Source: an uncultured archaeon
GTDB taxonomy: Archaea; Thermoplasmatota; Poseidoniia; MGIII; CG-Epi1
Length of the DNA: 64,000 nucleotides
Direction of reading: 5' to 3'
Assembly (NCBI GenBank): GCA_964389465.1
Contig: CAYMDK010000004.1
Location: forward strand, 15,034-79,033
Notes under the pieces: model-generated
Told to the model about the DNA's origin: nothing
The model's input: the letters and a program-made list of their open reading frames with translations, nothing else
Databases searched by the model: none
Part shown: positions 1 through 64,000 of the stretch, piece by piece
How the letters are laid out: each line of letters starts with the position of its first letter
Position numbering within the stretch: position 1 is the first letter of the stretch
Program-made: the position numbers and the translations under genes

Positions 1-672
1 GACCGGCGCCTGCCGCACCAGCCGGCCGCGGTGGATTATCGCCGCCTCGCTGCAGAGCTGCTGCACCTCCGCCAGCACGTGCGAGCTGAGCAGGATGGTG
101 AGCCCCTCGCTGTTGAACTGCCGCAACAGCTTCCGCAACGCGGCAACCCCGCGGGGGTCCAGCCCCGAAGTCGGCTCGTCGAGAACCAGCAGCCGCGGTC
201 GGTGCAGCAGCGCTACCGCCAGCGCGAGGCGCTTGCGCATGCCGAGCGAGAAGCCGCGCACCGCGCGCGTGGTTTCGCCCGCCAGCCCCAGCTGCCCCAG
301 CAGCTCTTCGCCGCGCGACTCAATTTCGTCGCGCGCCACCCCGTGGAACGCGCCGTAGAACTGTAGCGTCTCCTCCGCAGTCAGGTGACCGTGCAGGCCG
401 ACCTGCTCGGGCAGGTAGCCGATTTCCCCGTGCCCCTGCGTCGCGTCAAGCGGCTCGCCGTCGAGCCGGATGCTGCCCGCATCCGCGCGCAGGATGCCGA
501 CGATACAGCTGATTGTCGTCGTCTTTCCGGCGCCATTCGGGCCGAGGAAGCCGAACATTGCTCCTTCGGGGACCGACAGGTCCAGCCCGCGTAACGCCTC
601 GACGCGCGAAACCTCGCGCCCCCAGCGGCGGACGGGGTAGCCCTTCTGCACGCCCTCAAGCTCCAGCAGCAC
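1..672 (-). CDS. ABC transporter ATP-binding subunit (ABC-2/CcmA-like); C-terminus lies beyond the window edge
   Basis: Not in the ORF track because there is no stop inside the window. The reverse-strand frame ending at nt 1 reads VLLELEGVQKGY..MFGFLGPNGAGKTTTISCIVG (Walker A)..FSLGMRKRLALAVALLHRPRLLVLDEPTSGLD (signature + Walker B)..ILLSSHVLAEV (H-loop). GTG at 672-670 gives a typical N-terminus. In-frame GTGs at 711 and 717 are alternative starts. Confidence 0.85.
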   Translation of the reverse strand, partial: MLLELEGVQKGYPVRRWGREVSRVEALRGLDLSVPEGAMFGFLGPNGAGKTTTISCIVGILRADAGSIRLDGEPLDATQGHGEIGYLPEQVGLHGHLTAEETLQFYGAFHGVARDEIESRGEELLGQLGLAGETTRAVRGFSLGMRKRLALAVALLHRPRLLVLDEPTSGLDPRGVAALRKLLRQFNSEGLTILLSSHVLAEVQQLCSEAAIIHRGRLVRQAPV

Positions 673-694
673 GCTATTGCACGCTGCCTCGCGG

Positions 695-702
695 TTATAA
701 AA
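695..702. promoter_or_regulatory. Shared TATA box (TTATAAAA) for the divergent ABC ATPase and priL genes
   Basis: AT-rich near-palindromic octamer in GC-rich DNA. It lies about 25 nt from GTG 672 (minus) and about 25 nt from GTG 723 (plus), which matches archaeal leaderless spacing. Confidence 0.4.
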
Positions 703-722
703 CCGCAGCACCTGCACTCGTC

Positions 723-2099
723 GTGAGGGACCTCTGGCGCTACCCGTTCCTGCCTGCCGCCCGCGAGGCGGTGCAGGAACTGCAGCTCGAAGATTTGCTC
801 GACGACCCGCTCTACGGGGAAGCGAATTCGATTGCAGTGATGCGACTCGAGGCGGCCGCCGCTGGAGGGAAAATTGCGACCGGCACCCCCTCCGACGAGC
901 GCGAAGAGCAGGACCAGCTGCTCGGGTTCCTGATTTCGCGCCTGATTCTGGCGGCTGCCGGCGACCCCAACCTTGCCAGCCAGGTCGCCCTCGCCGAGGC
1001 GCTGCGCGCCCAGCGATTCCTGGCGTCCGAGGAGGAGGCCGGGCTGGCCCATATCGCGTCCGAGCTGGGGCTTGCTGCGCGGCGCGAGAACGGAGGTTAC
1101 GTAGTCCCCTTCGGCGACTACCTCACCGCTGCCGCCAGCCTTCGTGAGGGCAAGTGGAAACTGGTCAATCGCGGCGTCAGCCACGGAATGGTTTCGCTGC
1201 CACGCGAAGCGCTGGAACGGCTGCTGCGCGAGGTCATCGCCAACCACCTCAGGCAGCTGCCCGAGGCACCCGACGGCATCGCCGAGCGGTATGCGCCCGA
1301 AATCGAGGCGCTGCTGCGCGTGACCAAGCAGCGCCGCGAGAAGGCGATTCGCGAAATGGGCCGGCTCGATTTCGGCAAGGCACCACCCTGCTTCAATGGC
1401 CACCTGGCCGACTTGCAGGCGGGAGTCAACCTGCCGCATCCGGCGCGCTTCTTCCTGACGACGTTCCTGACCGCACTGGGACAGGAGCCCGAACAGATAA
1501 TGCAGCTTTACGCCACTGCGCCCGATTTCAAGGAGTCTGTAACGCGTTACCAGGTCGAGCACATCACCGGCAAAATCTCGGGGACCGAGTACGATACCCC
1601 GGGCTGCGAGACGCTGATTTCGCAGGGCGTCTGCCCCGGCGGCAACGCGCTCTGCCGCGAAATTCCCCACCCCCTCAGCTACTACCGCGTCATGGCTGAG
1701 CACGAGAAGCCCGACGCGGTGCGGCGCAAGCGGCTGCGCCTCGCCGAGGGCCGCGGCGATGCCGGATTCTGGCAGGAGCTGCCGCTCAGGGCGGCTGGCG
1801 AGGCGCCGCAGCGCTCACTCGCTGCGGCGCTCAAGGCTGGTGCGCAGAGCCGGGTCAGGGTACAGGTTAGCTACTTCAGGGCCCGGCGCGACAAGCGCGG
1901 CGACGAGTTTGTCCGCTGGGCCTCGGCACGGCTCGCTGACGATACGGTCGCGAGGCCGCTCGAAACCCTGCCGCTGACGCAGTGGGAGCTGGCGCTGCCG
2001 CTGGCGCACGCGCGGGAGCGGGGCGCGCCGGTCGAGGTGACGCTGCTGCCGGTGAAGCTGGAAAACCAGTCCCGGCTCCACATCCTGGCGGTCGACTGA
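723..2099 (+). CDS. priL: DNA primase large subunit PriL with an extra ~128-aa C-terminal extension
   Basis: ORF 513..2099. Nucleotides 513-722 overlap the ABC gene, so GTG 723 (VRDLWRYPFLPAAREA) is preferred. Motifs seen: APPCFNGHLADLQAGVNLPHPARFFLTTFL and TPGCETLISQGVCPGGNALC, the PriL Fe-S domain signature. Confidence 0.8.
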   Translation: MRDLWRYPFLPAAREAVQELQLEDLLDDPLYGEANSIAVMRLEAAAAGGKIATGTPSDEREEQDQLLGFLISRLILAAAGDPNLASQVALAEALRAQRFLASEEEAGLAHIASELGLAARRENGGYVVPFGDYLTAAASLREGKWKLVNRGVSHGMVSLPREALERLLREVIANHLRQLPEAPDGIAERYAPEIEALLRVTKQRREKAIREMGRLDFGKAPPCFNGHLADLQAGVNLPHPARFFLTTFLTALGQEPEQIMQLYATAPDFKESVTRYQVEHITGKISGTEYDTPGCETLISQGVCPGGNALCREIPHPLSYYRVMAEHEKPDAVRRKRLRLAEGRGDAGFWQELPLRAAGEAPQRSLAAALKAGAQSRVRVQVSYFRARRDKRGDEFVRWASARLADDTVARPLETLPLTQWELALPLAHARERGAPVEVTLLPVKLENQSRLHILAVD

Positions 2100-2105
2100 A
2101 AACGC

Positions 2106-3341
2106 TCAGCCGAGCCGGATGCGGCGGCCGCACTGGCAGATGAATTTGGTCGTCTCGGGCGGGATAGCGTGCTTGCGGTCGCAGTTGGGACAGGTGACCT
2201 GCCGGTCGCCGGCGTGCTGCTCGGCGGGCGCGACGTATTCTTCGCACTTCTGGCAGTAGTAGTCGGTCGCGTAGCCCGAGTCAGGCCAGTGCTGCAGCGC
2301 GCTGCCATCCTTCGGGCAGTGGAAGCCAGCCCCCTTCGGTGCCGGTGGCTTGCCGCTGGGTCGCGGCGGCTTCCCGGAAGGCGCCTTGCGCTTTACCTTG
2401 CGTCCGCTGCGCTTCGCCTTGCGGGCGGTCTTCTTCTTCACCTTGCGGCGGACCGGTGCCGCGGCTGCGGCCGGTGGCGCTGCATCGTCGCCAGCGTCTT
2501 CCCCGGTATCTTCTTCCGAGCTGTCGGCCAGCTCGGCACCAGAGGTCAGCTGCGCCAGCAGCTCAGTTTCGGAGAGTCCCTGCTCAGGAACGTTAGCGCC
2601 GATGCTATCATCAATATCATCATCTTCATACTCGTCATCGTCGTCATCCTCGGTGCTTGGCAGATCCACCTCGTGGCCTGTCCCCATCATGCTTTCCTTG
2701 AGCGGGTCGTATTCTTCCCTCTTCTGCGGCGCCAGTTCCTCGGGGTCGAGCAACCGCTTCACGCCGAAGCCGAGGATCAGCACCAGCAGGAGGCCACCTA
2801 TGGCGTAGGGCAGTATCCCAATGATGCCTGCCAGATCCGGCAGGCTGAGTGAGACACCATCTTCCTCGGCTGCCCTTACGTTGACGAACATCGTCTGTTC
2901 GCCGAGCAGCGAGCCGTTGTCGTGCTGGGCCCGTACGGTAACTTGCAGGACCCCGACGTAGGTGCCGTCGCGCGCGTAGCCGTTGGTTCCTTTCCCGGGC
3001 CACTTGATGTAGTAGCGGTCGAAATCCGGTGGAATCTCGTTATCGTCTGGTGCATCATACGAGGCGACGCCGTCAATCTGGTCCCGCACTGTATCCAGAT
3101 ATTCACCGACCACGACCAGGCGGGAAACATTTTCCTTGTGTGAATCGGTCAGGTCAATCCAGATTTTAATTTCCCGTCCGCTCTCGACCGTGACGGTGTT
3201 TTCGTTGTGCCCCCCCATCAATTCCTCGTTGATGTAGACCGTGATATCGGCCGATGCAGCCGGCATTGCCAGTGCCAGCAGCGCCAGCAAAAGCACGCCA
3301 TATTTGCCCGTCCGCGAGAGCTTATAGATTAACAAGTGCAC
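2106..3341 (-). CDS. Single-pass membrane protein: secreted N-domain, TM, acidic/basic low-complexity linker, C-terminal double zinc ribbon
   Basis: The signal-like N-terminus is GVLLLALLALAMPAASA and the TM helix is LAGIIGILPYAIGGLLLVLILGFGV. An acidic run (DDDDDEYEDDDIDD) and a basic run (VRRKVKKKTARKAKRSGRKVKRK) follow. Four Cys pairs are present: CPKDG..CQKCEE..CPNCD..CQCG. Confidence 0.6.
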   Translation of the reverse strand: MHLLIYKLSRTGKYGVLLLALLALAMPAASADITVYINEELMGGHNENTVTVESGREIKIWIDLTDSHKENVSRLVVVGEYLDTVRDQIDGVASYDAPDDNEIPPDFDRYYIKWPGKGTNGYARDGTYVGVLQVTVRAQHDNGSLLGEQTMFVNVRAAEEDGVSLSLPDLAGIIGILPYAIGGLLLVLILGFGVKRLLDPEELAPQKREEYDPLKESMMGTGHEVDLPSTEDDDDDEYEDDDIDDSIGANVPEQGLSETELLAQLTSGAELADSSEEDTGEDAGDDAAPPAAAAAPVRRKVKKKTARKAKRSGRKVKRKAPSGKPPRPSGKPPAPKGAGFHCPKDGSALQHWPDSGYATDYYCQKCEEYVAPAEQHAGDRQVTCPNCDRKHAIPPETTKFICQCGRRIRLG

Positions 3342-3362
3342 CAGCCGCGGATTTGCCCGCAG

Positions 3363-3370
3363 ATATTAAG
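3363..3370 (-). promoter_or_regulatory. TATA box (minus-strand CTTAATAT) for the 2106..3341 gene
   Basis: AT-rich octamer about 25 nt upstream of the GTG start at 3341. Confidence 0.35.
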
Positions 3371-3405
3371 ATTTCGATTCGCGAGGGAGCCTGCGGACAA
3401 CTGTC

Positions 3406-4692
3406 TCAACTTAACAACAGCCGTTCGCCCTTCGCGGCCGCGTCCCCGCGCGCCCGTTTCGGCACAATCAGCGCGACCGCCCACGGCGGGACAGCGCGCT
3501 GTTGCAATGCCTCCGCCAGCGGCGAGTAGCGTTTGAGCGACCGCAGCCGCCCGCCATCGAGCACGCGGATGCCGGTCGAGGCGATGCGCGGCTCTGAGAG
3601 CAGCAGTTCCGCCAGCGGCAGGTCGATAATGACTTCGCCCGGCTCCAGCCCGAGCCGCTTCGCGATGCGCGCCTCTGCACGGCGACGGTTGGTGGCGTCG
3701 GCCAGCGGCCGCAGCGGTTCGCGGTGCTCGTCACCGATTTCCTGCGGCGAGAGCGCCCAGGCGACCTTGTAGAGCCGTCGGTAGCGCAGCCGCTGGAGTG
3801 TCTCGCGCTGGAAGCCGCCCAGCTCCTCGAGCCGTGCGTCGAGCTCGGTGTCGACCAGCGACTGCACCTCCAGCGCGCCGAGGTCGTCAATCTGCTCGAC
3901 CGCGCGCGCCAGCATCAGCTCGGCGATGCGGACGGTCTTGTGGAAGTAGACTGCCGAGTACATCAGCGTCCGCGCCACCAGCATCCCCTCAACCGCCGGT
4001 ACGCCCGAGCGGGAGATGACCAGCTGGTTGTTGTGCAGCACCAGCGAGTGGACCAGCCGCTCGCCGTCAATCGTGCCGTGCGCCACGCCGGTATAGTGCG
4101 AGTCGCGCAGCAGGTAATCTATCTGGTCGGCGTCGACCGTCGAGTGGACCACCTGCCCGCGATACGCCGGCCCGGAGTAGTGCGCCTGCCCGTCGTGGAC
4201 CGCCAGCCGTGACTGCTCGCTGTCGCCGAGGGAGCCGGTCACCAGCGCCGCCACTTCCGCGGGGTCGAGGTCGTGCGCCGCCAGGACTTCGGGAATGGTC
4301 GCCCCCCCCAGCACCGTATCGGGCGGCGGCTGGCGTCCCGTTATGATGTCTTTGGTAATCGCCATGTGGTCGACGCCCAGCCGCTCGTGCAGGATGGCTT
4401 CGAGCGTGTGCGAATACGGCCCGTGCCCGACGTCGTGGAGCAGCGCCGCCGACGCAATCAGCGCCGTTTCCCATTCCGCGAGCCCGAGGTTGCGGCAGAT
4501 GCGGCGCGCGGTGTGGCCGACACCCAGCGAGTGCTCGAGCCGGGTGTGGTTAGCGCCGGGAAAGACGAGGTGCGCCAAGCCGAGCTGCCGGATGGAGGAG
4601 AGCTTCTGGAACTCGCGCGTCTCGAGCAGCGGCTCGAAGCTGCCTTCAAGCGAAATCGCGCCATGCACGGTGTCGTGCACCACCTGGGCCAT
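3406..4692 (-). CDS. HD-domain phosphohydrolase (COG1078, SAMHD1/dGTPase-like dNTP triphosphohydrolase family)
   Basis: NHTRLEHSLGVGHTARRI ... AALLHDVGHGPYSH metal-binding HD signature. The 428-aa length is typical of this family. Confidence 0.85.
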   Translation of the reverse strand: MAQVVHDTVHGAISLEGSFEPLLETREFQKLSSIRQLGLAHLVFPGANHTRLEHSLGVGHTARRICRNLGLAEWETALIASAALLHDVGHGPYSHTLEAILHERLGVDHMAITKDIITGRQPPPDTVLGGATIPEVLAAHDLDPAEVAALVTGSLGDSEQSRLAVHDGQAHYSGPAYRGQVVHSTVDADQIDYLLRDSHYTGVAHGTIDGERLVHSLVLHNNQLVISRSGVPAVEGMLVARTLMYSAVYFHKTVRIAELMLARAVEQIDDLGALEVQSLVDTELDARLEELGGFQRETLQRLRYRRLYKVAWALSPQEIGDEHREPLRPLADATNRRRAEARIAKRLGLEPGEVIIDLPLAELLLSEPRIASTGIRVLDGGRLRSLKRYSPLAEALQQRAVPPWAVALIVPKRARGDAAAKGERLLLS

Positions 4693-4713
4693 GTCCTGCT
4701 AACGTCGGGACGG

Positions 4714-4719
4714 TTATAA
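4714..4719. promoter_or_regulatory. Palindromic TATA element (TTATAA) upstream of the HD gene; a second element TCTTAAG at 4738-4744 fits the cupin gene
   Basis: The element lies 22-27 nt from the ATG at 4692 (minus). TCTTAAG is centred about 26 nt before ATG 4767. Confidence 0.35.
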
Positions 4720-4766
4720 CCGCGCGGCCGCCGGAAATCTTAAGCCGCTCAACGGCTTCGCCGAGC

Positions 4767-5219
4767 ATGGGCGAAGACGAACTTTCACTGAGCGGCGAAC
4801 AGGTTGATCTGGCGCAGTTCGTGAATGACGAGGGCGGCATCTGGAGCCTGCGGCAGGTCGAGAAGGTGCGTGGCTGGAACAGCATCGAGTATGGCGCCGG
4901 CCTGTCGGGGAAGAACACCCCGTCGACCGCGCTCTCGATGAACCGCGCCTACATCCCGCCGGGCGGGGTCGCGAAAGCGCATATCCACGTCGATTTCGAC
5001 GTCATGATTTACCTGCTTCGGGGCAGCGTGCGACACGAGTTCGGGCCGGGCTGCCGCCAGTCGGTCGTCCACTCGGCGGGCGACATGTTCTACATCGAGC
5101 CGGGACTGCCGCACGAAGTGTTCAACTGCTCCGACGACGACTGGGTCCACGCGGTCGTCGCGCGTTCCGATGCGTCGGAATGGCAGAATATTGTTCCCTA
5201 CGACCGCGACTCCGAGTAG
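4767..5219 (+). CDS. Cupin-domain protein
   Basis: GGVAKAHIHVDFDVMIYLLRGSV...GDMFYIEPGLPHEVFN matches the two cupin metal-binding motifs, G(X)5HXH and GX5PXG(X)2H. Confidence 0.7.
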   Translation: MGEDELSLSGEQVDLAQFVNDEGGIWSLRQVEKVRGWNSIEYGAGLSGKNTPSTALSMNRAYIPPGGVAKAHIHVDFDVMIYLLRGSVRHEFGPGCRQSVVHSAGDMFYIEPGLPHEVFNCSDDDWVHAVVARSDASEWQNIVPYDRDSE

Positions 5220-5220
5220 C

Positions 5221-5227
5221 ATTATAA
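5221..5227 (+). promoter_or_regulatory. TATA box (ATTATAA) for the CBS/CGL operon
   Basis: Centred about 26 nt upstream of ATG 5250. Confidence 0.4.
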
Positions 5228-5249
5228 CCGGCACCACATCCCCGGCGCG

Positions 5250-6704
5250 ATGGGCAGCACGAACGGACCGGACGGGAAGAACGGCGCGCTGCCGGCCGGC
5301 AGCGCGCCGGCCCGACCGCAGGTCCACGACAGCATCCTGAGCGCCATCGGGGAGACCCCGCTGGTGCGGCTGCCGGCCGGTTTCGAGCCGGGGGTCGAGT
5401 GCGAAATCCTGCTCAAGGTCGAGTTCATGAATCCGAGCGGCAGCATCAAGGACCGCATCGCGCTCTTCATGGTTCGCGAAGCCGAGCGCAAGGGGCTGCT
5501 CAAGCCCGGCGGGCGCATCGTCGAGTGCTCATCCGGGAATACCGGTGCCGGGCTCTGCATGGTGGCGGCGGCGCTGGGCTACCCGATTACCATCGTCATC
5601 CCGGACAAGATGAGCCAGGAGAAAATCGACGTCCTGCGCGCCTACGGGGCCGAGGTGGTAGTCACCCCCGCCAACGTCGCGGTGGACCACCCCGACCACT
5701 ACACTCGCAAGGCGCAGCAGATTGCCGAGGATACTCCCGGCGCGTGGTGGCCCAACCAGTATCACAACCCCGACAACACCGACGCGCACTACCACAGCAC
5801 CGGCGCCGAAATCTGGCGACAGTGCGAAGGGCGGCTCGACGCCTTCGTCGCCGGCGCCGGTACCGGCGGCTCGCTCGCCGGGGTCGCGCGCTACCTGAAG
5901 AAGCAGGACCCCGCGGTGCAGGTAGTGGGGGTCGACCCGCCCGGCTCAATCCTGGCCGACTACTGGCGGACCGGCGAACTGGTCGAGCCGGGCTACTACT
6001 TCGTGGAGGGGGTCGGCGAGGAGGAAGTCCCGGGCGCCTGGGACCCCGAAGTCGTCGACGACTACCGCGTCGTCACCGACGCCGATTCGTTCGCGATGGC
6101 GCGCCGGCTGGCGCTGGCGACCGGCATTTTCGGCGGCGGCTCGACCGGCATGAACCTTGTCGCGACCCTCGACATCGCGCGCAAGCTCCCCGCCGAGGCA
6201 CGGGTCGTGACGCTGGTGCCCGACTCGGGGCGCGCCTACCTGAGCAAGGTCTATAGCGAGGACTGGCTGCGCGACCTGCGCTTTCTCCCCGCAACGCCGG
6301 CTGCCGACGCGACGGTCGCCGACCTGGTGCGCGATGGCGCGCGTGCCTGGGTCAAGCCAGGAGAGACGCTATTCTGGGCGGCGCGGCACATGGGCGAACG
6401 CGGCGTCCGCCCGCTCCCTGTGCTCGAAGAGGAAGGCGGCGCGCTGCTCGGCGTGGTCGATGAGGCGCGGCTCACCGAGCTGCTCGCCGCCGGCGCAGCG
6501 CTGGAGCCGTTGCTGGTGCAGGATTACATCGCCGAGGCGGGACCGGTGCTCGACGCCAGCGCCCCGTGGAGTGAGGCGCTGGCGGCGCTGGCCGAGCATG
6601 AGCGGGTGCTGGTCCGGGAGCCGGATGGCTGGGCGGTGCTCGAGCGACGCGATATGTTAAGGGCACTGCCGCGGCTGGACCACGGAGGCGCAACCGATGT
6701 CTGA
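5250..6704 (+). CDS. Cystathionine beta-synthase / cysteine synthase-family PLP enzyme with C-terminal CBS-pair domain
   Basis: NPSGSIKDRIALFMV (PLP lysine) and SSGNTGAGLCMVAAALGYPITIVIPDKMSQEKIDVLRAYGAEVV. The C-terminal ~120 aa (RPLPVLEEEGGALLGVVDE..) looks like a CBS domain. Confidence 0.85.
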   Translation: MGSTNGPDGKNGALPAGSAPARPQVHDSILSAIGETPLVRLPAGFEPGVECEILLKVEFMNPSGSIKDRIALFMVREAERKGLLKPGGRIVECSSGNTGAGLCMVAAALGYPITIVIPDKMSQEKIDVLRAYGAEVVVTPANVAVDHPDHYTRKAQQIAEDTPGAWWPNQYHNPDNTDAHYHSTGAEIWRQCEGRLDAFVAGAGTGGSLAGVARYLKKQDPAVQVVGVDPPGSILADYWRTGELVEPGYYFVEGVGEEEVPGAWDPEVVDDYRVVTDADSFAMARRLALATGIFGGGSTGMNLVATLDIARKLPAEARVVTLVPDSGRAYLSKVYSEDWLRDLRFLPATPAADATVADLVRDGARAWVKPGETLFWAARHMGERGVRPLPVLEEEGGALLGVVDEARLTELLAAGAALEPLLVQDYIAEAGPVLDASAPWSEALAALAEHERVLVREPDGWAVLERRDMLRALPRLDHGGATDV

Positions 6705-7890
6705 CCCCGACAAGCACGTTCCCCCCAAACGGGACCCCGACGCCCGCTTCGGGACCCGCGCTGTCCACGCCGGCTGGGAACCCGACGAGCAGACCGGCGC
6801 AGTCATGCCCCCTGTCTACCTGACCAGCACCTTCGTGCAGGACGGCCCCGGCCAGCCGCGCGGCGGCTACGAATACAGCCGCACCCAGAATCCCACCCGC
6901 TTCGCGCTGCAGGACGCGCTGGCCGACCTCGAGGGCGGCGCGGCCGCCTTCACCTTCGCCTCGGGGATGGCCGCCATCCACACGCTGCTGCTGACGCTCA
7001 AGCCGGGCGACCGCGTCGTCGCCGGCAAGGACCTCTACGGCGGCACCCACCGGCTCTTCAACCGGGTCATCGAGCGCTTCGGCGTCCGAATAGATTACGT
7101 CGACACGAGCGACCCGGTGGTCCTCGGGGCACTTCCCAAGGACACGCGGCTGCTCTACGTCGAGACCCCCTCCAACCCGCTGCTGACGATAACCTCGCTC
7201 GAGCAGGCGGTTGCGGGCGCGCGCAAGGTGGGCGCCGAGGTGGCGGTCGACAACACTTTTGCTTCCCCCGCGCTCCAGCGCCCCATCGAGTTCGGCGTCG
7301 ACTACGTCATCCACTCGACCACCAAGTATATCGCCGGCCACAGCGACGTCGTCGGCGGGGCGGTCGTGGTGCGCGACGAGGCGCGCAGCGAGGACCTCTG
7401 GTTCCACCAGAATTCTGCCGGCACCGCCAACTCGCCCTTCGACGCCTTCCTGACCCTCCGCGGCCTGCGCACGCTCGAGGTGCGCATCGAGCGGCACTGC
7501 GCCAACGCGCGCGCGCTGGCCGAGTTCCTCGACGGCCACCCCGGGGTGGACCGCGTGCTCTACCCCGGCCTCGCCAGCCATCCGGGACACGCTGTCGCCC
7601 GCGAGCAGATGGCGGACTTCGGCGGGATGCTCTCCTTCGAGCTCCCCGGCGGGGTCCCGCAGTCGTCCGCGCTGGTGCGGGCGGTCCGGATTTTCCAGCT
7701 GGCCGAGTCGCTCGGCGGGGTCGAGTCGCTGATTGAGCTCCCGGCACCGATGACCCACGCCTCGGTCCCGCTCGAGGCGCGGCTGGCGAAGGGCATCACC
7801 GACGGACTGGTGCGGCTCTCGGTCGGCATTGAGGATTCTGCCGACCTCATTGCCGACCTGGAGCAGGCGCTCGTGAAGGTCCAGATTTAA
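6697..7890 (+). CDS. Cystathionine gamma-lyase / gamma-synthase family (Cys/Met-metabolism PLP enzyme)
   Basis: YSRTQNPTRFALQDALADLEGG, DNTFASP and HSTTKYIAGHSDVVGG (PLP lysine) are present. The gene overlaps the upstream CBS gene by 8 nt (ATGTCTGA). Confidence 0.85.
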   Translation: MSDPDKHVPPKRDPDARFGTRAVHAGWEPDEQTGAVMPPVYLTSTFVQDGPGQPRGGYEYSRTQNPTRFALQDALADLEGGAAAFTFASGMAAIHTLLLTLKPGDRVVAGKDLYGGTHRLFNRVIERFGVRIDYVDTSDPVVLGALPKDTRLLYVETPSNPLLTITSLEQAVAGARKVGAEVAVDNTFASPALQRPIEFGVDYVIHSTTKYIAGHSDVVGGAVVVRDEARSEDLWFHQNSAGTANSPFDAFLTLRGLRTLEVRIERHCANARALAEFLDGHPGVDRVLYPGLASHPGHAVAREQMADFGGMLSFELPGGVPQSSALVRAVRIFQLAESLGGVESLIELPAPMTHASVPLEARLAKGITDGLVRLSVGIEDSADLIADLEQALVKVQI

Positions 7891-7913
7891 TAGCGTCCCA
7901 GCATGGGCTGCGC

Positions 7914-8549
7914 ATGGACCTTTCAGAGCTGGCGCTGGCGACCGGGTTCATGTTCCTGATGTGCTGGACGCCCGGCCCCAACACCATGCTCTGTGCCGCG
8001 CACGGCAACCGCCACGGCTGGCAGGCGACGCTGCCGCTCGAGGCGGGGATGGCGGCAGGCTTCTTCCTGCTGGCAATCATCGTCGGCGCGGGCATCGAGC
8101 TGGTCGAGCAGTACCGCGCAGCACTCGATGTCGTCAAGTATGTCGGTGCCGCGTACATGCTCTACCTTGCGAGCCGGATTGCCAGCGCGTTGCCTGCCGG
8201 GGACGAAGTGGCGCCTCCGGTCGCGGAGGCGCCGCTGGGACCGACCACCGGCTTCATGCTGCAGTTTGTCAATCCCAAGGGGCTGGCCTTCTTCGTGCTT
8301 CTGATGGGCGTCTACGCCCCGCGACTCGGCGCCGGCTTCGGCATCAAGCTGCTGCTCGCCGGTGCGTCGGCCGCAATCGGGATCGGCTCGGTGCTCTTCT
8401 GGTCCGGCGCGGGGGTGCTGCTGAAGCGCATCTTCAGCGACCCCGCCAGCGCGCGGCGCGTCAACCTCGCACTGGGCGCGATGCTCGCGCTGGTCGCGCT
8501 CGATATCGCGTTCCACGAGCAACTGCGCGCGCTGCTCTCACTCCAGTAG
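7914..8549 (+). CDS. LysE/RhtB-family amino-acid exporter
   Basis: N-terminal FMFLMCWTPGPNTMLCAAHG motif, about 6 hydrophobic segments and a 211-aa length. Confidence 0.75.
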   Translation: MDLSELALATGFMFLMCWTPGPNTMLCAAHGNRHGWQATLPLEAGMAAGFFLLAIIVGAGIELVEQYRAALDVVKYVGAAYMLYLASRIASALPAGDEVAPPVAEAPLGPTTGFMLQFVNPKGLAFFVLLMGVYAPRLGAGFGIKLLLAGASAAIGIGSVLFWSGAGVLLKRIFSDPASARRVNLALGAMLALVALDIAFHEQLRALLSLQ

Positions 8550-8960
8550 CCCCCACTCGCGGAGCGAGTCGCGGATGCGCTCGAAGTGGGTGCCGGGCCA
8601 GTAGAGCTGCCCGCACGCGTCGCAGGCGCGGAACTCGCCGTGCGCGGCGCGGACGCGTTCGGGCGCCCGCGCCGCTTCGGCCGAGCTGGCGTCGTGCAGC
8701 GCGCCGTTGCACGCGGTGCAGCGGGTGAACGGCGTGGTGGGGGGCGGCGCGATTTCGAACAGCTGCGCGCGCAGCTCGTCCGACTCAATGGGTGCGACGT
8801 TGCCGCGGCGCGCCAGTTCGCGGTCGCGCGTCAGCAACCGCCGCGTCTCAGCCAGCCGCAACAGCTCGTCGTCTCCGACGTCGGCGTAGAGCGTGTCGTG
8901 CCCCAGCAGCCGCAGCCAGCGCGCCAGCCGCCCCAGCATCGCGTCGCAGACATAGCGCAT
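8538..8960 (-). CDS. Mut7-C / DUF82 PIN-like RNase domain protein with C-terminal zinc ribbon
   Basis: MRYVCDAMLGRLARWLRLLGHDTLY is the characteristic N-terminus. CTACNGAL...CDACGQLYWPGTHFERI is the zinc ribbon. Confidence 0.7.
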   Translation of the reverse strand: MRYVCDAMLGRLARWLRLLGHDTLYADVGDDELLRLAETRRLLTRDRELARRGNVAPIESDELRAQLFEIAPPPTTPFTRCTACNGALHDASSAEAARAPERVRAAHGEFRACDACGQLYWPGTHFERIRDSLREWGLLE

Positions 8961-8981
8961 GGTCGGTCGCGGCGCGGGCGG

Positions 8982-8989
8982 CTATAAAG
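8982..8989. promoter_or_regulatory. Shared TATA box (CTATAAAG) for the divergent Mut7-C and polB genes
   Basis: Centred about 25 nt from ATG 8960 (minus) and about 25 nt from GTG 9010 (plus). Confidence 0.45.
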
Positions 8990-9009
8990 CCGGCCCATAT
9001 CCGGAGCGC

Positions 9010-11307
9010 GTGCGCGCGACCCTGCGGCTGCTGAACGCTGTTTCGCACTCCGAAAAAATAGACGGCAGGAACATCACCGTGGTCTACCTCTACGGCCGCA
9101 CCGCCGACGGCCGCAGCATGGCGGTGCGCACGGAGCCGCAGGCCCCGTGGTTCCAGGTCGTCGAGCCGCCGGATACGATGGTGGCACAGCTGGAGGCGCA
9201 CGCCGAGGTGCGCGCCACCCGCCCCGAGCGGCTGTGGGTCGATGGCACGGAGCGCGACTGCCTGCGGGTCGAGGTGTGGCATCCTGGCAAGGTGCCGCAG
9301 CTGCGCGACTGGCTGCGCGCCAGCGAGCTGGTGGTACTGGCGGCCGACATCCCGTTTCACTTTCGCTTCCTGTATGACCACGACATCGGCGGCTGCATCA
9401 CCGTCGAGGGCGAGCTGCTCGAGAAGCGCGGCTGGAGCTGCCCCGTTATCGACGCCGCGACACTCGCGCCGGCCGAGACCTTCACCGCGCCGCTGCGCGT
9501 CATGAGTTTCGACGTCGAAAACTCGCTGCTGGACCGCCGCCTCTTCTGCCTTTGCCTCACGGTCCATGACGGCGGCGAGCTGGTCGTGGAGCAGATGTTG
9601 GACGGCAGTGAAGCCGGCATCATCACCGGCTTCACCGCTGCCGTCGCAAAGCATGACCCCGACGTGATTACCGGCTACAACATCGACGGCTACGACCTGC
9701 CGCTGCTCGCCGAGCGCGCCAAGCTGCATGGGCTGCGGCTGGTGCTGGGGCGCGACGGCAGCGAGTCGAAGCAGCGGTCGAACCGCACCTGGGAAGTGCG
9801 CGGCCGCGTCGTGGCCGACGCGTGGTGGAACGTCAAGCGCGAAATCCGGCCGCGACAGGAGTCGCTCAACGCGGTCGCGAAGCAATTGCTCGGGCGGGAG
9901 AAGCACGACGTCAACCCACAGCAGATGGACGCCGAGTGGGAGCGCGACCCGCAGCGCGTCATGGATTACTGCCTCGAGGACGCGCGGCTCGCGTTCGAGA
10001 TTATGCAGCACATCCGCGTCCTCGAGAAATTCCAGCACCTCGGCTCGGTCGCGCGGCTGCCGCTGGAGGAGGTGCTGAACGGCCGCACCTCGTCACTGAT
10101 TGACTCGCTGATGATTCGCGCTGCCGACCGCAAGGCAATCGGCGTCCCGCTGACGCGCCACCAGCGGCGCACCGGCCACATCGAGGGAGGCTACGTGCAT
10201 GCGCTCGAGCCCGGCTTGTACGACTGGGTCTGCGTGCTCGATTTCAAGTCGATGTACCCCAGTATCATCATCGACCGCAACCTCTGCTTCACGACCCTCG
10301 CCGACGATGGCGCCATCAGGACCCCGCACGGCGTCAATTTCCAGTCGCCCGAAGTGCGGCGCGGGCTGCTCCCCGAGCTGCTCGAGGGGCTGATGCTCGA
10401 GCGCGACTCCGCCAAACGGGCGGAGGTGGCCGCAACGGGAGCCGAGGCGGAGCACTACCGCCGGGTGCAGGAAGCCATCAAGATTCTGATGAACTCGGTC
10501 TACGGCGTCTTTGCGTCCTACTTCTACCGCTTCACCAACCTCGACATCGGCGCCTCAATCACCGCCTACGCCCGCGAGGCGGTGCGCGACATCATCGCCG
10601 AGCTGGAGGGCGAAGACCTCGCAGTGATTTACGGCGACACCGACTCGGTCTTTTTCGGCTCACCGCACGGCAACCTGGACGAGACGGTCGCCTTCGGGGA
10701 AGCCATCGCAGCGCGTTACTCGGCGGGGGCGCGGAAGCTGGAGTTCGAGAAAATCCTGCACCCCTTCTTTTCGCACGGTGTCAAGAAGCGCTACGTCGGC
10801 CAGCAGGTCTGGCCGCGCGAGGCGCTGGTGGTGCGCGGCTACGAGACGCGGCGCAGCGACGCCTTCCCGGCGCAGGTCGAGGCGCTGCAGGAAATCTTTG
10901 CGCGGCTGATGGAGGGCTCGACCGAGACGGCGCGCGAGACCGCGCGTGACTGGGTCGCGCGCGTTGCTGCCGGCAAGGTGGCGCCGGAGGAACTGGTGAT
11001 TTCCAAGACGGTCAACCTCGGTCGTAAATACAAGAACCCGAAGGCGATGGCGCACCTGCAGGCGCACGCCAAGTTCGTCGCGACCGGCCGCCCCTTCGTC
11101 AGCGGCATGAAGGTGGCGTTCATCGTCACCGACACGTCGCGCACACCGATGGTGGTCGAGCCCTTCTTTCCCGGCGAGGAGCCGCCGCCGCCCGACTGGG
11201 ACTACTACGCCGGCCGGATGGCGAAATCCCTTGCGCGCATCACCGAGGTGTTCGGATGGGACGAGCGCGCGCTGCGCACCGGCGGCAGGCAGGCGACGCT
11301 TTTCTGA
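9010..11307 (+). CDS. polB: Family-B DNA polymerase (PolB), exonuclease-proficient, intein-free
   Basis: Exo I is VMSFDVENS, Exo II is YNIDGYDLPLL and Exo III is YCLEDARL. Pol motif A is DFKSMYPSIII, motif B is KILMNSVYG and motif C is VIYGDTDSVF. The ORF opens at 8959, but GTG 9010 fits the TATA spacing. Confidence 0.95.
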   Translation: MRATLRLLNAVSHSEKIDGRNITVVYLYGRTADGRSMAVRTEPQAPWFQVVEPPDTMVAQLEAHAEVRATRPERLWVDGTERDCLRVEVWHPGKVPQLRDWLRASELVVLAADIPFHFRFLYDHDIGGCITVEGELLEKRGWSCPVIDAATLAPAETFTAPLRVMSFDVENSLLDRRLFCLCLTVHDGGELVVEQMLDGSEAGIITGFTAAVAKHDPDVITGYNIDGYDLPLLAERAKLHGLRLVLGRDGSESKQRSNRTWEVRGRVVADAWWNVKREIRPRQESLNAVAKQLLGREKHDVNPQQMDAEWERDPQRVMDYCLEDARLAFEIMQHIRVLEKFQHLGSVARLPLEEVLNGRTSSLIDSLMIRAADRKAIGVPLTRHQRRTGHIEGGYVHALEPGLYDWVCVLDFKSMYPSIIIDRNLCFTTLADDGAIRTPHGVNFQSPEVRRGLLPELLEGLMLERDSAKRAEVAATGAEAEHYRRVQEAIKILMNSVYGVFASYFYRFTNLDIGASITAYAREAVRDIIAELEGEDLAVIYGDTDSVFFGSPHGNLDETVAFGEAIAARYSAGARKLEFEKILHPFFSHGVKKRYVGQQVWPREALVVRGYETRRSDAFPAQVEALQEIFARLMEGSTETARETARDWVARVAAGKVAPEELVISKTVNLGRKYKNPKAMAHLQAHAKFVATGRPFVSGMKVAFIVTDTSRTPMVVEPFFPGEEPPPPDWDYYAGRMAKSLARITEVFGWDERALRTGGRQATLF

Positions 11308-11822
11308 TGGCGCGGCTCGAGTGGCACAGCGAGTCGCGCGAATGGTATCGTGCCGCGGCGCTGGTGCTGGTAGTGATGCTGGCGTCCCGCGCCATCGTGC
11401 GCAATGCCGTCGAGGAGCCGCTGCTGACGGGGCTGCACCTTGACTGGCTCTTCCTGCTGATTGCGTTGCCGGGATTCTGGCTGGCGGCGCAGGGCTACCG
11501 GCTACGCGAAGGTCGCGGCGCGCTGCTCGAGACGCGCGGCGAGGAGCTGCTGACCGCGCTCGAGCAGGAGCTGCTCGCCGCCGGCTTCACGCCGCGCGAA
11601 AAGCAATGCATCTTCGCGCCGTCGTTCGGGCTCTGGCAGCAGGTGGGACGGCTCACGCTGCCCGACGGCGAAGCCGAGGTGAAGGAGCTCTGGCTCTCGG
11701 CGTTTTTCTGGCGCAGCCAGGTCGCCTTGCGGGGCAACCTTGAGGGCGCTATCGTCGAGGGCGCGCTCGCGCGGCTCGCCGGCTACGCGGGGGAGAACGA
11801 GCCGAGCCCCGCACGGCAATAG
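11307..11822 (+). CDS. Hypothetical two-TM membrane protein
   Basis: ATG 11307 overlaps the polB stop (TGATG). Hydrophobic segments are AAALVLVVMLASRAIV and WLFLLIALPGFWLAA. No recognisable family. Confidence 0.45.
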   Translation: MARLEWHSESREWYRAAALVLVVMLASRAIVRNAVEEPLLTGLHLDWLFLLIALPGFWLAAQGYRLREGRGALLETRGEELLTALEQELLAAGFTPREKQCIFAPSFGLWQQVGRLTLPDGEAEVKELWLSAFFWRSQVALRGNLEGAIVEGALARLAGYAGENEPSPARQ

Positions 11823-12271
11823 GCCAGCGGCTCGCGCGATTCGTCGACCGTGCCCGCTTCGACCTGCCCGACGTAAATCGTGTGGTCGCCCGCTTCGTGC
11901 GCCGCGACGACGCGGCACGCCATGGTCGCGACACATCCATCGAGCAGCGACACGCCGCCGTCCGTAAGCGAGTGCGGCGTCGCAGCGAGCAGCGCCTGCT
12001 TGTCCTGCTCGGGATTGGCGAAGTCCCATGCAAGGCCACCCTGTTCCGTAGAGCAGACCGAGACGCCGAACTTCCCGGCACGCGCAATCGCGTCGTGGCT
12101 GACGACCCCTCGGTCGATGCAGACGAGCACCAGCGGCGGTTCGAGCGAGAGCGAGCAGAAGCTGGAGACAGTCAGCCCGCCAAGGGTGCCGTCGTCGTCG
12201 AAGGTGACGATGGTGACGCCGGCGGGGAACTGCCGCATCAGCGCGCGAAAGGTATCGCCATCGACCGCCAT
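11783..12271 (-). CDS. Flavin reductase-like FMN-binding split-barrel protein
   Basis: FRALMRQFPAGVTIVTFDDDGTLGGLTVSSFCSLSLEPPLVLVCI is the hallmark of the flavin reductase domain. Confidence 0.75.
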   Translation of the reverse strand: MAVDGDTFRALMRQFPAGVTIVTFDDDGTLGGLTVSSFCSLSLEPPLVLVCIDRGVVSHDAIARAGKFGVSVCSTEQGGLAWDFANPEQDKQALLAATPHSLTDGGVSLLDGCVATMACRVVAAHEAGDHTIYVGQVEAGTVDESREPLAYCRAGLGSFSPA

Positions 12272-12318
12272 GCTGCCCTATCGACGACCACTATTTGAGG
12301 CATGCGCGGCAGGAACCC

Positions 12319-12326
12319 ATATTTAT
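12319..12326 (+). promoter_or_regulatory. TATA box (ATATTTAT) for the giant surface-protein gene
   Basis: It ends 30 nt before ATG 12356, the start that yields a clean signal peptide (MSSPRLPLVALALLAALLLFPTADG). Confidence 0.45.
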
Positions 12327-12355
12327 CCCGGTCGCCGGGATGCCGGCGGGAGCCG

Positions 12356-15300
12356 ATGTCCTCACCACGCCTGCCGCTGGTCGCCCTCGCGCTGCTGGCG
12401 GCACTGCTGCTATTTCCTACAGCAGATGGTGAAACAATCATTGTCGACGTTAATGGTAATGGTGACTACACAACAATCGAAGACGGACTGGAGGCTGCTG
12501 AAGACGGTGACCTTGTCCGTATCTGGGACGGCACTTATGTTGAATACAATTTGACTATCGAGGATCAGATTACTGTACGGGGTAATGGCACGTCTACAGT
12601 CGTTAACGCCAGTTGGGAAGGTCACGGCTTCATTGTAGAACGCGATTATGTTGAAATCAGCCATTTACAAGTAGAATCAAGCGCCAATGGTTCTATACCC
12701 GGAGGCCCTTGGTATGCATATTTTTCTGGAGTTTTCGTCAATGACAATGAAGGTGCCCACCTTTATCTGGAGAGCCTGACTCTGGAAGGTAATTACGTAG
12801 GTTTGGCAGTCGATGGAGAGTTCTACATTCATGTCTCAAACAGTACGATAACTAATTCTACTAATAAAGGAGCCTATTTTCAGAGTAGTTGGTACTTGCG
12901 GATAGACAATTCGACATTCAGTAACAATGACAACAACGGCCTCACTTGTTACTATTGTAACCATGCCAGGATTTACTACAGCGTATTCGAAAATAATGGT
13001 GCCCAGGGATTCAAATCAGAGTATGCTTCCAACCAGACGTTTTACGAGACTGATTTTGAGGAGAATACCGGCATTGGCCTTTATTTCCACGCGGGGTCCT
13101 CTAATTCAGTTCGAAACGCGCAATTCGCTAACAACAAGGGCGGTATTACGTTAACCGATTCTTCCACTCAAAATGAAATTGGAGCGTGTCAGGCATACAA
13201 CAATGAGGATCACGGGTACCTTTTCCGTTCAGAATCCACAAGTAACTACTTGAATAATTCCGGTGGTTGGAGCAATGAGTATGCCCTGGTGTTTGAGGAT
13301 AGCTCACATAACAACACCATAAACGGTGGCTTTTATAGTGGAGATGAGGAATCAATCCTTTTCAGTGGAGATCCATCAACAGGCATTATTCTCTATGAAA
13401 CTAACTTCGGAGAGTCCCTGAGCATCAATTCCGGCTCTGAATTATTAATCAAGAAGAACTTGCGTGTCAAGGTCACCGACAACGGCACGAGTGATTCGTG
13501 GAAGATTTATGACAATCAGAGTGACGAGAACCGAGAGGCGTATTCGGGAACGCACGCGATGTGGCTGGGTAACCCGGACAAGAATGATGGCGAATACGAG
13601 GATAACTGGGATTTCTCGTTCGTTACCAAGGATGCGATCTCGCTCGGCAGCTCGCCCAAGTTGAGCATTGCGACGTGGTACAAAACTGAAAATACATACG
13701 ATGGTGGCCATGTACAGATATCTACTGATGGTGGTGAATCCTGGGCCCTGCTAACACCTGCTGGCGGCTATCCCTGCAGCAACGTGGTTGCCCTCGAGGA
13801 TGAAGGTTACTGCAATCAATCGAACGGCTGGAAAATCCAGAATTTCAGCCTCAGCGACTATGACAACGAGGATATCCAACTCCGCTTCCGGTTCGCCTCG
13901 GACGCGTCCCAAAGCAATTACGAAGGCTGGTATATCGACGATGTTACGGTGACTAACGGTGAGCAGACGCTGTTCTCGGACAATTTCGAGAGTGGCAAGG
14001 TAAAATGGATGATTGACCGTTTTGTCGCCCCACAGGAAGGCGTGGACGCCCGCGTCACTGACCGCGATGGAGTGCAGTACGCATCGCCCTATTTTGGAGG
14101 CAGCTCTCCAAAAAGCGATGACAGTGGCTGGCTGAATTACCAAGGAGCTATACCGGTTCCCGGTATCCTGGTAATTACGCAGCGCTACTACTCTAATTCG
14201 ACTGCGACAGACCAGGATGTAGAACTGCGGCTGCGCTACGTTGACTGGCACGAAACACTAGTCCTGAACTTTTCCCAAGGTTATACCAAGAATTTCAAGG
14301 TCCCTGATTTCCGGGTTTACCACTCTGGAGACCTCTACTACAATATTCAGTCCGCAATAGGGAACGCGACCGCGGGCGACACAGTCTATGCCTGGAACGG
14401 GACCTTTCATGAAAACCTGATAATTGACAGGGGGGTGATGTTGCTGGGTAATGGGACCGCAAATACCATAATCGATGGTGTAGGAAATACCGCGATTAGG
14501 GTCACAGGCAAGTACGCCACTATAGCAAACCTGTCTGTCAAGGGGGCTACCAACCTATCTGGCACAAACAGGTTCGGAATTCTTGTAAATGAGTCCGGCG
14601 GAGCACTGAACGCGACCGGCCTGCGACTGTACGACAACTTTCACGGCATCTATTTCAGCACCACCAAGAAATGGGGTTCCCGGGTTGCCGACAGCATAAT
14701 TGAATCGAACACTAACGCTGGGTTCGGCGTCAATACTGCTACTGGCCTTCGCATCGAGAACTGCACAATCAACAATAATGGTGGCGACGGAATTAACCTT
14801 GATACTACCTCCAATATACTGATTTATGGTAACCACATCCATAACAATACCAACCACGGGATTCGCTGGAACGTAGGAGGAACTGGTAATGGTGTCCACC
14901 ACAACAGGATAATCGACAATGGTGGTGACGGGATTCGAACGGCTTATGTTTCAGCTGGTAGTTTTACCTACAATGAAATCCGGAACCATAACACGGGATT
15001 CGGAGGAAACAGGGGAATCTATACTGGAGCCCGGAACAGTGAATTCCTCCACAACAACATCACCGGTAACGGCTACGGCATCACAATCTTTGGCAGCTGT
15101 TGCTCGGGCACACACGGCACCGAAAATCAGGTCTCACATAATTACATCTCCGAGAACTCCTATGGAATAGAGATCTGGTCATGGGCTGGCAGTAACAATC
15201 AACTTCTCTCAAACACAATCAGTGAAAGTGGTAGAGGTATCACCCTCGGCAGTGGTAGTTTCCATACCATTGAAAATTCCACGATATCCGGTAGTAGCGA

Positions 15301-18300
15301 GTATGATTTTTACATAACGACAGGTGAACATACTGTCGTCAATTCCACTTTCTCTTCCATCTGGATATCCACCAGCGCTGATTTGCGTGAGAGGGAGTTG
15401 TTTAGCCTCCGCATTCTGGAAGAGGATGGTGACCTTTTTGTCGATTTTGAAATTGCAGTTGAGGATGGCGCTGGCACAGCATACGCTTCGCCGCACTGGG
15501 GCGGTAGCGACAATCTTACTGATTCGAGTGGCTCTATCCGCCAGCTGCTGCTACTGGTGCAGCACTGGAACGGTTCCGCAACTCCTGATGTTTTTGCGAC
15601 CAAGGTCAAGTACGCCTTTGGCGTCCGCGCCAAGGCGCAATCACATCTGCTGAACCAGACCACGGCACTGGACATCCATGTGCCAGAATACTGGCGCAAG
15701 GGACTGGTGCGTAATGCCAATTCAGGCGAGGACTACTGGTCGCTGGCGACTGCGATCTCTGACGCCGACCCTGGTGATACACTGCGGGTCTGGCAGGGCA
15801 CCTATCCCGAGATAGTCAGTATCGAAAAGTCACTGGTGGTAACTGGCAATTCCACCACAGGCGTCCTGCTGAAAGCCATCGGTGACGCTTACGCAATTGA
15901 CATTGATGCCGACTCTGTCACGATTCGAAACCTGACTGTTCTGGACGGTAGAGGACTCTATCTTGACAAGCTCTCGAATGATGTAACGCTGGAGTGGTTG
16001 GTAATCCACAATTCCTCGATTAATGGTATTTATGCATTCCAGAACGACAATCTGGCCTTCTCCAATCTGACCGTCACTAACAGCTCCGAGCAGGGGATAG
16101 TGTTCTACAAGACAACCAGCAGCGTTGTTAGCGACTGCGCTGTTTCGAATAGCGGCGGCTCCGGTATCACGGTCGATTCTGCCGACAGCGTTGAGTTGCA
16201 CAGAATTACCCTGACCGGTAATGGAGGATCCGGAATCCGCTTTGACACAAGCGATTCAATATCAGTCAGGGACAGTATCATTCGTGACAATGCTCAGGGA
16301 TCCTGGGAGATTCTTTCGACAAACACGGACGGGCTGGTCCTTGACAATATATCCCTTTTTGGCAGGGAGCTAATCCAGCTTGATGATAATGAGCGGGCCC
16401 ACCTGTCCAACCTGACCCTGGAAATCACCCAGTTTCTGGGCATGGCCATAAAACTGGTGGAATCCGATTCCAACACCCTTCGTGATGTCCTGGTCTCTAC
16501 CATGGCAGATTCAGGCAGTGGAATAATTCTGGACGATTCCAGCGATAACCTGCTCATCAACTGTACCGTCAACGACGTCCAGTACGAGGCGTTCTACTTC
16601 CGGAACTCCGCCAACGACAACACCCTCCTGGATTCGACCGCCTCCGGCGGGCAGTTAGCCCGCCTCAAGTTGTCGACGGCAAGCGGAACAGTGGTCCGCA
16701 ACAGTACTTTCTCTGGCGCTGGAGACGACAGTGGAATCCAGCTCAGTTCCGCGACCGGCACGACTCTGGATAACATTACTACCAAGGATAACGGCGCAGA
16801 TTCAGGCCACAGTGGCCTGGATACTTCCGCCTCTGATGACCTGCTCGTCAAGAATTCCCACTTCAGCAACAATGCGGGCCGCGGCGCCTATATATTTAAC
16901 TCTGATAATGTGGTTATATATTCCAACCAGTTCGACAGCAACGCCAACGGTCTGGTTCTCTGGACTGTGGATAATGTGCGTGCCTCCCACAACAGCTTTG
17001 AGATTGGGGACGGCAATGCCATTGAGTTGCGTTATGGTTCGAACAGCTGGATTGACAACAATACCATCGAGCAGTACGGGAATGACGCCTCACAGTATTT
17101 TGGCATTGGAGTATTCTTCTCGAGCGGAAACAGAATCCATAACAATACTGTTTCCGACAGTGAAGTCACTGGCATACTGCTTGGTGCCGAGTCCGAATCC
17201 AATTACGTGACCGAGAATGAGCTGACACGAATCGAGAATTCAGCCCTCCATATAATCCATGACAACAACTACCTTGCCCGGAATACCCTCTCCGAAACCG
17301 AGTCGACCGGTATCACGATAGAGGGAGACTGGAACGACATTGTCGATAACGTGGTAACTGACGGTGAGGCGTCCGGGATTGAGGTGTTCGGCAGTAATAA
17401 CCAGATTGCTGGAAACAACATTTCCGGAAACTCCGACATTCCGTTCCGGGTTCCAGGCCACTGGAACACATTTTATGGAAATACGGTTGACGCCGCAGAC
17501 GAGGATGCGGTACTGGTTTCCGGCAGCAACAACCAGTTTACTGGCAACCAGCTCACCAACGGCGATATCGGCTTCCTCGTTACCAGCGACTGGAACCAGT
17601 TCAATACCAACATCCTAAGTTTCTTCAACGAAGCCTGCTTTGACCTCAGTGGCGATTATATAACCCTTCAGGGCAACCACTGCTCGGCCGCGGCAGAGGG
17701 TGCCCGGCTGGCTTCGGTTACCGGCACACTCGCCTGGGATAACAACTGGATCGGAGTTGAGACAGCCTTATACCTATCCGGCTCAGCCGGTAACCAGTTC
17801 ACCAACGAATCCGTCTCGGCAGCTTCGCAGGCGCTGATTCTGATGGTCAGCAGCGATAATGAATTCAGCGGTTCTTCACTCGCAGGCGAAATCCACCTGA
17901 CATCCAACTCGACTGCCAACTACCTCAACAGCTCCGCGTTGCAGGGTACAATTAACTGCGATTCCACCTCGCAGCTCTTCATCGCTGACGACATCACCAT
18001 CGAGGCACGCAACAGCGATTTCGATACTCCGTTCGAGGGTGTCCACTTGCGTCTCAAGGCTGACGGGCAGGTGATCTATGTTACCTCCCACTTCAACGGT
18101 AGCGATGCTACCACTGGTGAAGACGGCCGCATCGAGCCGCAGATGCTGGTCCACACCAGCTATACTGGCAGCTCTGACCCTGAGTCCACGGAATTCAGGC
18201 TGGCGTATGCCTACCGCCTGCGGCAGGAAGCAACCGTGTTCAACACTACGGAGTCGCACCTGGAAACAATCCACATTCCGGATGAATGGAACTACGGTCT

Positions 18301-21300
18301 GGTCCAGAACCTGCGGACCGGTGAAGAATACGGGCTGATTTCCGACGCGGTCGAAAATGCGAACGAGGGAGATGAGTTGCTGGTATGGCCCAGCCTCTAC
18401 GAGGAGTCGATAACGGTTGACAAGCGGGTCACAATTACCGGGCTTGGTCCGGGAGTGAGGGTGCAGGGCGGCCCTGAAGCTGCCTTCAACCTTGGAAATG
18501 ACGGTACAGTGTTGCAGAACCTGTCAATCGGAAACTCTTCCTTTGGCATCAATGTTTACGGTGTGGATATCCAGCTCACAAACCTTACTATTTCCGATAT
18601 CGAGTTTGTAGGAATCTGGACTTCATCCACCTCGGTAGTAGCGCGACTCCAGATGCGTGATATTCAGATAACCAACGCTTCTGAAGGATTATGGCTTGAC
18701 GGTCACGACTTCAACTTGGAGAGGGTTTTTGTGTCCCAGAATAGACATGCCTCCTCACTGAATCAGTATGGTTCCGGGCACCAAATTACATATTCCAGCT
18801 TTTCTGACTCAGCTACCATCTATAACGGTGACCTGATTGAACTAGAGAATGTAGTTTTTGCGATGTTAGGGTTGAGTAATCAGACCAATGCCCTGCTTGA
18901 AAATGTAACGTCAGATTACTTGAGTATTGAGGGAGGTCACGACAACCTGTTGCGACAGAGCAACATAGCCAACCACATTTCTTTGTGGGGAAGCTCGATT
19001 GGCAACCGCGCACTGGGCACTTCTTTCAGCAGCATTATTTGTGAGGAAGGCAGCACCCTCCTCATCGAACATCGCACAGTGATTGAGCTGCGCACGGTAG
19101 AAGGGGCAGGAAGCTGGCTGGAGATTCAGGTAACTGAGGACAGTATCGGTTTGCAGAACCAGATAGTCTACTCTACTTCCTTCTTTGGAGGCGGCGATGC
19201 CGCCTCAGATGAAGATGGTCAGCTGCCAGAGCTGCTGATAGCTGGAACGATCTACAATGGGAGTTCGGTCCCGGTTCCGGCCGTGACGGATGTAAAGGTT
19301 CAGTTCAACGGCATCCAGGAATTCAGCTTCAACCTTACCGTAGATTCAACGAAGAGAATATGGCTCAACCTGCCCCCTGTACCAGAGATAGAATCCGTAG
19401 AACCAAGTCCCGCCATCCAGGGTGACTTGCGGTCACCGGTTGACAGCGGAACTATTGCGTGGTGGCCGTTGGACGAAGGCAGCGGCACGCATGTCATCGA
19501 CGCGAGCGGCAATGGCAATAACCTGACGCTGGGTCCAACCCCGTCCTGGGTACCCGGCCAGTCCGGCAGCGCCGTCCACTTTGATGGCTTGGACCGCCAC
19601 CTTGCCGGCCCGCTAATCAAACCGACCGAGATGACGATTGAATTATGGTTCAACACAATCGACAGCGGTATCGGGACGCTAATCTCTGATTACTACAGCG
19701 GAGACAGCAACCGGAACCACCATTTCTACCTGCTGAATGGTGAGCCCCGCTTCGAGCAGACTCAGGGCGGCGTGCCGCTCTCACTGGCGGCTGGTTTCCA
19801 GTTCAACGACGGATTATGGCACCACGTTGCGGTGGTCCGTTCCGCGGACGAGGTGAGCCTGTGGGTTGACGGGGAGTTGCTCGATTCAACGCCCTCGAGT
19901 GGTGCAGACACTTCTGAGAGCAACACCTGGCTCGGTATGTCGCCTGACCAGAGTAACCCCTATGCGGGCCTGCTGGACAACATACGTGTTTCTAATTTTG
20001 CCCGCCACCCAGAAGATTTTCTGATTGGGGGTGGGACGGTAAAATTTTCCGGTATTGGAAATGACCCAGATGGACTAATTTCCAACTGGACTTGGATATC
20101 ATCTGAGGATGGTATTTTGGGATATGATGAATTTCTAGAGTTTGCAGTTGACAGTCTCAGTCTGGGCAGTCACTCAATCACTCTCCAGGTTGTAGACAAT
20201 AACGGTAGTGCTACCCAGTCAAGTACCGGTCTGTCCGTTAAGCGGCGGCCTGGAGCGGTAATTGTCAATCCACCTTCTTTGGTGCACGAGGGAGATATCG
20301 TTACATTACAGGGCGAGGCGACCGGTGGGATTCCTATCTCTTCTTGGGAGTGGTGGTCTGACAAGGCTGGTCTTCTCGGTAGTGACGAAACAATCCAGAT
20401 ATCCACCTTGACGAACGGTACTTACAACATCACGTTGCGGCTGCAGGCCTCCAGTGGCCTCTGGAGCGAAAACACGACAGTTGCCATCTACGTAAATGGC
20501 CGCCCGCGGCTTTCCGACCCTTCTATCACGGCACTGCTGATGGTGCGGGGCGGGGTCATCTCGTTCGGCGCCGCCGGCATGGACGATGCGGACGCCGGCG
20601 CGGAGCTGGTTTTCAGCGCTGCCTACCGCCGCGTCGGCACCAGTAGCTGGGAATCCGCCTACATCTCGCCGTCAGCCTGGGATGCGGGACGTGTGGAGTT
20701 CAGTTTCAGCCCCGACTTCGACGCCTCGCTCGGCAGCTACCTGTTCCAGCTGCAGGCACAGGACAGCCACGGCGGCCTCTCGGGCTGGCTGGTACTGCCG
20801 CTACCGGTGGAGGTCACCAACATCCCGCCGCAGGTCTCGACTACACTGGTCCCGGACTCAGTGGTCAGCGCCGACGGGCCAATGCTCGAGTTCAGCGCAG
20901 TCTTCTCCGATACCGACGGCAGCGTGGAGCAGCTCCAGTGGGTATCCAGTCTGGATGGAGTGCTTTCGACCAACGCCAGCTTCTCGATGAGCCCCGAGAG
21001 CTTCACTGCTGGCAACCATACCATTACGCTGCGCGTGCAGGACAACGACGGCACCTGGAGTGAGACTTCGTTCACGGTCGAGGTGCAGCCGGTCACTATG
21101 CCGGATGAGGAGTTTTTCGGCATTGACAGAAGAAACTTGCTGATTGTTGCCGCAGCACTACTGCTCGGGACGCTGCTGCTCGGTGGTGGACTTCTGCTCC
21201 GTTCGCGCGAGCCGGCAGTCATCGCGACGGTTGCTGACGACGCCGAGGAAGAGCAGCCGCAACGGCTGGTCGAGAGCTGGCTGCCTCCCGAAGGACTCGA

Positions 21301-23986
21301 GGGATACGAGCAGCTGGTCGCAGAATACATGGCGCGCCGCCGCGAGGCGTACCTAGCGGCGCCGAACAACGAAAAGGAGCTGGACTACCTCCATAACAAC
21401 CGCGAGCGGTTTGCGATTTCATCCTACTTCGAGGTCCCGGTCGACCCGGCGCACGTCATCAGCGACTGGGCACTGCCTGAAAACCTGCGTGGAAATGTCC
21501 ATGTCGACGCGGTCCGCAGCGAAATCATCGAGCGGGTGCTTACCGGGCCGCCCGACCGCAACTACGTCATCATTGGCGAGCCGGGCGTCGGCAAGACGGT
21601 GCTGCTGTTCGAGCTGTTCGACCGATTGATGGACCGCATCCCGGTCGGTCGCATCTCGACCACCACTCTTGGAAAGGCGCACGAGAAGTTCGGCGTGCGG
21701 CTGTTTTACGACGATATCCAGGAGAACACCGAGCTGGTGCAGGCGCTTACCGACCGGCAGATTAGCGGCGTCATCCTGAGCGCCCGCGAGGCGGACTGGG
21801 CCTCCCTGCCGGCCGAGTTCCAGGCGCAGTTCGACCGGCTGACGGTGCCGCTCTTCTCCGGGAGCGAGATGAAGCTGCTCAGCCGCAAGATGCTCGGCTT
21901 CTCGGGCCTCGGCTACGACGCGGCGGCCATCGAATCGCTGGTGCAGTTTGCCGAAGGCTCCCCTATCTACGTCTGGTCGATGATTCGCGAAATGCTGCAC
22001 CGCGGTCTGCGGGCGCTCACCGCCGACTACATCCAGGAAAACGCCATTCGTGGAATGAACAACTACGTTTCGTTGCTACTGCAGCGGCTGCTCAAGGAGG
22101 GCGAGGAGTACCGCCCTGGCGGTCTCCACGCACTTACCTCGCTGGTGTTCCTCGCGGAAACCATGGAGGAGCGCTTCTGCCACGACCTGTTCTACGACGC
22201 GGCGGTCGAGCGGCTTTCGGCCCACGCGCAGGAGCAGCTTAATGACCCGATGGACCAGGGCACCTTCAACCGCGCGCTGGCATACCTGCCGGGCGACGGC
22301 AGCGTCATCAAATTCCCGCACGACACCTGGGTTGACGTTATCCTGGGCCACGGCGACCTGAATCCGTTCCGCACCGAGCTGCGCGCAATCTTCAGGCAGT
22401 TTGTAGACAGCGGCCTTTTCGAGAAGGTCAAGCGTGAAGTCGTCCCCGGCGTATGGGAAACCACCGCCAGCCGCTACCATCGTAGTCCGTCACGGCAGAA
22501 AGGCTCGTTCCTCGCCCTCGCGGATACGCTACTCCATAACTTCCAGGTTTCCGAGCTGAAGGAGCTGGGAGTCGATATCGAGCTGATTCGCGAGGTCGCC
22601 TCGACCTACTCCCACCTGCCGGCCGCCGCGTCGCTGGTGTCGCGCATCCAGGCGGCCGAGCCGCAGCAGGTGACCCGGATTATCAACATCCAGGATTCGG
22701 TTTCGCCCGCTAGTGGAGGTCACCCGCCTTACCGGATTGAGGAGCTTTACCTGATTTACAATGACGGCCGTCTTATCACGGGGCAGTCGCTCAAGGAAAC
22801 CGCAATCGACCAGGACATCATGGGCAGCATGCTCACCGCTATCAACGACTTCGTCCAGGACTCGTTCCATGCGGCGGGGGAACTGGGGTCAATCAACTAC
22901 GGCGACAACCGTATCATGATTGAGCGCGGCGAGCAGGCGGTGCTGGCAGTGGTTATATACGGCGAGGAGACGCGCGAACTCCGCTCGCAGGTTGCGAACA
23001 CCTTGCTGCAGATCGAGGAGCGTTTTAGCAGAGAGCTCGCCGGCTGGGATGGCGATGTCGAACTGCTCTCGGGAACGCGCGAAATCCTGACGCCGCTACT
23101 CGACGCCACTCGCAAAGTCAGCCGTGAGATGATTGACGAATACCTCGCGCTCCAGAAGGTCGGCCTGCGGGCGAGCTGGGAGCACGTCGCCGGTCACGTT
23201 CGCGTCCAGATGGAGGTGTGCAACTATGATTCGCAACCGCTCACCGAGGCGCACCTGAAGCTGGAGCGGACCGCGTCGCTGCTCGAGCTGGTCGCGACAC
23301 AACCGGAAACGGAGCAGACCGGCAGCGGCGTACGCCTCGGCGAAATCGAGCCGCACGACAGCCGCGAGCTGGTGTTCTGGTTCGAACCGCGCGGAGCCGG
23401 TTCCGCCTCCCTCGCGTTGCGGCTCGACTACCGTGATTCCGAAGGTCGTAATGCTGGTGTGACGACGACGCTCTTCGCCGGTGCCGAGGTCTTCCGCAAG
23501 GATGACCTGCCCGACGGGAAGGCGCTACAGAAGCTGCTGAAAGGTGGCAAATCCGCCAGGCCACCTGCCGCGGCCGCGCCAGCCGAAACGGTCGAGGTGG
23601 CTGCGGAAGAGCAGGTTCCGGTAGCTGAGGCAGAAATAGTGGTCGAGACGGAAGTCATCGTGGAACCCGGGCCGGAGCCGGAACCGCCGGCAGAAGCTGT
23701 TGCCGAGCCCGAGCCGGAAGATGAAAAGGAACTAGAACCAGAGCCGGAACTGCTCGACCTTGGCGAGTCAGGGATGGATGACCTTCTCGGCAAGCTCTCG
23801 GAACTTGGCCCCGAAGCCCAGCCGGAATCCGGGGATAAATCATCTGACGATGAATATAAAAAAGCTGGAGAGGAATCTGACGTCGTGAATCCAGCTTCTA
23901 AGAAGAAGAAACAGAAACCCGGCAACGATAATGATGATGGTGAGCTGGGCGATATCTTCGCCAAGTTGAAGGAACTGGACGATTAA
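12356..23986 (+). CDS. Giant type-I membrane protein: beta-helix/LamG/PKD ectodomain - TM - cytoplasmic P-loop (STAND-like) NTPase + Roadblock-like domain + acidic tail
   Basis: Single uninterrupted ORF (track 12302..23986; ATG 12356 preferred). It has a signal peptide and four cap motifs of the pectate-lyase/NosD-like beta-helix type: YTTIEDGLEAAEDGDLVRIWDGTY, YNIQSAIGNATAGDTVYAWNGTF, WSLATAISDADPGDTLRVWQGTY and GLISDAVENANEGDELLVWPSLY. Each cap is followed by N/G/I-rich ~22-aa PbH1-like repeats. A MAM/choice-of-anchor-J-like sandwich is present (HVQISTDGGESW..LRFRFASD..GWYIDDVTV), as are LamG (LWHHVAVV..LWVDGEL..IRVSNFAR) and four PKD-like domains. The TM helix is LLIVAAALLLGTLLLGGGLLL. Walker A is GEPGVGKT and Walker B-like is VRLFYDD. 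Confidence 0.9.
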   Translation: MSSPRLPLVALALLAALLLFPTADGETIIVDVNGNGDYTTIEDGLEAAEDGDLVRIWDGTYVEYNLTIEDQITVRGNGTSTVVNASWEGHGFIVERDYVEISHLQVESSANGSIPGGPWYAYFSGVFVNDNEGAHLYLESLTLEGNYVGLAVDGEFYIHVSNSTITNSTNKGAYFQSSWYLRIDNSTFSNNDNNGLTCYYCNHARIYYSVFENNGAQGFKSEYASNQTFYETDFEENTGIGLYFHAGSSNSVRNAQFANNKGGITLTDSSTQNEIGACQAYNNEDHGYLFRSESTSNYLNNSGGWSNEYALVFEDSSHNNTINGGFYSGDEESILFSGDPSTGIILYETNFGESLSINSGSELLIKKNLRVKVTDNGTSDSWKIYDNQSDENREAYSGTHAMWLGNPDKNDGEYEDNWDFSFVTKDAISLGSSPKLSIATWYKTENTYDGGHVQISTDGGESWALLTPAGGYPCSNVVALEDEGYCNQSNGWKIQNFSLSDYDNEDIQLRFRFASDASQSNYEGWYIDDVTVTNGEQTLFSDNFESGKVKWMIDRFVAPQEGVDARVTDRDGVQYASPYFGGSSPKSDDSGWLNYQGAIPVPGILVITQRYYSNSTATDQDVELRLRYVDWHETLVLNFSQGYTKNFKVPDFRVYHSGDLYYNIQSAIGNATAGDTVYAWNGTFHENLIIDRGVMLLGNGTANTIIDGVGNTAIRVTGKYATIANLSVKGATNLSGTNRFGILVNESGGALNATGLRLYDNFHGIYFSTTKKWGSRVADSIIESNTNAGFGVNTATGLRIENCTINNNGGDGINLDTTSNILIYGNHIHNNTNHGIRWNVGGTGNGVHHNRIIDNGGDGIRTAYVSAGSFTYNEIRNHNTGFGGNRGIYTGARNSEFLHNNITGNGYGITIFGSCCSGTHGTENQVSHNYISENSYGIEIWSWAGSNNQLLSNTISESGRGITLGSGSFHTIENSTISGSSEYDFYITTGEHTVVNSTFSSIWISTSADLRERELFSLRILEEDGDLFVDFEIAVEDGAGTAYASPHWGGSDNLTDSSGSIRQLLLLVQHWNGSATPDVFATKVKYAFGVRAKAQSHLLNQTTALDIHVPEYWRKGLVRNANSGEDYWSLATAISDADPGDTLRVWQGTYPEIVSIEKSLVVTGNSTTGVLLKAIGDAYAIDIDADSVTIRNLTVLDGRGLYLDKLSNDVTLEWLVIHNSSINGIYAFQNDNLAFSNLTVTNSSEQGIVFYKTTSSVVSDCAVSNSGGSGITVDSADSVELHRITLTGNGGSGIRFDTSDSISVRDSIIRDNAQGSWEILSTNTDGLVLDNISLFGRELIQLDDNERAHLSNLTLEITQFLGMAIKLVESDSNTLRDVLVSTMADSGSGIILDDSSDNLLINCTVNDVQYEAFYFRNSANDNTLLDSTASGGQLARLKLSTASGTVVRNSTFSGAGDDSGIQLSSATGTTLDNITTKDNGADSGHSGLDTSASDDLLVKNSHFSNNAGRGAYIFNSDNVVIYSNQFDSNANGLVLWTVDNVRASHNSFEIGDGNAIELRYGSNSWIDNNTIEQYGNDASQYFGIGVFFSSGNRIHNNTVSDSEVTGILLGAESESNYVTENELTRIENSALHIIHDNNYLARNTLSETESTGITIEGDWNDIVDNVVTDGEASGIEVFGSNNQIAGNNISGNSDIPFRVPGHWNTFYGNTVDAADEDAVLVSGSNNQFTGNQLTNGDIGFLVTSDWNQFNTNILSFFNEACFDLSGDYITLQGNHCSAAAEGARLASVTGTLAWDNNWIGVETALYLSGSAGNQFTNESVSAASQALILMVSSDNEFSGSSLAGEIHLTSNSTANYLNSSALQGTINCDSTSQLFIADDITIEARNSDFDTPFEGVHLRLKADGQVIYVTSHFNGSDATTGEDGRIEPQMLVHTSYTGSSDPESTEFRLAYAYRLRQEATVFNTTESHLETIHIPDEWNYGLVQNLRTGEEYGLISDAVENANEGDELLVWPSLYEESITVDKRVTITGLGPGVRVQGGPEAAFNLGNDGTVLQNLSIGNSSFGINVYGVDIQLTNLTISDIEFVGIWTSSTSVVARLQMRDIQITNASEGLWLDGHDFNLERVFVSQNRHASSLNQYGSGHQITYSSFSDSATIYNGDLIELENVVFAMLGLSNQTNALLENVTSDYLSIEGGHDNLLRQSNIANHISLWGSSIGNRALGTSFSSIICEEGSTLLIEHRTVIELRTVEGAGSWLEIQVTEDSIGLQNQIVYSTSFFGGGDAASDEDGQLPELLIAGTIYNGSSVPVPAVTDVKVQFNGIQEFSFNLTVDSTKRIWLNLPPVPEIESVEPSPAIQGDLRSPVDSGTIAWWPLDEGSGTHVIDASGNGNNLTLGPTPSWVPGQSGSAVHFDGLDRHLAGPLIKPTEMTIELWFNTIDSGIGTLISDYYSGDSNRNHHFYLLNGEPRFEQTQGGVPLSLAAGFQFNDGLWHHVAVVRSADEVSLWVDGELLDSTPSSGADTSESNTWLGMSPDQSNPYAGLLDNIRVSNFARHPEDFLIGGGTVKFSGIGNDPDGLISNWTWISSEDGILGYDEFLEFAVDSLSLGSHSITLQVVDNNGSATQSSTGLSVKRRPGAVIVNPPSLVHEGDIVTLQGEATGGIPISSWEWWSDKAGLLGSDETIQISTLTNGTYNITLRLQASSGLWSENTTVAIYVNGRPRLSDPSITALLMVRGGVISFGAAGMDDADAGAELVFSAAYRRVGTSSWESAYISPSAWDAGRVEFSFSPDFDASLGSYLFQLQAQDSHGGLSGWLVLPLPVEVTNIPPQVSTTLVPDSVVSADGPMLEFSAVFSDTDGSVEQLQWVSSLDGVLSTNASFSMSPESFTAGNHTITLRVQDNDGTWSETSFTVEVQPVTMPDEEFFGIDRRNLLIVAAALLLGTLLLGGGLLLRSREPAVIATVADDAEEEQPQRLVESWLPPEGLEGYEQLVAEYMARRREAYLAAPNNEKELDYLHNNRERFAISSYFEVPVDPAHVISDWALPENLRGNVHVDAVRSEIIERVLTGPPDRNYVIIGEPGVGKTVLLFELFDRLMDRIPVGRISTTTLGKAHEKFGVRLFYDDIQENTELVQALTDRQISGVILSAREADWASLPAEFQAQFDRLTVPLFSGSEMKLLSRKMLGFSGLGYDAAAIESLVQFAEGSPIYVWSMIREMLHRGLRALTADYIQENAIRGMNNYVSLLLQRLLKEGEEYRPGGLHALTSLVFLAETMEERFCHDLFYDAAVERLSAHAQEQLNDPMDQGTFNRALAYLPGDGSVIKFPHDTWVDVILGHGDLNPFRTELRAIFRQFVDSGLFEKVKREVVPGVWETTASRYHRSPSRQKGSFLALADTLLHNFQVSELKELGVDIELIREVASTYSHLPAAASLVSRIQAAEPQQVTRIINIQDSVSPASGGHPPYRIEELYLIYNDGRLITGQSLKETAIDQDIMGSMLTAINDFVQDSFHAAGELGSINYGDNRIMIERGEQAVLAVVIYGEETRELRSQVANTLLQIEERFSRELAGWDGDVELLSGTREILTPLLDATRKVSREMIDEYLALQKVGLRASWEHVAGHVRVQMEVCNYDSQPLTEAHLKLERTASLLELVATQPETEQTGSGVRLGEIEPHDSRELVFWFEPRGAGSASLALRLDYRDSEGRNAGVTTTLFAGAEVFRKDDLPDGKALQKLLKGGKSARPPAAAAPAETVEVAAEEQVPVAEAEIVVETEVIVEPGPEPEPPAEAVAEPEPEDEKELEPEPELLDLGESGMDDLLGKLSELGPEAQPESGDKSSDDEYKKAGEESDVVNPASKKKKQKPGNDNDDGELGDIFAKLKELDD
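19447..20020 (+). other. LamG/concanavalin-A-like lectin domain inside the giant protein
   Basis: WWPLDEGSGTHVIDASGNGNNLTL..GQSGSAVHFDG..MTIELWF..LWHHVAVVRSADEVSLWVDGEL..AGLLDNIRVSNFAR is the classic LamG_3 pattern. Confidence 0.7.
21137..21199 (+). other. Single predicted transmembrane helix of the giant protein
   Basis: LLIVAAALLLGTLLLGGGLLL is followed by RSREP, so the positive-inside rule places the C-terminal ~930 aa in the cytoplasm. Confidence 0.7.
21575..21598 (+). other. Walker A (P-loop) codons GEPGVGKT in the cytoplasmic part of the giant protein
   Basis: These codons are in frame with the ORF. The Walker B-like VRLFYDD lies at 21695-21715 and LTVPLFSGSEMKLLSRKM follows, a pattern typical of STAND / Arch_ATPase-type NTPases. 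Confidence 0.65.
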
Positions 23987-24012
23987 TTTGCCGGTATGTT
24001 TTTCCCTCAGAT

Positions 24013-24088
24013 TGGTGCGGGTGCCGGAATTTGAATCCGAGTTCTCAGCTTGGCAAGCTGAAGTGATACCAGGCTACACCACACCCGC
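24013..24088 (-). tRNA. tRNA-Gly (anticodon GCC), CCA encoded
   Basis: The reverse complement is GCGGGTG TG GTGT AGCCTGGTA TCAC T TCAGC TTGCCAA GCTGA GAAC TCGGA TTCAAAT TCCGG CACCCGC A CCA. The 7-bp acceptor, D, anticodon and T stems all pair, and the anticodon loop is TT-GCC-AA. Confidence 0.9.
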
Positions 24089-24112
24089 ACGGCCCGCGCC
24101 ACGCCCGGCGGG

Positions 24113-24120
24113 ATAAAAAG
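24113..24120 (-). promoter_or_regulatory. TATA box (minus-strand CTTTTTAT) for tRNA-Gly
   Basis: It lies 25-32 nt upstream of the tRNA 5' end at 24088. Confidence 0.4.
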
Positions 24121-24161
24121 GCTGCCCAAGCCGCTTTAGTCCGGGGCTGGGTGGCGCGGCG

Positions 24162-25094
24162 ATGTCACCGTCGGAAACGGACTCAGATGGCGTTGCCCGG
24201 TCGCCTGGCGGGTGGTACAGCCACCGCTGGCCGCTGCTGGGGCTGGCGGGCTGTTTCGTCGTGGCGCAGCTGCTGGCGATGGCGCTTGTGCCGAGTTTTG
24301 ACGCGGCGGAGATGCAGGCGTTCGAAGACCCCGATAATCCGGCCAATTCCGGCCTGTATTTCGCGCTGATTCTGGCTTTCACCGCCTTCGTGCTGTGGCT
24401 GGTGCGGCGCGGGTTGCAGAACCTGCTGCAGCTGATTTTCATGGGCGCCATCGGGATGACCTTCGTCTACGTATTCTACCCGCTGTTCCTCGCGCTCGGC
24501 TTCGCACCGGCTGGCGCGTGGCTCGCCGGCATCGCGCTGGCGGTCCAGCTTACCTTCCTGCTGCTGACGTTCCCCGAGTGGTATGTCATTAACACCTGCG
24601 GGGTGCTGATTTCGGCCGGCGCGGCCGCCATCTTTGGCATATCGTTCGGGCTGGTCCCGGCGCTGCTGCTGCTCGTGGGATTGGCAATCTACGACGCGTG
24701 GGCAGTCTACCGCACCGGCCACATGGTTGACCTGGCTGACACGGTGATGGACTTGCGGCTGCCCATCCTGCTGGTGATGCCCAAGCAGCGCGGCTATTCG
24801 TTCCTGAAGCAGGGCAGCCTGCAAGCGCAACTGGATTCGGGCGAGGAGCGCGAGGCGATGTTCATGGGGCTGGGCGATATCGTGATTCCCGGGGTACTGG
24901 CCGTTTCCGCCAAGGCCACTCTCGGCTGGGGCGTCGGGCTGGGTGCATTGCTAGGGGGTCTGGCCGGTTTCGCGGTCCTGATGCACTTCGTGCTCGGCGG
25001 CCGCCCGCAGGCGGGGCTGCCGCTGCTCAACGGCGGCGCTATCCTGGGCTGGGCGCTCGCCGCGCTCGCCTTGCGGGGCGGCCTGGGACTGTAG
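24162..25094 (+). CDS. Presenilin/signal-peptide-peptidase homologue (archaeal PSH, A22 intramembrane aspartyl protease)
   Basis: Polytopic protein with catalytic LAIYDAWAVY (YD) and FMGLGDIVIPGVL (GxGD) motifs about 50 aa apart, plus a PAL-like GLPLLNGG near the C-terminus. Confidence 0.8.
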   Translation: MSPSETDSDGVARSPGGWYSHRWPLLGLAGCFVVAQLLAMALVPSFDAAEMQAFEDPDNPANSGLYFALILAFTAFVLWLVRRGLQNLLQLIFMGAIGMTFVYVFYPLFLALGFAPAGAWLAGIALAVQLTFLLLTFPEWYVINTCGVLISAGAAAIFGISFGLVPALLLLVGLAIYDAWAVYRTGHMVDLADTVMDLRLPILLVMPKQRGYSFLKQGSLQAQLDSGEEREAMFMGLGDIVIPGVLAVSAKATLGWGVGLGALLGGLAGFAVLMHFVLGGRPQAGLPLLNGGAILGWALAALALRGGLGL

Positions 25095-25095
25095 C

Positions 25096-25845
25096 GTGGC
25101 AGCGGTCCCGGTCCCGGGCGAGCCCGTGTTGCACCTGCCCGACGAGCGGGTGCTGGTTGTGGCGGACCTGCATTACGGCGTCGAGGCGGAGTTGCTGCGG
25201 GGCGGAGTGTGGGTTCCCAACCGCGCCCGCCAGCGCACCGAACGGTTGCTGGCACTGGTGGCGCAAACGGGTGCGGAGCGGCTGCTGCTGCTGGGCGACG
25301 TGAAGCACCAGGTGCCGCACTCGAGCCACCAGCAGCGGCGTGACCTGCGGCGCATGTTCGCCACGCTGGGTGAGGTGGTGAAGGTCGAGGTGGTCCCCGG
25401 CAACCACGACGGGGGGCTGCGCGAACTCGTGCCGGGTAGCGTCCGCTTCCACCCCGTGCAGGGAATCGTCGTTGGCGACGTGGGTCTGCACCACGGCCAC
25501 GCCTGGCCCGCGTCCGAGGTGGTCGCGTGCCGACAGGTGGTCGCAGGGCATAACCATCCGGCAATCGCCTTCCGGGACCGTGTCGAGAAGCTGCACACGG
25601 TCGACTGCTGGCTGCGCGTGCCGCTCGTTGCTGGCGAGCGCTACGACGCGGTGGGCGAGGAGCTGGTAATCATGCCCGCCTTCGGCGAACTGGCGGGCCG
25701 CACCATAAACCGCGAGCCGCTGACAGGCTTCGGCCCGCTGCTGCGCAACGGCTACGGCGACTTGCCGGCAGCGCGGATTGAGTCGCTCGACGGGCTCGAC
25801 TTCGGCGAATTGCGCCACCTGATGGACTTGCGGCTGGAGCGATGA
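25096..25845 (+). CDS. Calcineurin-like metallophosphoesterase (PdeM/MJ0037-like, helicase-associated)
   Basis: VLVVADLHYG, LLLLGDVKH, VPGNHD and GLHHGH motifs are present. The stop overlaps the start of the downstream helicase (ATGA). Confidence 0.75.
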   Translation: MAAVPVPGEPVLHLPDERVLVVADLHYGVEAELLRGGVWVPNRARQRTERLLALVAQTGAERLLLLGDVKHQVPHSSHQQRRDLRRMFATLGEVVKVEVVPGNHDGGLRELVPGSVRFHPVQGIVVGDVGLHHGHAWPASEVVACRQVVAGHNHPAIAFRDRVEKLHTVDCWLRVPLVAGERYDAVGEELVIMPAFGELAGRTINREPLTGFGPLLRNGYGDLPAARIESLDGLDFGELRHLMDLRLER

Positions 25846-28523
25846 AGCTCGACCCGCGGCTACGGGCTGCTCTGGAGAGCCGCGGGCTGGCGGAGCCAAC
25901 GCCGGCGCAATCAGCGGCGTGGCCGCCGATTGCGTCCGGGAAGCATACGTTGCTGATTGCCCCGACGGGCGTCGGCAAGACCGAGGCGGCGGTCGTGCCG
26001 CTGCTCGACGCGCTCCTGCGCGAGCCGGCGCAGCCGATTGCGGTGCTTTACATCACCCCGCTGCGGTCACTCAACCGCGACATGCTGCGCCGGCTCAAGG
26101 GCTTCGGCGAGGAGCTGGACCTGCCGGTCGCGGTGCGGCATGGCGACACGTCGCAGAAGGAGCGCAACCGGCAGTCGCGCCACCCCGCGCAGCTGCTGGT
26201 GACGACGCCGGAAACGCTGCAAATCATGCTCTCGGGCAAGCGGCTGCGCACCCACCTGGAGCAGGTGCGCGCCGTCGTGATTGATGAAGTGCACGAACTG
26301 GCGTCGAGCGAACGCGGCGCGCAGCTCTCGCTGGCGCTCGAGCGGCTGGCGCTGCTGGCAGGCGAATTCCAGCGCATCGGCCTGAGCGCGACAGTCGGCA
26401 CTCCCGGGGAGGTGGCCGGCTTTCTGGGCGGTGACCGCCCGGTCGAAATCGTCGCGCCGGCGATTGTGAGGAAGATGGATCTGCAGGTGGTTTCGCCGCA
26501 GCCCGATGACGCGGACGAGACGCTGGCGGACGAGCTCTGCTGGGAGCCGCAGCGGATTGCGGCGCTGCGCTACTGTGCCGACGCGGCTGCCGACCGGCCG
26601 ACGCTGCTCTTCGTCAATACGCGCGACACCGCCGAGGCGCTGGGCGTGCGATGGCGCATGTGGCAGCCCGAAGCGCCGATAATGGTGCACCACGGCTCAC
26701 TCTCGCGCGACGTGCGCATCGAGGCTGAGGAAGGCTACCGCACTGGCGATATCGGGGCGCTCATCTGCACATCGTCGCTCGAGCTGGGCATCGACGTCGG
26801 CAACACCGAGCTGGTATTGCAGTATAACTCCCCGCGCGACCCATCGCGGCTGAGCCAGCGGCTCGGCCGCTCCGGGCACCGGCTGCGCGCGACCGCCATC
26901 GGCCGCGTCGTCGCCAGTGAGCCGGTCGAGCTGCTCGAGGCCGCCGTCGTTGCGCGGCGCACGCTGGCGGGCGAGCTGGAGCCGTCGCGCATCCGTGAGG
27001 CGCCGCTCGCGGTGCTCGCCAACCAGCTCATCGCATGGACTGTCTGCGACAAGTCGGTCGACCGGCAGGCGATGCTCGGGGCTGCCCGGCGGGCGTGGCC
27101 GTTCCGCGAACTGCGGGGAGAGCGGCTGGACGAGCTGCTGGCGCTACTCGACCAGCTGCACCAGGCGCGGCCCGTGGAAAACAACGTGCGGCAGGGACCG
27201 CGCGCGCTAAAGTATTTCCATGGCAACCTGTCGCTAATCCCCGATGAGAAGACGATGTCGGTGCGCGACATTTCGACGCGTCGGCTCATCGGGCGACTCG
27301 ACGAGCGGTTCATCCTGGACCTGGCGCCGGGCGAGCGCATTATCTTCCGTGGCGCGGCGTGGGAAGTGCTCGAAATCGAGGAGGAAGTCACGGTCGCCCC
27401 GGCCCCGGCGCTGGGCGAACTGCCGCGCTGGATTGGCGAGGATATTCCGGTGCCCCAGTCGGTCGCCCGCGAAGTCGTGGAACGGCTCGCAACGGGCGAC
27501 TGGGAGGGACTTCCGCTCGCCCCGGAGGCGTGCGAAGCGCTGGAAAACTTCCGAACATCTGTATTTAAAGATGGCGAGACGCCCGCGCCCGGTCGCATGA
27601 CGCTGGAGCGGCATGAGCGGCTGCTGGTGCTGACGCACGCTGGCGGGACGCGGCTCAACCGCACGCTGGGGATGGTTCTGGCGTCGCTGCTCACTTCACG
27701 GGCGGGAGAGGCGTGCGGTTTCCAGAGCGACCCCTACCGTGTCATTCTCGACCTGCCAGTGAGGCTGCGCGCACGCGAGGTGGCGGAGACGCTGCGCGCG
27801 CTGCGCCCCGGGCTGGGGCCGCTGCTGCGGCTCGCCGTGCGGGGTTCCCCCGCTTTGGGACCGCAGCTGCTGCACGTCGCGCGCAAGATGGGTGCGATTG
27901 CTCCCGACGCCGACGTAGGGCGCTTCGGGCTGCGGCGGCTGCTGGCAGCCTACGGCGACACGCCGCTCTACCGCGAGGCAGTCGAGCGGCTGCTGTTCCA
28001 CCAGCTCGACGAACCGGGGCTAGAGGCGCTCGCCACAGCGCTGGCGGACGGCAAGCTCGAAATCGTCGCGTCCGCGGCGACGCCGTTCGGGGCTGGCGCG
28101 CTGGAGCCGTATCGCGACCTGCTCAAGCCGCCGCGTCCCGGCAGCGCCATCCTGGCGGCGGTCGAGCGACGGCTGCGCCGCACCCTGCTGCGGCTCGAAT
28201 GTCTGGCGTGCGACAACTCCCGCCGTCGCCGCAGCGGTGACGTCACCGCCGGGGAATTGCGCTGCCCGAAATGCAGCGGACAGATGATTGCGCTGCTCCA
28301 TCCGCTCGAGGCGGAGCGCGGTGTTCCGGCGCGCCAGCGCGAGCGAGCGGCATCGCTGGCGCGCACGCATGGCCCACGTGCGGCGCTGGTACTGGCGGGC
28401 CGTGGCGTCGGCCCCGCGACGGCAGGCCGTATCCTGCGGCGGCAGCTGCCCGACGACCAGCTGGTGCAGGCCATCATGGAGTCTGAAATAACCTACGCGC
28501 GCACGCGCCGTTTCTGGGACTGA
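25842..28523 (+). CDS. lhr: Lhr-family ATP-dependent DEAD/DEAH helicase with C-terminal zinc ribbon
   Basis: Motif I is LIAPTGVGKTEAA, motif II is VIDEVHEL, motif III is LSATVG and motif VI is SQRLGRSGHR. A long DEAD/H-associated C-terminal region ends with CLACD..CPKCSG. Confidence 0.9.
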   Translation: MKLDPRLRAALESRGLAEPTPAQSAAWPPIASGKHTLLIAPTGVGKTEAAVVPLLDALLREPAQPIAVLYITPLRSLNRDMLRRLKGFGEELDLPVAVRHGDTSQKERNRQSRHPAQLLVTTPETLQIMLSGKRLRTHLEQVRAVVIDEVHELASSERGAQLSLALERLALLAGEFQRIGLSATVGTPGEVAGFLGGDRPVEIVAPAIVRKMDLQVVSPQPDDADETLADELCWEPQRIAALRYCADAAADRPTLLFVNTRDTAEALGVRWRMWQPEAPIMVHHGSLSRDVRIEAEEGYRTGDIGALICTSSLELGIDVGNTELVLQYNSPRDPSRLSQRLGRSGHRLRATAIGRVVASEPVELLEAAVVARRTLAGELEPSRIREAPLAVLANQLIAWTVCDKSVDRQAMLGAARRAWPFRELRGERLDELLALLDQLHQARPVENNVRQGPRALKYFHGNLSLIPDEKTMSVRDISTRRLIGRLDERFILDLAPGERIIFRGAAWEVLEIEEEVTVAPAPALGELPRWIGEDIPVPQSVAREVVERLATGDWEGLPLAPEACEALENFRTSVFKDGETPAPGRMTLERHERLLVLTHAGGTRLNRTLGMVLASLLTSRAGEACGFQSDPYRVILDLPVRLRAREVAETLRALRPGLGPLLRLAVRGSPALGPQLLHVARKMGAIAPDADVGRFGLRRLLAAYGDTPLYREAVERLLFHQLDEPGLEALATALADGKLEIVASAATPFGAGALEPYRDLLKPPRPGSAILAAVERRLRRTLLRLECLACDNSRRRRSGDVTAGELRCPKCSGQMIALLHPLEAERGVPARQRERAASLARTHGPRAALVLAGRGVGPATAGRILRRQLPDDQLVQAIMESEITYARTRRFWD

Positions 28524-28553
28524 GTTAATACCGGAGGGCTGGTGCCCGCTATC

Positions 28554-29396
28554 ATGCCAGAAGCCAGCCATCCTGCTTCTCTCTGGCTGCCACCAATGCC
28601 GTTCATCTACGGCAGCTGCATGTTGCTTTTCTTGCTTGATATCCACCTGCTGCCACGGATTTTCGTAGGATATGGCGCCATCGAGCCTGAGTATCGTCCT
28701 CTGGAACAGGCCACACGACTGGCCTACCTGCTGGTGGCGATGGTGGCATGGCTTGATCTTCGACTGGGTGATAGCAACGGGGAGAATCGCTCGCGTAGCG
28801 TGGGTTGGCTGTTACTTTCCCTCGGTCTAGTAATGGTGCTCTTGGAAAACAATTGGGATCTCACCCTTCGTGAAACGCTACTTGGCCGGCTTGTTTTTGC
28901 AGCGCTGCTTGGAGCAGTACTGGTTTGGCTATCCTGGCTTACACTCTACTGGGGATGGCGGATGCCAACACTCTACTGCCTCGTGGTAGTGCTCTTGGCG
29001 CTGGGACAGGCGGCTGACACTTTTCACGATGATCAGGGTGGAAGACTGCTGGAGAATCCGGCAGTCCGCGCTGTCGGTACATCCCATGGTCTGGAGGAGA
29101 CCAGTGAGCTGCTCGCGGCTTGGGTGCTTTTTCACGCAGCCTGGCTCTGGCACTGCCGACAGTCCGTGACCATCCGGTTCTGGCGCACGGCAGTGGGTGC
29201 TCGGCTGGTGGGGGGACTTCTGCTTTTGGGGGTGGGCAACGGTTTCTTGGCCTTCACGCGGGAAGGGCATGGCGGACACTTCATTTCCAATGAAATGGCG
29301 ATACTAGGTTTCTTGCTGATGGTCATGGGTGTTTGGGTGGCGTGGAGACAGCTAAAGCAGTCCGTTCCGCTGTCCCACCCAGACGTAGATACCTAA
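28554..29396 (+). CDS. Hypothetical polytopic (~7-8 TM) membrane protein, lower GC than surroundings
   Basis: ORF 28542..29396 has an in-frame ATG at 28554. It contains repeated hydrophobic segments and a Trp-rich composition. No family recognised. Confidence 0.5.
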   Translation: MPEASHPASLWLPPMPFIYGSCMLLFLLDIHLLPRIFVGYGAIEPEYRPLEQATRLAYLLVAMVAWLDLRLGDSNGENRSRSVGWLLLSLGLVMVLLENNWDLTLRETLLGRLVFAALLGAVLVWLSWLTLYWGWRMPTLYCLVVVLLALGQAADTFHDDQGGRLLENPAVRAVGTSHGLEETSELLAAWVLFHAAWLWHCRQSVTIRFWRTAVGARLVGGLLLLGVGNGFLAFTREGHGGHFISNEMAILGFLLMVMGVWVAWRQLKQSVPLSHPDVDT

Positions 29397-29478
29397 CGCT
29401 CCAGCAGCAGCCGTCACCTACGCCTGCCCACGCCGTTTCTGGGACTGACGCTAAAAACAGGGCACCGCTTGCGACGCC

Positions 29479-30792
29479 ATGGAAGGCCGCAGTTGGTTGC
29501 AGGCATGGCTGGCGCTGCTGCTGGTTCTGTTCCTGCTCTCTGTCGGTTGGCGTAACCTGCCCGAGGAGCAGCCGCAGGCACAATATAGCCTTCCGATCTA
29601 CGAATATGCACACAATGGCGAAGCTGCATCCGTCACGGGCGGGCACGTCTATCGCGGCGCAGCGGTACCATCACTCGCCGGCAAGTACATTTTCGGAGAC
29701 TACACTTACGGCAGGATATGGGCGCTCGAGCGCACCGACGACGGCCCGCAGGTCGAGCTGCTCATAGATTCGCTGGAGGATCCAGCCTGGGAGGCGCGGC
29801 TCTCCGCCAGCGCATTCGGCATTGATGATGCCGGTGAGCTTTATGTGGCAGATCATGGCGGCACCATATGGCGCTTTACTGAGGCCAGCGGAACTCTAGC
29901 TCTAGTGGACACGTTTCCGGGGTTGGGGTTCGTGAACCCTGTCGGCCTTGCAGCCACGGGTGACGGCAGGCTCTGTATTGTCGAGCAGCCCGGCCGTGTT
30001 ATCTGCCCGCACGATGGCAACGCCACGGTCTTGCTCGACATTCACGAAGCGGTAAACGACGACGACTGGGAACAGGGTCTCCTCGGGCTGGCGTTCCATC
30101 CCGGCTTCGCGGAGAACGGTCGCTTCTTTGTCACTTACACCACGCATGATGATGGTGCCCTGCGGCTGGCCGAGTTCAGCGCCAGTGCCAACACGACCGG
30201 GGTCCGCAATCATGCCAACTTGAGCAGTCAACGGGTACTGCTCGAGGTGGCTCAACCCTATCGCAACCATAACGGTGGCCACCTGGAGTTCGGACCTGAC
30301 GGACATCTATGGCTGGGGCTGGGCGACGGCGGCAAGTACAGCGATGCCTTCGGCAACGCGCAGGACCTGGAGACGCTGCTGGGGTCGCTGCTACGTTTCG
30401 ACATTGATGACGGTGATCCGTATGGAATTCCGGATGACAATCCCTTTGCCGATGGTGGAGGCCGCCCTGAAATCTGGGCGTACGGCTTCCGCAACCCCTG
30501 GAAGTTCAGTTTCGACCGGGAGACAGGCGAGCTATGGCTGGGCGACGTAGGGCAGGACGAATCGGAGGAAATCAATATCGTCGAGCGTGGCGGCAACTAC
30601 GGCTGGGCCTACTACGAGGGGATACACTGCTATGAATCACCTTTCGAATTTTATGACGGCTGGGACTGCTCCGGGCTTGACCCGCAGGCAGAACGCGCAT
30701 GGCTCTGGGAACGGGTGCTGCTCAACCCTCTGGCGCTGCTGCTGCTCGGCGCGAGCCTGCTCATTGCGCGCCGGCTAGGACGGAAATCGTAG
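29479..30792 (+). CDS. PQQ-dependent sugar (glucose/sorbosone) dehydrogenase beta-propeller, apparently circularly permuted, TM segment at both ends
   Basis: GLLGLAFHPGFAENGRFFVTYT, HNGGHLEFGPDGHLWLGLGDGG, GIPDDNPF, EIWAYGFRNPWKFSFD..LWLGDVGQDESEEINIV..GGNYGW are present. The normally C-terminal blade, SVTGGHVYRGAAVPSLAGKYIFGDYTYGRIWAL..GELYVADHGGTIWRF, sits at the N-terminus. Confidence 0.8.
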   Translation: MEGRSWLQAWLALLLVLFLLSVGWRNLPEEQPQAQYSLPIYEYAHNGEAASVTGGHVYRGAAVPSLAGKYIFGDYTYGRIWALERTDDGPQVELLIDSLEDPAWEARLSASAFGIDDAGELYVADHGGTIWRFTEASGTLALVDTFPGLGFVNPVGLAATGDGRLCIVEQPGRVICPHDGNATVLLDIHEAVNDDDWEQGLLGLAFHPGFAENGRFFVTYTTHDDGALRLAEFSASANTTGVRNHANLSSQRVLLEVAQPYRNHNGGHLEFGPDGHLWLGLGDGGKYSDAFGNAQDLETLLGSLLRFDIDDGDPYGIPDDNPFADGGGRPEIWAYGFRNPWKFSFDRETGELWLGDVGQDESEEINIVERGGNYGWAYYEGIHCYESPFEFYDGWDCSGLDPQAERAWLWERVLLNPLALLLLGASLLIARRLGRKS

Positions 30793-30799
30793 CGCGCGC

Positions 30800-31567
30800 C
30801 TACTCCAGCCCCAGCTCGCGCCGGTCAACAATCACATAATTCTTGCGCTGCAAGTTGGTCAGGTAACCATACCAGTAAACCAGCATCCCGTGGCCGTAGA
30901 GCTCGACGTATTGCGAGACCTGCCCGCGATGGTTCTTGCGATGGATGTAGTCGTCGCCAAAGCTCGCCTTGGACTCGACCCAGTGGTATTCGTCACCGTG
31001 CCACACCAGCGGCTTCAACAGCAGGAAGTCCGGCGTCTTGCCCTCGACCGTGCCCTGCCGCAGGTCGTTCTCGGTGAAATATTCCAGCTTCTGCCCATCG
31101 AGCCACACCGCCAGGCGGTCCTCGCGACGGTCGCCTTCGGCCGCCTGCTTGCCGTGCGATATGGGTGTGTAGAGTTCGTCGCGCGTGGTTATATCCTCGA
31201 GTTCCTTCCGCAGCCGCTCGTCCTTGACCAGCTTCGTGTTCTTCAGCAATTCCTTGGTGCGCTTCTTGGAGTGGCGCATTTCCATTAGCAGGAAGTTGGC
31301 GAGCAGCACCGGCGGAAAATCAAGTTCGAGTGCCAAGTCGCCGATGGAGATGCCCGTCTTCCAGCGCTGGAGGTGCTTTCGCGAGCGATCCTTGACACGG
31401 TAATGGTTCTTGATTGACTTGCGTTGCAGGAATTGCGAACGGATGGCGCGCACGGCGTCGTACGGTTGCTCGAACTTGCCGGCGACTTCCTCGACGCCGG
31501 TATGCACGCCGTAGCCGCGATGCCGGTCAAGTTCCCTGAGAATTTCCCGGTAAACCTTCTCTTCCAC
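30800..31567 (-). CDS. CDIN1/C15orf41-like protein (TPD-motif PD-(D/E)XK nuclease with N-terminal helical/HTH region)
   Basis: GKTPDFLLLKPLVWHGDEYHWVESKASFGDD...GMLVYWYGY closely matches the TPD...ESKASFGD...YWYG core I recall from the human C15orf41 family. Starts with GTG. Confidence 0.7.
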   Translation of the reverse strand: MEEKVYREILRELDRHRGYGVHTGVEEVAGKFEQPYDAVRAIRSQFLQRKSIKNHYRVKDRSRKHLQRWKTGISIGDLALELDFPPVLLANFLLMEMRHSKKRTKELLKNTKLVKDERLRKELEDITTRDELYTPISHGKQAAEGDRREDRLAVWLDGQKLEYFTENDLRQGTVEGKTPDFLLLKPLVWHGDEYHWVESKASFGDDYIHRKNHRGQVSQYVELYGHGMLVYWYGYLTNLQRKNYVIVDRRELGLE

Positions 31568-31586
31568 GGCCGGGCAGGGCGGGTCG

Positions 31587-31594
31587 CTAAAAAG
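31587..31594. promoter_or_regulatory. Shared TATA box (CTAAAAAG) for the divergent CDIN1-like and M24 peptidase genes
   Basis: It lies 20-27 nt from GTG 31567 (minus) and 21-28 nt from ATG 31615 (plus). Confidence 0.4.
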
Positions 31595-31614
31595 GCAGGG
31601 GCCGCTGGCGCGAC

Positions 31615-32703
31615 ATGGAACGGCTGGCGCAATTGCGTGAAGCGATGGCCGACGCAGGTCTCGAATTGCTGGCGCTGGTCCCCGGCCCCAACCTGCGCTA
31701 CCTGACGGGGCTCCAGTTCCACCTCAGCGAGCGCCCCTTGCTCCTGCTGGTTCCGCGCCGTCGCCGGCCGGTGATGGTGCTGCCGGAGCTGGAGCGCTCC
31801 CGCGTCGAAGCGCTGGAGTGCGACCTTGTCACCTATTCTGATGCGGCCGGCCCTGCCAGCGCGTTCGAAGCGGCGGCAGCCGGGCTGCCGCCGGGTCGGC
31901 TAGGCGTCGAAGGACGCAGCCTGCGCTTCATGGAGCTGGAGCTGCTGGCGCAGGCGAAAATCGGCGACGAACGGGTTGATGCCAGCATGACGCTGGCGCA
32001 GTTGCGGATGCGCAAATCGGCCGCCGAGTTGACGAAGATGGAGCGCGCCGTGGCGCTGGCGGAAGCCGCCTTCCGCGAAGTGCAACCCTCCATCAGGGTC
32101 GGCATGCGCGAAAGCGAGCTGGCGGCGGTGCTGGTGCAGGCGCTCTACCGCGCCGGCTCCGAACCGGAATTGCCGTTCGCCCCCATCGTTGCGAGTGGCC
32201 CCAACGGCGCCATCCCGCATCACTTCCCCGGCGACCGCAAACTGGCAAAAGGCGACATGCTGATTGTCGACTGGGGCGCGACCTGCGAGGGTTATTTTTC
32301 GGACATCACCCGCACCTTCGTTGTCGCTGCCGAGCCGACGCAACCGCAGATCGAAGCGCACGAAGCGGTGCGCACCGCCTCGCGGGCGGCGCGCACATTG
32401 GCCGCGCCCGGTATCCTTGCCAGCGAAGTGGACGCGGCGGCGCGCAACACCCTTGACGGAGCGGGCTACGGCGAGTTATTCATCCACCGCACCGGCCATG
32501 GACTGGGGCTTGAGGTTCACGAAGAGCCGTATATAAATCAGAATTCTGCCGTTGCGCTCGAGCCCGGGATGACCTTCACGGTCGAGCCGGGCGTCTATAT
32601 TCCATCGCTGGGCGGCATCCGCATTGAGGACGATGTCGTCATCACGCGGGACGGCAGTCGCAGCCTCACCAGCCTGCCGCGCGGCCTGCTGGTCGTCGGG
32701 TGA
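31615..32703 (+). CDS. M24-family Xaa-Pro aminopeptidase/dipeptidase
   Basis: DMLIVDWGATCEGYFSDITRT, HRTGHGLGLEVHEEP and GMTFTVEPGVY..GGIRIEDDVVIT are the metal-ligand motifs of the pita-bread fold. Confidence 0.85.
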   Translation: MERLAQLREAMADAGLELLALVPGPNLRYLTGLQFHLSERPLLLLVPRRRRPVMVLPELERSRVEALECDLVTYSDAAGPASAFEAAAAGLPPGRLGVEGRSLRFMELELLAQAKIGDERVDASMTLAQLRMRKSAAELTKMERAVALAEAAFREVQPSIRVGMRESELAAVLVQALYRAGSEPELPFAPIVASGPNGAIPHHFPGDRKLAKGDMLIVDWGATCEGYFSDITRTFVVAAEPTQPQIEAHEAVRTASRAARTLAAPGILASEVDAAARNTLDGAGYGELFIHRTGHGLGLEVHEEPYINQNSAVALEPGMTFTVEPGVYIPSLGGIRIEDDVVITRDGSRSLTSLPRGLLVVG

Positions 32704-32704
32704 G

Positions 32705-32712
32705 TTTTATCT
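32705..32712 (+). promoter_or_regulatory. TATA box (TTTTATCT) for the TSP3-repeat gene
   Basis: Centred about 27 nt upstream of ATG 32736. Confidence 0.4.
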
Positions 32713-32735
32713 AGCGCGCCCCGGCGTAGCCGGGG

Positions 32736-35654
32736 ATGGCGGGAACGGGCGGCCGGCGCTACGTTGTGCTGGCGGTAGTAATCATGCTGCTGGCGGCGCT
32801 TCCGTTCTCCCCGCTGGTGAGCTTCCAGTCGTCGCAGCACATTGACCCTGCCAGCGCTACCGATGACCCGCACTTGCCGACCCGCGACAGCGATAACGAC
32901 GGGATGCCCGACTGGTGGGAGCTGATGCATGGACTGGACCCGTTCGACGCCGCCGATGCCGGCTGGGATACCGACCACGACGGCTTTGACCTGAACCGCA
33001 ACGGCGTGCTCGAGAGCTTCGAGAACTTCACCAATCTGATGGAGTTCGAGATGGAGTTGCTGCTCGGCAACTCGACCGACCCCAATGACCCTGATTCAGA
33101 CCGGGACGGGATACCGGACGGCTGGGAGGCGCTCTACGGCCTCAATCCGCTTTTCGAGGGCGATGCGGAACTGGATTTTGACAACGATGGCCATGACTTC
33201 GACCGCGGCGGGAGCATCACTGACTCCGAAAAGTTCACCAACCTGGCCGAATTCCAGAACGGCACCAGTCCGTGGGAGCCCGACAGCGACGGTGATGGGA
33301 TGGGGGACGGCTGGGAAGCGTACTGGTTCCTCGATCCCATGAGCGGCGTCGACGCCTGGCAGGATGCCGACAATGACGGTTGGGACGGTGACTTTAACGG
33401 CGACCTTTCATTCGCCGAGTTCTACACCAACCTCGCCGAATACCTGAATGACACAGCCCCGCGTGATACTGACACCGACAACGACGAGATGCCCGACGGC
33501 TGGGAGGTCGTCTACGGCCTCGACCCGCTCTTTCCCGGCGACAACTGGGGTGACCTCGACGGCGACGGTCTCGCCAACATCTATGAGTACAATAACAGTC
33601 TGCTCGACACTGGCTGGCGCCGTGCCGATGAGATTGACACGACTCGCCCCGACCTGAACGACACCGACGCTGACGGTCTGGGTGACTTCGCCGAACTGAG
33701 CACCTGGCTGACCGATCCGACCCACAATGACACCGATTTCGACGGGATGCCGGACGGTTGGGAGGTGCAGTATGGCCTCAACCCGCGCGACCCGGCCGAC
33801 GCGCGCGGCGACCTCGACAATGACGGCCACGACTATGACCGCTCGCAGGCGGTCGAGCCGGACGAATTCTACACCAACCTGCAGGAATACCTGAACGGGA
33901 CCGACCCCACCAACCCCGACAACGACAATGACGGGATTCCGGACGGCTGGGAGGTGCAGTATGGCCTCGACCCGCTCGACCCGACCGACGCGGTGCTCGA
34001 CACGGACGGCGATGGCTGGGACTTCAACCGCAACGGCGAAGTCGCCGGTAACGAGACCTTCACCAGCCTCGAGGAGTACAGCAGCGATACGCGCCCCAAT
34101 TTGAACGACACCGACGGCGATGGGATGTGGGATGGCTGGGAGGTGTGGTTCGGCCTCAACCCGCTCGACCCGTTCGACGCTGGCGTGGACTACGACCAGG
34201 ATGGCCATGACGCCAACTGGAATGGTAGTCTCGAGGCGGACGAGCTACACACCAACCTGCTCGAGTTCATGGCTGACACCAATCCGTGGGTCGCGGACAC
34301 GGACGGCGACGGGATGCGGGACGGCTGGGAATACCAGCAAGGGCTGGACCCCAACAACCCACTCGACAGCCTGACTGACACCGACAATGACGGCGTTGTC
34401 AACCGGCTGGAATACAACAATTCCCTTGCCGGCAGTAACTACACCGAGGTGGACGGCATCCTCTCGACCATCCCGCTGCTCAACGATACCGACGGTGACG
34501 GGCTGCTCGACGGTGAGGAAATCTTCGAGTATTTCACCGACCCGACCTGGAACGATACTGACATGGACGGTATGCCGGACGGCTGGGAAGTCCGGTACGG
34601 CCTCGACCCTCTCTGGGAGGGCGACGCCTGGCTCGATGGCGATAATGATGGCTACGATGCCAACCTGAACCTGAGCCTTGAGCAAGGGGAGCTGTACACC
34701 AACCTCGAGGAGTACCTCAACTCCACCGACCCGACCAATGGCGACAGCGATTTCGACGGCATGGCCGATGGCTGGGAAGTTTACTGGGGCTTCGACCCAC
34801 TCAACAGCAGCGACGCCATGGAGGACCCCGACAACGACGGGCTGGTGAACCTGTACGAGTTCAACAATTCTCTCGTCGAAGGCTACGACGAGAACGTGAT
34901 TGCCGCCGACGCGATTCCCGGCAGCGACCCGCTGGGACGCGACACCGACGGTGACCTGATTGAGGACGGCGAGGAGGTAGTCGCCGGAGACGACGACTAT
35001 GTCACCGACCCGTCCAATCCCGATTCGGACGGTGACGGGATGCCGGACGGCTGGGAGATTTCCTACGGCCTCGACCCGTTCGACGCCAGCGACGCCGACG
35101 ATGACCCTGACGACGACGGCTGGGATTTCGACCGCAACGGCACGCGTGAACCGGAAGAGAAATTCACCAACCTCGAGGAGTACCTCAATGGCACCGACCC
35201 GTGGGAGGCCGACTCCGACGGCGACGGAATGCCCGACGGCTGGGAGGCGTGGTACGGGCTCGACCCGGGCGACGCGGCTGACGCACCGCTAGACCTTGAC
35301 GGCGACGGCTACGACGCCGACCGCAACGGCGAGCTGTCGCCCGAGGAGAAATTCACCAATCTCGAGGAGTTCCGCAACAACACTAACCCGGCGCTGCCCG
35401 ACAGCGACGGCGACAACTGCACCGACGGCTGGGAGGTTTACTGGGACGAGCACAAGCCGGCCAACGAGACGCGCGGCTTCGACCCGCTCGACGCCAGCGA
35501 CGGCGGCCTCGACTACGACGACGACGGCTGGGAGGACTGGGAGGGCAACTGGCACGACTTTCCCAACTGGCGCGAAGAGGAGGCGATGACCGACCCGTGG
35601 GACGCCGACTCGGACGACGACGGGATGAGCGACGGCTACGAGGCGGACAATTGA
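32736..35654 (+). CDS. Secreted thrombospondin-type-3 (TSP3) calcium-binding repeat protein, ~14 modules
   Basis: The N-terminal hydrophobic anchor or signal is YVVLAVVIMLLAALPFSPLV. Recurring ~60-aa modules follow, of the form D.D.DG[MI]PDGWE..YGL[DN]P.D..DA..D.D.DG.D..RNG......FTNL.EY.NGT.P. Confidence 0.85.
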   Translation: MAGTGGRRYVVLAVVIMLLAALPFSPLVSFQSSQHIDPASATDDPHLPTRDSDNDGMPDWWELMHGLDPFDAADAGWDTDHDGFDLNRNGVLESFENFTNLMEFEMELLLGNSTDPNDPDSDRDGIPDGWEALYGLNPLFEGDAELDFDNDGHDFDRGGSITDSEKFTNLAEFQNGTSPWEPDSDGDGMGDGWEAYWFLDPMSGVDAWQDADNDGWDGDFNGDLSFAEFYTNLAEYLNDTAPRDTDTDNDEMPDGWEVVYGLDPLFPGDNWGDLDGDGLANIYEYNNSLLDTGWRRADEIDTTRPDLNDTDADGLGDFAELSTWLTDPTHNDTDFDGMPDGWEVQYGLNPRDPADARGDLDNDGHDYDRSQAVEPDEFYTNLQEYLNGTDPTNPDNDNDGIPDGWEVQYGLDPLDPTDAVLDTDGDGWDFNRNGEVAGNETFTSLEEYSSDTRPNLNDTDGDGMWDGWEVWFGLNPLDPFDAGVDYDQDGHDANWNGSLEADELHTNLLEFMADTNPWVADTDGDGMRDGWEYQQGLDPNNPLDSLTDTDNDGVVNRLEYNNSLAGSNYTEVDGILSTIPLLNDTDGDGLLDGEEIFEYFTDPTWNDTDMDGMPDGWEVRYGLDPLWEGDAWLDGDNDGYDANLNLSLEQGELYTNLEEYLNSTDPTNGDSDFDGMADGWEVYWGFDPLNSSDAMEDPDNDGLVNLYEFNNSLVEGYDENVIAADAIPGSDPLGRDTDGDLIEDGEEVVAGDDDYVTDPSNPDSDGDGMPDGWEISYGLDPFDASDADDDPDDDGWDFDRNGTREPEEKFTNLEEYLNGTDPWEADSDGDGMPDGWEAWYGLDPGDAADAPLDLDGDGYDADRNGELSPEEKFTNLEEFRNNTNPALPDSDGDNCTDGWEVYWDEHKPANETRGFDPLDASDGGLDYDDDGWEDWEGNWHDFPNWREEEAMTDPWDADSDDDGMSDGYEADN
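32884..35651 (+). repeat. In-frame tandem array of TSP3-like modules (period ~170-200 nt)
   Basis: GWE-containing cores occur near 32900, 33105, 33300, 33490, 33745, 33935, 34125, 34315, 34570, 34765, 35040, 35230, 35415 and 35625. Segments 33750-33803 and 33939-33992 differ at only 4 of 54 nt. Confidence 0.8.
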
Positions 35655-35719
35655 CGCGCAGCCCGGCCCAAAACCTATATGTAGCAAAACCTCCCGTCGG
35701 AACGCGCAGGTGCGCGTAA

Positions 35720-38700
35720 ATGGAGAGGCAGAAGTGGCTGAGTTTGCTGGTCGCGCTGGTGATGCTGCTCACGCCACTGGCGGCGCTGCCGGTTTTCGGC
35801 TCTAACCCGAATGACCCGGACGGCGACGAGGACGACGACAGCGACGGCTACGACGCCGACCGCGACGGCGAAATCTCGGCCGAGGAGATGTATACCAACC
35901 TCGAGGAATACAATAACAATACCAACCCCAACGACCCCGACACCGACGGCGGCGGCGCGTGGGACGGCTGGGAAATCTACTACGGCTTCAACCCGCGCAA
36001 CGTCACCGACGACGGCGCCGACCCTGATAGTGACGAGCTCTCCAACTACTGGGAGTTCGCATGGGACACCGACCCCTTCACCGCCGATAGTGACCAGGAC
36101 GGGATGCCCGACGGCTGGGAGCATTATTACTCGGTGAAGAACGACCAGTGCGGCCTCGACCCCTCCGACTTCAGCGACCAGCACGCTGACCCCGACAACG
36201 ACGGCTCGGACAACCTGCGCGAGTACAACGAAAACACAGACCCGTGCGACGAGGACAGCGATGACGACGGCGACCCGGACGGCGAGGACCCGCCGCCCAT
36301 CGAGCCGGGCGAGCCGCCCGGCACCAGGCCCGATACCGGGCGGACCGACGGCAACGTCACGATTTACGAAATCTTCGACCCGGCGCTGATGACGCTCAAG
36401 CGCTGGTCGGCGCAGGACGCGCTATACTACGACAGCTCGAGCACTGACCCTTACACCATGTATATCTATGATACTTCAAAAGTCGAAATCTTCCCCACCG
36501 GCTCGACCGATTACACGCACATCTTCGAGGGGTGGCTCTGGATGGGTGTGATTGTCTCGGCCGAGGTCTACACGCCGATTCCCTCGGTCTCGCCCGACGC
36601 CGACATTATCGACTACGACGCCAACCAGACCGGCCTCGAAATCTACTTCTACAAGGATGGCGCTGACAACTACTACATCCGCGGCAGCGAGGGCGCAAGC
36701 ATCGACCTGCGCTACCGCATGGGAACCAACGGTTCCTACTTCAACCGGCCCGTGGACGACACGCTCACCACCGCAGACCTGCCCCCGGAGGCGATTCGCC
36801 CCATCACCGGGCAGTCCGAGGTCGAGGAGAAGGTGAAGCAGTTCCTGCAATTGGAGAACGGGACCGAGCCGGCCAACCCGCCGCTCTACTGGCTCTGGCC
36901 CGAGAACGGCACGATGGAGACCAACCTCGAGAAGCTCGTCACCAACCTCACCTGGTATTTCTCCAACTTCCGCGAGGGTGACGGCGACGTCCCCGACCCC
37001 GAGCCGCCCTACGACATCTACCAGTCCATCTGTATCAACGGCATCGGCGCCTGCCGCCACCGCTCGTTCGGCTTTTTCGTCACCGCCAACGTGCTCGGTT
37101 TGCCGACGCGTTACGTCTCGAACGAGGCGCACGCCTTCGTCGAGGTCTACGTCCCCGTGAACAACCAGACCTACTCTGACAGCCACTGGAAGCGCATCAA
37201 CCTCGGCGGCACCGGCTCGAGCACCACCCTCGACCGCCCCGACGATGATGAAGGGGGTGACGAGTTTGATTTCGACGAGTTCGACCCCGATGATATCGAG
37301 AACATGACTGGCGAACAGGTCACCGTCGTGCTCGAGGGCGTGAGCCCCGCCGCGGCCGACAAGGGCGACGAGTTCCGCCTCTGGGGCTACGTCGAGGACC
37401 GCAACGGCACTCGCATTCCTGATTTCCTTGTCGGTGGCGGGATGTGGGACGACGGCCATGACGAATCCTCGTTCGAGATTGGCACCGGAGTTACCAACGC
37501 TACCGGCGTCTTCGACTTCAACGCCTCCGGCTTCCTCGCGGCACTGCCGGGGTGGAACGAAATCTACGCCGCCGCTTACATGGCGGGATTCAGGGGCTAC
37601 GACGGGCCCGAGGATATCGAGGTCTCGACCGCGACCGTGCTCACCGTTGACGCGCCCGCCTCGGTCGGGAAGGGGCAGGAGCTGATAGTTACCGGCAGCT
37701 TGCTCGATATCGGCGATGTCGCCGCGCCCGAGGAGATGCTCGACATCTGGCTCTGGGAGGGCAACAACGAACCGTGGTGGACCAACTGCCAGAATTCCGG
37801 GTGGCGCTACCGCTGCGACATCGGCGACGTGACCACCGACGAGTTCGGCAACTTCGCCTTCACCTGGACCGTCCCGGAGAACGGCGAGCCGGCGTCCGCC
37901 AACAACTACCACGTTGAGGTCACCTTTGGTGGCTCGACCTACCGCTACGCGACGCAGGAGACGGTTAACCTGCGCATCCTCGAATCGTCGGTCGACCTCG
38001 AGGCGTGGCTCGATCCCGACAACGTCACGGTCAGCCATGACTTCTTCGTCAATGGCACTATCATGCAGGGCGCGGTGGGCGAGGGGAGCATCTCCGTCGA
38101 ACTCGACGGCAAGGTCATCGCCTCGGCCGCGGTCAGTGACACAGACTGGTCGTTCGAGGTCGTGGCACCGCTGGACCTCCCGGCCGGCGACTACACCGTG
38201 CTGGTAATTTTCTACCCCGACGACCCCGACAATTCGACACTACCCGAGGAGCGCGTCTCGTTGACGCTGACGCTGCTCGGGACGAGCAGCGTCTCACTCG
38301 ACGCACTGCCAGACGCGATTCGCAACGGTCCCGTAATGCTCGAGGGGCGGTTGGTTGACCACCTCGGCGAGCCGCTGGCGGACGAGGCCGTCGCCCTGTC
38401 GTGGGATGGCGGATTGGTCGGCAGCGCCACCACCGAAGCTGACGGCGATTTCGAGCTGGAAATCCAGCTGCCGATTACGCACGCGCTGGGGCTGACAGCG
38501 TGGGAAGCTAGCTTCGACGGCAGTGCGCTGCACTCTGGTTCCACCGCTTCGACCGAGACGACCGTGCTACAGCAGACCGTCCTCGAGCTGGCGGTTTCGG
38601 GCCGCCACTTCTACCCCGGTGACAGCGTACAGGTCGACGGCAGCCTCGCGATGGACAATGGCACTCCGCTCGCCGGCAGCCTCAACCTGCTGCTCGACGG

Positions 38701-41629
38701 CGTCTTCGTGCGCGTCGAAGTGGCCGACGGCGTTTTCTCTTTCTCGTACGTGCCCGACACATCCTACCTTGCGGTCGGCGCGCACATTTTCGAGCTGGAT
38801 TACGGCCGCGACGGGACCAACGCCGCAGCCTCCAATTCGACGACGCTCTGGCTCCACCGCACGGTGCTCCTCGAACTGGAGGGGCAGGAAATACGGCGCG
38901 GCGAAAGCATTACGCTGGAGGGCGACGCGCGCGACAGCGGCTCGCTTCCGGTCGCCGGCATCGAAATCAGTTTTGACTGGCCCGACGCGCCCAACCAGCC
39001 GCCCTCGGCGACCACCGGCGCTAGTGGAGACTACGAGAGCGACTTCACGGTGCCCAATGCGCAGCTGCTCGGCGAGGTCGAGGTGCGCGCGCTCTTCGAC
39101 AACGCGACCGCACCTTACTACGACTCGGCTGAAACCGCAGCGCAGTTCACCGTCGTGAGCGATATGCTCATCACGCTCGAGCAGCAGCAGCTGGTGCGCG
39201 GCGAGCAAGTCTGGTTCAACGGCACGCTCTACGATGACCGCGGTGAGCCGGTCGAGGACCTGGCGCTGAACCTGTTCTGGAATGAGGATTACCTGACCAA
39301 TTTCGAGGGCGACGCCAACGGCAGCTTCGCGATTGCGTGCGACCCCGCATGGCCTTGCGGGGACGCGGAGCACCCGGTCGGCGAGGTCGCGGTACGGCTC
39401 TCCTTCGACGGCTTCGGCTGGTATATGCCGGCCGAGCTGGAGCAGTCATGGCCGCTCTGGGGTCGCGCGATTACGACACTCGAAACATTCTCGCCGGTGG
39501 TCGTGGCTGGCAGCAACGTCACCTACTCCGGGACGGTGCGCAGCGACCTCGACGAACCGCTCGACCGCACGCTTGCGGTACTCTGGAACGGGATTACGCG
39601 CACAACCGTCGAGGCGGTGAACGGCGAGTTCAGCGGCAGCTTCGCGCTGTCTACCGACGCGCCGGTCGGCAACTTTACGCTGACGCTCGCGACCAGCGAC
39701 CAGAACTGGCTGCGCGGCACTTCCGACTCGGGCACGGTCACGGTGCAGCGCTACACGACCATCGAGCTGGTTTGGGAGCAGGGCTTCCGCAACGCGACTA
39801 CGGCGGTCACCGGCTGGCTGCGCGACTCCTCCGGCGCGGGGCTGCCGGGCGAGGAGCTGGCGTGGAGTTTTGACGAGGCGCCGGCCGGCACCACGCTCTC
39901 GGTCGAATTCGGCGCGCTACCCTTCAGCTTCAATGTCCCTGAAGCGACGACGCTCGGCCCGCACACTTTCAGCGCCAGTTTCGCTGGCAGCTACTTCTAC
40001 CTTCCCTCGACCGGAGCCGTAACCGGCGACATCGTCGCCGCGACCAGCTTCGCGCTTGAGCCGCTTGAAGTGCAGCGCGTGCTCGAATTCACTCTGGAGG
40101 CGACGCTGCTCGACGACCTCGGCGCTCCGCTCGGGGGCGAAATGGTGACGCTCACGCTGCGCGGCAACCCGCACGAGCTGATGACGGCGGGCGACGGCAC
40201 GGTCTCGATTGACCTGACGCTGCCGGCATCGCAGTCACTCGGCCCGCTGACGGCGACCTGGAATTTTGGCGGCCGCGACTACTACCTCTCCGGCAGCACG
40301 CCGCATTCGCTTACCGTCATCAGCCCGACGCAGCTGACGCTGTCGGCGGGTGACGCGGTGCTGGTGGGCGAGAGCTTCCACGTCAGCGGCGGACTCACCG
40401 ACGACCTCGGCGCGGCGCTGCAGGGCGACATCGAGTTCTATCTCGGCGGCCTGCCGGTGGCGACGCTCGCGACCGGAAGCGACGGTTCCTACAGTTATGA
40501 CTTTGCGGTCCCGACCGACCTGCTGGCAGGGCAGAACACGCTGACGGTGCAGTTCGCCGGCAGCGGCTGGTTCCTCCCCTCTTCGGCTTCGCAGCAGGTG
40601 CAGGTCTACCACACCACGCACCTGACGGTCGCGCCAGCCGAGGGCGTCCTGAACCTGACGACCTTCATCGAGGGCAGCATTGTTGACCGTGCCGGTCGGC
40701 CGGTGCCGGGACTCATCCTGCGCGCGGCGCTGCCGGACGGCACCGAGGGTGCCGCAATTTCCGACGCGGAGGGCAACTTCGCGATTCCGCTCGCGCTGCC
40801 GTTCTCGCTCGGAGTCGGCGATTACAACGTCACCGTCACCTTCGCCGGCAGCCAGGATTACTACGGCAACTCGACCGTCGCTTCGCTACGCGCGAAGGCG
40901 GGAACGCTGACGGAACTGGACGTCCCCGCCTCGCTCGAGTCGGGCCAGCAATTCAGCGGGCTGATTATACTGACTCTCGAGGATGGCACGCCGCTCGCCA
41001 ACGCACCGCTGCTGGTTAGCCTCGAGCCGTCGGGGATGACGCTACTCGCGGTCACCGACGCCAACGGCACCGCGCGCTTCAGCGCCGAATTCGACGGCAA
41101 CGCCACCCAGCCATTCTTCGTGCGGGTGACCTATCAGGGCGACGAATTCCACCTCAGCAACTCGGCCGAGGCGGCCATCACCTGGCGCGCGCCGCCCGAG
41201 GTCCCGAACTACCTGCTCTGGCTGCTGGTTGCGCTGGGGGTCGCCGCCGCGGGTGGGACCGCCTACGGCTGGCACTGGTATGCGACGCGCCACATCCGCG
41301 CCATCCGCAAGGTGCTTACGACCACCGCCGAGGCGCTCGAGGCCAACGCCGACTACCGTGAGGCGATTATCAGCTCATACCGCGAGATGTCGCGCGTCCT
41401 GCAGGGGCACGGCTACCTGCGGCGCAACTTCGAGACCGTGCGCGAGTTCCGCGACGCGCTGCGCGAGGCGGTCCCGCTGGACCACGCCTCCATCGAGCGG
41501 CTGACGTCGCTCTACGAGGCGGCCGATTACTCGACGACTGACCAGCATGGTGATGACCGCACGGCGGCCATCGGCTCATTGCGGGCGGTCCTCGAGAGCC
41601 TTGAAACGCTGATGCAGGACGCAAGCTGA
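35720..41629 (+). CDS. Giant surface protein: signal - TSP3 repeats - transglutaminase-like core - ~13 Ig-like repeats - TM - DUF4129
   Basis: The signal is LLVALVMLLTPLAALPVFG. TSP3 motifs include DGMPDGWEHYY. The TGase core is GIGACRHRSFGFFVTANVLGLPTRYVSNEAHAFVEVYV. Roughly 100-aa repeats are of the type DGxFxFxxxxPxxxxxGxYxVxVxFxG. The TM helix is LLWLLVALGVAAAGGTAYGWHWY. The DUF4129-like tail is YREAIISSYREMSRVL..FETVREF..LTSLYEAADYS. Confidence 0.85.
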   Translation: MERQKWLSLLVALVMLLTPLAALPVFGSNPNDPDGDEDDDSDGYDADRDGEISAEEMYTNLEEYNNNTNPNDPDTDGGGAWDGWEIYYGFNPRNVTDDGADPDSDELSNYWEFAWDTDPFTADSDQDGMPDGWEHYYSVKNDQCGLDPSDFSDQHADPDNDGSDNLREYNENTDPCDEDSDDDGDPDGEDPPPIEPGEPPGTRPDTGRTDGNVTIYEIFDPALMTLKRWSAQDALYYDSSSTDPYTMYIYDTSKVEIFPTGSTDYTHIFEGWLWMGVIVSAEVYTPIPSVSPDADIIDYDANQTGLEIYFYKDGADNYYIRGSEGASIDLRYRMGTNGSYFNRPVDDTLTTADLPPEAIRPITGQSEVEEKVKQFLQLENGTEPANPPLYWLWPENGTMETNLEKLVTNLTWYFSNFREGDGDVPDPEPPYDIYQSICINGIGACRHRSFGFFVTANVLGLPTRYVSNEAHAFVEVYVPVNNQTYSDSHWKRINLGGTGSSTTLDRPDDDEGGDEFDFDEFDPDDIENMTGEQVTVVLEGVSPAAADKGDEFRLWGYVEDRNGTRIPDFLVGGGMWDDGHDESSFEIGTGVTNATGVFDFNASGFLAALPGWNEIYAAAYMAGFRGYDGPEDIEVSTATVLTVDAPASVGKGQELIVTGSLLDIGDVAAPEEMLDIWLWEGNNEPWWTNCQNSGWRYRCDIGDVTTDEFGNFAFTWTVPENGEPASANNYHVEVTFGGSTYRYATQETVNLRILESSVDLEAWLDPDNVTVSHDFFVNGTIMQGAVGEGSISVELDGKVIASAAVSDTDWSFEVVAPLDLPAGDYTVLVIFYPDDPDNSTLPEERVSLTLTLLGTSSVSLDALPDAIRNGPVMLEGRLVDHLGEPLADEAVALSWDGGLVGSATTEADGDFELEIQLPITHALGLTAWEASFDGSALHSGSTASTETTVLQQTVLELAVSGRHFYPGDSVQVDGSLAMDNGTPLAGSLNLLLDGVFVRVEVADGVFSFSYVPDTSYLAVGAHIFELDYGRDGTNAAASNSTTLWLHRTVLLELEGQEIRRGESITLEGDARDSGSLPVAGIEISFDWPDAPNQPPSATTGASGDYESDFTVPNAQLLGEVEVRALFDNATAPYYDSAETAAQFTVVSDMLITLEQQQLVRGEQVWFNGTLYDDRGEPVEDLALNLFWNEDYLTNFEGDANGSFAIACDPAWPCGDAEHPVGEVAVRLSFDGFGWYMPAELEQSWPLWGRAITTLETFSPVVVAGSNVTYSGTVRSDLDEPLDRTLAVLWNGITRTTVEAVNGEFSGSFALSTDAPVGNFTLTLATSDQNWLRGTSDSGTVTVQRYTTIELVWEQGFRNATTAVTGWLRDSSGAGLPGEELAWSFDEAPAGTTLSVEFGALPFSFNVPEATTLGPHTFSASFAGSYFYLPSTGAVTGDIVAATSFALEPLEVQRVLEFTLEATLLDDLGAPLGGEMVTLTLRGNPHELMTAGDGTVSIDLTLPASQSLGPLTATWNFGGRDYYLSGSTPHSLTVISPTQLTLSAGDAVLVGESFHVSGGLTDDLGAALQGDIEFYLGGLPVATLATGSDGSYSYDFAVPTDLLAGQNTLTVQFAGSGWFLPSSASQQVQVYHTTHLTVAPAEGVLNLTTFIEGSIVDRAGRPVPGLILRAALPDGTEGAAISDAEGNFAIPLALPFSLGVGDYNVTVTFAGSQDYYGNSTVASLRAKAGTLTELDVPASLESGQQFSGLIILTLEDGTPLANAPLLVSLEPSGMTLLAVTDANGTARFSAEFDGNATQPFFVRVTYQGDEFHLSNSAEAAITWRAPPEVPNYLLWLLVALGVAAAGGTAYGWHWYATRHIRAIRKVLTTTAEALEANADYREAIISSYREMSRVLQGHGYLRRNFETVREFRDALREAVPLDHASIERLTSLYEAADYSTTDQHGDDRTAAIGSLRAVLESLETLMQDAS
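37315..41190 (+). repeat. ~13 tandem, divergent Ig-like/beta-sandwich repeats (protein level) in the TGase protein
   Basis: Recurring strands include TDEFGNFAFTWTVPE, EADGDFELEIQLP, ADGVFSFSYVPD, GASGDYESDFTVPN, GSDGSYSYDFAVPT, DAEGNFAIPLALP and DANGTARFSAEF. Each is followed by a ..V.F.G...Y..S.. strand. Confidence 0.7.
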
Positions 41630-41632
41630 AGC

Positions 41633-42922
41633 ATGCGCCTCTCCAGCCGGGCTGGACTCGCCATCCTGCTGGTGACAGTCCTGCTCTGCAGTTTCCTGCT
41701 CTTTCCGCTGTTCCAGGGCGTCGTTTCGCGTCCGCCGCAGCTCTCGGCCTATGGTGACGACTGGAATGACGTCTCGCTCTTTCGCGAATCGCTCGAGGAG
41801 GAGGGCTACGAAGTCACCGCCATCCTCTCCAACCCGGCGGTCATCAACGACATCACCGTCCACGACCAGACGCTGGTAATCATCACTGGCACCGAGTCGC
41901 CATATTCGGCGCTCGAGGTCGAGGTGCTCGCCAGCTACCTCGAGCAGGGTGGACGGGTGCTGGTGCTGGGCGATTTCGACTTTTCCAACTCGATAGCGGA
42001 CCTCTTCACCGCCAGCTACACCGGTCACCGGCTCTGGGACCAGAATTACCAGGGCAACGTCTCGATGGTCGAGGTACGCGCTTCGCTCGGCGGCGGCAGC
42101 TACACGCTGCTGCTCAACGAGCCGACCGCACTGCGGACGCGGCAGCCGGTCACCACCCCGCTCTGGGGCGCCGGAGTCGAGCTGACCGAGAGTGTGATCA
42201 TCTCCAGTTCGTCCAATTCGTATATCGACCTCGATGATGACGGTGTCATCACCCCCGAGGACGACGTCGCGGGGCCGGCCGGTTTCCCGGTCGGAGTCTG
42301 GTGCGGGCTGCGTATGGAGGGCGAAGAGCTGGGGCAGGCGGTCTTCATCGGCGACTCGTCACTCGCGATTAACCGCATGTGGGAGCGCGAGGACAACGCT
42401 GAGTTCATGCTCGACCTGGTGGCGGAGATGCTGCCCGACGGGGGGACTGTGCTCTTCGACGAGTCGCGCCACACGCAGGACACCTTCGGCGCGAGCCTGT
42501 TCCAGGCAGCAATTGGCTTCTATTTCCTGCTCTCGGGGCAGACGCTGATAATCCAGGCCATCCGGCTCAACGTGCTTGTTGTCGTCATCCTGGCGACGCT
42601 GATGGTCGCGCTGCGGCAGCCGGAGCCGATTCGATGGCGCCATCTATTCGACATCCACCGGCCGCGACCGTGGCGCGGGCTGGGGAATCCCTCCATCGCG
42701 CAGCTGCAGCAGTTGCTGCTCGAGCGGATGCGGTTGCGGCACCAGCTTTACGAGCTCGATGACCTCGCTCCTGAGGAGCGGCTGGCGCTGGTGCCGGAAC
42801 TGGTCAAGCGTTATAACATCCTGCTGGATGCCGGGCTTAGTGCGCTCCTGTTCCGGCCCGATTCGGTAAAGGAGGAGGACATCCGCGTGCTGGCGCAGAA
42901 GATAGAGGCGTGGTCAACGTGA
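41633..42922 (+). CDS. DUF4350-like membrane-anchored protein (MoxR-cluster component)
   Basis: The N-terminal TM helix is LAILLVTVLLCSFLLFPLF. A GldG/DUF4350-like flavodoxin-type segment follows (LVIITGTESPYSALEVEVLASYLEQGGRVLVLGD, VLFDESRH), then a late TM. The gene starts 3 nt after the upstream stop. Confidence 0.6.
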   Translation: MRLSSRAGLAILLVTVLLCSFLLFPLFQGVVSRPPQLSAYGDDWNDVSLFRESLEEEGYEVTAILSNPAVINDITVHDQTLVIITGTESPYSALEVEVLASYLEQGGRVLVLGDFDFSNSIADLFTASYTGHRLWDQNYQGNVSMVEVRASLGGGSYTLLLNEPTALRTRQPVTTPLWGAGVELTESVIISSSSNSYIDLDDDGVITPEDDVAGPAGFPVGVWCGLRMEGEELGQAVFIGDSSLAINRMWEREDNAEFMLDLVAEMLPDGGTVLFDESRHTQDTFGASLFQAAIGFYFLLSGQTLIIQAIRLNVLVVVILATLMVALRQPEPIRWRHLFDIHRPRPWRGLGNPSIAQLQQLLLERMRLRHQLYELDDLAPEERLALVPELVKRYNILLDAGLSALLFRPDSVKEEDIRVLAQKIEAWST

Positions 42923-43896
42923 GCAAAACCAAACTTTCAATCAAGGAGACCGGCAAGCTGGCCGACGTAATCCAGGCCGAGGTGGGCAAGGTCGTGCTGG
43001 GCAAGCAGCAGAACATTGAGCTGCTGATGGCAGCGGTGCTCGCCAACGGAAACATCCTCTTCGAGGATTTCCCGGGACTGGCAAAGACGCTGATGTCCAA
43101 CACCCTCGCCGACACGCTGGGGTGCAAGTTCAAGCGCATCCAGTTCACCCCCGACCTGCTGCCGGCCGATATCACTGGTTCCTATTTTTTCGACCCCGAG
43201 AAGAACAAGTTCACCTTCCGCGAAGGGCCGATTTTCTGCAACCTGTTGCTGGCGGATGAAATCAACCGCGCGCCGCCCAAGACGCAGGCCGCCTTGCTGG
43301 AGGCGATGCAGGAGAAGCAGATTACCATCGAGGGCACGACGCACATCCTGGAGCGGCCGTTCATCGTGCTGGCGACGCAGAATCCCATTGAGTACGAGGG
43401 GACCTACCCGCTGCCGGAGGCGCAGATGGACCGCTTCCTCGTCAAGCTATCTGTCGGCTACCCGGACGAGGAGGTCGAGGCCTCCATCCTGGCCGCCCGC
43501 GCCGAGCGCAAGCACGACGCGTTCGAGGTGGAGAGCATAGCCTCTCCGGTAGAAGTGGTGGCGATGCATCGCGCCGTCGAGGAAGTGTTCGTCAAGCATG
43601 AAATCATGCAGTACATGGTGAGCCTCGTGCAGGGCACCCGCAGCGACCCGCGCGTCGCAGTCGGCTCGAGCCCGCGCGGGTCGCTGGGGCTGTTCAAGCT
43701 TTCGCGCGCGCTGGCGTTGCTTTCGGGGCGCGATTACGTGGTTCCCGACGACGTCAAGCGCTCGGTCATCCCGGTGCTGGCGCACAGGATAATCCTGAAG
43801 CCGGAGGCGCGCATCCGCGGTGTCAAGCCGGAGCAGGTGCTGGCGGAGCTCCTGACCACGGTCGATGTCCCGGCCGTCAAGGTCGAAGACGAGTAG
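42910..43896 (+). CDS. MoxR-family AAA+ ATPase
   Basis: ILFEDFPGLAKT (Walker A variant), LLADEINRAPPKTQAALLEAMQE (Walker B/sensor) and VLATQNPIEYEGTYPLPEAQMDRF are present. GTG 42910 or GTG 42919 is the start, the latter as a GTGA overlap with the upstream stop. Confidence 0.9.
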   Translation: MVNVSKTKLSIKETGKLADVIQAEVGKVVLGKQQNIELLMAAVLANGNILFEDFPGLAKTLMSNTLADTLGCKFKRIQFTPDLLPADITGSYFFDPEKNKFTFREGPIFCNLLLADEINRAPPKTQAALLEAMQEKQITIEGTTHILERPFIVLATQNPIEYEGTYPLPEAQMDRFLVKLSVGYPDEEVEASILAARAERKHDAFEVESIASPVEVVAMHRAVEEVFVKHEIMQYMVSLVQGTRSDPRVAVGSSPRGSLGLFKLSRALALLSGRDYVVPDDVKRSVIPVLAHRIILKPEARIRGVKPEQVLAELLTTVDVPAVKVEDE

Positions 43897-45144
43897 ATGT
43901 GGACTCGTAAGGCGGTAACTTACACCGGCCTCGGCACCATCCTGGTGCTCTTCGCGCCTTTCATCAACAACCTCCAGCTGCTGCTTCTCGGCATCACGCT
44001 GCTCGGTTTCGTCGCAGTCCACAGCCTCGTGAATACGAGCCCGGTCAGCGTCAACATCACCCGCCGCTTCTCCGACTCGCAGATTTTCGAGGGGCAGGAG
44101 GCGGAGGTGGAGCTCGTAATCCAGAATCGCGGCCGCGCCATTGGCTTCCTTGAAATATTCGACCAGCTGCCGCACGAGGTGGAGCTGGCGGGCGGCCTCA
44201 ACCACACCATTGTGCGGCTCCACCGCAACGAGGCGCTGCTGGCGCATTACCGCCTCGAGTGCCACCTGCGCGGGCAGTACCAGCTGGGTAAGCCGCGGCT
44301 GCGGCTCTACAACCCGTCGTTCCTCTTCTACTACGAGTCGGACGTTGAATCCGAGTCGACGCTGGTGGTTTTCCCCAAAATTGAGGCGCTGGAGGGGCTG
44401 GACCTCTCGAGCGATTTCCCCAAGATGTACCAGGGCGCAATGCCCATCCGGCGTATCGGGACAAGCGGCGAGTTCTACTCGATTCGCGAATACTACCCCG
44501 GCGACGATTTCAAGAACATCAACTGGCGCGTTTTTGGCAGGACGCGCAAGCTGATGGTCAACCAGTTCGAGCGCGAGGATATCAGCGACGTGATGCTGGT
44601 GCTTGACGCACGTGAGATTGCCGGCACCGGCACACCGGTCCACAATCCGCTCAACTACGGCTGCCGCGCCGCCGCGGCGCTGGTCGACTACTTCCTGCAC
44701 ACTCGCAACCGCGTCGGCCTCACGGTTTACGGCGAGGCGGTCGAGTCCATCGGCGTCGACAGCGGGGAACGGCACCTCTACCGGCTGCTGACGAAGCTAT
44801 CCGAGGTGCGGCCGGCCGGTGCCCTGGGGCTGCACACGGTAATCGGCGAGCTGCGCAACTTCACCCCGCGCTCGCCAGTCATCGTCATCTCGACCCTCGA
44901 GCAGGACCCGACAGTGCACGCCGCGCTGCGTGAAATCACCGCGCACGGCTTCAAGCTGACGTTGATTGCGCCCGACACGCTGGAGTTCGACCGGGAGTCG
45001 CGCATCATCTCGCCGGCAGTCTACTTCACCGCCTCGGCCGAGCTGGACAACAACATCGCCGAGGCGCGCTCGCTCGGCGCGCGCGCGCTGCGCTGGGACC
45101 CTGACTCGGTGCTGGGGCCGGCGCTGCAGGAGGTGGTCAAGTGA
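43897..45144 (+). CDS. DUF58 protein (vWA-like partner of MoxR), two N-terminal TM segments
   Basis: EFYSIREYYPGDDFKNINWRVFGRTRKLMVNQFERE is the DUF58 signature. The ATG directly abuts the MoxR stop (TAGATG). Confidence 0.85.
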   Translation: MWTRKAVTYTGLGTILVLFAPFINNLQLLLLGITLLGFVAVHSLVNTSPVSVNITRRFSDSQIFEGQEAEVELVIQNRGRAIGFLEIFDQLPHEVELAGGLNHTIVRLHRNEALLAHYRLECHLRGQYQLGKPRLRLYNPSFLFYYESDVESESTLVVFPKIEALEGLDLSSDFPKMYQGAMPIRRIGTSGEFYSIREYYPGDDFKNINWRVFGRTRKLMVNQFEREDISDVMLVLDAREIAGTGTPVHNPLNYGCRAAAALVDYFLHTRNRVGLTVYGEAVESIGVDSGERHLYRLLTKLSEVRPAGALGLHTVIGELRNFTPRSPVIVISTLEQDPTVHAALREITAHGFKLTLIAPDTLEFDRESRIISPAVYFTASAELDNNIAEARSLGARALRWDPDSVLGPALQEVVK

Positions 45145-45980
45145 TTGCGCATCCGCGCTTGTTCGCTATGCAGGTGCTCGCGACCGCGGCGCTGGCGGCG
45201 TGCGCCTGGCTCGGTTACGTCGTCTCGGCGGGCACCGATTCGCTGCTGACACAGGCGCTCAACGTGGTGCTCAGCTTGTTCGGGCTCGACCCGATATTCA
45301 CCGCGAGCGCCGAGACGGTCGCGGGCGGCATCATGCTGGGGCTGCTGCTGGGCGGCGTGCTGGCGCTGGCCGACGAGCGCGGCTACGGCTACTGGGTCGG
45401 CGGGACGCTGGCGCTGCTGCCATTCCTGCTGGCGTGGCTCTCGCTGACCGGCCGCTCGCCGTTTGCGCCCGAGCCGCTGCACGCGCTGGCCAACTTCGGC
45501 TGGCTGGGGCTGCCGCTGCTCGCCGGCACTTTCGGCATATGGCGTAACTCGCTGCCGACTATCGCCATCGGCGCGCTGTTGCTACTGGTGCAGCCGCTCA
45601 ACCTCGCGGGGAACGATACCAGCGCCATCTTCGCCATCCTCGGCTTCATCTTCTGCTTCATGCTCTACATCGAGCTCGCTTACGGCCACCTGCGCTACGC
45701 GCGGCTGGCGCGCATCATGAACTACTCGGGCGAGTTCGGCTCGGTGCTGAACTGGTTCGGCATGATGCTGCTGCTGACGCTCGGCTTCACGACCCTGCTC
45801 ACCGCCGCCGCCTTCGGCTTCCACGACCTGCTCGGCAGCGTCCTCCCGCCGCGGTTCCATAACTCCATCGAGTTCAACACCATCTACGGCCGCGCGCTCT
45901 CGGTGATGACCTTCTTCGCCCTCTGGGCGATTGCGCAGACCATCTTCTCGCGGCAGTTCCTCGCGCGGCAGGTGGAGTAG
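45141..45980 (+). CDS. Hypothetical polytopic (~7 TM) membrane protein, last gene of the MoxR cluster
   Basis: GTGA start/stop overlap with DUF58 and hydrophobic throughout. No family recognised. Confidence 0.55.
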   Translation: MIAHPRLFAMQVLATAALAACAWLGYVVSAGTDSLLTQALNVVLSLFGLDPIFTASAETVAGGIMLGLLLGGVLALADERGYGYWVGGTLALLPFLLAWLSLTGRSPFAPEPLHALANFGWLGLPLLAGTFGIWRNSLPTIAIGALLLLVQPLNLAGNDTSAIFAILGFIFCFMLYIELAYGHLRYARLARIMNYSGEFGSVLNWFGMMLLLTLGFTTLLTAAAFGFHDLLGSVLPPRFHNSIEFNTIYGRALSVMTFFALWAIAQTIFSRQFLARQVE

Positions 45981-45986
45981 GCGTCC

Positions 45987-46637
45987 GTGAAATGGGTCGT
46001 CTTCGACGCGGTCGGGACGCTGATGTATCCCTGCCCCGGCGTACCGCTCGCCTACCACGAAATTGGCCGGCGCTACGGCTCGCGGCTCTCCGAGGCGGAG
46101 GTGCGCGAGCGGCTGTCGGTCGCCTTCGGGAGCGTGGTGCGGCCGCGCGGCGACCGCACCTCGGCGGACGACGAGCAGGCGTGGTGGCGGCGCGTCGTCG
46201 CCGCGACGCTAGCTGACGTCAGCGACCCCGAAGCCACTTTCGACTCGCTCTGGGCCAACTTCGCGGCGGCGCAAAGCTGGTGCCTCTACGGCGACGTTGC
46301 GGCGGGGGTCGCCGCTGTCGCCGAGCGTGGGCTGCGCGCGGCGGTCGCGTCCAACTTCGACGCGCGGCTCGAAGGCATCATCGGCGGCCACGCGGAGCTC
46401 GACGCGGTGCGGCCGGTGCTGCACGCGGCCGGGCTGGGGTGGCGCAAGCCGGCGCGGCAGTTCTTCGACGCCGTGTGCGCCGAGCTGGATTGTGCGCCCG
46501 ACGCGGTGCTCTACGTCGGAGACGACCCGCACGGCGACGTTACGGCAGCGCGCGCAGCCGGGATGCGCGCGCTGCTCGTCGCACGCGACGGAGGTGGCGA
46601 CCTGCACAGTCTGGCGCAGCTCGTGGGGCACCTGTGA
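45987..46637 (+). CDS. HAD-superfamily hydrolase (subfamily IA-like)
   Basis: Motif I is VVFDAVGTL, motif II is AVASNFD, motif III is GWRKP and motif IV is YVGDDPHGDV. Confidence 0.75.
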   Translation: MKWVVFDAVGTLMYPCPGVPLAYHEIGRRYGSRLSEAEVRERLSVAFGSVVRPRGDRTSADDEQAWWRRVVAATLADVSDPEATFDSLWANFAAAQSWCLYGDVAAGVAAVAERGLRAAVASNFDARLEGIIGGHAELDAVRPVLHAAGLGWRKPARQFFDAVCAELDCAPDAVLYVGDDPHGDVTAARAAGMRALLVARDGGGDLHSLAQLVGHL

Positions 46638-46679
46638 TTGCGCCCGCAGCCGCTTAAACCCGCGACGCCTCCGCGAGCC

Positions 46680-47951
46680 ATGACGCTGCGCGACGACGCC
46701 GAGTCGATTTACCACGCGGCGGTCGCGGCGGTGCAGCCGGAGGTGCTGCTGCCGCAGCACATGGAGCGCGACGGCGACCGGCTCCGGTTCCCCGCCATCG
46801 AGCTGGAATGGCAGCTGGACCGCAACGTCAGGCTCGCCGCGTTCGGCAAGGCAGCCTCGGGAATGGTGCGCGCGGCCGAAGCCATCCTTGGCGAGCATAT
46901 CGTCGCCGGCATCGCGAGCGTTCCCGTCGGGACCCCTGCGCACGACGGCGTCAGCGCGTTCCACCCGGGCGCCGCCGACAACCTGCCCGACCGCGACGCA
47001 ATGGAGGCGGCCGGACGCATCCGCGACCTCGCCGTGGGGGCGTCCGCGGACGAGCTGCTGCTGGTGCTGATATCGGGCGGCGGCTCGGCGCTGCTGCCGC
47101 TCCCCGCCGCCGGCATCACGCTCGAGCAGAAACTGGCGACGACGCGCGTGCTCGCCAACGCAGGAGCGACAATCAGCGAGCTGAACGTGGTGCGGCGCCA
47201 CCTCTCGGCGCTCAAGGGGGGGCGGCTGGCGCGGCTCGCTGCGCCAGCGACGGTCGCCGCGCTCGCCATCTCGGATGTCATCGGCGACCCGCTGCCCGAC
47301 ATAGCCTCGGGTCCGACGGTCGGCGACGATTCGACTTACGGCGACTGCCTCGCCATCGCCGCGCGGCTCGGCGCCGGGCTGCCGCCTGCGGTCGCGGCGC
47401 ATCTCAAGCGCGGCGCGGCTGGCGAACTCGAAGAGACGCCCGCTGCGACGCCGCCGAACGTCCGCACGGCGGTCATCGGGTCGAATCGCATCGCGCTCGA
47501 GGAGGCGGCCGCGGCGGCCGCCGCCCGCGGCTACGCGGCGGGCATCGTCACCGACGCGCTGGAGGGCGAGGCGCGCGACGCCGGAAAGCAGGTCGCGCGC
47601 CGCATCGCGGGCGAGCGCGGCCGCCGCTGCCTGCTCTGGGGCGGCGAGACGACCGTGACGGTTACCGGGGACGGCCGCGGAGGCCGTTCGCAGGAGCTGG
47701 CGCTTGCGGCCGCAATCGAGCTGGCCGGCAACGCTGGCGTCGGCCTGCTCGCCGCCGGGACCGACGGGCAGGACGGGCCGACCGACGCCGCCGGCGCGTG
47801 GGTGGATGGCGGGACACCGGTCACTGGCGCACGGGCGGCGCTCGGCGCCAACGACTCGCACGGTTTCCTGGCGCCGACTAGCGCGCTGTTCCGCCCGGGG
47901 CTGACCGGCACCAACGTCATGGATATCGTCATCGGGCTGGTCGACAGGTAA
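46680..47951 (+). CDS. Glycerate 2-kinase (DUF4147 + MOFRL, TtuD-type)
   Basis: LLVLISGGGSALLPLP, ELNVVRRHLSALKGGRLA, ISDVIGDPLPDIASGPT and WGGETTVTVTGDGRGGRSQELALAAA are present. The ORF opens at TTG 46638, but ATG 46680 is preferred. Confidence 0.85.
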   Translation: MTLRDDAESIYHAAVAAVQPEVLLPQHMERDGDRLRFPAIELEWQLDRNVRLAAFGKAASGMVRAAEAILGEHIVAGIASVPVGTPAHDGVSAFHPGAADNLPDRDAMEAAGRIRDLAVGASADELLLVLISGGGSALLPLPAAGITLEQKLATTRVLANAGATISELNVVRRHLSALKGGRLARLAAPATVAALAISDVIGDPLPDIASGPTVGDDSTYGDCLAIAARLGAGLPPAVAAHLKRGAAGELEETPAATPPNVRTAVIGSNRIALEEAAAAAAARGYAAGIVTDALEGEARDAGKQVARRIAGERGRRCLLWGGETTVTVTGDGRGGRSQELALAAAIELAGNAGVGLLAAGTDGQDGPTDAAGAWVDGGTPVTGARAALGANDSHGFLAPTSALFRPGLTGTNVMDIVIGLVDR

Positions 47952-47975
47952 TTAAACGGCGGTCGCTGGCGTCGC

Positions 47976-48947
47976 ATGAAAGTGTTCGTCACGCGGCGGT
48001 TGCCGGAGACTGTGATGGGCCGGCTCGAGAAGGCGAACGAAATCACCGAGCTGCGGGTCAATCCCCACGACCGCGCGCTGACGCGCGACGAGCTGGAGGA
48101 GGGCACGGCGTGGTGCGACATCCTGCTGAGCCAGCTGGTCGACCCGATCGATGCCGCGCTGATGGACTGCAACCCCGGGCTGAAGCTGATTGCCAACTAC
48201 GCTGTCGGCTACAACAACATCGACGTCCCGGCCGCGACCGGGCGTGGCATCCCGGTCACCAACACCCCCGGTGTACTCGACGACTCGACCGCCGACCTGA
48301 CCTGGGCGCTGCTGATGGCGGTCGCGCGGCGCATCGTCGAGGCCGACCGCTACATGCGCGGCGGCGAATACGAGGGGTGGGCGCCGACGCTGCTGATGGG
48401 CACCGACGTCCACCACAAGACGCTGGGCATCGTCGGGCTCGGTCGCATTGGCTTCGCGCTGGCGCAGCGCGCGCGCGGCTTCGGCATGCAAATACTTTAC
48501 AGCGACCTGGAGCCGAAGCCGTATGCCGACGAAGTTGGCGCCGAATACGTCGATATGTACACGTTGCTGCGCCAGAGCGACTTCGTTTCGCTGCACCCGT
48601 TCTACGACAGGAAGTCGCACCATCTTATCGACACGCGCGAGCTGAGCGAGATGAAGCGCAGCGCGTTCCTGATTAACGTCAGCCGCGGCCCGGTAGTAAA
48701 CGAAAAGGCGCTCGTCAAGGCGCTGAAAGCGGGCGAAATCGCCGGCGCGGCGCTCGACGTCTACGAGCGCGAGCCGGCGATGGAACCTGAACTGGCGAAG
48801 ATGGACAACGTCGTCATCGTCCCGCACATCGCTTCCGCCAGTCTGGAGACCCGCACGGCGATGGGCAACATTGCAGTCGATAACGTGCTGGCGCGCTGCC
48901 GCGGGGATGCGCTGACAACCTGCCTCAACCCGGAAGCGGCGGGGTAG
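47976..48947 (+). CDS. gyaR: Glyoxylate/hydroxypyruvate reductase (D-isomer 2-hydroxyacid dehydrogenase)
   Basis: KLIANYAVGYNNIDV, LGIVGLGRIGFALAQRARGFGM (NAD fold), LINVSRGPVV, GAALDVYEREP and VIVPHIASAS are present. The sequence is collinear with archaeal GyaR as I recall it. Confidence 0.9.
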   Translation: MKVFVTRRLPETVMGRLEKANEITELRVNPHDRALTRDELEEGTAWCDILLSQLVDPIDAALMDCNPGLKLIANYAVGYNNIDVPAATGRGIPVTNTPGVLDDSTADLTWALLMAVARRIVEADRYMRGGEYEGWAPTLLMGTDVHHKTLGIVGLGRIGFALAQRARGFGMQILYSDLEPKPYADEVGAEYVDMYTLLRQSDFVSLHPFYDRKSHHLIDTRELSEMKRSAFLINVSRGPVVNEKALVKALKAGEIAGAALDVYEREPAMEPELAKMDNVVIVPHIASASLETRTAMGNIAVDNVLARCRGDALTTCLNPEAAG

Positions 48948-49140
48948 CGCGACGCGGCAACGCTGCCGCCGCGCCAGCTTGGCACCACCGCAGCGTTTAT
49001 CATTACCCCTGCGCCCCGCGGCTCGCCTCGGGCTTCGGAGGAGAGCTCACAGTTATTTACCTCAATTCCCGCCCGGGGCAACCTGCTCCCGCCAGCCTTT
49101 TAGCGGCCGCCGCGTGCCGCCGGCCGTGAGCTTCGCCGGG

Positions 49141-49761
49141 ATGGCAGTGGCGGTCGTCGACAACGGTGGCCAGTGGACGCACCGCGAATGGCGCGTGCTG
49201 AACTACCTCGGCTGCGCGGCTGAAATCGTGCCGAACACGACGCCGCCCGCCGAGCTCGAGAAATTCCGCGCGCTGGTGCTCTCGGGCGGCGCGCCGCGCA
49301 TCGAGTCGGAAGCGGACGCGCTCGGCCTCACCGCAGAGTACCTCGACGCCGCGCGCTGGCCGATTCTCGGCATCTGCGTCGGCCACCAGTATATGGCGGC
49401 CCACTTCGGCGGTGCCGCCGGCCCCGCGCGTGTACCTGAATTCGGTGCGGCGCTGGTTTCGGTCGCCGAGCGGGGCTGGCTGATGACGGGGCTGCCCGAC
49501 GAGTTCACCGCCTGGGAGAGCCACAACGACGAAGTGACGCGGCTGCCCGACGATTTCATCGCGCTGGCGTCGAGCGACGACTGTGCGGTGCAGGCGATGC
49601 AGCACCGCAAGCTGCCGTACGCGGGGGTGCAGTACCACCCCGAAGTCGAGCACTCTGAGTACGGTGCCGAGCTCTTCAGCAACTTCCTCGAATACGCGCA
49701 CGCGTGGAATAACGTAAGCCCGCCGCAGGTGGCTGCGAGTGGCTTTACAGGGGACCCGTAA
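49141..49761 (+). CDS. guaAA: GMP synthase [glutamine-hydrolysing] subunit A (class-I glutamine amidotransferase)
   Basis: VVDNGGQWTHREWRVLNYLGCAAEIVPNTTP, ILGICVGHQ (catalytic Cys) and GVQYHPEVEHSEYG (His/Glu) are present. In-frame GTG 49126 is an alternative start, and the ORF-track start at 48979 is unlikely. Confidence 0.8.
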   Translation: MAVAVVDNGGQWTHREWRVLNYLGCAAEIVPNTTPPAELEKFRALVLSGGAPRIESEADALGLTAEYLDAARWPILGICVGHQYMAAHFGGAAGPARVPEFGAALVSVAERGWLMTGLPDEFTAWESHNDEVTRLPDDFIALASSDDCAVQAMQHRKLPYAGVQYHPEVEHSEYGAELFSNFLEYAHAWNNVSPPQVAASGFTGDP

Positions 49762-49786
49762 TACGATTCGCAGCGCAGGGTAGCGG

Positions 49787-49793
49787 TTTTTAG
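49787..49793 (+). promoter_or_regulatory. TATA box (TTTTTAG) for the first MFS gene
   Basis: Centred about 27 nt before GTG 49817. A similar CTTTTAGCGG element lies at 49096-49105, upstream of guaAA. Confidence 0.35.
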
Positions 49794-49816
49794 CGGGACG
49801 CTCTCGCCCCGCTGGT

Positions 49817-51649
49817 GTGGTAACCATGGGTAGCAACGACAGGATTGGACAGATTTTCGGCCTCGACAGCAACATTGGCGACCTTCCGGACGGCGACCGC
49901 AAGGCGATTCGCGGCTGGTGCTACTACGACTGGGCCAAGTCTGCCTTCGAGACCAGCATAGTCGTCGCCATCCTGCCAGTATACTTCGTCACACTCTTCC
50001 AGCACGCCTACGGCAGCGAGCTTTCGCTGGCGGGTTTCACCTTCACGGGCGACTCGATGTGGGCCTGGGCGACGTTCCTCTCGGCGATTATCATTGCGCT
50101 GGTCGGCCCCGGGATGGGGGTCATCGCCGACCGGGCTGAAATCAAGATGAAGCTTACGAAATACCTGACGTGGGCTGGCGCGGGCGCAACGGTGCTGCTG
50201 GCGGGGGCGTATTTCCTGTCGTCGCACTGGGGCTTCATCTGGCTCTTCGTCTTCTACGTGCTGGCGAATATGGGGCTGCTCTCGGCGACCATTTTCTACA
50301 ACGCGATGCTGCCCTACCTGGGCGAGCGCGCCAGCGCCGATTATCAGGTAGCGCACCGGGGCGGGCCGGTACAGATGGACGACATCTCCAACCGCGCCTT
50401 TGCCTACGGCTACTTCGGCGGCGGCATCCTGCTCGCAATCCACCTCGCGATGGTCAGCATCCTGGTTGACGCCGACGGGAACCTGCTCGGCTGGGTCGTC
50501 CCGGTAGCGCTCGCCAGCTCCGGTCTGTGGTGGTACGGTTTCGCGCTGATTACGATTAACTGGGTACCCGAGCCGCCCATTCCCGACCCGGTGCGTGACC
50601 TCACCTTCGGCTCCGCGACGCGGCTGGCGCTGACCGAAGTGCGCAAGACCCTCGGCGAAGTCAGCCGTTTCAGGGTGCTGGCGCTCTATATCGTGGCCTA
50701 CTTCTTCTTCATCGACGGCATCAACTCCGTCACCTCCCTCGCTGGCGCCTTTGGCGCCGGGGTGCTGGGAATCCCGCTGGTGCTCAACATGGCGGTAATT
50801 CTGCTGGTGCAGTTCGTCGCTGCGCCGTCGGCGATGCTATTCACGCGGCTCGCCGGCTCGACCTCGACCCGCACCGCACTCACCGTGGCGCTGGTTGGCT
50901 GGATTGTCGTCATATTCGGCGCGGTCGGCTTCGCGCCGCTCGAACTGGCGGAGCACGAAGAGTATGACTTCCAGCTCGACTGGGACGAGAGCGGATACGA
51001 AGTCACGGCACTGTCATCGGTGTCACTCGGTGACTCGGATGTGGACAGGGCCTTCAAGGCGGAATGGGGCGACATCCTGCCGCTCGACGTCGAAGGCGAA
51101 ATCGATGCCGACGCGACCGGCTCCGCCAGTGAAACGCGCGCGACCGCGTTCCTCGCGGTGATTGACGGCGACGGCCGCTTCTCGGCTTCCGCCAGCGGCG
51201 GGCTGCTCGACGGAAAAACCGCGCTCGGGGAAGACCATCCCACTTCGCTCGGTGACGGCGCCATCGATGCGTTCCCGAGCTTCCTGCGCGACTACCTCTG
51301 GGCGCCGCTCGGCTTCGGCATTTCGCTTCAGTGGCTCTTCCTGGGGCTGATGGCCGGGACGCTGCTTGGCGGGAGTCAGGGACTGGCGCGCTCCATCTTC
51401 GGCCAGATGGTCCCGCAGACGCGGTCGGCCGAATTCTTCGGCTTTTTCGGTTTTTTCGGCCGCATCGCCGCCTTCCTCGGGCCGCTAATCTATGTAGTCG
51501 TCACCGGCATCTTCGACAGCCGCACCGCAGTATTGAGCCTCGGCGTGCTGGTGGTTATCGGCGCGGTGCTGCTCCAGCGGATTGACGTTGCCGAGGGAAT
51601 CCGCGTCGCGCACGCCGAAGACGAGCGGAAGCGCGGCAGCGCCGAGTGA
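49817..51649 (+). CDS. MFS transporter, Atg22/UMF1-like, with a ~115-aa acidic insertion
   Basis: RGWCYYDWAKSAFETSIV is the typical N-terminus of this family, and there are 12 or more hydrophobic segments. The acidic loop EHEEYDFQLDWDESGYE...DGAIDAF is encoded at about 50941-51290. Confidence 0.8.
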   Translation: MVTMGSNDRIGQIFGLDSNIGDLPDGDRKAIRGWCYYDWAKSAFETSIVVAILPVYFVTLFQHAYGSELSLAGFTFTGDSMWAWATFLSAIIIALVGPGMGVIADRAEIKMKLTKYLTWAGAGATVLLAGAYFLSSHWGFIWLFVFYVLANMGLLSATIFYNAMLPYLGERASADYQVAHRGGPVQMDDISNRAFAYGYFGGGILLAIHLAMVSILVDADGNLLGWVVPVALASSGLWWYGFALITINWVPEPPIPDPVRDLTFGSATRLALTEVRKTLGEVSRFRVLALYIVAYFFFIDGINSVTSLAGAFGAGVLGIPLVLNMAVILLVQFVAAPSAMLFTRLAGSTSTRTALTVALVGWIVVIFGAVGFAPLELAEHEEYDFQLDWDESGYEVTALSSVSLGDSDVDRAFKAEWGDILPLDVEGEIDADATGSASETRATAFLAVIDGDGRFSASASGGLLDGKTALGEDHPTSLGDGAIDAFPSFLRDYLWAPLGFGISLQWLFLGLMAGTLLGGSQGLARSIFGQMVPQTRSAEFFGFFGFFGRIAAFLGPLIYVVVTGIFDSRTAVLSLGVLVVIGAVLLQRIDVAEGIRVAHAEDERKRGSAE

Positions 51650-51668
51650 ACCGGCGCGAGAGAATTTA

Positions 51669-53225
51669 ATGAGCCCGGCCGAGAGAAGAGAATCAGCTAT
51701 CAAAAAGATACGGGGCAAGGTAAAGAAATTTAGAGAAGAGGCAAAGAAACCAAGGGAGAGTATAACTTCCAAGACCTCTATGTTCAGCATAGTATCATGG
51801 TCATTCTATGATCTCGGTAATACTATCTTTTCAATCTTGATTGTTTCATTTTACTTCACTCTCTGGGTTATAAATGATAATGTAGGCGGTTCTGATTCAG
51901 ACTATGCTTATGCTAACGCAATTTCCATGGCTCTGGTTTTTATCACAGCACCAGTTATTGGCGCGCTATCCGATCAAGCAAATCGTAGAATGCCATTCTT
52001 GTTTTTCACAACACTTCTTTGTGTTAGTTTTACGGCTCTTTTAGGATACGAAAAGGAGGGATGGGATAAACATACAACGCTCTTTTTCTCGTTAGGTTTG
52101 TTTGTCCTTGCTAATTATTTCTATCAAGCCGGTTTGATTTTTTATGATTCTACTCTAGCTACAATTTCGACACCAGGAAATAGAGGTAGAATTGGGGGCA
52201 TAGGTATAGGAATCGGTTACGTGGGTTCCTTAATTGGTGTCATTGCAGGATATGCACTAATTGAAATTCTTGGTTTCCCATTGCAAACAGTCTTTCAGGC
52301 AACAGCGATGCTCTTCCTGATTTTTGCAATACCCTGTTTTGTTTTTGTTAAAGAGAACAAACAAGATAGTTTCTGGCCAGGTTTAATGGTTATTTTTTCA
52401 TTTCTCTTAATTCTGATTTTTGTTTTATTGGATAATTCACTGAAATTTGTTCTGCCTTTTGCAGCAATTGCATGTGGCTTCGCATATTTCTCTACGCCGT
52501 CAACTCCTTTATTCCGCGACGGATCAATTGTGAAAGCAGTTTCTGGCACACTCAAACAGTTACGTAAAACAATATCCATGGTAGACGATTTTCCAGGTCT
52601 AGGGAGATTTCTTGTAGGTCGAATTTTCTATACGGATGCGGCCAACACAGCTACAGCCTTTGCCGCAATTTATGTTAGTGAGGAATTTGGAATGACAACT
52701 GCAGATATTGCAAAGTATATGCTCATAGGAATACTAAGTTCTATTGTCAGCGGTTTTTTGTGGGGTTATCTTGTCGATATTGTGGGTCCAAAAATAACTT
52801 TGAATCTAGTTTTGTGGGTCTGGTTTGCGACATTTAGTCTATTAATTTCTACGGTCTGGTTGGGACTACCAGTATGGCTTATCTGGGGTGCTCCCTTCTT
52901 GGCAGGAATAGCTCTTGGTGGAACATGGTGTGCAGATAGACCATATATGCTTGTTTTGACACCTCCGCGTTATATTGGTCAATTTTATGGATTATACAGT
53001 ATGGTAGGTCGTTTTGCAACTATCATTGGCCCTCTTTCATGGGGGATAATAGTGGATGAACTCGGTCTTGGAAGACCAGCAGCAATCACATTTCTCTTTA
53101 TTATAATGATAATTGGTTACATCATTCTTCAGGGAGTGGACGATAGCCCCAGGGAATGGCCACCTGAACTTCAGGCAGATTACGAGCCCGAGCCGCCCCG
53201 CGGCGCCATCGGCCGCTCGCGTTAA
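51669..53225 (+). CDS. MFS transporter, Atg22/UMF1-like paralogue with strongly AT-shifted codon usage
   Basis: SIVSWSFYDLGNTIFSILIV parallels the N-terminus of the upstream gene. ATG 51669 lies 19 nt after the upstream stop. One 60-nt line (52081-52140) counts 20/60 G+C. Confidence 0.8.
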   Translation: MSPAERRESAIKKIRGKVKKFREEAKKPRESITSKTSMFSIVSWSFYDLGNTIFSILIVSFYFTLWVINDNVGGSDSDYAYANAISMALVFITAPVIGALSDQANRRMPFLFFTTLLCVSFTALLGYEKEGWDKHTTLFFSLGLFVLANYFYQAGLIFYDSTLATISTPGNRGRIGGIGIGIGYVGSLIGVIAGYALIEILGFPLQTVFQATAMLFLIFAIPCFVFVKENKQDSFWPGLMVIFSFLLILIFVLLDNSLKFVLPFAAIACGFAYFSTPSTPLFRDGSIVKAVSGTLKQLRKTISMVDDFPGLGRFLVGRIFYTDAANTATAFAAIYVSEEFGMTTADIAKYMLIGILSSIVSGFLWGYLVDIVGPKITLNLVLWVWFATFSLLISTVWLGLPVWLIWGAPFLAGIALGGTWCADRPYMLVLTPPRYIGQFYGLYSMVGRFATIIGPLSWGIIVDELGLGRPAAITFLFIIMIIGYIILQGVDDSPREWPPELQADYEPEPPRGAIGRSR

Positions 53226-53244
53226 TCCGGCCGCCCGCGGACCC

Positions 53245-53250
53245 TTTAAA
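53245..53250 (+). promoter_or_regulatory. TATA-like element (TTTAAA) for the acyl-CoA dehydrogenase gene
   Basis: It lies about 25 nt before ATG 53272. Confidence 0.35.
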
Positions 53251-53271
53251 CCGCGCGGTGGTGCCGTGCCG

Positions 53272-54456
53272 ATGGCGCGGCAGATTGACCACTACCTGCA
53301 ACGGCTGGTCACTGACGACCAGCTCATGTTCCACCGGGCGATGCATGACTTCGTCGATGAGAGCATCGCACCGCGCTGGCTCGAATGGGAGCGCGGCCAC
53401 GCGCTGATTCCCGACGACGCCATCGCGCAGATGGCCGAAATGGGGCTGTTTGGCGTCACCGTTTCCGAAGATTACGGTGGGCAGGGCGGCTCGCAGCTGG
53501 ACCTGCTGCTGATGGGCCTAGCGCTGGGCTACCAGTCACAGTCGCTCGCCATCACGCCGGGCGCCGCGCTCTCGCTCGGCGCCAAGCCGCTCCAACTCTG
53601 CGGCAGCGACGCCCAGAAGGCGGCGCATCTCCCCGACCTGGCGGCCGGCAAGCGCATGTTCGTCTTCGGCCTCTCGGAGCCGGCGCGCGGGACCGACGCC
53701 GCCAACCCGCAGGTCAGCGCGACGCGCGACGGCGACGGCTGGGTCATCCGCGGCGAGAAATGCTGGTCGACCAACGCCAAGTGGGCGTCGCACGTCATCG
53801 TCCACGCCCTCACGGACCCTGACGGGAAGCCGGGCCACCGCTCGAGCTGCTTCATCGTCCCGATGGCGGCAGACGGTGTCCACTATCAGGAGATGGTGGG
53901 CAAGGACCTGTGGGAACAGTCCTCGACCGGCTCAATCATGCTCGACAACGTGCGCGTTTCCGAAGGTGACCTGCTGGGCGAGCTGAACGAAGGCTTCCGG
54001 GTGATGGTGACGACGCTCAACGGCGGGCGGCTCTTCATCGCCGCGCTCTCACTGGCGTCGCTGGCGTGCGCGCTCGACCGCGTCCGCGAATACGCGCAGG
54101 AGCGCGAAATCATGGGCGGGCCGCTCGGCCGCTACCAGCGCGTGCAGGACGTCGTGCTCGACATGGACATCGCGCTCGAGCAGGGGCTGACATGGCTGGT
54201 CGACCTCTGCCGGCGTTACGACGCGGGGACGCTCGACCGCGAATCGGCCGCGAAGGTCAAGGTCGAATGCTCGCGCCGAGCCAGCGACCTGCTGGCGCTG
54301 GCGATGGAAGCGTGCGGCGGCGTTGCCTGCTTCGACGAGTTCGGCCTCTCGCGGCACCATCGCGACCTCTTTGTCTGCCGCGTCGGCGAAGGCTCCAACT
54401 TCGCGCTCAAGGGCTTCGCGACGCGCCCATTGATGCCGTCGATTACGCTGGACTAA
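53272..54456 (+). CDS. Acyl-CoA dehydrogenase
   Basis: FGLSEPARGTDAANPQVSATRDGDGWVIRGEKCWSTNA and LNGGRLFIAALSLAS are present, along with C-terminal helical-domain motifs. ATG 53272 is preferred over the 53113 ORF opening, which overlaps the MFS gene. Confidence 0.85.
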   Translation: MARQIDHYLQRLVTDDQLMFHRAMHDFVDESIAPRWLEWERGHALIPDDAIAQMAEMGLFGVTVSEDYGGQGGSQLDLLLMGLALGYQSQSLAITPGAALSLGAKPLQLCGSDAQKAAHLPDLAAGKRMFVFGLSEPARGTDAANPQVSATRDGDGWVIRGEKCWSTNAKWASHVIVHALTDPDGKPGHRSSCFIVPMAADGVHYQEMVGKDLWEQSSTGSIMLDNVRVSEGDLLGELNEGFRVMVTTLNGGRLFIAALSLASLACALDRVREYAQEREIMGGPLGRYQRVQDVVLDMDIALEQGLTWLVDLCRRYDAGTLDRESAAKVKVECSRRASDLLALAMEACGGVACFDEFGLSRHHRDLFVCRVGEGSNFALKGFATRPLMPSITLD

Positions 54457-54493
54457 GTGCGGCTGGCGAGAAACAACGCCACTGGAAACTGTT

Positions 54494-55993
54494 ATGACGA
54501 CCCCCTCGCTGGACTCATCGATGCGATTTCAGTCACGCTTCATGCAGCTGGCGATGGTCTTCCTCATCGTTTCGGCAAGCGCCCTCGCTGGATGCCTCCA
54601 GGACGCCACACCGCCGCCGCCCCCGCCCGAGGAGCCCTCCCTGCCGGACGGGGTCTTCGTCACCGGGCCCGACGGCCTGGCAGTCGATGAACCGCCCTTG
54701 CCGCTCAGCTTTGTCTTCAGCGATGTGGGCGAGGACGGCGCCGAGCCGAGCATCGGGGTTACCTCGAGCGGCTGCATGTTTTTCATAGCGTTCGAGAAGC
54801 CGATGCGCTCGTGTGATCATGGTGAAACGTGGGTGGATACAAGTGATGGTTCACAAGCGTTCTTCACCAACGACCCGTATGGCTGGGTTGATCCAGTCAC
54901 TGATCGAGTATTCAATATTCATATGATGGGACTTTGGACCACTTGGATTGGTTGGTCTGATGATGATGGGGAAACTTGGGAAGCGAATCCTCATGACTCG
55001 GGCGCGCCAGTAAACGACCATATCAAACTCGGTTCAGGACCATGGACTGACGAAGGATATGGAATGCAACCTTTGCGTTACGAAAGAGCTGTATACTTCT
55101 GTTACAACAAATTACTCTATATCTCCTGCTACACCAGTTATGATGGTGGTGCTACATTTGAAGCTGGAGGAAACATTGTAGGTATCGCTACCGATAATGG
55201 AGGATTGCATGGAGCAATCACGACTGCACCAGATGGTACTGTCTATTTACCTCCTCGAGTTCCAACACCGACAATCATTTTTTCCAAGGATAACGGCCTT
55301 GAGTGGGAGGAACGCACGATGGGAGAGGATGTGGGTACGCCAAATCCTCGTAAGAATGGTGAAGTTGCTACAGACACCGAGTCGAATGCTTACAACATCT
55401 GGGTTGGTAGTGATCAAGGTGTCTATATGTCACGAAGTATAGACTCTGGCAATACTTGGGAACAAACAAGTATCAGGATTAGCCCCACAGAAGTAATCTC
55501 AGCGACATTCCCTCATACCTCTGCTGGGGACCCTGGACGAATTGCGATTACCTACCTTGGAAGCGAGAACGCTAGTGCACTAGGTCAGCCTGATATCGAT
55601 GGAGAACCATGGGACGGTAACGCACACTATGCGCCATCTAACGTGAGTCACTATCTCTATGTCACCTATTCCCTGAACGCGCTCGACCCGGAGCCGGTGT
55701 TCCACACCGTGCGGGTCTCCCCCGACCCGGTTCAGGTCGGCAGCATCTGTCTCAACAGCGGTGACTGCCGCAACATCGGCGGCTCGAACCGCAACCTGCT
55801 CGACTTCAACGACCTGCATATCGACCTCGAAGGGAGAGTCTACATCGCCTTCGCCGACGGCTGCACTGGCGAGTGTGCCACCAAGGAAAATGCGCAGCCG
55901 GAGGATTCGCGCAGCCGGCGGGGTTCGGTCTACTACCTCGGCAGCGGACCGAGCCTCTACGAAACGGTGGGCGAACTCTCACCGCTAGTTTGA
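54494..55993 (+). CDS. Secreted or lipid-anchored BNR/Asp-box (sialidase-fold) beta-propeller protein
   Basis: The lipobox-like signal is LIVSASALAGC, followed by a Pro-rich linker. Five Asp-boxes are present: SCDHGETW, SDDDGETW, SYDGGATF, SKDNGLEW and SIDSGNTW. Confidence 0.75.
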   Translation: MTTPSLDSSMRFQSRFMQLAMVFLIVSASALAGCLQDATPPPPPPEEPSLPDGVFVTGPDGLAVDEPPLPLSFVFSDVGEDGAEPSIGVTSSGCMFFIAFEKPMRSCDHGETWVDTSDGSQAFFTNDPYGWVDPVTDRVFNIHMMGLWTTWIGWSDDDGETWEANPHDSGAPVNDHIKLGSGPWTDEGYGMQPLRYERAVYFCYNKLLYISCYTSYDGGATFEAGGNIVGIATDNGGLHGAITTAPDGTVYLPPRVPTPTIIFSKDNGLEWEERTMGEDVGTPNPRKNGEVATDTESNAYNIWVGSDQGVYMSRSIDSGNTWEQTSIRISPTEVISATFPHTSAGDPGRIAITYLGSENASALGQPDIDGEPWDGNAHYAPSNVSHYLYVTYSLNALDPEPVFHTVRVSPDPVQVGSICLNSGDCRNIGGSNRNLLDFNDLHIDLEGRVYIAFADGCTGECATKENAQPEDSRSRRGSVYYLGSGPSLYETVGELSPLV

Positions 55994-56001
55994 AACAGGT
56001 G

Positions 56002-56592
56002 ATGGGCAGCACCATGGATGTGGTAATTCGCTGTCCGTGGGCGGGCAGTGACCCGCTCTACCTCGCCTACCACGACACGGAGTGGGGCACGCCCAACCGC
56101 GACGGGCGCCGACTCTTCGAGAAAATAATCCTCGAGGGCGCCCAGGCCGGGCTCTCATGGATCCAGATCCTTCGGCGACGAGAGAATTACCGCGCCGCCT
56201 TTGATGGGTTTGACCCTGTCAAGGTTGCAGCTTACACCGATGAAGACGTGGAGCGCCTGGTGCAGGATGCGGGTATCATTCGCAACCGCGCCAAGATCAA
56301 GTCCGCGATCAACAACGCCAAGGCCTTCGTTGCCAACTTCGAGAGCGAGGATGCTTTCAACGCATTCATGTGGTCCTTCGTTGATGGAGCTCCCATCGTC
56401 AATCAACGTGAACGGATGGAGGACATCACTGTCACCACCGAGGCGAGCACCGAGATGAGTAAGGCGCTTAAGAAGATGGGATTCTCCTTCATCGGACCGA
56501 CCACCTGCTATGCCCTGATGCAGTCTGCGGGAATGGTCGACGACCACCTCGTCTCCTGCTTCCGGCACACTTCCAACCGGACAGCGCCCTGA
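56002..56592 (+). CDS. tag: DNA-3-methyladenine glycosylase I (Tag)
   Basis: RCPWAGSDPLYLAYHDTEWGTPNRDGRRLFEKIILEGAQAGLSWIQILRRRENYRAAF and GPTTCYALMQSAGMVDDH are present. The sequence is collinear with bacterial Tag. Confidence 0.9.
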   Translation: MGSTMDVVIRCPWAGSDPLYLAYHDTEWGTPNRDGRRLFEKIILEGAQAGLSWIQILRRRENYRAAFDGFDPVKVAAYTDEDVERLVQDAGIIRNRAKIKSAINNAKAFVANFESEDAFNAFMWSFVDGAPIVNQRERMEDITVTTEASTEMSKALKKMGFSFIGPTTCYALMQSAGMVDDHLVSCFRHTSNRTAP

Positions 56593-56645
56593 ATAGGGGG
56601 CTGTCGAAACGGACAGATATTATGGGCCTGTCCGACGACCATCTG

Positions 56646-56655
56646 AATTAAATTA
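56646..56655 (+). promoter_or_regulatory. TATA box (AATTAAATTA) for the 56673 gene
   Basis: Centred about 22 nt before GTG 56673. Confidence 0.35.
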
Positions 56656-56672
56656 GCACTCCCTGACCCCCC

Positions 56673-57038
56673 GTGGAGTTCGAGGCCCTGGTCTGCTACA
56701 GCCAGCTACTCATCCTGCTGGTGATTGCGGTCGCGTACCTCTACCACTACCGCCCCGGCCCGCACGCTAAATGGACCTTCTCGGTCATCGCCTGCGGGCT
56801 GCTGCTGTTCCTCGACGCGCTGCTGCTCCCGCCTGGTGGCTGGCCGCAGCTGGCGCTGAAGGCGGTGATGGTCGTCGGCGCCATCGGCTGCCTGCTCGCG
56901 GCGCAGTGGGTCGTTGAGGACGCCCCCGAGGGGTCGCCCGGCTGGTGCCCCGAGTGCGACACGCCCTTGCTCGAGGACGGTTTATGCCCGGCGTGCGGCC
57001 ACCTCGACGCGCACGCGGGCGGCCTCGATTCGGGGTGA
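56673..57038 (+). CDS. Small membrane protein (3 TM) with C-terminal zinc ribbon
   Basis: Hydrophobic segments are followed by CPECDTPLLEDGLCPACGH. Confidence 0.45.
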   Translation: MEFEALVCYSQLLILLVIAVAYLYHYRPGPHAKWTFSVIACGLLLFLDALLLPPGGWPQLALKAVMVVGAIGCLLAAQWVVEDAPEGSPGWCPECDTPLLEDGLCPACGHLDAHAGGLDSG

Positions 57039-57044
57039 GTCTGC

Positions 57045-57054
57045 TTTAAGTTAT
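57045..57054 (+). promoter_or_regulatory. TATA box (TTTAAGTTAT) for the 57073 gene
   Basis: Centred about 24 nt before ATG 57073. Confidence 0.35.
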
Positions 57055-57072
57055 CCCGTTCGCTCCCCTGCC

Positions 57073-57309
57073 ATGCGCCGCCGCGAAGTCCCCGACGCTA
57101 GCGCTCCCGCAGCCGCCACCGACGGCGGCTGCGCGGTCGAGGGCTGTGATGAGGCGCCGCAGCGGTCGCAGCCGCGTTCCCGCGTGGTGGAGGCGCTGCC
57201 CGAGCTGGAGCTGGCGGGCGGGCGGCGCGTGAAGCTGTGCCGCGACCACTACCGCGCCTACCGCCGTGCGTCGCGCGAGACGCGGCGGCTCGACCGGATG
57301 GGCGGGTGA
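57073..57309 (+). CDS. Small basic Cys/His protein (possible zinc-binding DNA-binding protein)
   Basis: 78 aa with CAVEGC...CRDH and an Arg-rich tail. Its own TATA box and a GTGA overlap with the downstream membrane gene support it as a real gene. No family recognised. Confidence 0.35.
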   Translation: MRRREVPDASAPAAATDGGCAVEGCDEAPQRSQPRSRVVEALPELELAGGRRVKLCRDHYRAYRRASRETRRLDRMGG

Positions 57310-58814
57310 GCGCTGCCGCAATCTGCCGGGCGGAGCTGCGCAGCGGCTGGCGCCGCTTCGCGCGCTCGGTGGGGCGGCGTCCGCTGGCGACCGTCGTGAT
57401 GGCTGCGCTGGCGCTGCTGATGGTGCTGGTGGGCGTGCGTATCATTGCCTTCGTCGCGATGCGGCCCGAGCAGTTCCCCGACGAGGGGTACGGCACGATT
57501 CTCCTGCTGCTGTTCGTGCTGCTGCTGATGCGGTCGGCCGGGATGACTCAGCGGCATGCGCTGCGCGCCCGCGAGGTGGACCTGCACCTGACGCAGCCGG
57601 TGGCGACGCGCAGCGTGATGCTGGGGCAGTTCGGCGCCGTCGCGCTCGGCGCGACGGCACTGGTCGCGCTGGGGGTTGCGCTCTCGCTGCTGGTGCGCTG
57701 GGGCGCCGATATTCCGCTCGTGATTCCGGCGCCGTTCTGGACGTTGCTGGCGCTGTTCGCGCTGCTGGCGCCGCTCTGCGGCTTCCTCTTCTCGTTGCTC
57801 GGCAACCTGCAGCCGCTCTCGCGCAAGCTGCGCTACCTCGCGACGCTGGCGCCGCTGCTGGTGCTGCTGATGTACCTCGCCAGCTACGCGCATGCGGCGC
57901 CGGCGCTGGTACAGCAGGTCTCCGCCGCGGCACTGCTGCTGCTGCTGGGCTACCTCTGGCTCGCCGACAGCCTCTACCTCGACGCGGTTGCGGCACAGCG
58001 GCTGGCGACCGGCACGACGCTCAAGTGGCGCGTGATGGAGCTGCGCTGGCTGCGGCGGCTGGTCGGCCGACGCGTCGCCGCGGTGGCGCGCAAGGAAATC
58101 ACTTCGGCCATCCGCGAGCGCGATTTCCTCACCGCGACGCTCTCGACGCTCTCGATTTCGGCTATCCTGCTCTTCTGGTATTACCAGACCGGCATCCCCG
58201 GCGAGGAGGTGGGCGACCTCGCGCCGCACCACTACTACCCGGGGCTGCTGGCGCTGGCGCTCTACATGGCGGCACTGCTGCAATGCACCCTTGTCGGCGC
58301 GGCGCTGCTCGGCATCGAAGGCTCCCGCTTATGGGTGCTGAAGGGGCTGCCGGTCGATTCGCACACGGTGATGCGGGGCAAGGGGCTGGGACTGCTGCTG
58401 CTGGCGCTGCCCGGCATCGTGCTGGTCTGGCTGCCGCTGCCGCTGTTCGCCGAGTTCCCGTGGCAGGTGACACTCTTCTTCGGCGAAATCGCCATCGCGC
58501 TGACGCTCGCCAATGCCGGCCTCGGCCTGTGGGCCGGCGCAGCTTTCGCCAGCTTCGACGAGCACGACCGCGGCAACCCCGACGTGCTGACGCAGTTCAT
58601 GCTCATCGGCGCCTCGGCGTTCATGTCGGCACTGCTGGCGCTGCCCCCCGCGGCGGTCATGCTGATGTACTCGCTGCCCGACGGGACGCGCTACGGGCTC
58701 GGGATGGTCGCCGGAGCGCTCTTCGCCCTCTGCGGCTACGGCATCTACCGCCTCGGCGTGCGCAGCGCCGCGGACGCCTACCGCACCATCTGGATTGACT
58801 CCTACGGCGCGTAG
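57306..58814 (+). CDS. Polytopic (~12 TM) membrane protein, possibly ABC-2-type permease-like
   Basis: This frame of ORF 57237..58814 is Leu/Ala-rich with regular hydrophobic segments, whereas the alternative frame 57266..58798 is Arg/Ala/Gly junk. GTG 57306 overlaps the upstream stop. Confidence 0.6.
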   Translation: MSAAAICRAELRSGWRRFARSVGRRPLATVVMAALALLMVLVGVRIIAFVAMRPEQFPDEGYGTILLLLFVLLLMRSAGMTQRHALRAREVDLHLTQPVATRSVMLGQFGAVALGATALVALGVALSLLVRWGADIPLVIPAPFWTLLALFALLAPLCGFLFSLLGNLQPLSRKLRYLATLAPLLVLLMYLASYAHAAPALVQQVSAAALLLLLGYLWLADSLYLDAVAAQRLATGTTLKWRVMELRWLRRLVGRRVAAVARKEITSAIRERDFLTATLSTLSISAILLFWYYQTGIPGEEVGDLAPHHYYPGLLALALYMAALLQCTLVGAALLGIEGSRLWVLKGLPVDSHTVMRGKGLGLLLLALPGIVLVWLPLPLFAEFPWQVTLFFGEIAIALTLANAGLGLWAGAAFASFDEHDRGNPDVLTQFMLIGASAFMSALLALPPAAVMLMYSLPDGTRYGLGMVAGALFALCGYGIYRLGVRSAADAYRTIWIDSYGA

Positions 58815-58815
58815 G

Positions 58816-58836
58816 ATAATATTTTTTTAATATTAT
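58816..58836. terminator. AT-rich perfect palindrome ATAATATT-TTTTT-AATATTAT between convergent genes (bidirectional terminator candidate)
   Basis: An 8-bp inverted repeat flanks a T5 run immediately after the stop at 58814. A second hairpin, GGCGCTA(12 nt)TAGCGCC at 58914-58939, follows the minus-strand gene. Confidence 0.4.
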
Positions 58837-58957
58837 TTGGGGACCTTACCGACTATGGCACAGTATTTTGCCAAACCTGCATGAAAACACCCCTCCCCCT
58901 TGGAATTCCTGCAGGCGCTACGACGGACGAGATAGCGCCAGCGACTCCTGCAGAGGT

Positions 58958-59644
58958 TCATGATACCCGTTCGCGGTGGTAAGTTTCCAACTGTTTGTTC
59001 GCGTTGACGATGGTCGAGAGCCGTTCGACGATCTTCTCGAGTTGCAGCCCGGCAAACGCGAAATAGAGTTCGTCGTCACCCAGTTCGGTGTAGACGCGGT
59101 TGCCGATGCAGCCGAGGTTGGTGGCACTCAGCCCAGATTGCATCACTTCGGGGATCGCCGCACAGGTCGGCCGTCCGACCATCGAGCTATGGCTGGCCAC
59201 GCCCGCGGCATGAGCCGCTTCGGCCAGTACCATCATCTGCCGGGCACTGCCGCGGACGAGCACCACGTCAGGTTCGAACGTAGTCTCGGCCAGGGGTGCG
59301 TAGCTGACGACACCGAAGGGCTCCTCGCGTCGCGGGATCTCCGCGACCTCCTGCATCTCGAGGTACTCCAACTCGACCATTGTGCCGATCACGTCCTCGA
59401 GCTCGGCACCCTGCTCCTCGGGCAGGTCGATGCCATGGGTGTGCGCGCCGATTGGGCAGCCGTAGTGGTCTGTCGCCTCGGTGTAGAATGCCTCTCCGTC
59501 GGCGGCGCGTTTCCAGTATCCGCAGCCGGCCGCGGCCATCTGCTCGGTCCGCGGCAGATCCTCGGGCGGCGTGTCGAGGAAGGCCACTGCCACCGGGTGG
59601 CGTTCGAGTTCGAGAATCTCGACGAGTTGTGTGGCTGCATTCAT
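58958..59644 (-). CDS. DUF169 (COG2043)-like protein
   Basis: HPVAVAFLDTPPE..AAGCGYWKRAADGEAFYTEATDHYGCPIGAHTHG resembles the DUF169 N-terminal pattern. Recognition is from memory only. ATG 59644 is preferred, with TTG 59650 as an alternative. Confidence 0.55.
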   Translation of the reverse strand: MNAATQLVEILELERHPVAVAFLDTPPEDLPRTEQMAAAGCGYWKRAADGEAFYTEATDHYGCPIGAHTHGIDLPEEQGAELEDVIGTMVELEYLEMQEVAEIPRREEPFGVVSYAPLAETTFEPDVVLVRGSARQMMVLAEAAHAAGVASHSSMVGRPTCAAIPEVMQSGLSATNLGCIGNRVYTELGDDELYFAFAGLQLEKIVERLSTIVNANKQLETYHRERVS

Positions 59645-59797
59645 GCTCAAGGGCTCCTGCTGTAGTTGAGAGGGTCCAACCCTCGGTCGGTTCCGTTCAA
59701 CAAAATCACGATTCCGACATCGGGGTTGCAGTGCCGGGTGGATTTAGGGTTTTCTCGGGCGGCGCATAGCGCTTAAGCCGCGGTGGGATGGGGTTGT

Positions 59798-62700
59798 GTG
59801 GCAGCCGTCGCGTCGCCGGAAATGGAGGCCTATTTCGAAGCGCTGGAGACGCGCGCCGACGCGTGCTACGAGCTGGTGGGGCGCGCCCGCAAGGCGGGCT
59901 ACGACCTCGAGGACGAAGCCGAAATCCCGCGGGCGCGCGACCTCGCCGAGCGGGTCGAGGCGCAGGTTGGCCCCAAGGGAATCGCGCCGCGCATCCGCGA
60001 AGTCATCGCCGAGTACGACCGGCAGACTGCGGCGCTGCTGATCGCGCGCGAACTCGCCGGCGAACTGCGGGCGGAGCTGGGGGTCGAGCAGGCGCTCGAG
60101 CAGGCGGTGCGCACCTCGCTCTCAATCCTCACCGAAGGCGTGCTGGTCGCGCCGACCGAGGGGGTCGTGCGCGTCGCGACGATGGAGAACCACAACTCGA
60201 CCCGCTGCGCCGCCATCTACTACGCCGGCCCGATTCGCGCCGCCGGCGGTACTGCGCAGGCGCTTTCGGTGCTGATAGCGGACGTGGTGCGGCGCGAGCT
60301 GGGGCTCGACGAGTATATCCCGACGCCGGCCGAGGTCGAGCGCTACAAGGAGGAAATTCCGCTCTACAAGCGTGCGGTCAACCTGCAATACCTCCCGTCG
60401 GGCGACGAGATTGACGCGATTGTGCGCGCCTGCCCGGTCTGCATCACCGGCGAGCCGACCGAGCGCCTCGAGGTGGCGGGCAACCGCGACCTGCCGCGCG
60501 TCGAGACCAACCGGCTGCGCGGCGGCGCGGCGCTGGTAATTGCCGAGGGGCTCTGTCTCAAGGCGGCCAAGGTGCTCAAGCACGTCGAACGGCTCGAGAT
60601 TGGCGGCTGGGATTTCCTGCGATCATATGCCGAGCGGAAGCAGGAGCAGGCGGGCGCGGGCGAATACAAGTACCTCAAGGACGTGCTCGTCGGCCGCCCG
60701 ATTTTCGCGTTCCCGGACCGCCCGGGCGGCTTCCGGCTGCGCTACGGCCGCACGCGGCTTACGGGCCTTGCGGCGGTCGCGCTGAATCCGGCGACGATGG
60801 TTGCGCTTGACAGCTTCACCGCCATTGGCACCCAGCTCAAAATCCAGCTTCCCGGCAAGGCGGCCGCGGTCACGCCGTGTGACTCCATCGAGGGGCCGCT
60901 GGTGCTGCTCGACGACGGTAGCTGCGTCCGCCTTTCCAGCCGCGACGCGGCCGATGCTGTCGCGTCCCGCATCCGCGAAATCATTGACGTGGGCGAAGTA
61001 CTGATTCCGCCGGGGGAGTTCCTCGAAAACAACCACCCGCTCGTCCCTGGCGGCTGGTGCGTCGAGTGGTGGGAAGCCGAGCTGCGCGCGGCTGGCGGCG
61101 AATCGCCTCGCGGGGAACCCGACTTCGCCGCGGCGCTCGCGCTTTCGCAGCAGCACTCCGTTCCACTGCATCCGGCGCACACCTTCCTGTGGCACGACCT
61201 CAGCCTCGACGAGCTGGCGCAGTTGCGCCAGCTCGCACTCGAGGGCAGCCGCGATGACGCTGGCTTCCTGTTCCCGGCGGAAGCGCGGCCGCTGCTGATG
61301 ACGCTGGGCATCCCGTTCGCGCCCGCCGGCGAATCGCTGCGCGTCGGTGCGGAAGCCGACGCACTGCTCCACTGCCTCGGCGACACGGACGCTGAAGGCG
61401 ACGACGTGCTGGCGCAGGTCTCCGCTGCCGCCGGCGTCGAAATCCGCGCCCGCGCCCCGACGCGTCTTGGTGCCAGCATGGGTCGCCCCGAGAAGGCGGA
61501 TGTGCGACGCATGAAGCCGCCGCCGCACGTGCTCTTCCCTGTCGGGCCGGCGGGCGGCCCGCAGCGGATGCTCAACAAGGCGCTGGAATCGCAGCCGTCG
61601 CAGAGCCAGCTGGGTCGCCCCGGCAAGGGGGTCGAACTGGAGGCGGAGCTGCGCTACTGCCGCAAGTGCAGCACCGAGACGGTCGCGGTCCACCATTGCG
61701 GCCAGCGGACGGTGGCGAAAGAGCAGGCGAAGCGACGCGAGGTGGACCTGCGCGCCGAGGTCGAGGCGGCGCAGCGCAACGCCGGAATCGGCGTGCTGTC
61801 TCCGGTGAAGGGCGTCCGCTCGATGATGTCTGCTACCCGCACCCCCGAGGCGCTGGAGAAGGGGCTGCTGCGCGCGCGCTACGACCTGCGGGTGTTCAAG
61901 GACGGGACGCTGCGCTACGACATGATGAACCTGCCGCTGACCCACTTCCGCCCGACTGAAATCGGCCTCAGCGTCGAGAAGGCGCGCGAGCTGGGGTACA
62001 CGCAGGATATCGACGGCGCTGAGCTGCGCGACGCAGCCCAGCTGCTCGAAATGCGGGTGCAGGACCTCATCATATCGCGCCGCGCCAGCGACTGGTTGCT
62101 GGGAGTTGCCCGCTTCGTCGATGACGAGCTGAAGCAGCTCTACGGCTGCGACCGCTTCTACAACCTGCCCGACGCGGCGCGGCCGGAGGACCTCATCGGC
62201 CAGCTGCTAATCTGCCTCAGCCCGCACACCTCGGCCGGGGTGCTGGCGCGACTCATCGGTTTCACCCACGCCAAGGTGCAGTACGCGCATCCGTTCATGC
62301 ATGCTGCCAAGCGGCGCAACTGCGACGGCGATGAGGATTCGGTGATTCTGCTACTCGACGGGCTGCTCAACTACTCGGAACACTTCCTTCCGACGACGCG
62401 CGGTGGAACGATGGACATTCCGCGCGTGATGAGCACCCGCATCGACCCGACAGAGATTGACAGCGAGGCGCACAATATCGGCCTCGAGACGCAGCTGCCG
62501 CTCAGTTTCTTCCAAGCCGCTGCTCGGGGCGACCATCCCTCCACGCTGGGTGAGCAGCTCGACATGGTCTCCGACCGGCTGGAAACTCCGGCCCAGTACC
62601 ATGATTTCGGCTTTACCCACGGAGTGGGAGACCTGAACGACGGGCCCCACGAGTCGCGCTACGTTGTGCTGGGGACGATGCTGGAAAAGTCGCAGGCGAC

Positions 62701-63073
62701 CCTCGAACTGGCTCAGCGACTGCGCGCTTCCGATGCTACATATGTCGCCGAGCAGACTATCGAGAAGCACCTGATGCGCGACCTCGTCGGCAACCTGCGG
62801 GCGTTTGCGTTGCAGGGGGTGCGCTGCAAGAAGTGCACCGCCAAGTACCGGCGTCCTCCGCTGCGCGAGAGCTGCCCGAAATGCGGCGGCGGGCTGCTGC
62901 TCAACATCTCGCGCGCCTCGGTCTCGAAGTACCGCATCATGGCGCACGAGATGGCGCAGCGCTACGAGGCGCGGCCGTTCCTCAAGCAGCGGCTGGAGCT
63001 GGTGTTCCAGTCCATCGAGGACACGCTGGAGAACGAGGAAATCCAGCAGACCAGCCTCGGGGCGTTCATGTGA
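59798..63073 (+). CDS. polC: DNA polymerase II (PolD) large subunit DP2, intein-free
   Basis: SPEMEAYFEALETRADACYELVGRARKAGYDLEDEAEIPRARDLAERVEAQVGPKGIAPRIRE is collinear with Pyrococcus DP2 as I recall it. The C-terminal zinc finger is CKKCTAKYRRPPLRESCPKCGG. GTG 59798 lies about 22 nt after GCTTAAGCC, and ATG 59822 is an alternative start. Confidence 0.95.
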   Translation: MAAVASPEMEAYFEALETRADACYELVGRARKAGYDLEDEAEIPRARDLAERVEAQVGPKGIAPRIREVIAEYDRQTAALLIARELAGELRAELGVEQALEQAVRTSLSILTEGVLVAPTEGVVRVATMENHNSTRCAAIYYAGPIRAAGGTAQALSVLIADVVRRELGLDEYIPTPAEVERYKEEIPLYKRAVNLQYLPSGDEIDAIVRACPVCITGEPTERLEVAGNRDLPRVETNRLRGGAALVIAEGLCLKAAKVLKHVERLEIGGWDFLRSYAERKQEQAGAGEYKYLKDVLVGRPIFAFPDRPGGFRLRYGRTRLTGLAAVALNPATMVALDSFTAIGTQLKIQLPGKAAAVTPCDSIEGPLVLLDDGSCVRLSSRDAADAVASRIREIIDVGEVLIPPGEFLENNHPLVPGGWCVEWWEAELRAAGGESPRGEPDFAAALALSQQHSVPLHPAHTFLWHDLSLDELAQLRQLALEGSRDDAGFLFPAEARPLLMTLGIPFAPAGESLRVGAEADALLHCLGDTDAEGDDVLAQVSAAAGVEIRARAPTRLGASMGRPEKADVRRMKPPPHVLFPVGPAGGPQRMLNKALESQPSQSQLGRPGKGVELEAELRYCRKCSTETVAVHHCGQRTVAKEQAKRREVDLRAEVEAAQRNAGIGVLSPVKGVRSMMSATRTPEALEKGLLRARYDLRVFKDGTLRYDMMNLPLTHFRPTEIGLSVEKARELGYTQDIDGAELRDAAQLLEMRVQDLIISRRASDWLLGVARFVDDELKQLYGCDRFYNLPDAARPEDLIGQLLICLSPHTSAGVLARLIGFTHAKVQYAHPFMHAAKRRNCDGDEDSVILLLDGLLNYSEHFLPTTRGGTMDIPRVMSTRIDPTEIDSEAHNIGLETQLPLSFFQAAARGDHPSTLGEQLDMVSDRLETPAQYHDFGFTHGVGDLNDGPHESRYVVLGTMLEKSQATLELAQRLRASDATYVAEQTIEKHLMRDLVGNLRAFALQGVRCKKCTAKYRRPPLRESCPKCGGGLLLNISRASVSKYRIMAHEMAQRYEARPFLKQRLELVFQSIEDTLENEEIQQTSLGAFM

Positions 63074-63729
63074 TTTACTGGCTGGAGAGCGTCGATTCGA
63101 CCAACCGTCATGCGCTTTCGCAACGGCTGCCGCGCTGGGACGCGGTGGTCGCGCGCGAGCAGGTGGCAGGCTGTGGTCGCCGCGGCCGCAGCTGGGAATC
63201 GCCTGTCGGGGGACTTTATCTGTCGGTCGTCGTGGAAAACGACCCGCTCCTCCCGCTCCGTACCGGCCTCGCGGCGCGTGATGCATTGCAGCCGTACTGT
63301 CCCGAACGCATCGGGCTGAAGTGGCCCAACGACCTGCTCTGCGTGGAGGGCAAGCTGGGTGGCGTGCTCTGTGAAGCTGAAGGCGACCGAGCGGTGGCGG
63401 GCATTGGCCTCAATCTTGCGGGTGAGCCGCCGATAGAGGACGCAACGACACTCGAGGCGGCGGGCGGCAGCCTGCCACCCGCCGTCGACTGGCAGGCGAA
63501 GCTCGAGCCGCTCGCGACCGCCATCATCGCGCGGCTGCGCGAGCTGGCGCGGCTGCCGGCCCCGGAGTTCCTGATGCGCTACCGTGTCCACGAGCAGCTG
63601 CTGGGGCAGCCGGTCGCGTGGGAGGGCGGCCGCGGTACCGCGCTCGCAGTCGGTGCCGACGGCACGCTGGAGGTGCGCACCGCCGCCGGGACCGAGCGGC
63701 TCCACGCGGGCGAGGTGAGCCTTGCCTGA
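63070..63729 (+). CDS. birA: Biotin--protein ligase (BirA, group I, no HTH)
   Basis: VIYWLESVDSTNRHAL, GCGRRGRSWESPVGGLYLSVV and GLKWPNDLL..GKLGGVLCE are present. The GTG start overlaps the DP2 stop (GTGA). Confidence 0.8.
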   Translation: MIYWLESVDSTNRHALSQRLPRWDAVVAREQVAGCGRRGRSWESPVGGLYLSVVVENDPLLPLRTGLAARDALQPYCPERIGLKWPNDLLCVEGKLGGVLCEAEGDRAVAGIGLNLAGEPPIEDATTLEAAGGSLPPAVDWQAKLEPLATAIIARLRELARLPAPEFLMRYRVHEQLLGQPVAWEGGRGTALAVGADGTLEVRTAAGTERLHAGEVSLA

Positions 63730-64000
63730 ACTGGAGCAGCTGCTCGAGCGGCTGGTCGCCATCCCGTCGGTGATGGGTGACGAGATGGCGAAAGCAAAAT
63801 TCCTCGCCAACTACCTTTCCGACTGGGAGCCGAAGCTGCAGCCGGTTGAGGATGGCACTGTCAATCTGTGGTGCCACGCCCCCGGCGACGGACCTCCGGT
63901 CCTGCTTTGTGCGCACCTCGACACGGTGCCGCCCGCCCCCGGCTGGGAGGCGCCGCACGCACCTCGCCGTGAGGGCGGCAACCTCGTCGGCCTCGGCGCA
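63722..64000 (+). CDS. M20-family peptidase (ArgE/DapE-like), N-terminal fragment truncated by window edge
   Basis: Not in the ORF track because there is no stop. The frame from TTG 63722 reads LEQLLERLVAIPSVMGDE...PPVLLCAHLDTVPPAPGWE...GNLVGLGA, a typical M20 N-terminus. It overlaps the birA stop by 8 nt. Confidence 0.6.
   Translation, partial: MPELEQLLERLVAIPSVMGDEMAKAKFLANYLSDWEPKLQPVEDGTVNLWCHAPGDGPPVLLCAHLDTVPPAPGWEAPHAPRREGGNLVGLGA

Follow-up and report, generated by a model that had tools for sequence, protein, structure and literature searches.

A MoxR/DUF58 gene cluster of an MGIII archaeon encodes a giant, putatively stalked surface protein with a transglutaminase-like domain

Introduction

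The archaeal core neighbourhood of DUF4350, MoxR and vWA/DUF58 genes is already known (PMC5898192, Makarova 2015), and its GldG-like DUF4350, MoxR and vWA proteins have been predicted to form a secretion or membrane-remodelling complex in the envelope (PMC5898192). Among bacterial analogues, TgpA has transglutaminase activity in vitro and is co-transcribed with PA2875-PA2874 (PMC3507681). [quoted passage not shown] Thrombospondin-type genes are widespread in Poseidoniales and have been taken as adhesion markers (PMC6461757). Here we describe six adjacent genes, g1 to g6, in a 64,000-nt stretch of DNA (the window) from an uncultured archaeon of Marine Group III (MGIII, Poseidoniia). As judged from sequence comparison, the cluster is an MGIII lineage-specific variant of the known DUF4350/MoxR/DUF58 envelope module of the arCOG01314 type.

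Results

Gene organization and putative promoters

The cluster comprises g1 (TSP3 repeat protein, 972 aa; 32736-35654), g2 (the giant, 1969 aa; 35720-41629), g3 (DUF4350, 429 aa; 41633-42922), g4 (MoxR, 328 aa; 42910-43896), g5 (DUF58, 415 aa; 43897-45144) and g6 (membrane protein, 279 aa; 45141-45980), all on the + strand. A sequence-only reading had taken these genes as one coupled system, and a direct check of the sequence returned its six ORFs, all junctions and the position of the TATA-like element CTATATGTA exactly as it gave them. A gap of 65 nt containing CTATATGTA (35675-35683, +) separates g1 from g2, and one of 3 nt (TGA-AGC-ATG) separates g2 from g3. The GTG start of g4 lies 13 nt within g3, a further in-frame GTG makes GTGA with the g3 stop codon, and the g4/g5 and g5/g6 junctions read TAGATG and GTGA, respectively. 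Compact overlapping junctions are likewise kept in orthologous loci. Beyond 45980, the tightly packed same-strand run goes on into HAD, glycerate-kinase-like and 2-hydroxyacid dehydrogenase genes, which are not kept beside the cluster in relatives.

The putative promoter element CTATATGTA lies ~40 nt 5' of the g2 ATG, which is preceded at 8 nt by GGTG. The spacer core ACCT(A/T)TATGTA is kept in spacing and sequence in L004, L005, L007 and L008, loci with a GC content of 0.37-0.52 versus ~0.63 for this part of the window. A second putative promoter element, TTTTATCTA (32705-32713, +), is found ~25-30 nt 5' of the g1 ATG; next comes the hairpin CCCCGG-cgtag-CCGGGG (32719-32735, +), directly adjoining that ATG. 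L005 and L007-L009 carry counterpart TTATATCTA or TTTATAGA elements and a hairpin in the same position. Thus, each of g1 and g2 seems to have a putative promoter of its own, and the conserved TATA-like elements point to at least two transcription units rather than to a single coupled unit of six genes.

The repeat protein g1 and the architecture of g2

Pfam domain calls were judged against curated cut-offs. The DUF4350, DUF58 and DUF4129 assignments, which the sequence-only reading had put forward for profile searches, all held above them, as did TSP3 (g1) and MoxR (AAA_3). Indeed, g1 is the nearly all-TSP3 protein that had been claimed (TSP3_bac, 70.2 bits, 1.2e-19, cut-off 25), with 13 full and 4 partial TSP3-type modules of 63 aa each spanning aa 33-970 after an N-terminal signal/anchor segment (aa 4-32). 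The protein is predicted to be secreted, and sequence and topology analysis found no C-terminal anchor; the only NCBIfam matches, repeat similarities to CglD and MtsD, stayed below threshold. The composition of g1 is acidic (Asp 19.8%), with 24 N-x-S/T sequons and four Lys. Since only one Lys column is invariant across orthologues, a role of g1 as the Lys donor of a transglutaminase is poorly supported.

The giant g2 is ordered as a signal peptide, three TSP3-type modules, a β-sandwich plus thiol-enzyme core, 12-13 Ig-like domains and, beyond a TM helix, a DUF4129 domain on the cytoplasmic side. The N-terminal modules (63 aa; aa 26-190, 35795-36289, +) were not called by Pfam TSP3_bac; nevertheless, a module HMM matched three times here (E 3e-23 to 2e-11), and BLASTP gave 42% identity to the g1 modules (E 5e-32), so that the repeats proposed for this region stand as g1-like modules. 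The Ig-like tandem of the Big/CarboxypepD_reg/MG type (~97 aa each; aa ~545-1821, 37352-41182, +), presumably a stalk, matched the Pfam families Big_3_5, CarboxypepD_reg, Big_1 and MG4. An iterated repeat HMM resolved 12 units clearly, and one more at the N-terminal end whose homologue in the bacterial relatives is their C-terminal domain, in agreement with an earlier count of ~13. The TM helix (aa ~1831-1853, from hydropathy and sequence) and the DUF4129 domain (aa 1887-1951; 29.0 bits, cut-off 24.8) occupy 41210-41572 (+).

The transglutaminase-like domain of g2

The β-sandwich and predicted transglutaminase-like (papain-fold) core occupy aa ~214-500 (36359-37219, +). Pfam Transglut_core scored 16.6 bits, under the cut-off of 23, and the assignment therefore rests on homologues and fold. 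PF01841 is present in ~95 homologues of this domain, and homologues at E ~1e-31 carry it. Across 21-38 homologues, the motifs GxCRHRS and NEAHA, and with them the candidate catalytic Cys and His, do not vary. The candidate catalytic residues, whose codons were checked on the + strand, are Cys445 (37052-37054), His471 (37130-37132) and Asn494 (37199-37201). At the third triad position, 90 homologues have Asp and the g2 lineage has Asn; among close relatives, P0001 has Asp, and the window, L005 and L007-L009 have Asn. The occurrence of both in close relatives fits the His-orienting residue of an active enzyme. Furthermore, an AF2 model of the domain (pLDDT 75.9, pTM 0.76) gave as its best Foldseek match the TgpA periplasmic domain (6G49, E 1e-7, probability 1.0), which bears out TgpA as the reference, followed by the putative cysteine protease 3ISR. 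Together, the PF01841 homologues, the invariant Cys/His and the AlphaFold match indicate that the transglutaminase-like core is real despite its sub-cut-off score. Unlike TgpA, g2 has no DUF3488. Otherwise, the clade of this domain consists of ~570-aa Myxococcota proteins, around which no MoxR context was found.

Membrane and ATPase components

The GIFT/GldG-like g3 (DUF4350, 49.4 bits, 8.3e-13, cut-off 30.4), whose family is arCOG01314 (PMC5898192), also gave weak Pfam matches to IFT52_GIFT and ABC_transp_aux and a weak match to OST48 (E 0.022). Its predicted topology runs from a signal peptide through an extracellular domain and a TM segment (aa ~301-333) to a cytoplasmic tail of ~95 aa. The predicted cytoplasmic g4 is a MoxR-family AAA+ ATPase (AAA_3, 213 bits, 1.5e-63; AAA_lid_2, 3e-23) that also exceeds the bpMoxR cut-off (30.4 bits versus 27), with 2R44 as the nearest solved structure (E 2e-80). 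Its Walker B motif LLLADE is intact, and its P-loop reads DFPGLAKT, with Asp replacing the first Gly, a variant kept in 10 MGIII orthologues. In g5 (DUF58, 67.5 bits, 1.2e-18, cut-off 23.4), a predicted N-terminal TM hairpin (aa ~8-45) leads into an Ig-like region and then a vWA-like domain; an alignment with MGII and MGIII orthologues showed no MIDAS motif DxSxS, the site reading LDAREI, and the MGII orthologue gave weak DUF11/BatD-like matches. Because of the P-loop Asp of g4 and the MIDAS-less g5, the usual MoxR-vWA mechanics may not apply. The predicted topology agrees with the earlier placement of MoxR and DUF58 on the cytoplasmic face and of the enzyme outside.

The last gene, g6, encodes a polytopic, all-helical membrane protein. 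It belongs to an orphan family, in which conservation is strong in the C-terminal half (IELAYGHxRY, FHD, NSIEFNTIYGRALS). It had no match in Pfam, NCBIfam or PADLOC, and its AF2 model (pLDDT 72) had no fold match in the PDB (best E 0.6). Seventeen clusters of the family were found, and it occupies the g6 position in all ten MGIII loci; in 11 MGII loci, its HMM matched the ORF directly 3' of DUF58 (E 6e-6 to 8e-4).

Conservation across Poseidoniia

The block M24 peptidase-g1-g2-DUF4350-MoxR-DUF58-g6 is intact in each of the six MGIII loci with sufficient upstream sequence (GC 0.37-0.65), and g1 and g2 are never apart there, though the region just 3' of g6 is rearranged. In MGIII, collinearity also extends to the M24 peptidase gene upstream and to genes further downstream, so this synteny argues only weakly that g1 is functionally linked. 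In 70 MGII loci, what is kept is limited to DUF4350, DUF58 and a g6-like gene, and neither MoxR nor a giant was found adjacent to them; the giant and its TSP3 partner are confined to MGIII. Accordingly, the co-occurrence of the TSP3 partner with the cluster extends to six of six MGIII loci but not to MGII. A related giant, P0312, in another archaeal genome stands apart from MoxR, DUF58 and DUF4350 genes. That MAG carries a Peptidase_C25 gene near the giant.

Discussion

The reading that we favour, with a probability of roughly 45% for the whole, is that MoxR and DUF58 serve as a chaperone for a stalked surface enzyme whose TSP3 cap recruits g1. The cluster encodes a cytoplasmic AAA+ ATPase and three membrane proteins (g2, g3 and g6), of which g2 and g3 have cytoplasmic tails, and the membrane-tethered, MIDAS-less vWA-like DUF58 protein is encoded in the same tight operon. 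From the cytoplasmic side, MoxR and DUF58 would work on the DUF4129 and DUF4350 tails, serving g2 as a chaperone of its assembly or conformation; in favour of this model, DUF4350 and DUF58 are accompanied by a g6-like protein in MGII as well. Outside, the TgpA-like Cys-His-Asn domain is capped by three TSP3-type modules and lies at the distal end of the 12-13 Ig-like domains, which may form a stalk of ~45-50 nm that holds the enzyme past the cell envelope. There its substrates would be external proteins, which it would transamidate or cleave at peptide/isopeptide bonds, and the cap may recruit the anchorless g1 via homotypic Ca2+-dependent contacts. Counting against this reading are the sub-cut-off Pfam score and the Asn of the enzyme domain, the altered P-loop and missing MIDAS, the few Lys of g1, the separate putative promoters, the collinearity of M24 and distal genes, the related giant that stands apart, the bacterial relatives of the enzyme domain outside any MoxR context, and the MGII module with neither MoxR nor a giant adjacent. 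The weakest steps are the tie to g1 and the kind of chemistry.

The first of these steps is where the best-surviving alternative departs: g1 may be a functionally unrelated thrombospondin-type adhesin placed here by inherited gene order, with the system being g2-g6, or g3-g6 plus a later-acquired g2, which is compatible with any of the proposed mechanisms. The separate conserved TATA-like elements, the equal collinearity of M24 and distal genes, the wide occurrence of thrombospondin-type genes in Poseidoniales (PMC6461757) and the MGII and P0312 contexts without a g1 neighbour are all consistent with it. However, the 42% identity between the three g2 modules and those of g1, and a g1-g2 pair unbroken in six MGIII loci despite rearrangement just 3' of g6, argue for a partnership, and we consider the separation of g1 a real possibility, though a tentative one.

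The chemistry could instead be that of a tethered extracellular cysteine protease for feeding, a papain-triad hydrolase on a stalk that digests particulate protein, with the TSP3 modules and g1 providing particle adhesion and the MoxR module maturing or activating the enzyme. The Cys-His-Asn triad, the 3ISR match and the Peptidase_C25 gene near the related giant would suit this, and most microbial transglutaminase-like proteins were reportedly predicted to be proteases by Makarova, Aravind and Koonin in 1999. Yet TgpA, the closest characterised structural relative, shows transamidase activity, and the close relative P0001 has Asp; the M24 Xaa-Pro peptidase kept immediately upstream of g1 could also be counted here, but no signal peptide is evident in it, and it may lie there simply through collinearity. 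A feeding protease is thus unlikely.

We likewise doubt that DUF4350, g6, DUF58 and MoxR form a membrane apparatus dedicated to secretion or surface assembly, with g1 and g2 as its cargo, large repetitive surface proteins to be exported, folded or inserted into the envelope. Such a complex is predicted from GldG-like DUF4350, MoxR and vWA proteins (PMC5898192), the core conserved across Poseidoniia consists of DUF4350, DUF58 and a g6-like protein with varying neighbours, DUF4350 has weak GIFT and OST48 matches, and both cargo candidates are huge, acidic and sequon-rich. Nevertheless, the N-termini of g1 and g2 carry ordinary signal peptides, g2 looks like a component rather than cargo since it carries the system-specific DUF4129 tail, the MGII core has no such cargo genes nearby, and g6 has no transporter fold match.

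[quoted passage not shown]

The cross-linking and Ca2+-matrix model of the sequence-only reading is a plausible hypothesis. In the chaperoned, stalked-enzyme reading that we prefer, g1 and the g2 cap would form an adhesive layer, glycosylated and highly acidic, and such a layer, if true, would suit a particle-associated, protein-degrading lifestyle.

Organization of the gene cluster

ORF calling confirmed the six co-directional genes that the sequence-only reading had claimed on the forward strand: the TSP3 repeat protein g1 (32736-35654), the giant protein g2 (35720-41629), the DUF4350 protein g3 (41633-42922), the MoxR protein g4 (42910-43896), the DUF58 protein g5 (43897-45144) and the membrane protein g6 (45141-45980). 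Direct sequence reading on this strand also bore out every junction described there. Between g1 and g2 lie 65 nt that include CTATATGTA (35675-35683), and g2 and g3 meet at TGA-AGC-ATG. The GTG start of g4 lies 13 nt within g3, where a second in-frame GTG forms GTGA with the g3 stop codon, and the g4/g5 and g5/g6 junctions read TAGATG and GTGA, respectively.

The further proposal that the six genes form a single translationally coupled unit fitted poorly. The ACCT(A/T)TATGTA element of the g1-g2 spacer is kept at an equal distance from the g2 start in the Marine Group III (MGIII) loci L004, L005, L007 and L008, and a TTTATC or TTTATAG element lies ~25-30 nt upstream of the g1 ATG in all lineages. 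The conservation of these separate TATA-like elements argues against one six-gene unit and fits two archaeal promoters, one for g1 alone and the other for g2 onward. The spacers from 32.6 to 49 kb of the window contain no oligo-T run. Beyond g6, tight same-strand packing runs on through genes for a HAD hydrolase, a DUF4147/MOFRL glycerate-kinase-like protein and a 2-hydroxyacid dehydrogenase, all three of which are missing at the equivalent position in more distant relatives. Besides these, the flanks encode an M24 peptidase, TPD, GSDH, GATase and ATG22/MFS proteins.

A hairpin at 32719-32735 (6-bp stem and 5-nt loop, CCCCGG-cgtag-CCGGGG) immediately abuts the g1 ATG and is identical in L005, and another sequence of equal hairpin shape (ACCAGT-tatag-ACTGGT) stands just upstream of the g1 orthologue in L007 and L008; a structure of this kind may be conserved at the 5' end of g1 transcripts. 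On the reverse strand, long antisense ORFs lie opposite g2 (36476-38038, 520 aa), g4/g5 (43447-44775, 442 aa) and the glycerate-kinase-like gene (46209-47861, 550 aa). The one scanned against Pfam gave no match, and all three ORFs most likely arise artefactually from the high GC content. Elsewhere in the window, a second giant ORF (12302-23986, + strand, 3894 aa) contains Beta_helix/NosD, InhA-like MAM, Laminin_G_3 and PKD domains and occupies a segment of GC 0.50-0.54 between flanks of 0.68-0.70, which may be a surface-protein island gained by horizontal transfer.

The TSP3 protein and the giant protein

The g1 product matched TSP3_bac (PF18884) at 70.2 bits against a Pfam cut-off of 25. A module HMM resolved it into 13 full and 4 partial copies of a 63-aa module spanning aa 33-970, with 19 D.D.D[GN]..[DN] motifs that represent repeated DxDxDG-type loops predicted to bind Ca2+. 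The protein is acidic (19.8% Asp, net charge ~-238) and poor in Lys (0.4%, with a single Lys column conserved among orthologues), and its hydropathy profile shows an N-terminal signal or anchor segment only. N-x-S/T sequons number 24 in g1 and 29 in g2, many of them within a repeated YLN(G/D)T(D/N)P motif. Lys is strongly depleted throughout the extracellular and membrane proteins g1, g2, g3 and g6 (0-0.7%), compared with 6.4% in the cytoplasmic MoxR g4. Against the NCBIfam equivalogs for the Myxococcus TSP3 adhesion proteins MtsD and CglD, g1 scored 175 and 168 bits, below the respective cut-offs of 800 and 400; judged by these scores, the likeness is confined to the repeat level.

Hydropathy and sequence gave g2 a signal peptide, a long ectodomain, one transmembrane (TM) segment (aa ~1831-1853) and a cytoplasmic tail, in which Pfam called DUF4129 (PF13559) at aa 1887-1951 with 29.0 bits against a cut-off of 24.8. 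Several Ig-like families were also matched by Pfam, and an iterated repeat HMM counted 12-13 Ig-like units of ~97 aa each in aa 545-1821, in agreement with the ~13 claimed before. The TSP3 repeats claimed at the N-terminus are supported by homology to g1 (42% identity, E 5e-32, with three copies of the 63-aa module) but were not called by Pfam. These modules follow a single N-terminal hydrophobic segment, and no DUF3488 match was obtained on g2. No similarity was detected between the DUF4129 tail of g2 and the cytoplasmic tail of g3.

The claimed transglutaminase (TGase) core of g2 reached 16.6 bits, below the Pfam cut-off of 23, and its assignment rather follows from its homologues and its predicted fold. 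Residues 201-560 retrieved ~95 proteins annotated with PF01841 (E ~1e-31 to 1e-9), and the GxCRHRS and NEAHA motifs are invariant across the alignments of the g2 enzyme homologues. An AlphaFold model of the region (aa ~214-500; pLDDT 75.9, pTM 0.76) gave as its best PDB match in Foldseek 6G49, the periplasmic domain of TgpA (E 1e-7, probability 1.0), which supports the earlier choice of TgpA as the reference system; the next-best match was 3ISR, a putative cysteine protease. The predicted catalytic residues are Cys445, His471 and Asn494. The Cys and His are invariant. At the third position, 90 homologues have Asp, among them the MGIII-like fragment P0001, and Asn is found in the window, in the MGIII loci L005 and L007-9, and in the homologue P0004.

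An exhaustive profile search indicated that the enzyme-domain family comprises ~700 representative clusters at E <=1e-30, almost all of 430-670 aa. The sole giant among the top 150 was P0312 (2486 aa), encoded at 5304-12764 of an archaeal MAG locus (L083), which combines a TSP3 region longer than that of g2 with a Pfam-passing TGase core, Big_3_5 repeats and a DUF4129 tail, and carries a second TGase-like copy with Gly replacing the catalytic Cys. It shares 26% identity with g2 across 1706 aa. Its gene adjoins Gar1/TFIIB and Peptidase_C25 genes, and no DUF4350, MoxR or DUF58 gene is adjacent to it in that locus.

The DUF4350, MoxR, DUF58 and membrane proteins

The assignments on which the sequence-only reading had staked itself, namely DUF4350, DUF58 and DUF4129, all pass their Pfam cut-offs. 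The g3 product matched DUF4350 (PF14258) at 49.4 bits against 30.4, and, with hydrophobic stretches spanning aa 3-32 and 301-333, it is predicted to have a signal peptide followed by an ectodomain, a TM segment and a ~95-aa cytoplasmic tail. The GIFT-domain relationship joins GldG, IFT52 and OST48. Weak GIFT and ABC_transp_aux matches were obtained for g3, and its aa 21-124 (window 41633-42004) weakly matched OST48, a subunit of the eukaryotic oligosaccharyltransferase (E 0.022), all of which agrees with the published relationship between DUF4350 and GldG.

The g4 product is predicted to be soluble and cytoplasmic, with AAA_3 (213 bits) and AAA_lid_2 domains and a match to the solved relative 2R44 at E 2e-80. 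Its Walker A motif (aa ~52-60) reads E-D-F-P-G-L-A-K-T versus E-G-V-P-G-L-A-K-T in 2R44, and the Gly-to-Asp change is identical in 10/10 MGIII orthologues. The g5 product matched DUF58 at 67.5 bits and begins with a TM hairpin; since positive charges lie on both sides of this hairpin, its body would be cytoplasmic. The MIDAS motif DxSxS is absent from g5, and the site reads LDAREI or LD(S/T)R(D/Y) in all aligned Marine Group II (MGII) and MGIII orthologues. Weak DUF11/BatD-like matches were seen in an MGII orthologue. The g6 product is polytopic by hydropathy. It and its orthologues returned only noise against Pfam, NCBIfam and PADLOC, and the best PDB fold match of its AF2 model (E 0.6) was no better than chance, so that g6 is classed by these searches as an orphan family. 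A CPBP/Rce1-like identity for g6, prompted by the Rce1-like neighbours of bacterial TGase homologues, found no support and was dropped.

Conservation in marine archaea

A g3 scan with one genome per species gave 80 loci, which belonged without exception to Poseidoniia or to unclassified marine archaeal/euryarchaeal MAGs. The closest g3 relatives are 95-96% identical, followed by ~71% and ~51% (labelled Marine Group III), and the remaining matches (25-35%) belong to MGII (Poseidoniales, Thalassarchaeaceae). A DUF4350 protein search found only MGIII among the 120 matches listed. The synteny of the TSP3 gene with the cluster, without which the sequence-only reading was to fail, held within MGIII and not in MGII: tblastn and ORF calling, together with genes called independently on a 1.6-Mb MGIII contig, recovered the block M24 peptidase-g1-g2-DUF4350-MoxR-DUF58-g6 in 6/6 MGIII loci reaching far enough upstream, whereas MoxR, the giant and the TSP3 gene were all lacking within 10 kb in the 70 MGII loci. 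The six MGIII loci have a GC of 0.37-0.52, versus ~0.63-0.66 for the cluster stretch of the window, and their overlaps are conserved (-13 or -7 at g3/g4, 0 or +8 at g4/g5). The M24 and distal genes are equally collinear across MGIII. On the 1.6-Mb long-read contig (L082 4044-9999), the giant was called as three ORFs of 677, 1115 and 123 aa, probably reflecting assembly frameshift errors and not a genuine split.

DUF4350 and DUF58 were found within 10 kb in the 70 MGII loci, and a g6 HMM matched the ORF immediately 3' of DUF58 in 11 of them (E 6e-6 to 8e-4, always syntenic and also recovered with hhalign). DUF4350, DUF58 and the g6-like protein, being shared by MGII and MGIII, make up the conserved Poseidoniia core, and MoxR, the giant and g1 are, by gene content, MGIII features. 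In the MGII loci (L011-L080, for instance L038 at 9857-14073), the module is reduced to three genes, which encode a longer DUF4350 (~500-570 aa), DUF58 and a ~405-aa membrane protein distantly related to g6; in L038, a Cdc48 AAA ATPase is encoded upstream.

Comparison with known systems

For other phyla, the cluster context was taken from the literature. Makarova, Galperin and Koonin (2015, PMC5898192) predicted that in archaea DUF4350 (arCOG01314), which is related to GldG, forms a complex for secretion or membrane remodelling with MoxR (COG0714) and vWA/DUF58. As in that module, the window encodes a DUF4350 protein that begins with a signal peptide and has a C-terminal TM segment, an adjoining MoxR whose gene overlaps g3 by 13 nt, an Ig-plus-vWA-like DUF58 protein, and extra membrane and Ig-domain surface proteins in the operon. 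The S-layer-like partner of the arCOG02884/DUF1616 type gave no Pfam match on the six proteins or the flanks, and in its place stands the orphan g6. Furthermore, the Ig domains of the partner are joined here to a TgpA-like enzyme, TSP3 modules and a DUF4129 tail in a single 1969-aa protein, and upstream of the cluster lies a gene for a TSP3 array.

The predicted core fold and the TM/DUF4129 segment of g2 are features of the TgpA family, and in both proteins the enzyme domain lies outside the cytoplasmic membrane; TgpA presumably also ends in DUF4129, as in its Pfam architecture, and the genes PA2875-PA2874 upstream of tgpA are, we assume, MoxR and DUF58. In contrast to TgpA, g2 lacks the multi-TM DUF3488 N-terminus and has Asn for Asp in the Cys-His-Asp triad, adds TSP3 modules, and carries its enzyme at the outer end of its 12-13 Ig domains, whereas that of TgpA is clamped to the membrane. 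The two share 12-14% sequence identity in the structural alignment. TgpA (PA2873) of Pseudomonas aeruginosa has transglutaminase activity in vitro, is essential, and is co-transcribed with PA2875-PA2874 (PMC3507681).

By sequence, the g2 enzyme groups instead with ~570-aa Myxococcota (Kofleriaceae) proteins, its closest relatives outside MGIII (28-36% identity), which consist of a beta-sandwich, the core and one Ig-like domain, with GxCRHRS and NEAHA identical. Unlike g2, they are short, have the triad Asp, and lack TSP3 modules, the long stalk and DUF4129. In both Myxococcota contexts inspected (L081 10001-15643 and that of P0010), an Rce1-like CPBP intramembrane protease is encoded near the TGase gene; one context also has a 990-aa CarboxypepD_reg (9 domains) and PDZ protein, the other ClpB-like AAA proteins, and MoxR, DUF58 and DUF4350 are absent from both. 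The single Ig-like domain of these bacterial proteins appears to have been multiplied to form the g2 array. The idea that g2 arose when the Myxococcota TGase gene fused to its 990-aa neighbour was rejected, as BLASTP gave repeat-level similarity only (E 0.01).

In mycobacteria, Rv3689-Rv3695 contains DUF4350 (Rv3691), MoxR2 (Rv3692) and DUF58 (Rv3693) in the identical order, followed by the polytopic SpoIIM-like Rv3694c and RDD protein Rv3695 (PMC8191103). There, neither a giant enzyme-stalk protein nor a TSP3 gene is present, and the trailing proteins belong to named families, which g6 does not. The bifidobacterial PFNA cluster brings together an FN3 protein, MoxR, DUF58 and a TGase (PMC8430577), and the actinobacterial Esr pathway includes EsrA1 with 14 Ig-like domains, the predicted transglutaminase EsrD, MoxR and vWA (bioRxiv 2026, PMC13622651). 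Both resemble the present cluster in encoding a filament built from many Ig/FN3 domains, either secreted or tethered, next to a TGase-like protein, MoxR and vWA/DUF58; the filament and the TGase are, however, separate proteins there and one polypeptide in g2.

Discussion

The window holds an MGIII variant in which an Ig filament, a TgpA-like enzyme and a DUF4129 tail form one polypeptide, capped by TSP3 modules and preceded by g1, which is made of those modules. The core has already been described as a predicted system, and its analogues in bacteria are being studied; what is specific to MGIII is the fusion architecture, the enzyme in its distal position, the TSP3 cap with its partner, and the orphan g6. 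We favour a model in which MoxR and DUF58 would act on the cytoplasmic tails, assembling or switching a stalked surface enzyme, the enzyme would act upon external protein substrates, and the TSP3 cap would recruit g1 into an acidic, glycosylated, Ca2+-dependent adhesive layer. All three parts together have slightly less than an even chance of being right (about 0.45). The Asn in the triad, the DFPGLAKT P-loop and a DUF58 without MIDAS serines speak against a simple reading, as do the scarcity of Lys in g1 with its one conserved column, the collinearity of the M24 and distal genes, P0312 standing alone, and MGII loci without an adjacent MoxR.

Among the alternatives, the most credible, although it falls short of this model, is that g1 is an unrelated neighbouring adhesin, which would be compatible with any mechanism; its own predicted promoter and the equal collinearity of other neighbours stand beside the modules it shares with g2. 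That g2 is a tethered feeding protease is improbable, even though Cys-His-Asn is the papain triad; the best fold match remains TgpA. We likewise consider it doubtful that the cluster is a machine for secretion or assembly whose cargo is g1 and g2. Secretion or membrane remodelling is the function predicted for the arCOG01314 complex, and the DUF4129 tail of g2 makes it look like a component of the system. An Esr/PFNA-like sensor, to which the shared filament, TGase, MoxR and vWA/DUF58 set would lend itself, is just as unlikely, because no Ser/Thr kinase, phosphatase, FHA or effector genes occur in the cluster or flanks, where DUF4350 and g6 are found instead of the kinases, phosphatase and FHA integral to those systems, and PADLOC gave no match. 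A defence system was rejected, since PADLOC matches and conflict-system domains, including the VMAP, iSTAND, FtsH or beta-propeller third component with effector domains of MoxR-vWA ternary systems (Kaur et al. 2020), were absent from the cluster and flanks, the sole link being bpMoxR in g4 (30.4 bits, beneath the much stronger AAA_3 match).

A bolder form of the favoured model, which we regard as a long shot, takes the giant as a 'Rosetta-stone' fusion, in which a cytoplasmic AAA+ engine would control an extracellular thiol enzyme ~50 nm away via single-pass tails, with the TSP3 protein as its Ca2+-dependent matrix substrate and g6 as a new membrane component. If true, the giant would reveal the role of the widespread, uncharacterised DUF4129-DUF4350-DUF58-MoxR module in setting the conformation or activity of an extracellular enzyme, and would amount to integrin-like 'inside-out' control of archaeal adhesion or cross-linking.

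MoxR/DUF58 modules in which DUF4350 and DUF4129 proteins take part occur commonly among both archaea and bacteria, for example in Mycobacterium and in Pseudomonas, in which TgpA is essential. The fusion in MGIII of filament, enzyme and DUF4129, of which the first two are separate in PFNA and Esr, suggests that these parts work together physically, and would point to a concrete client for the MoxR module. The cluster may also encode an attachment apparatus of an abundant, uncultured group of deep-ocean archaea whose presumed food is particulate protein.
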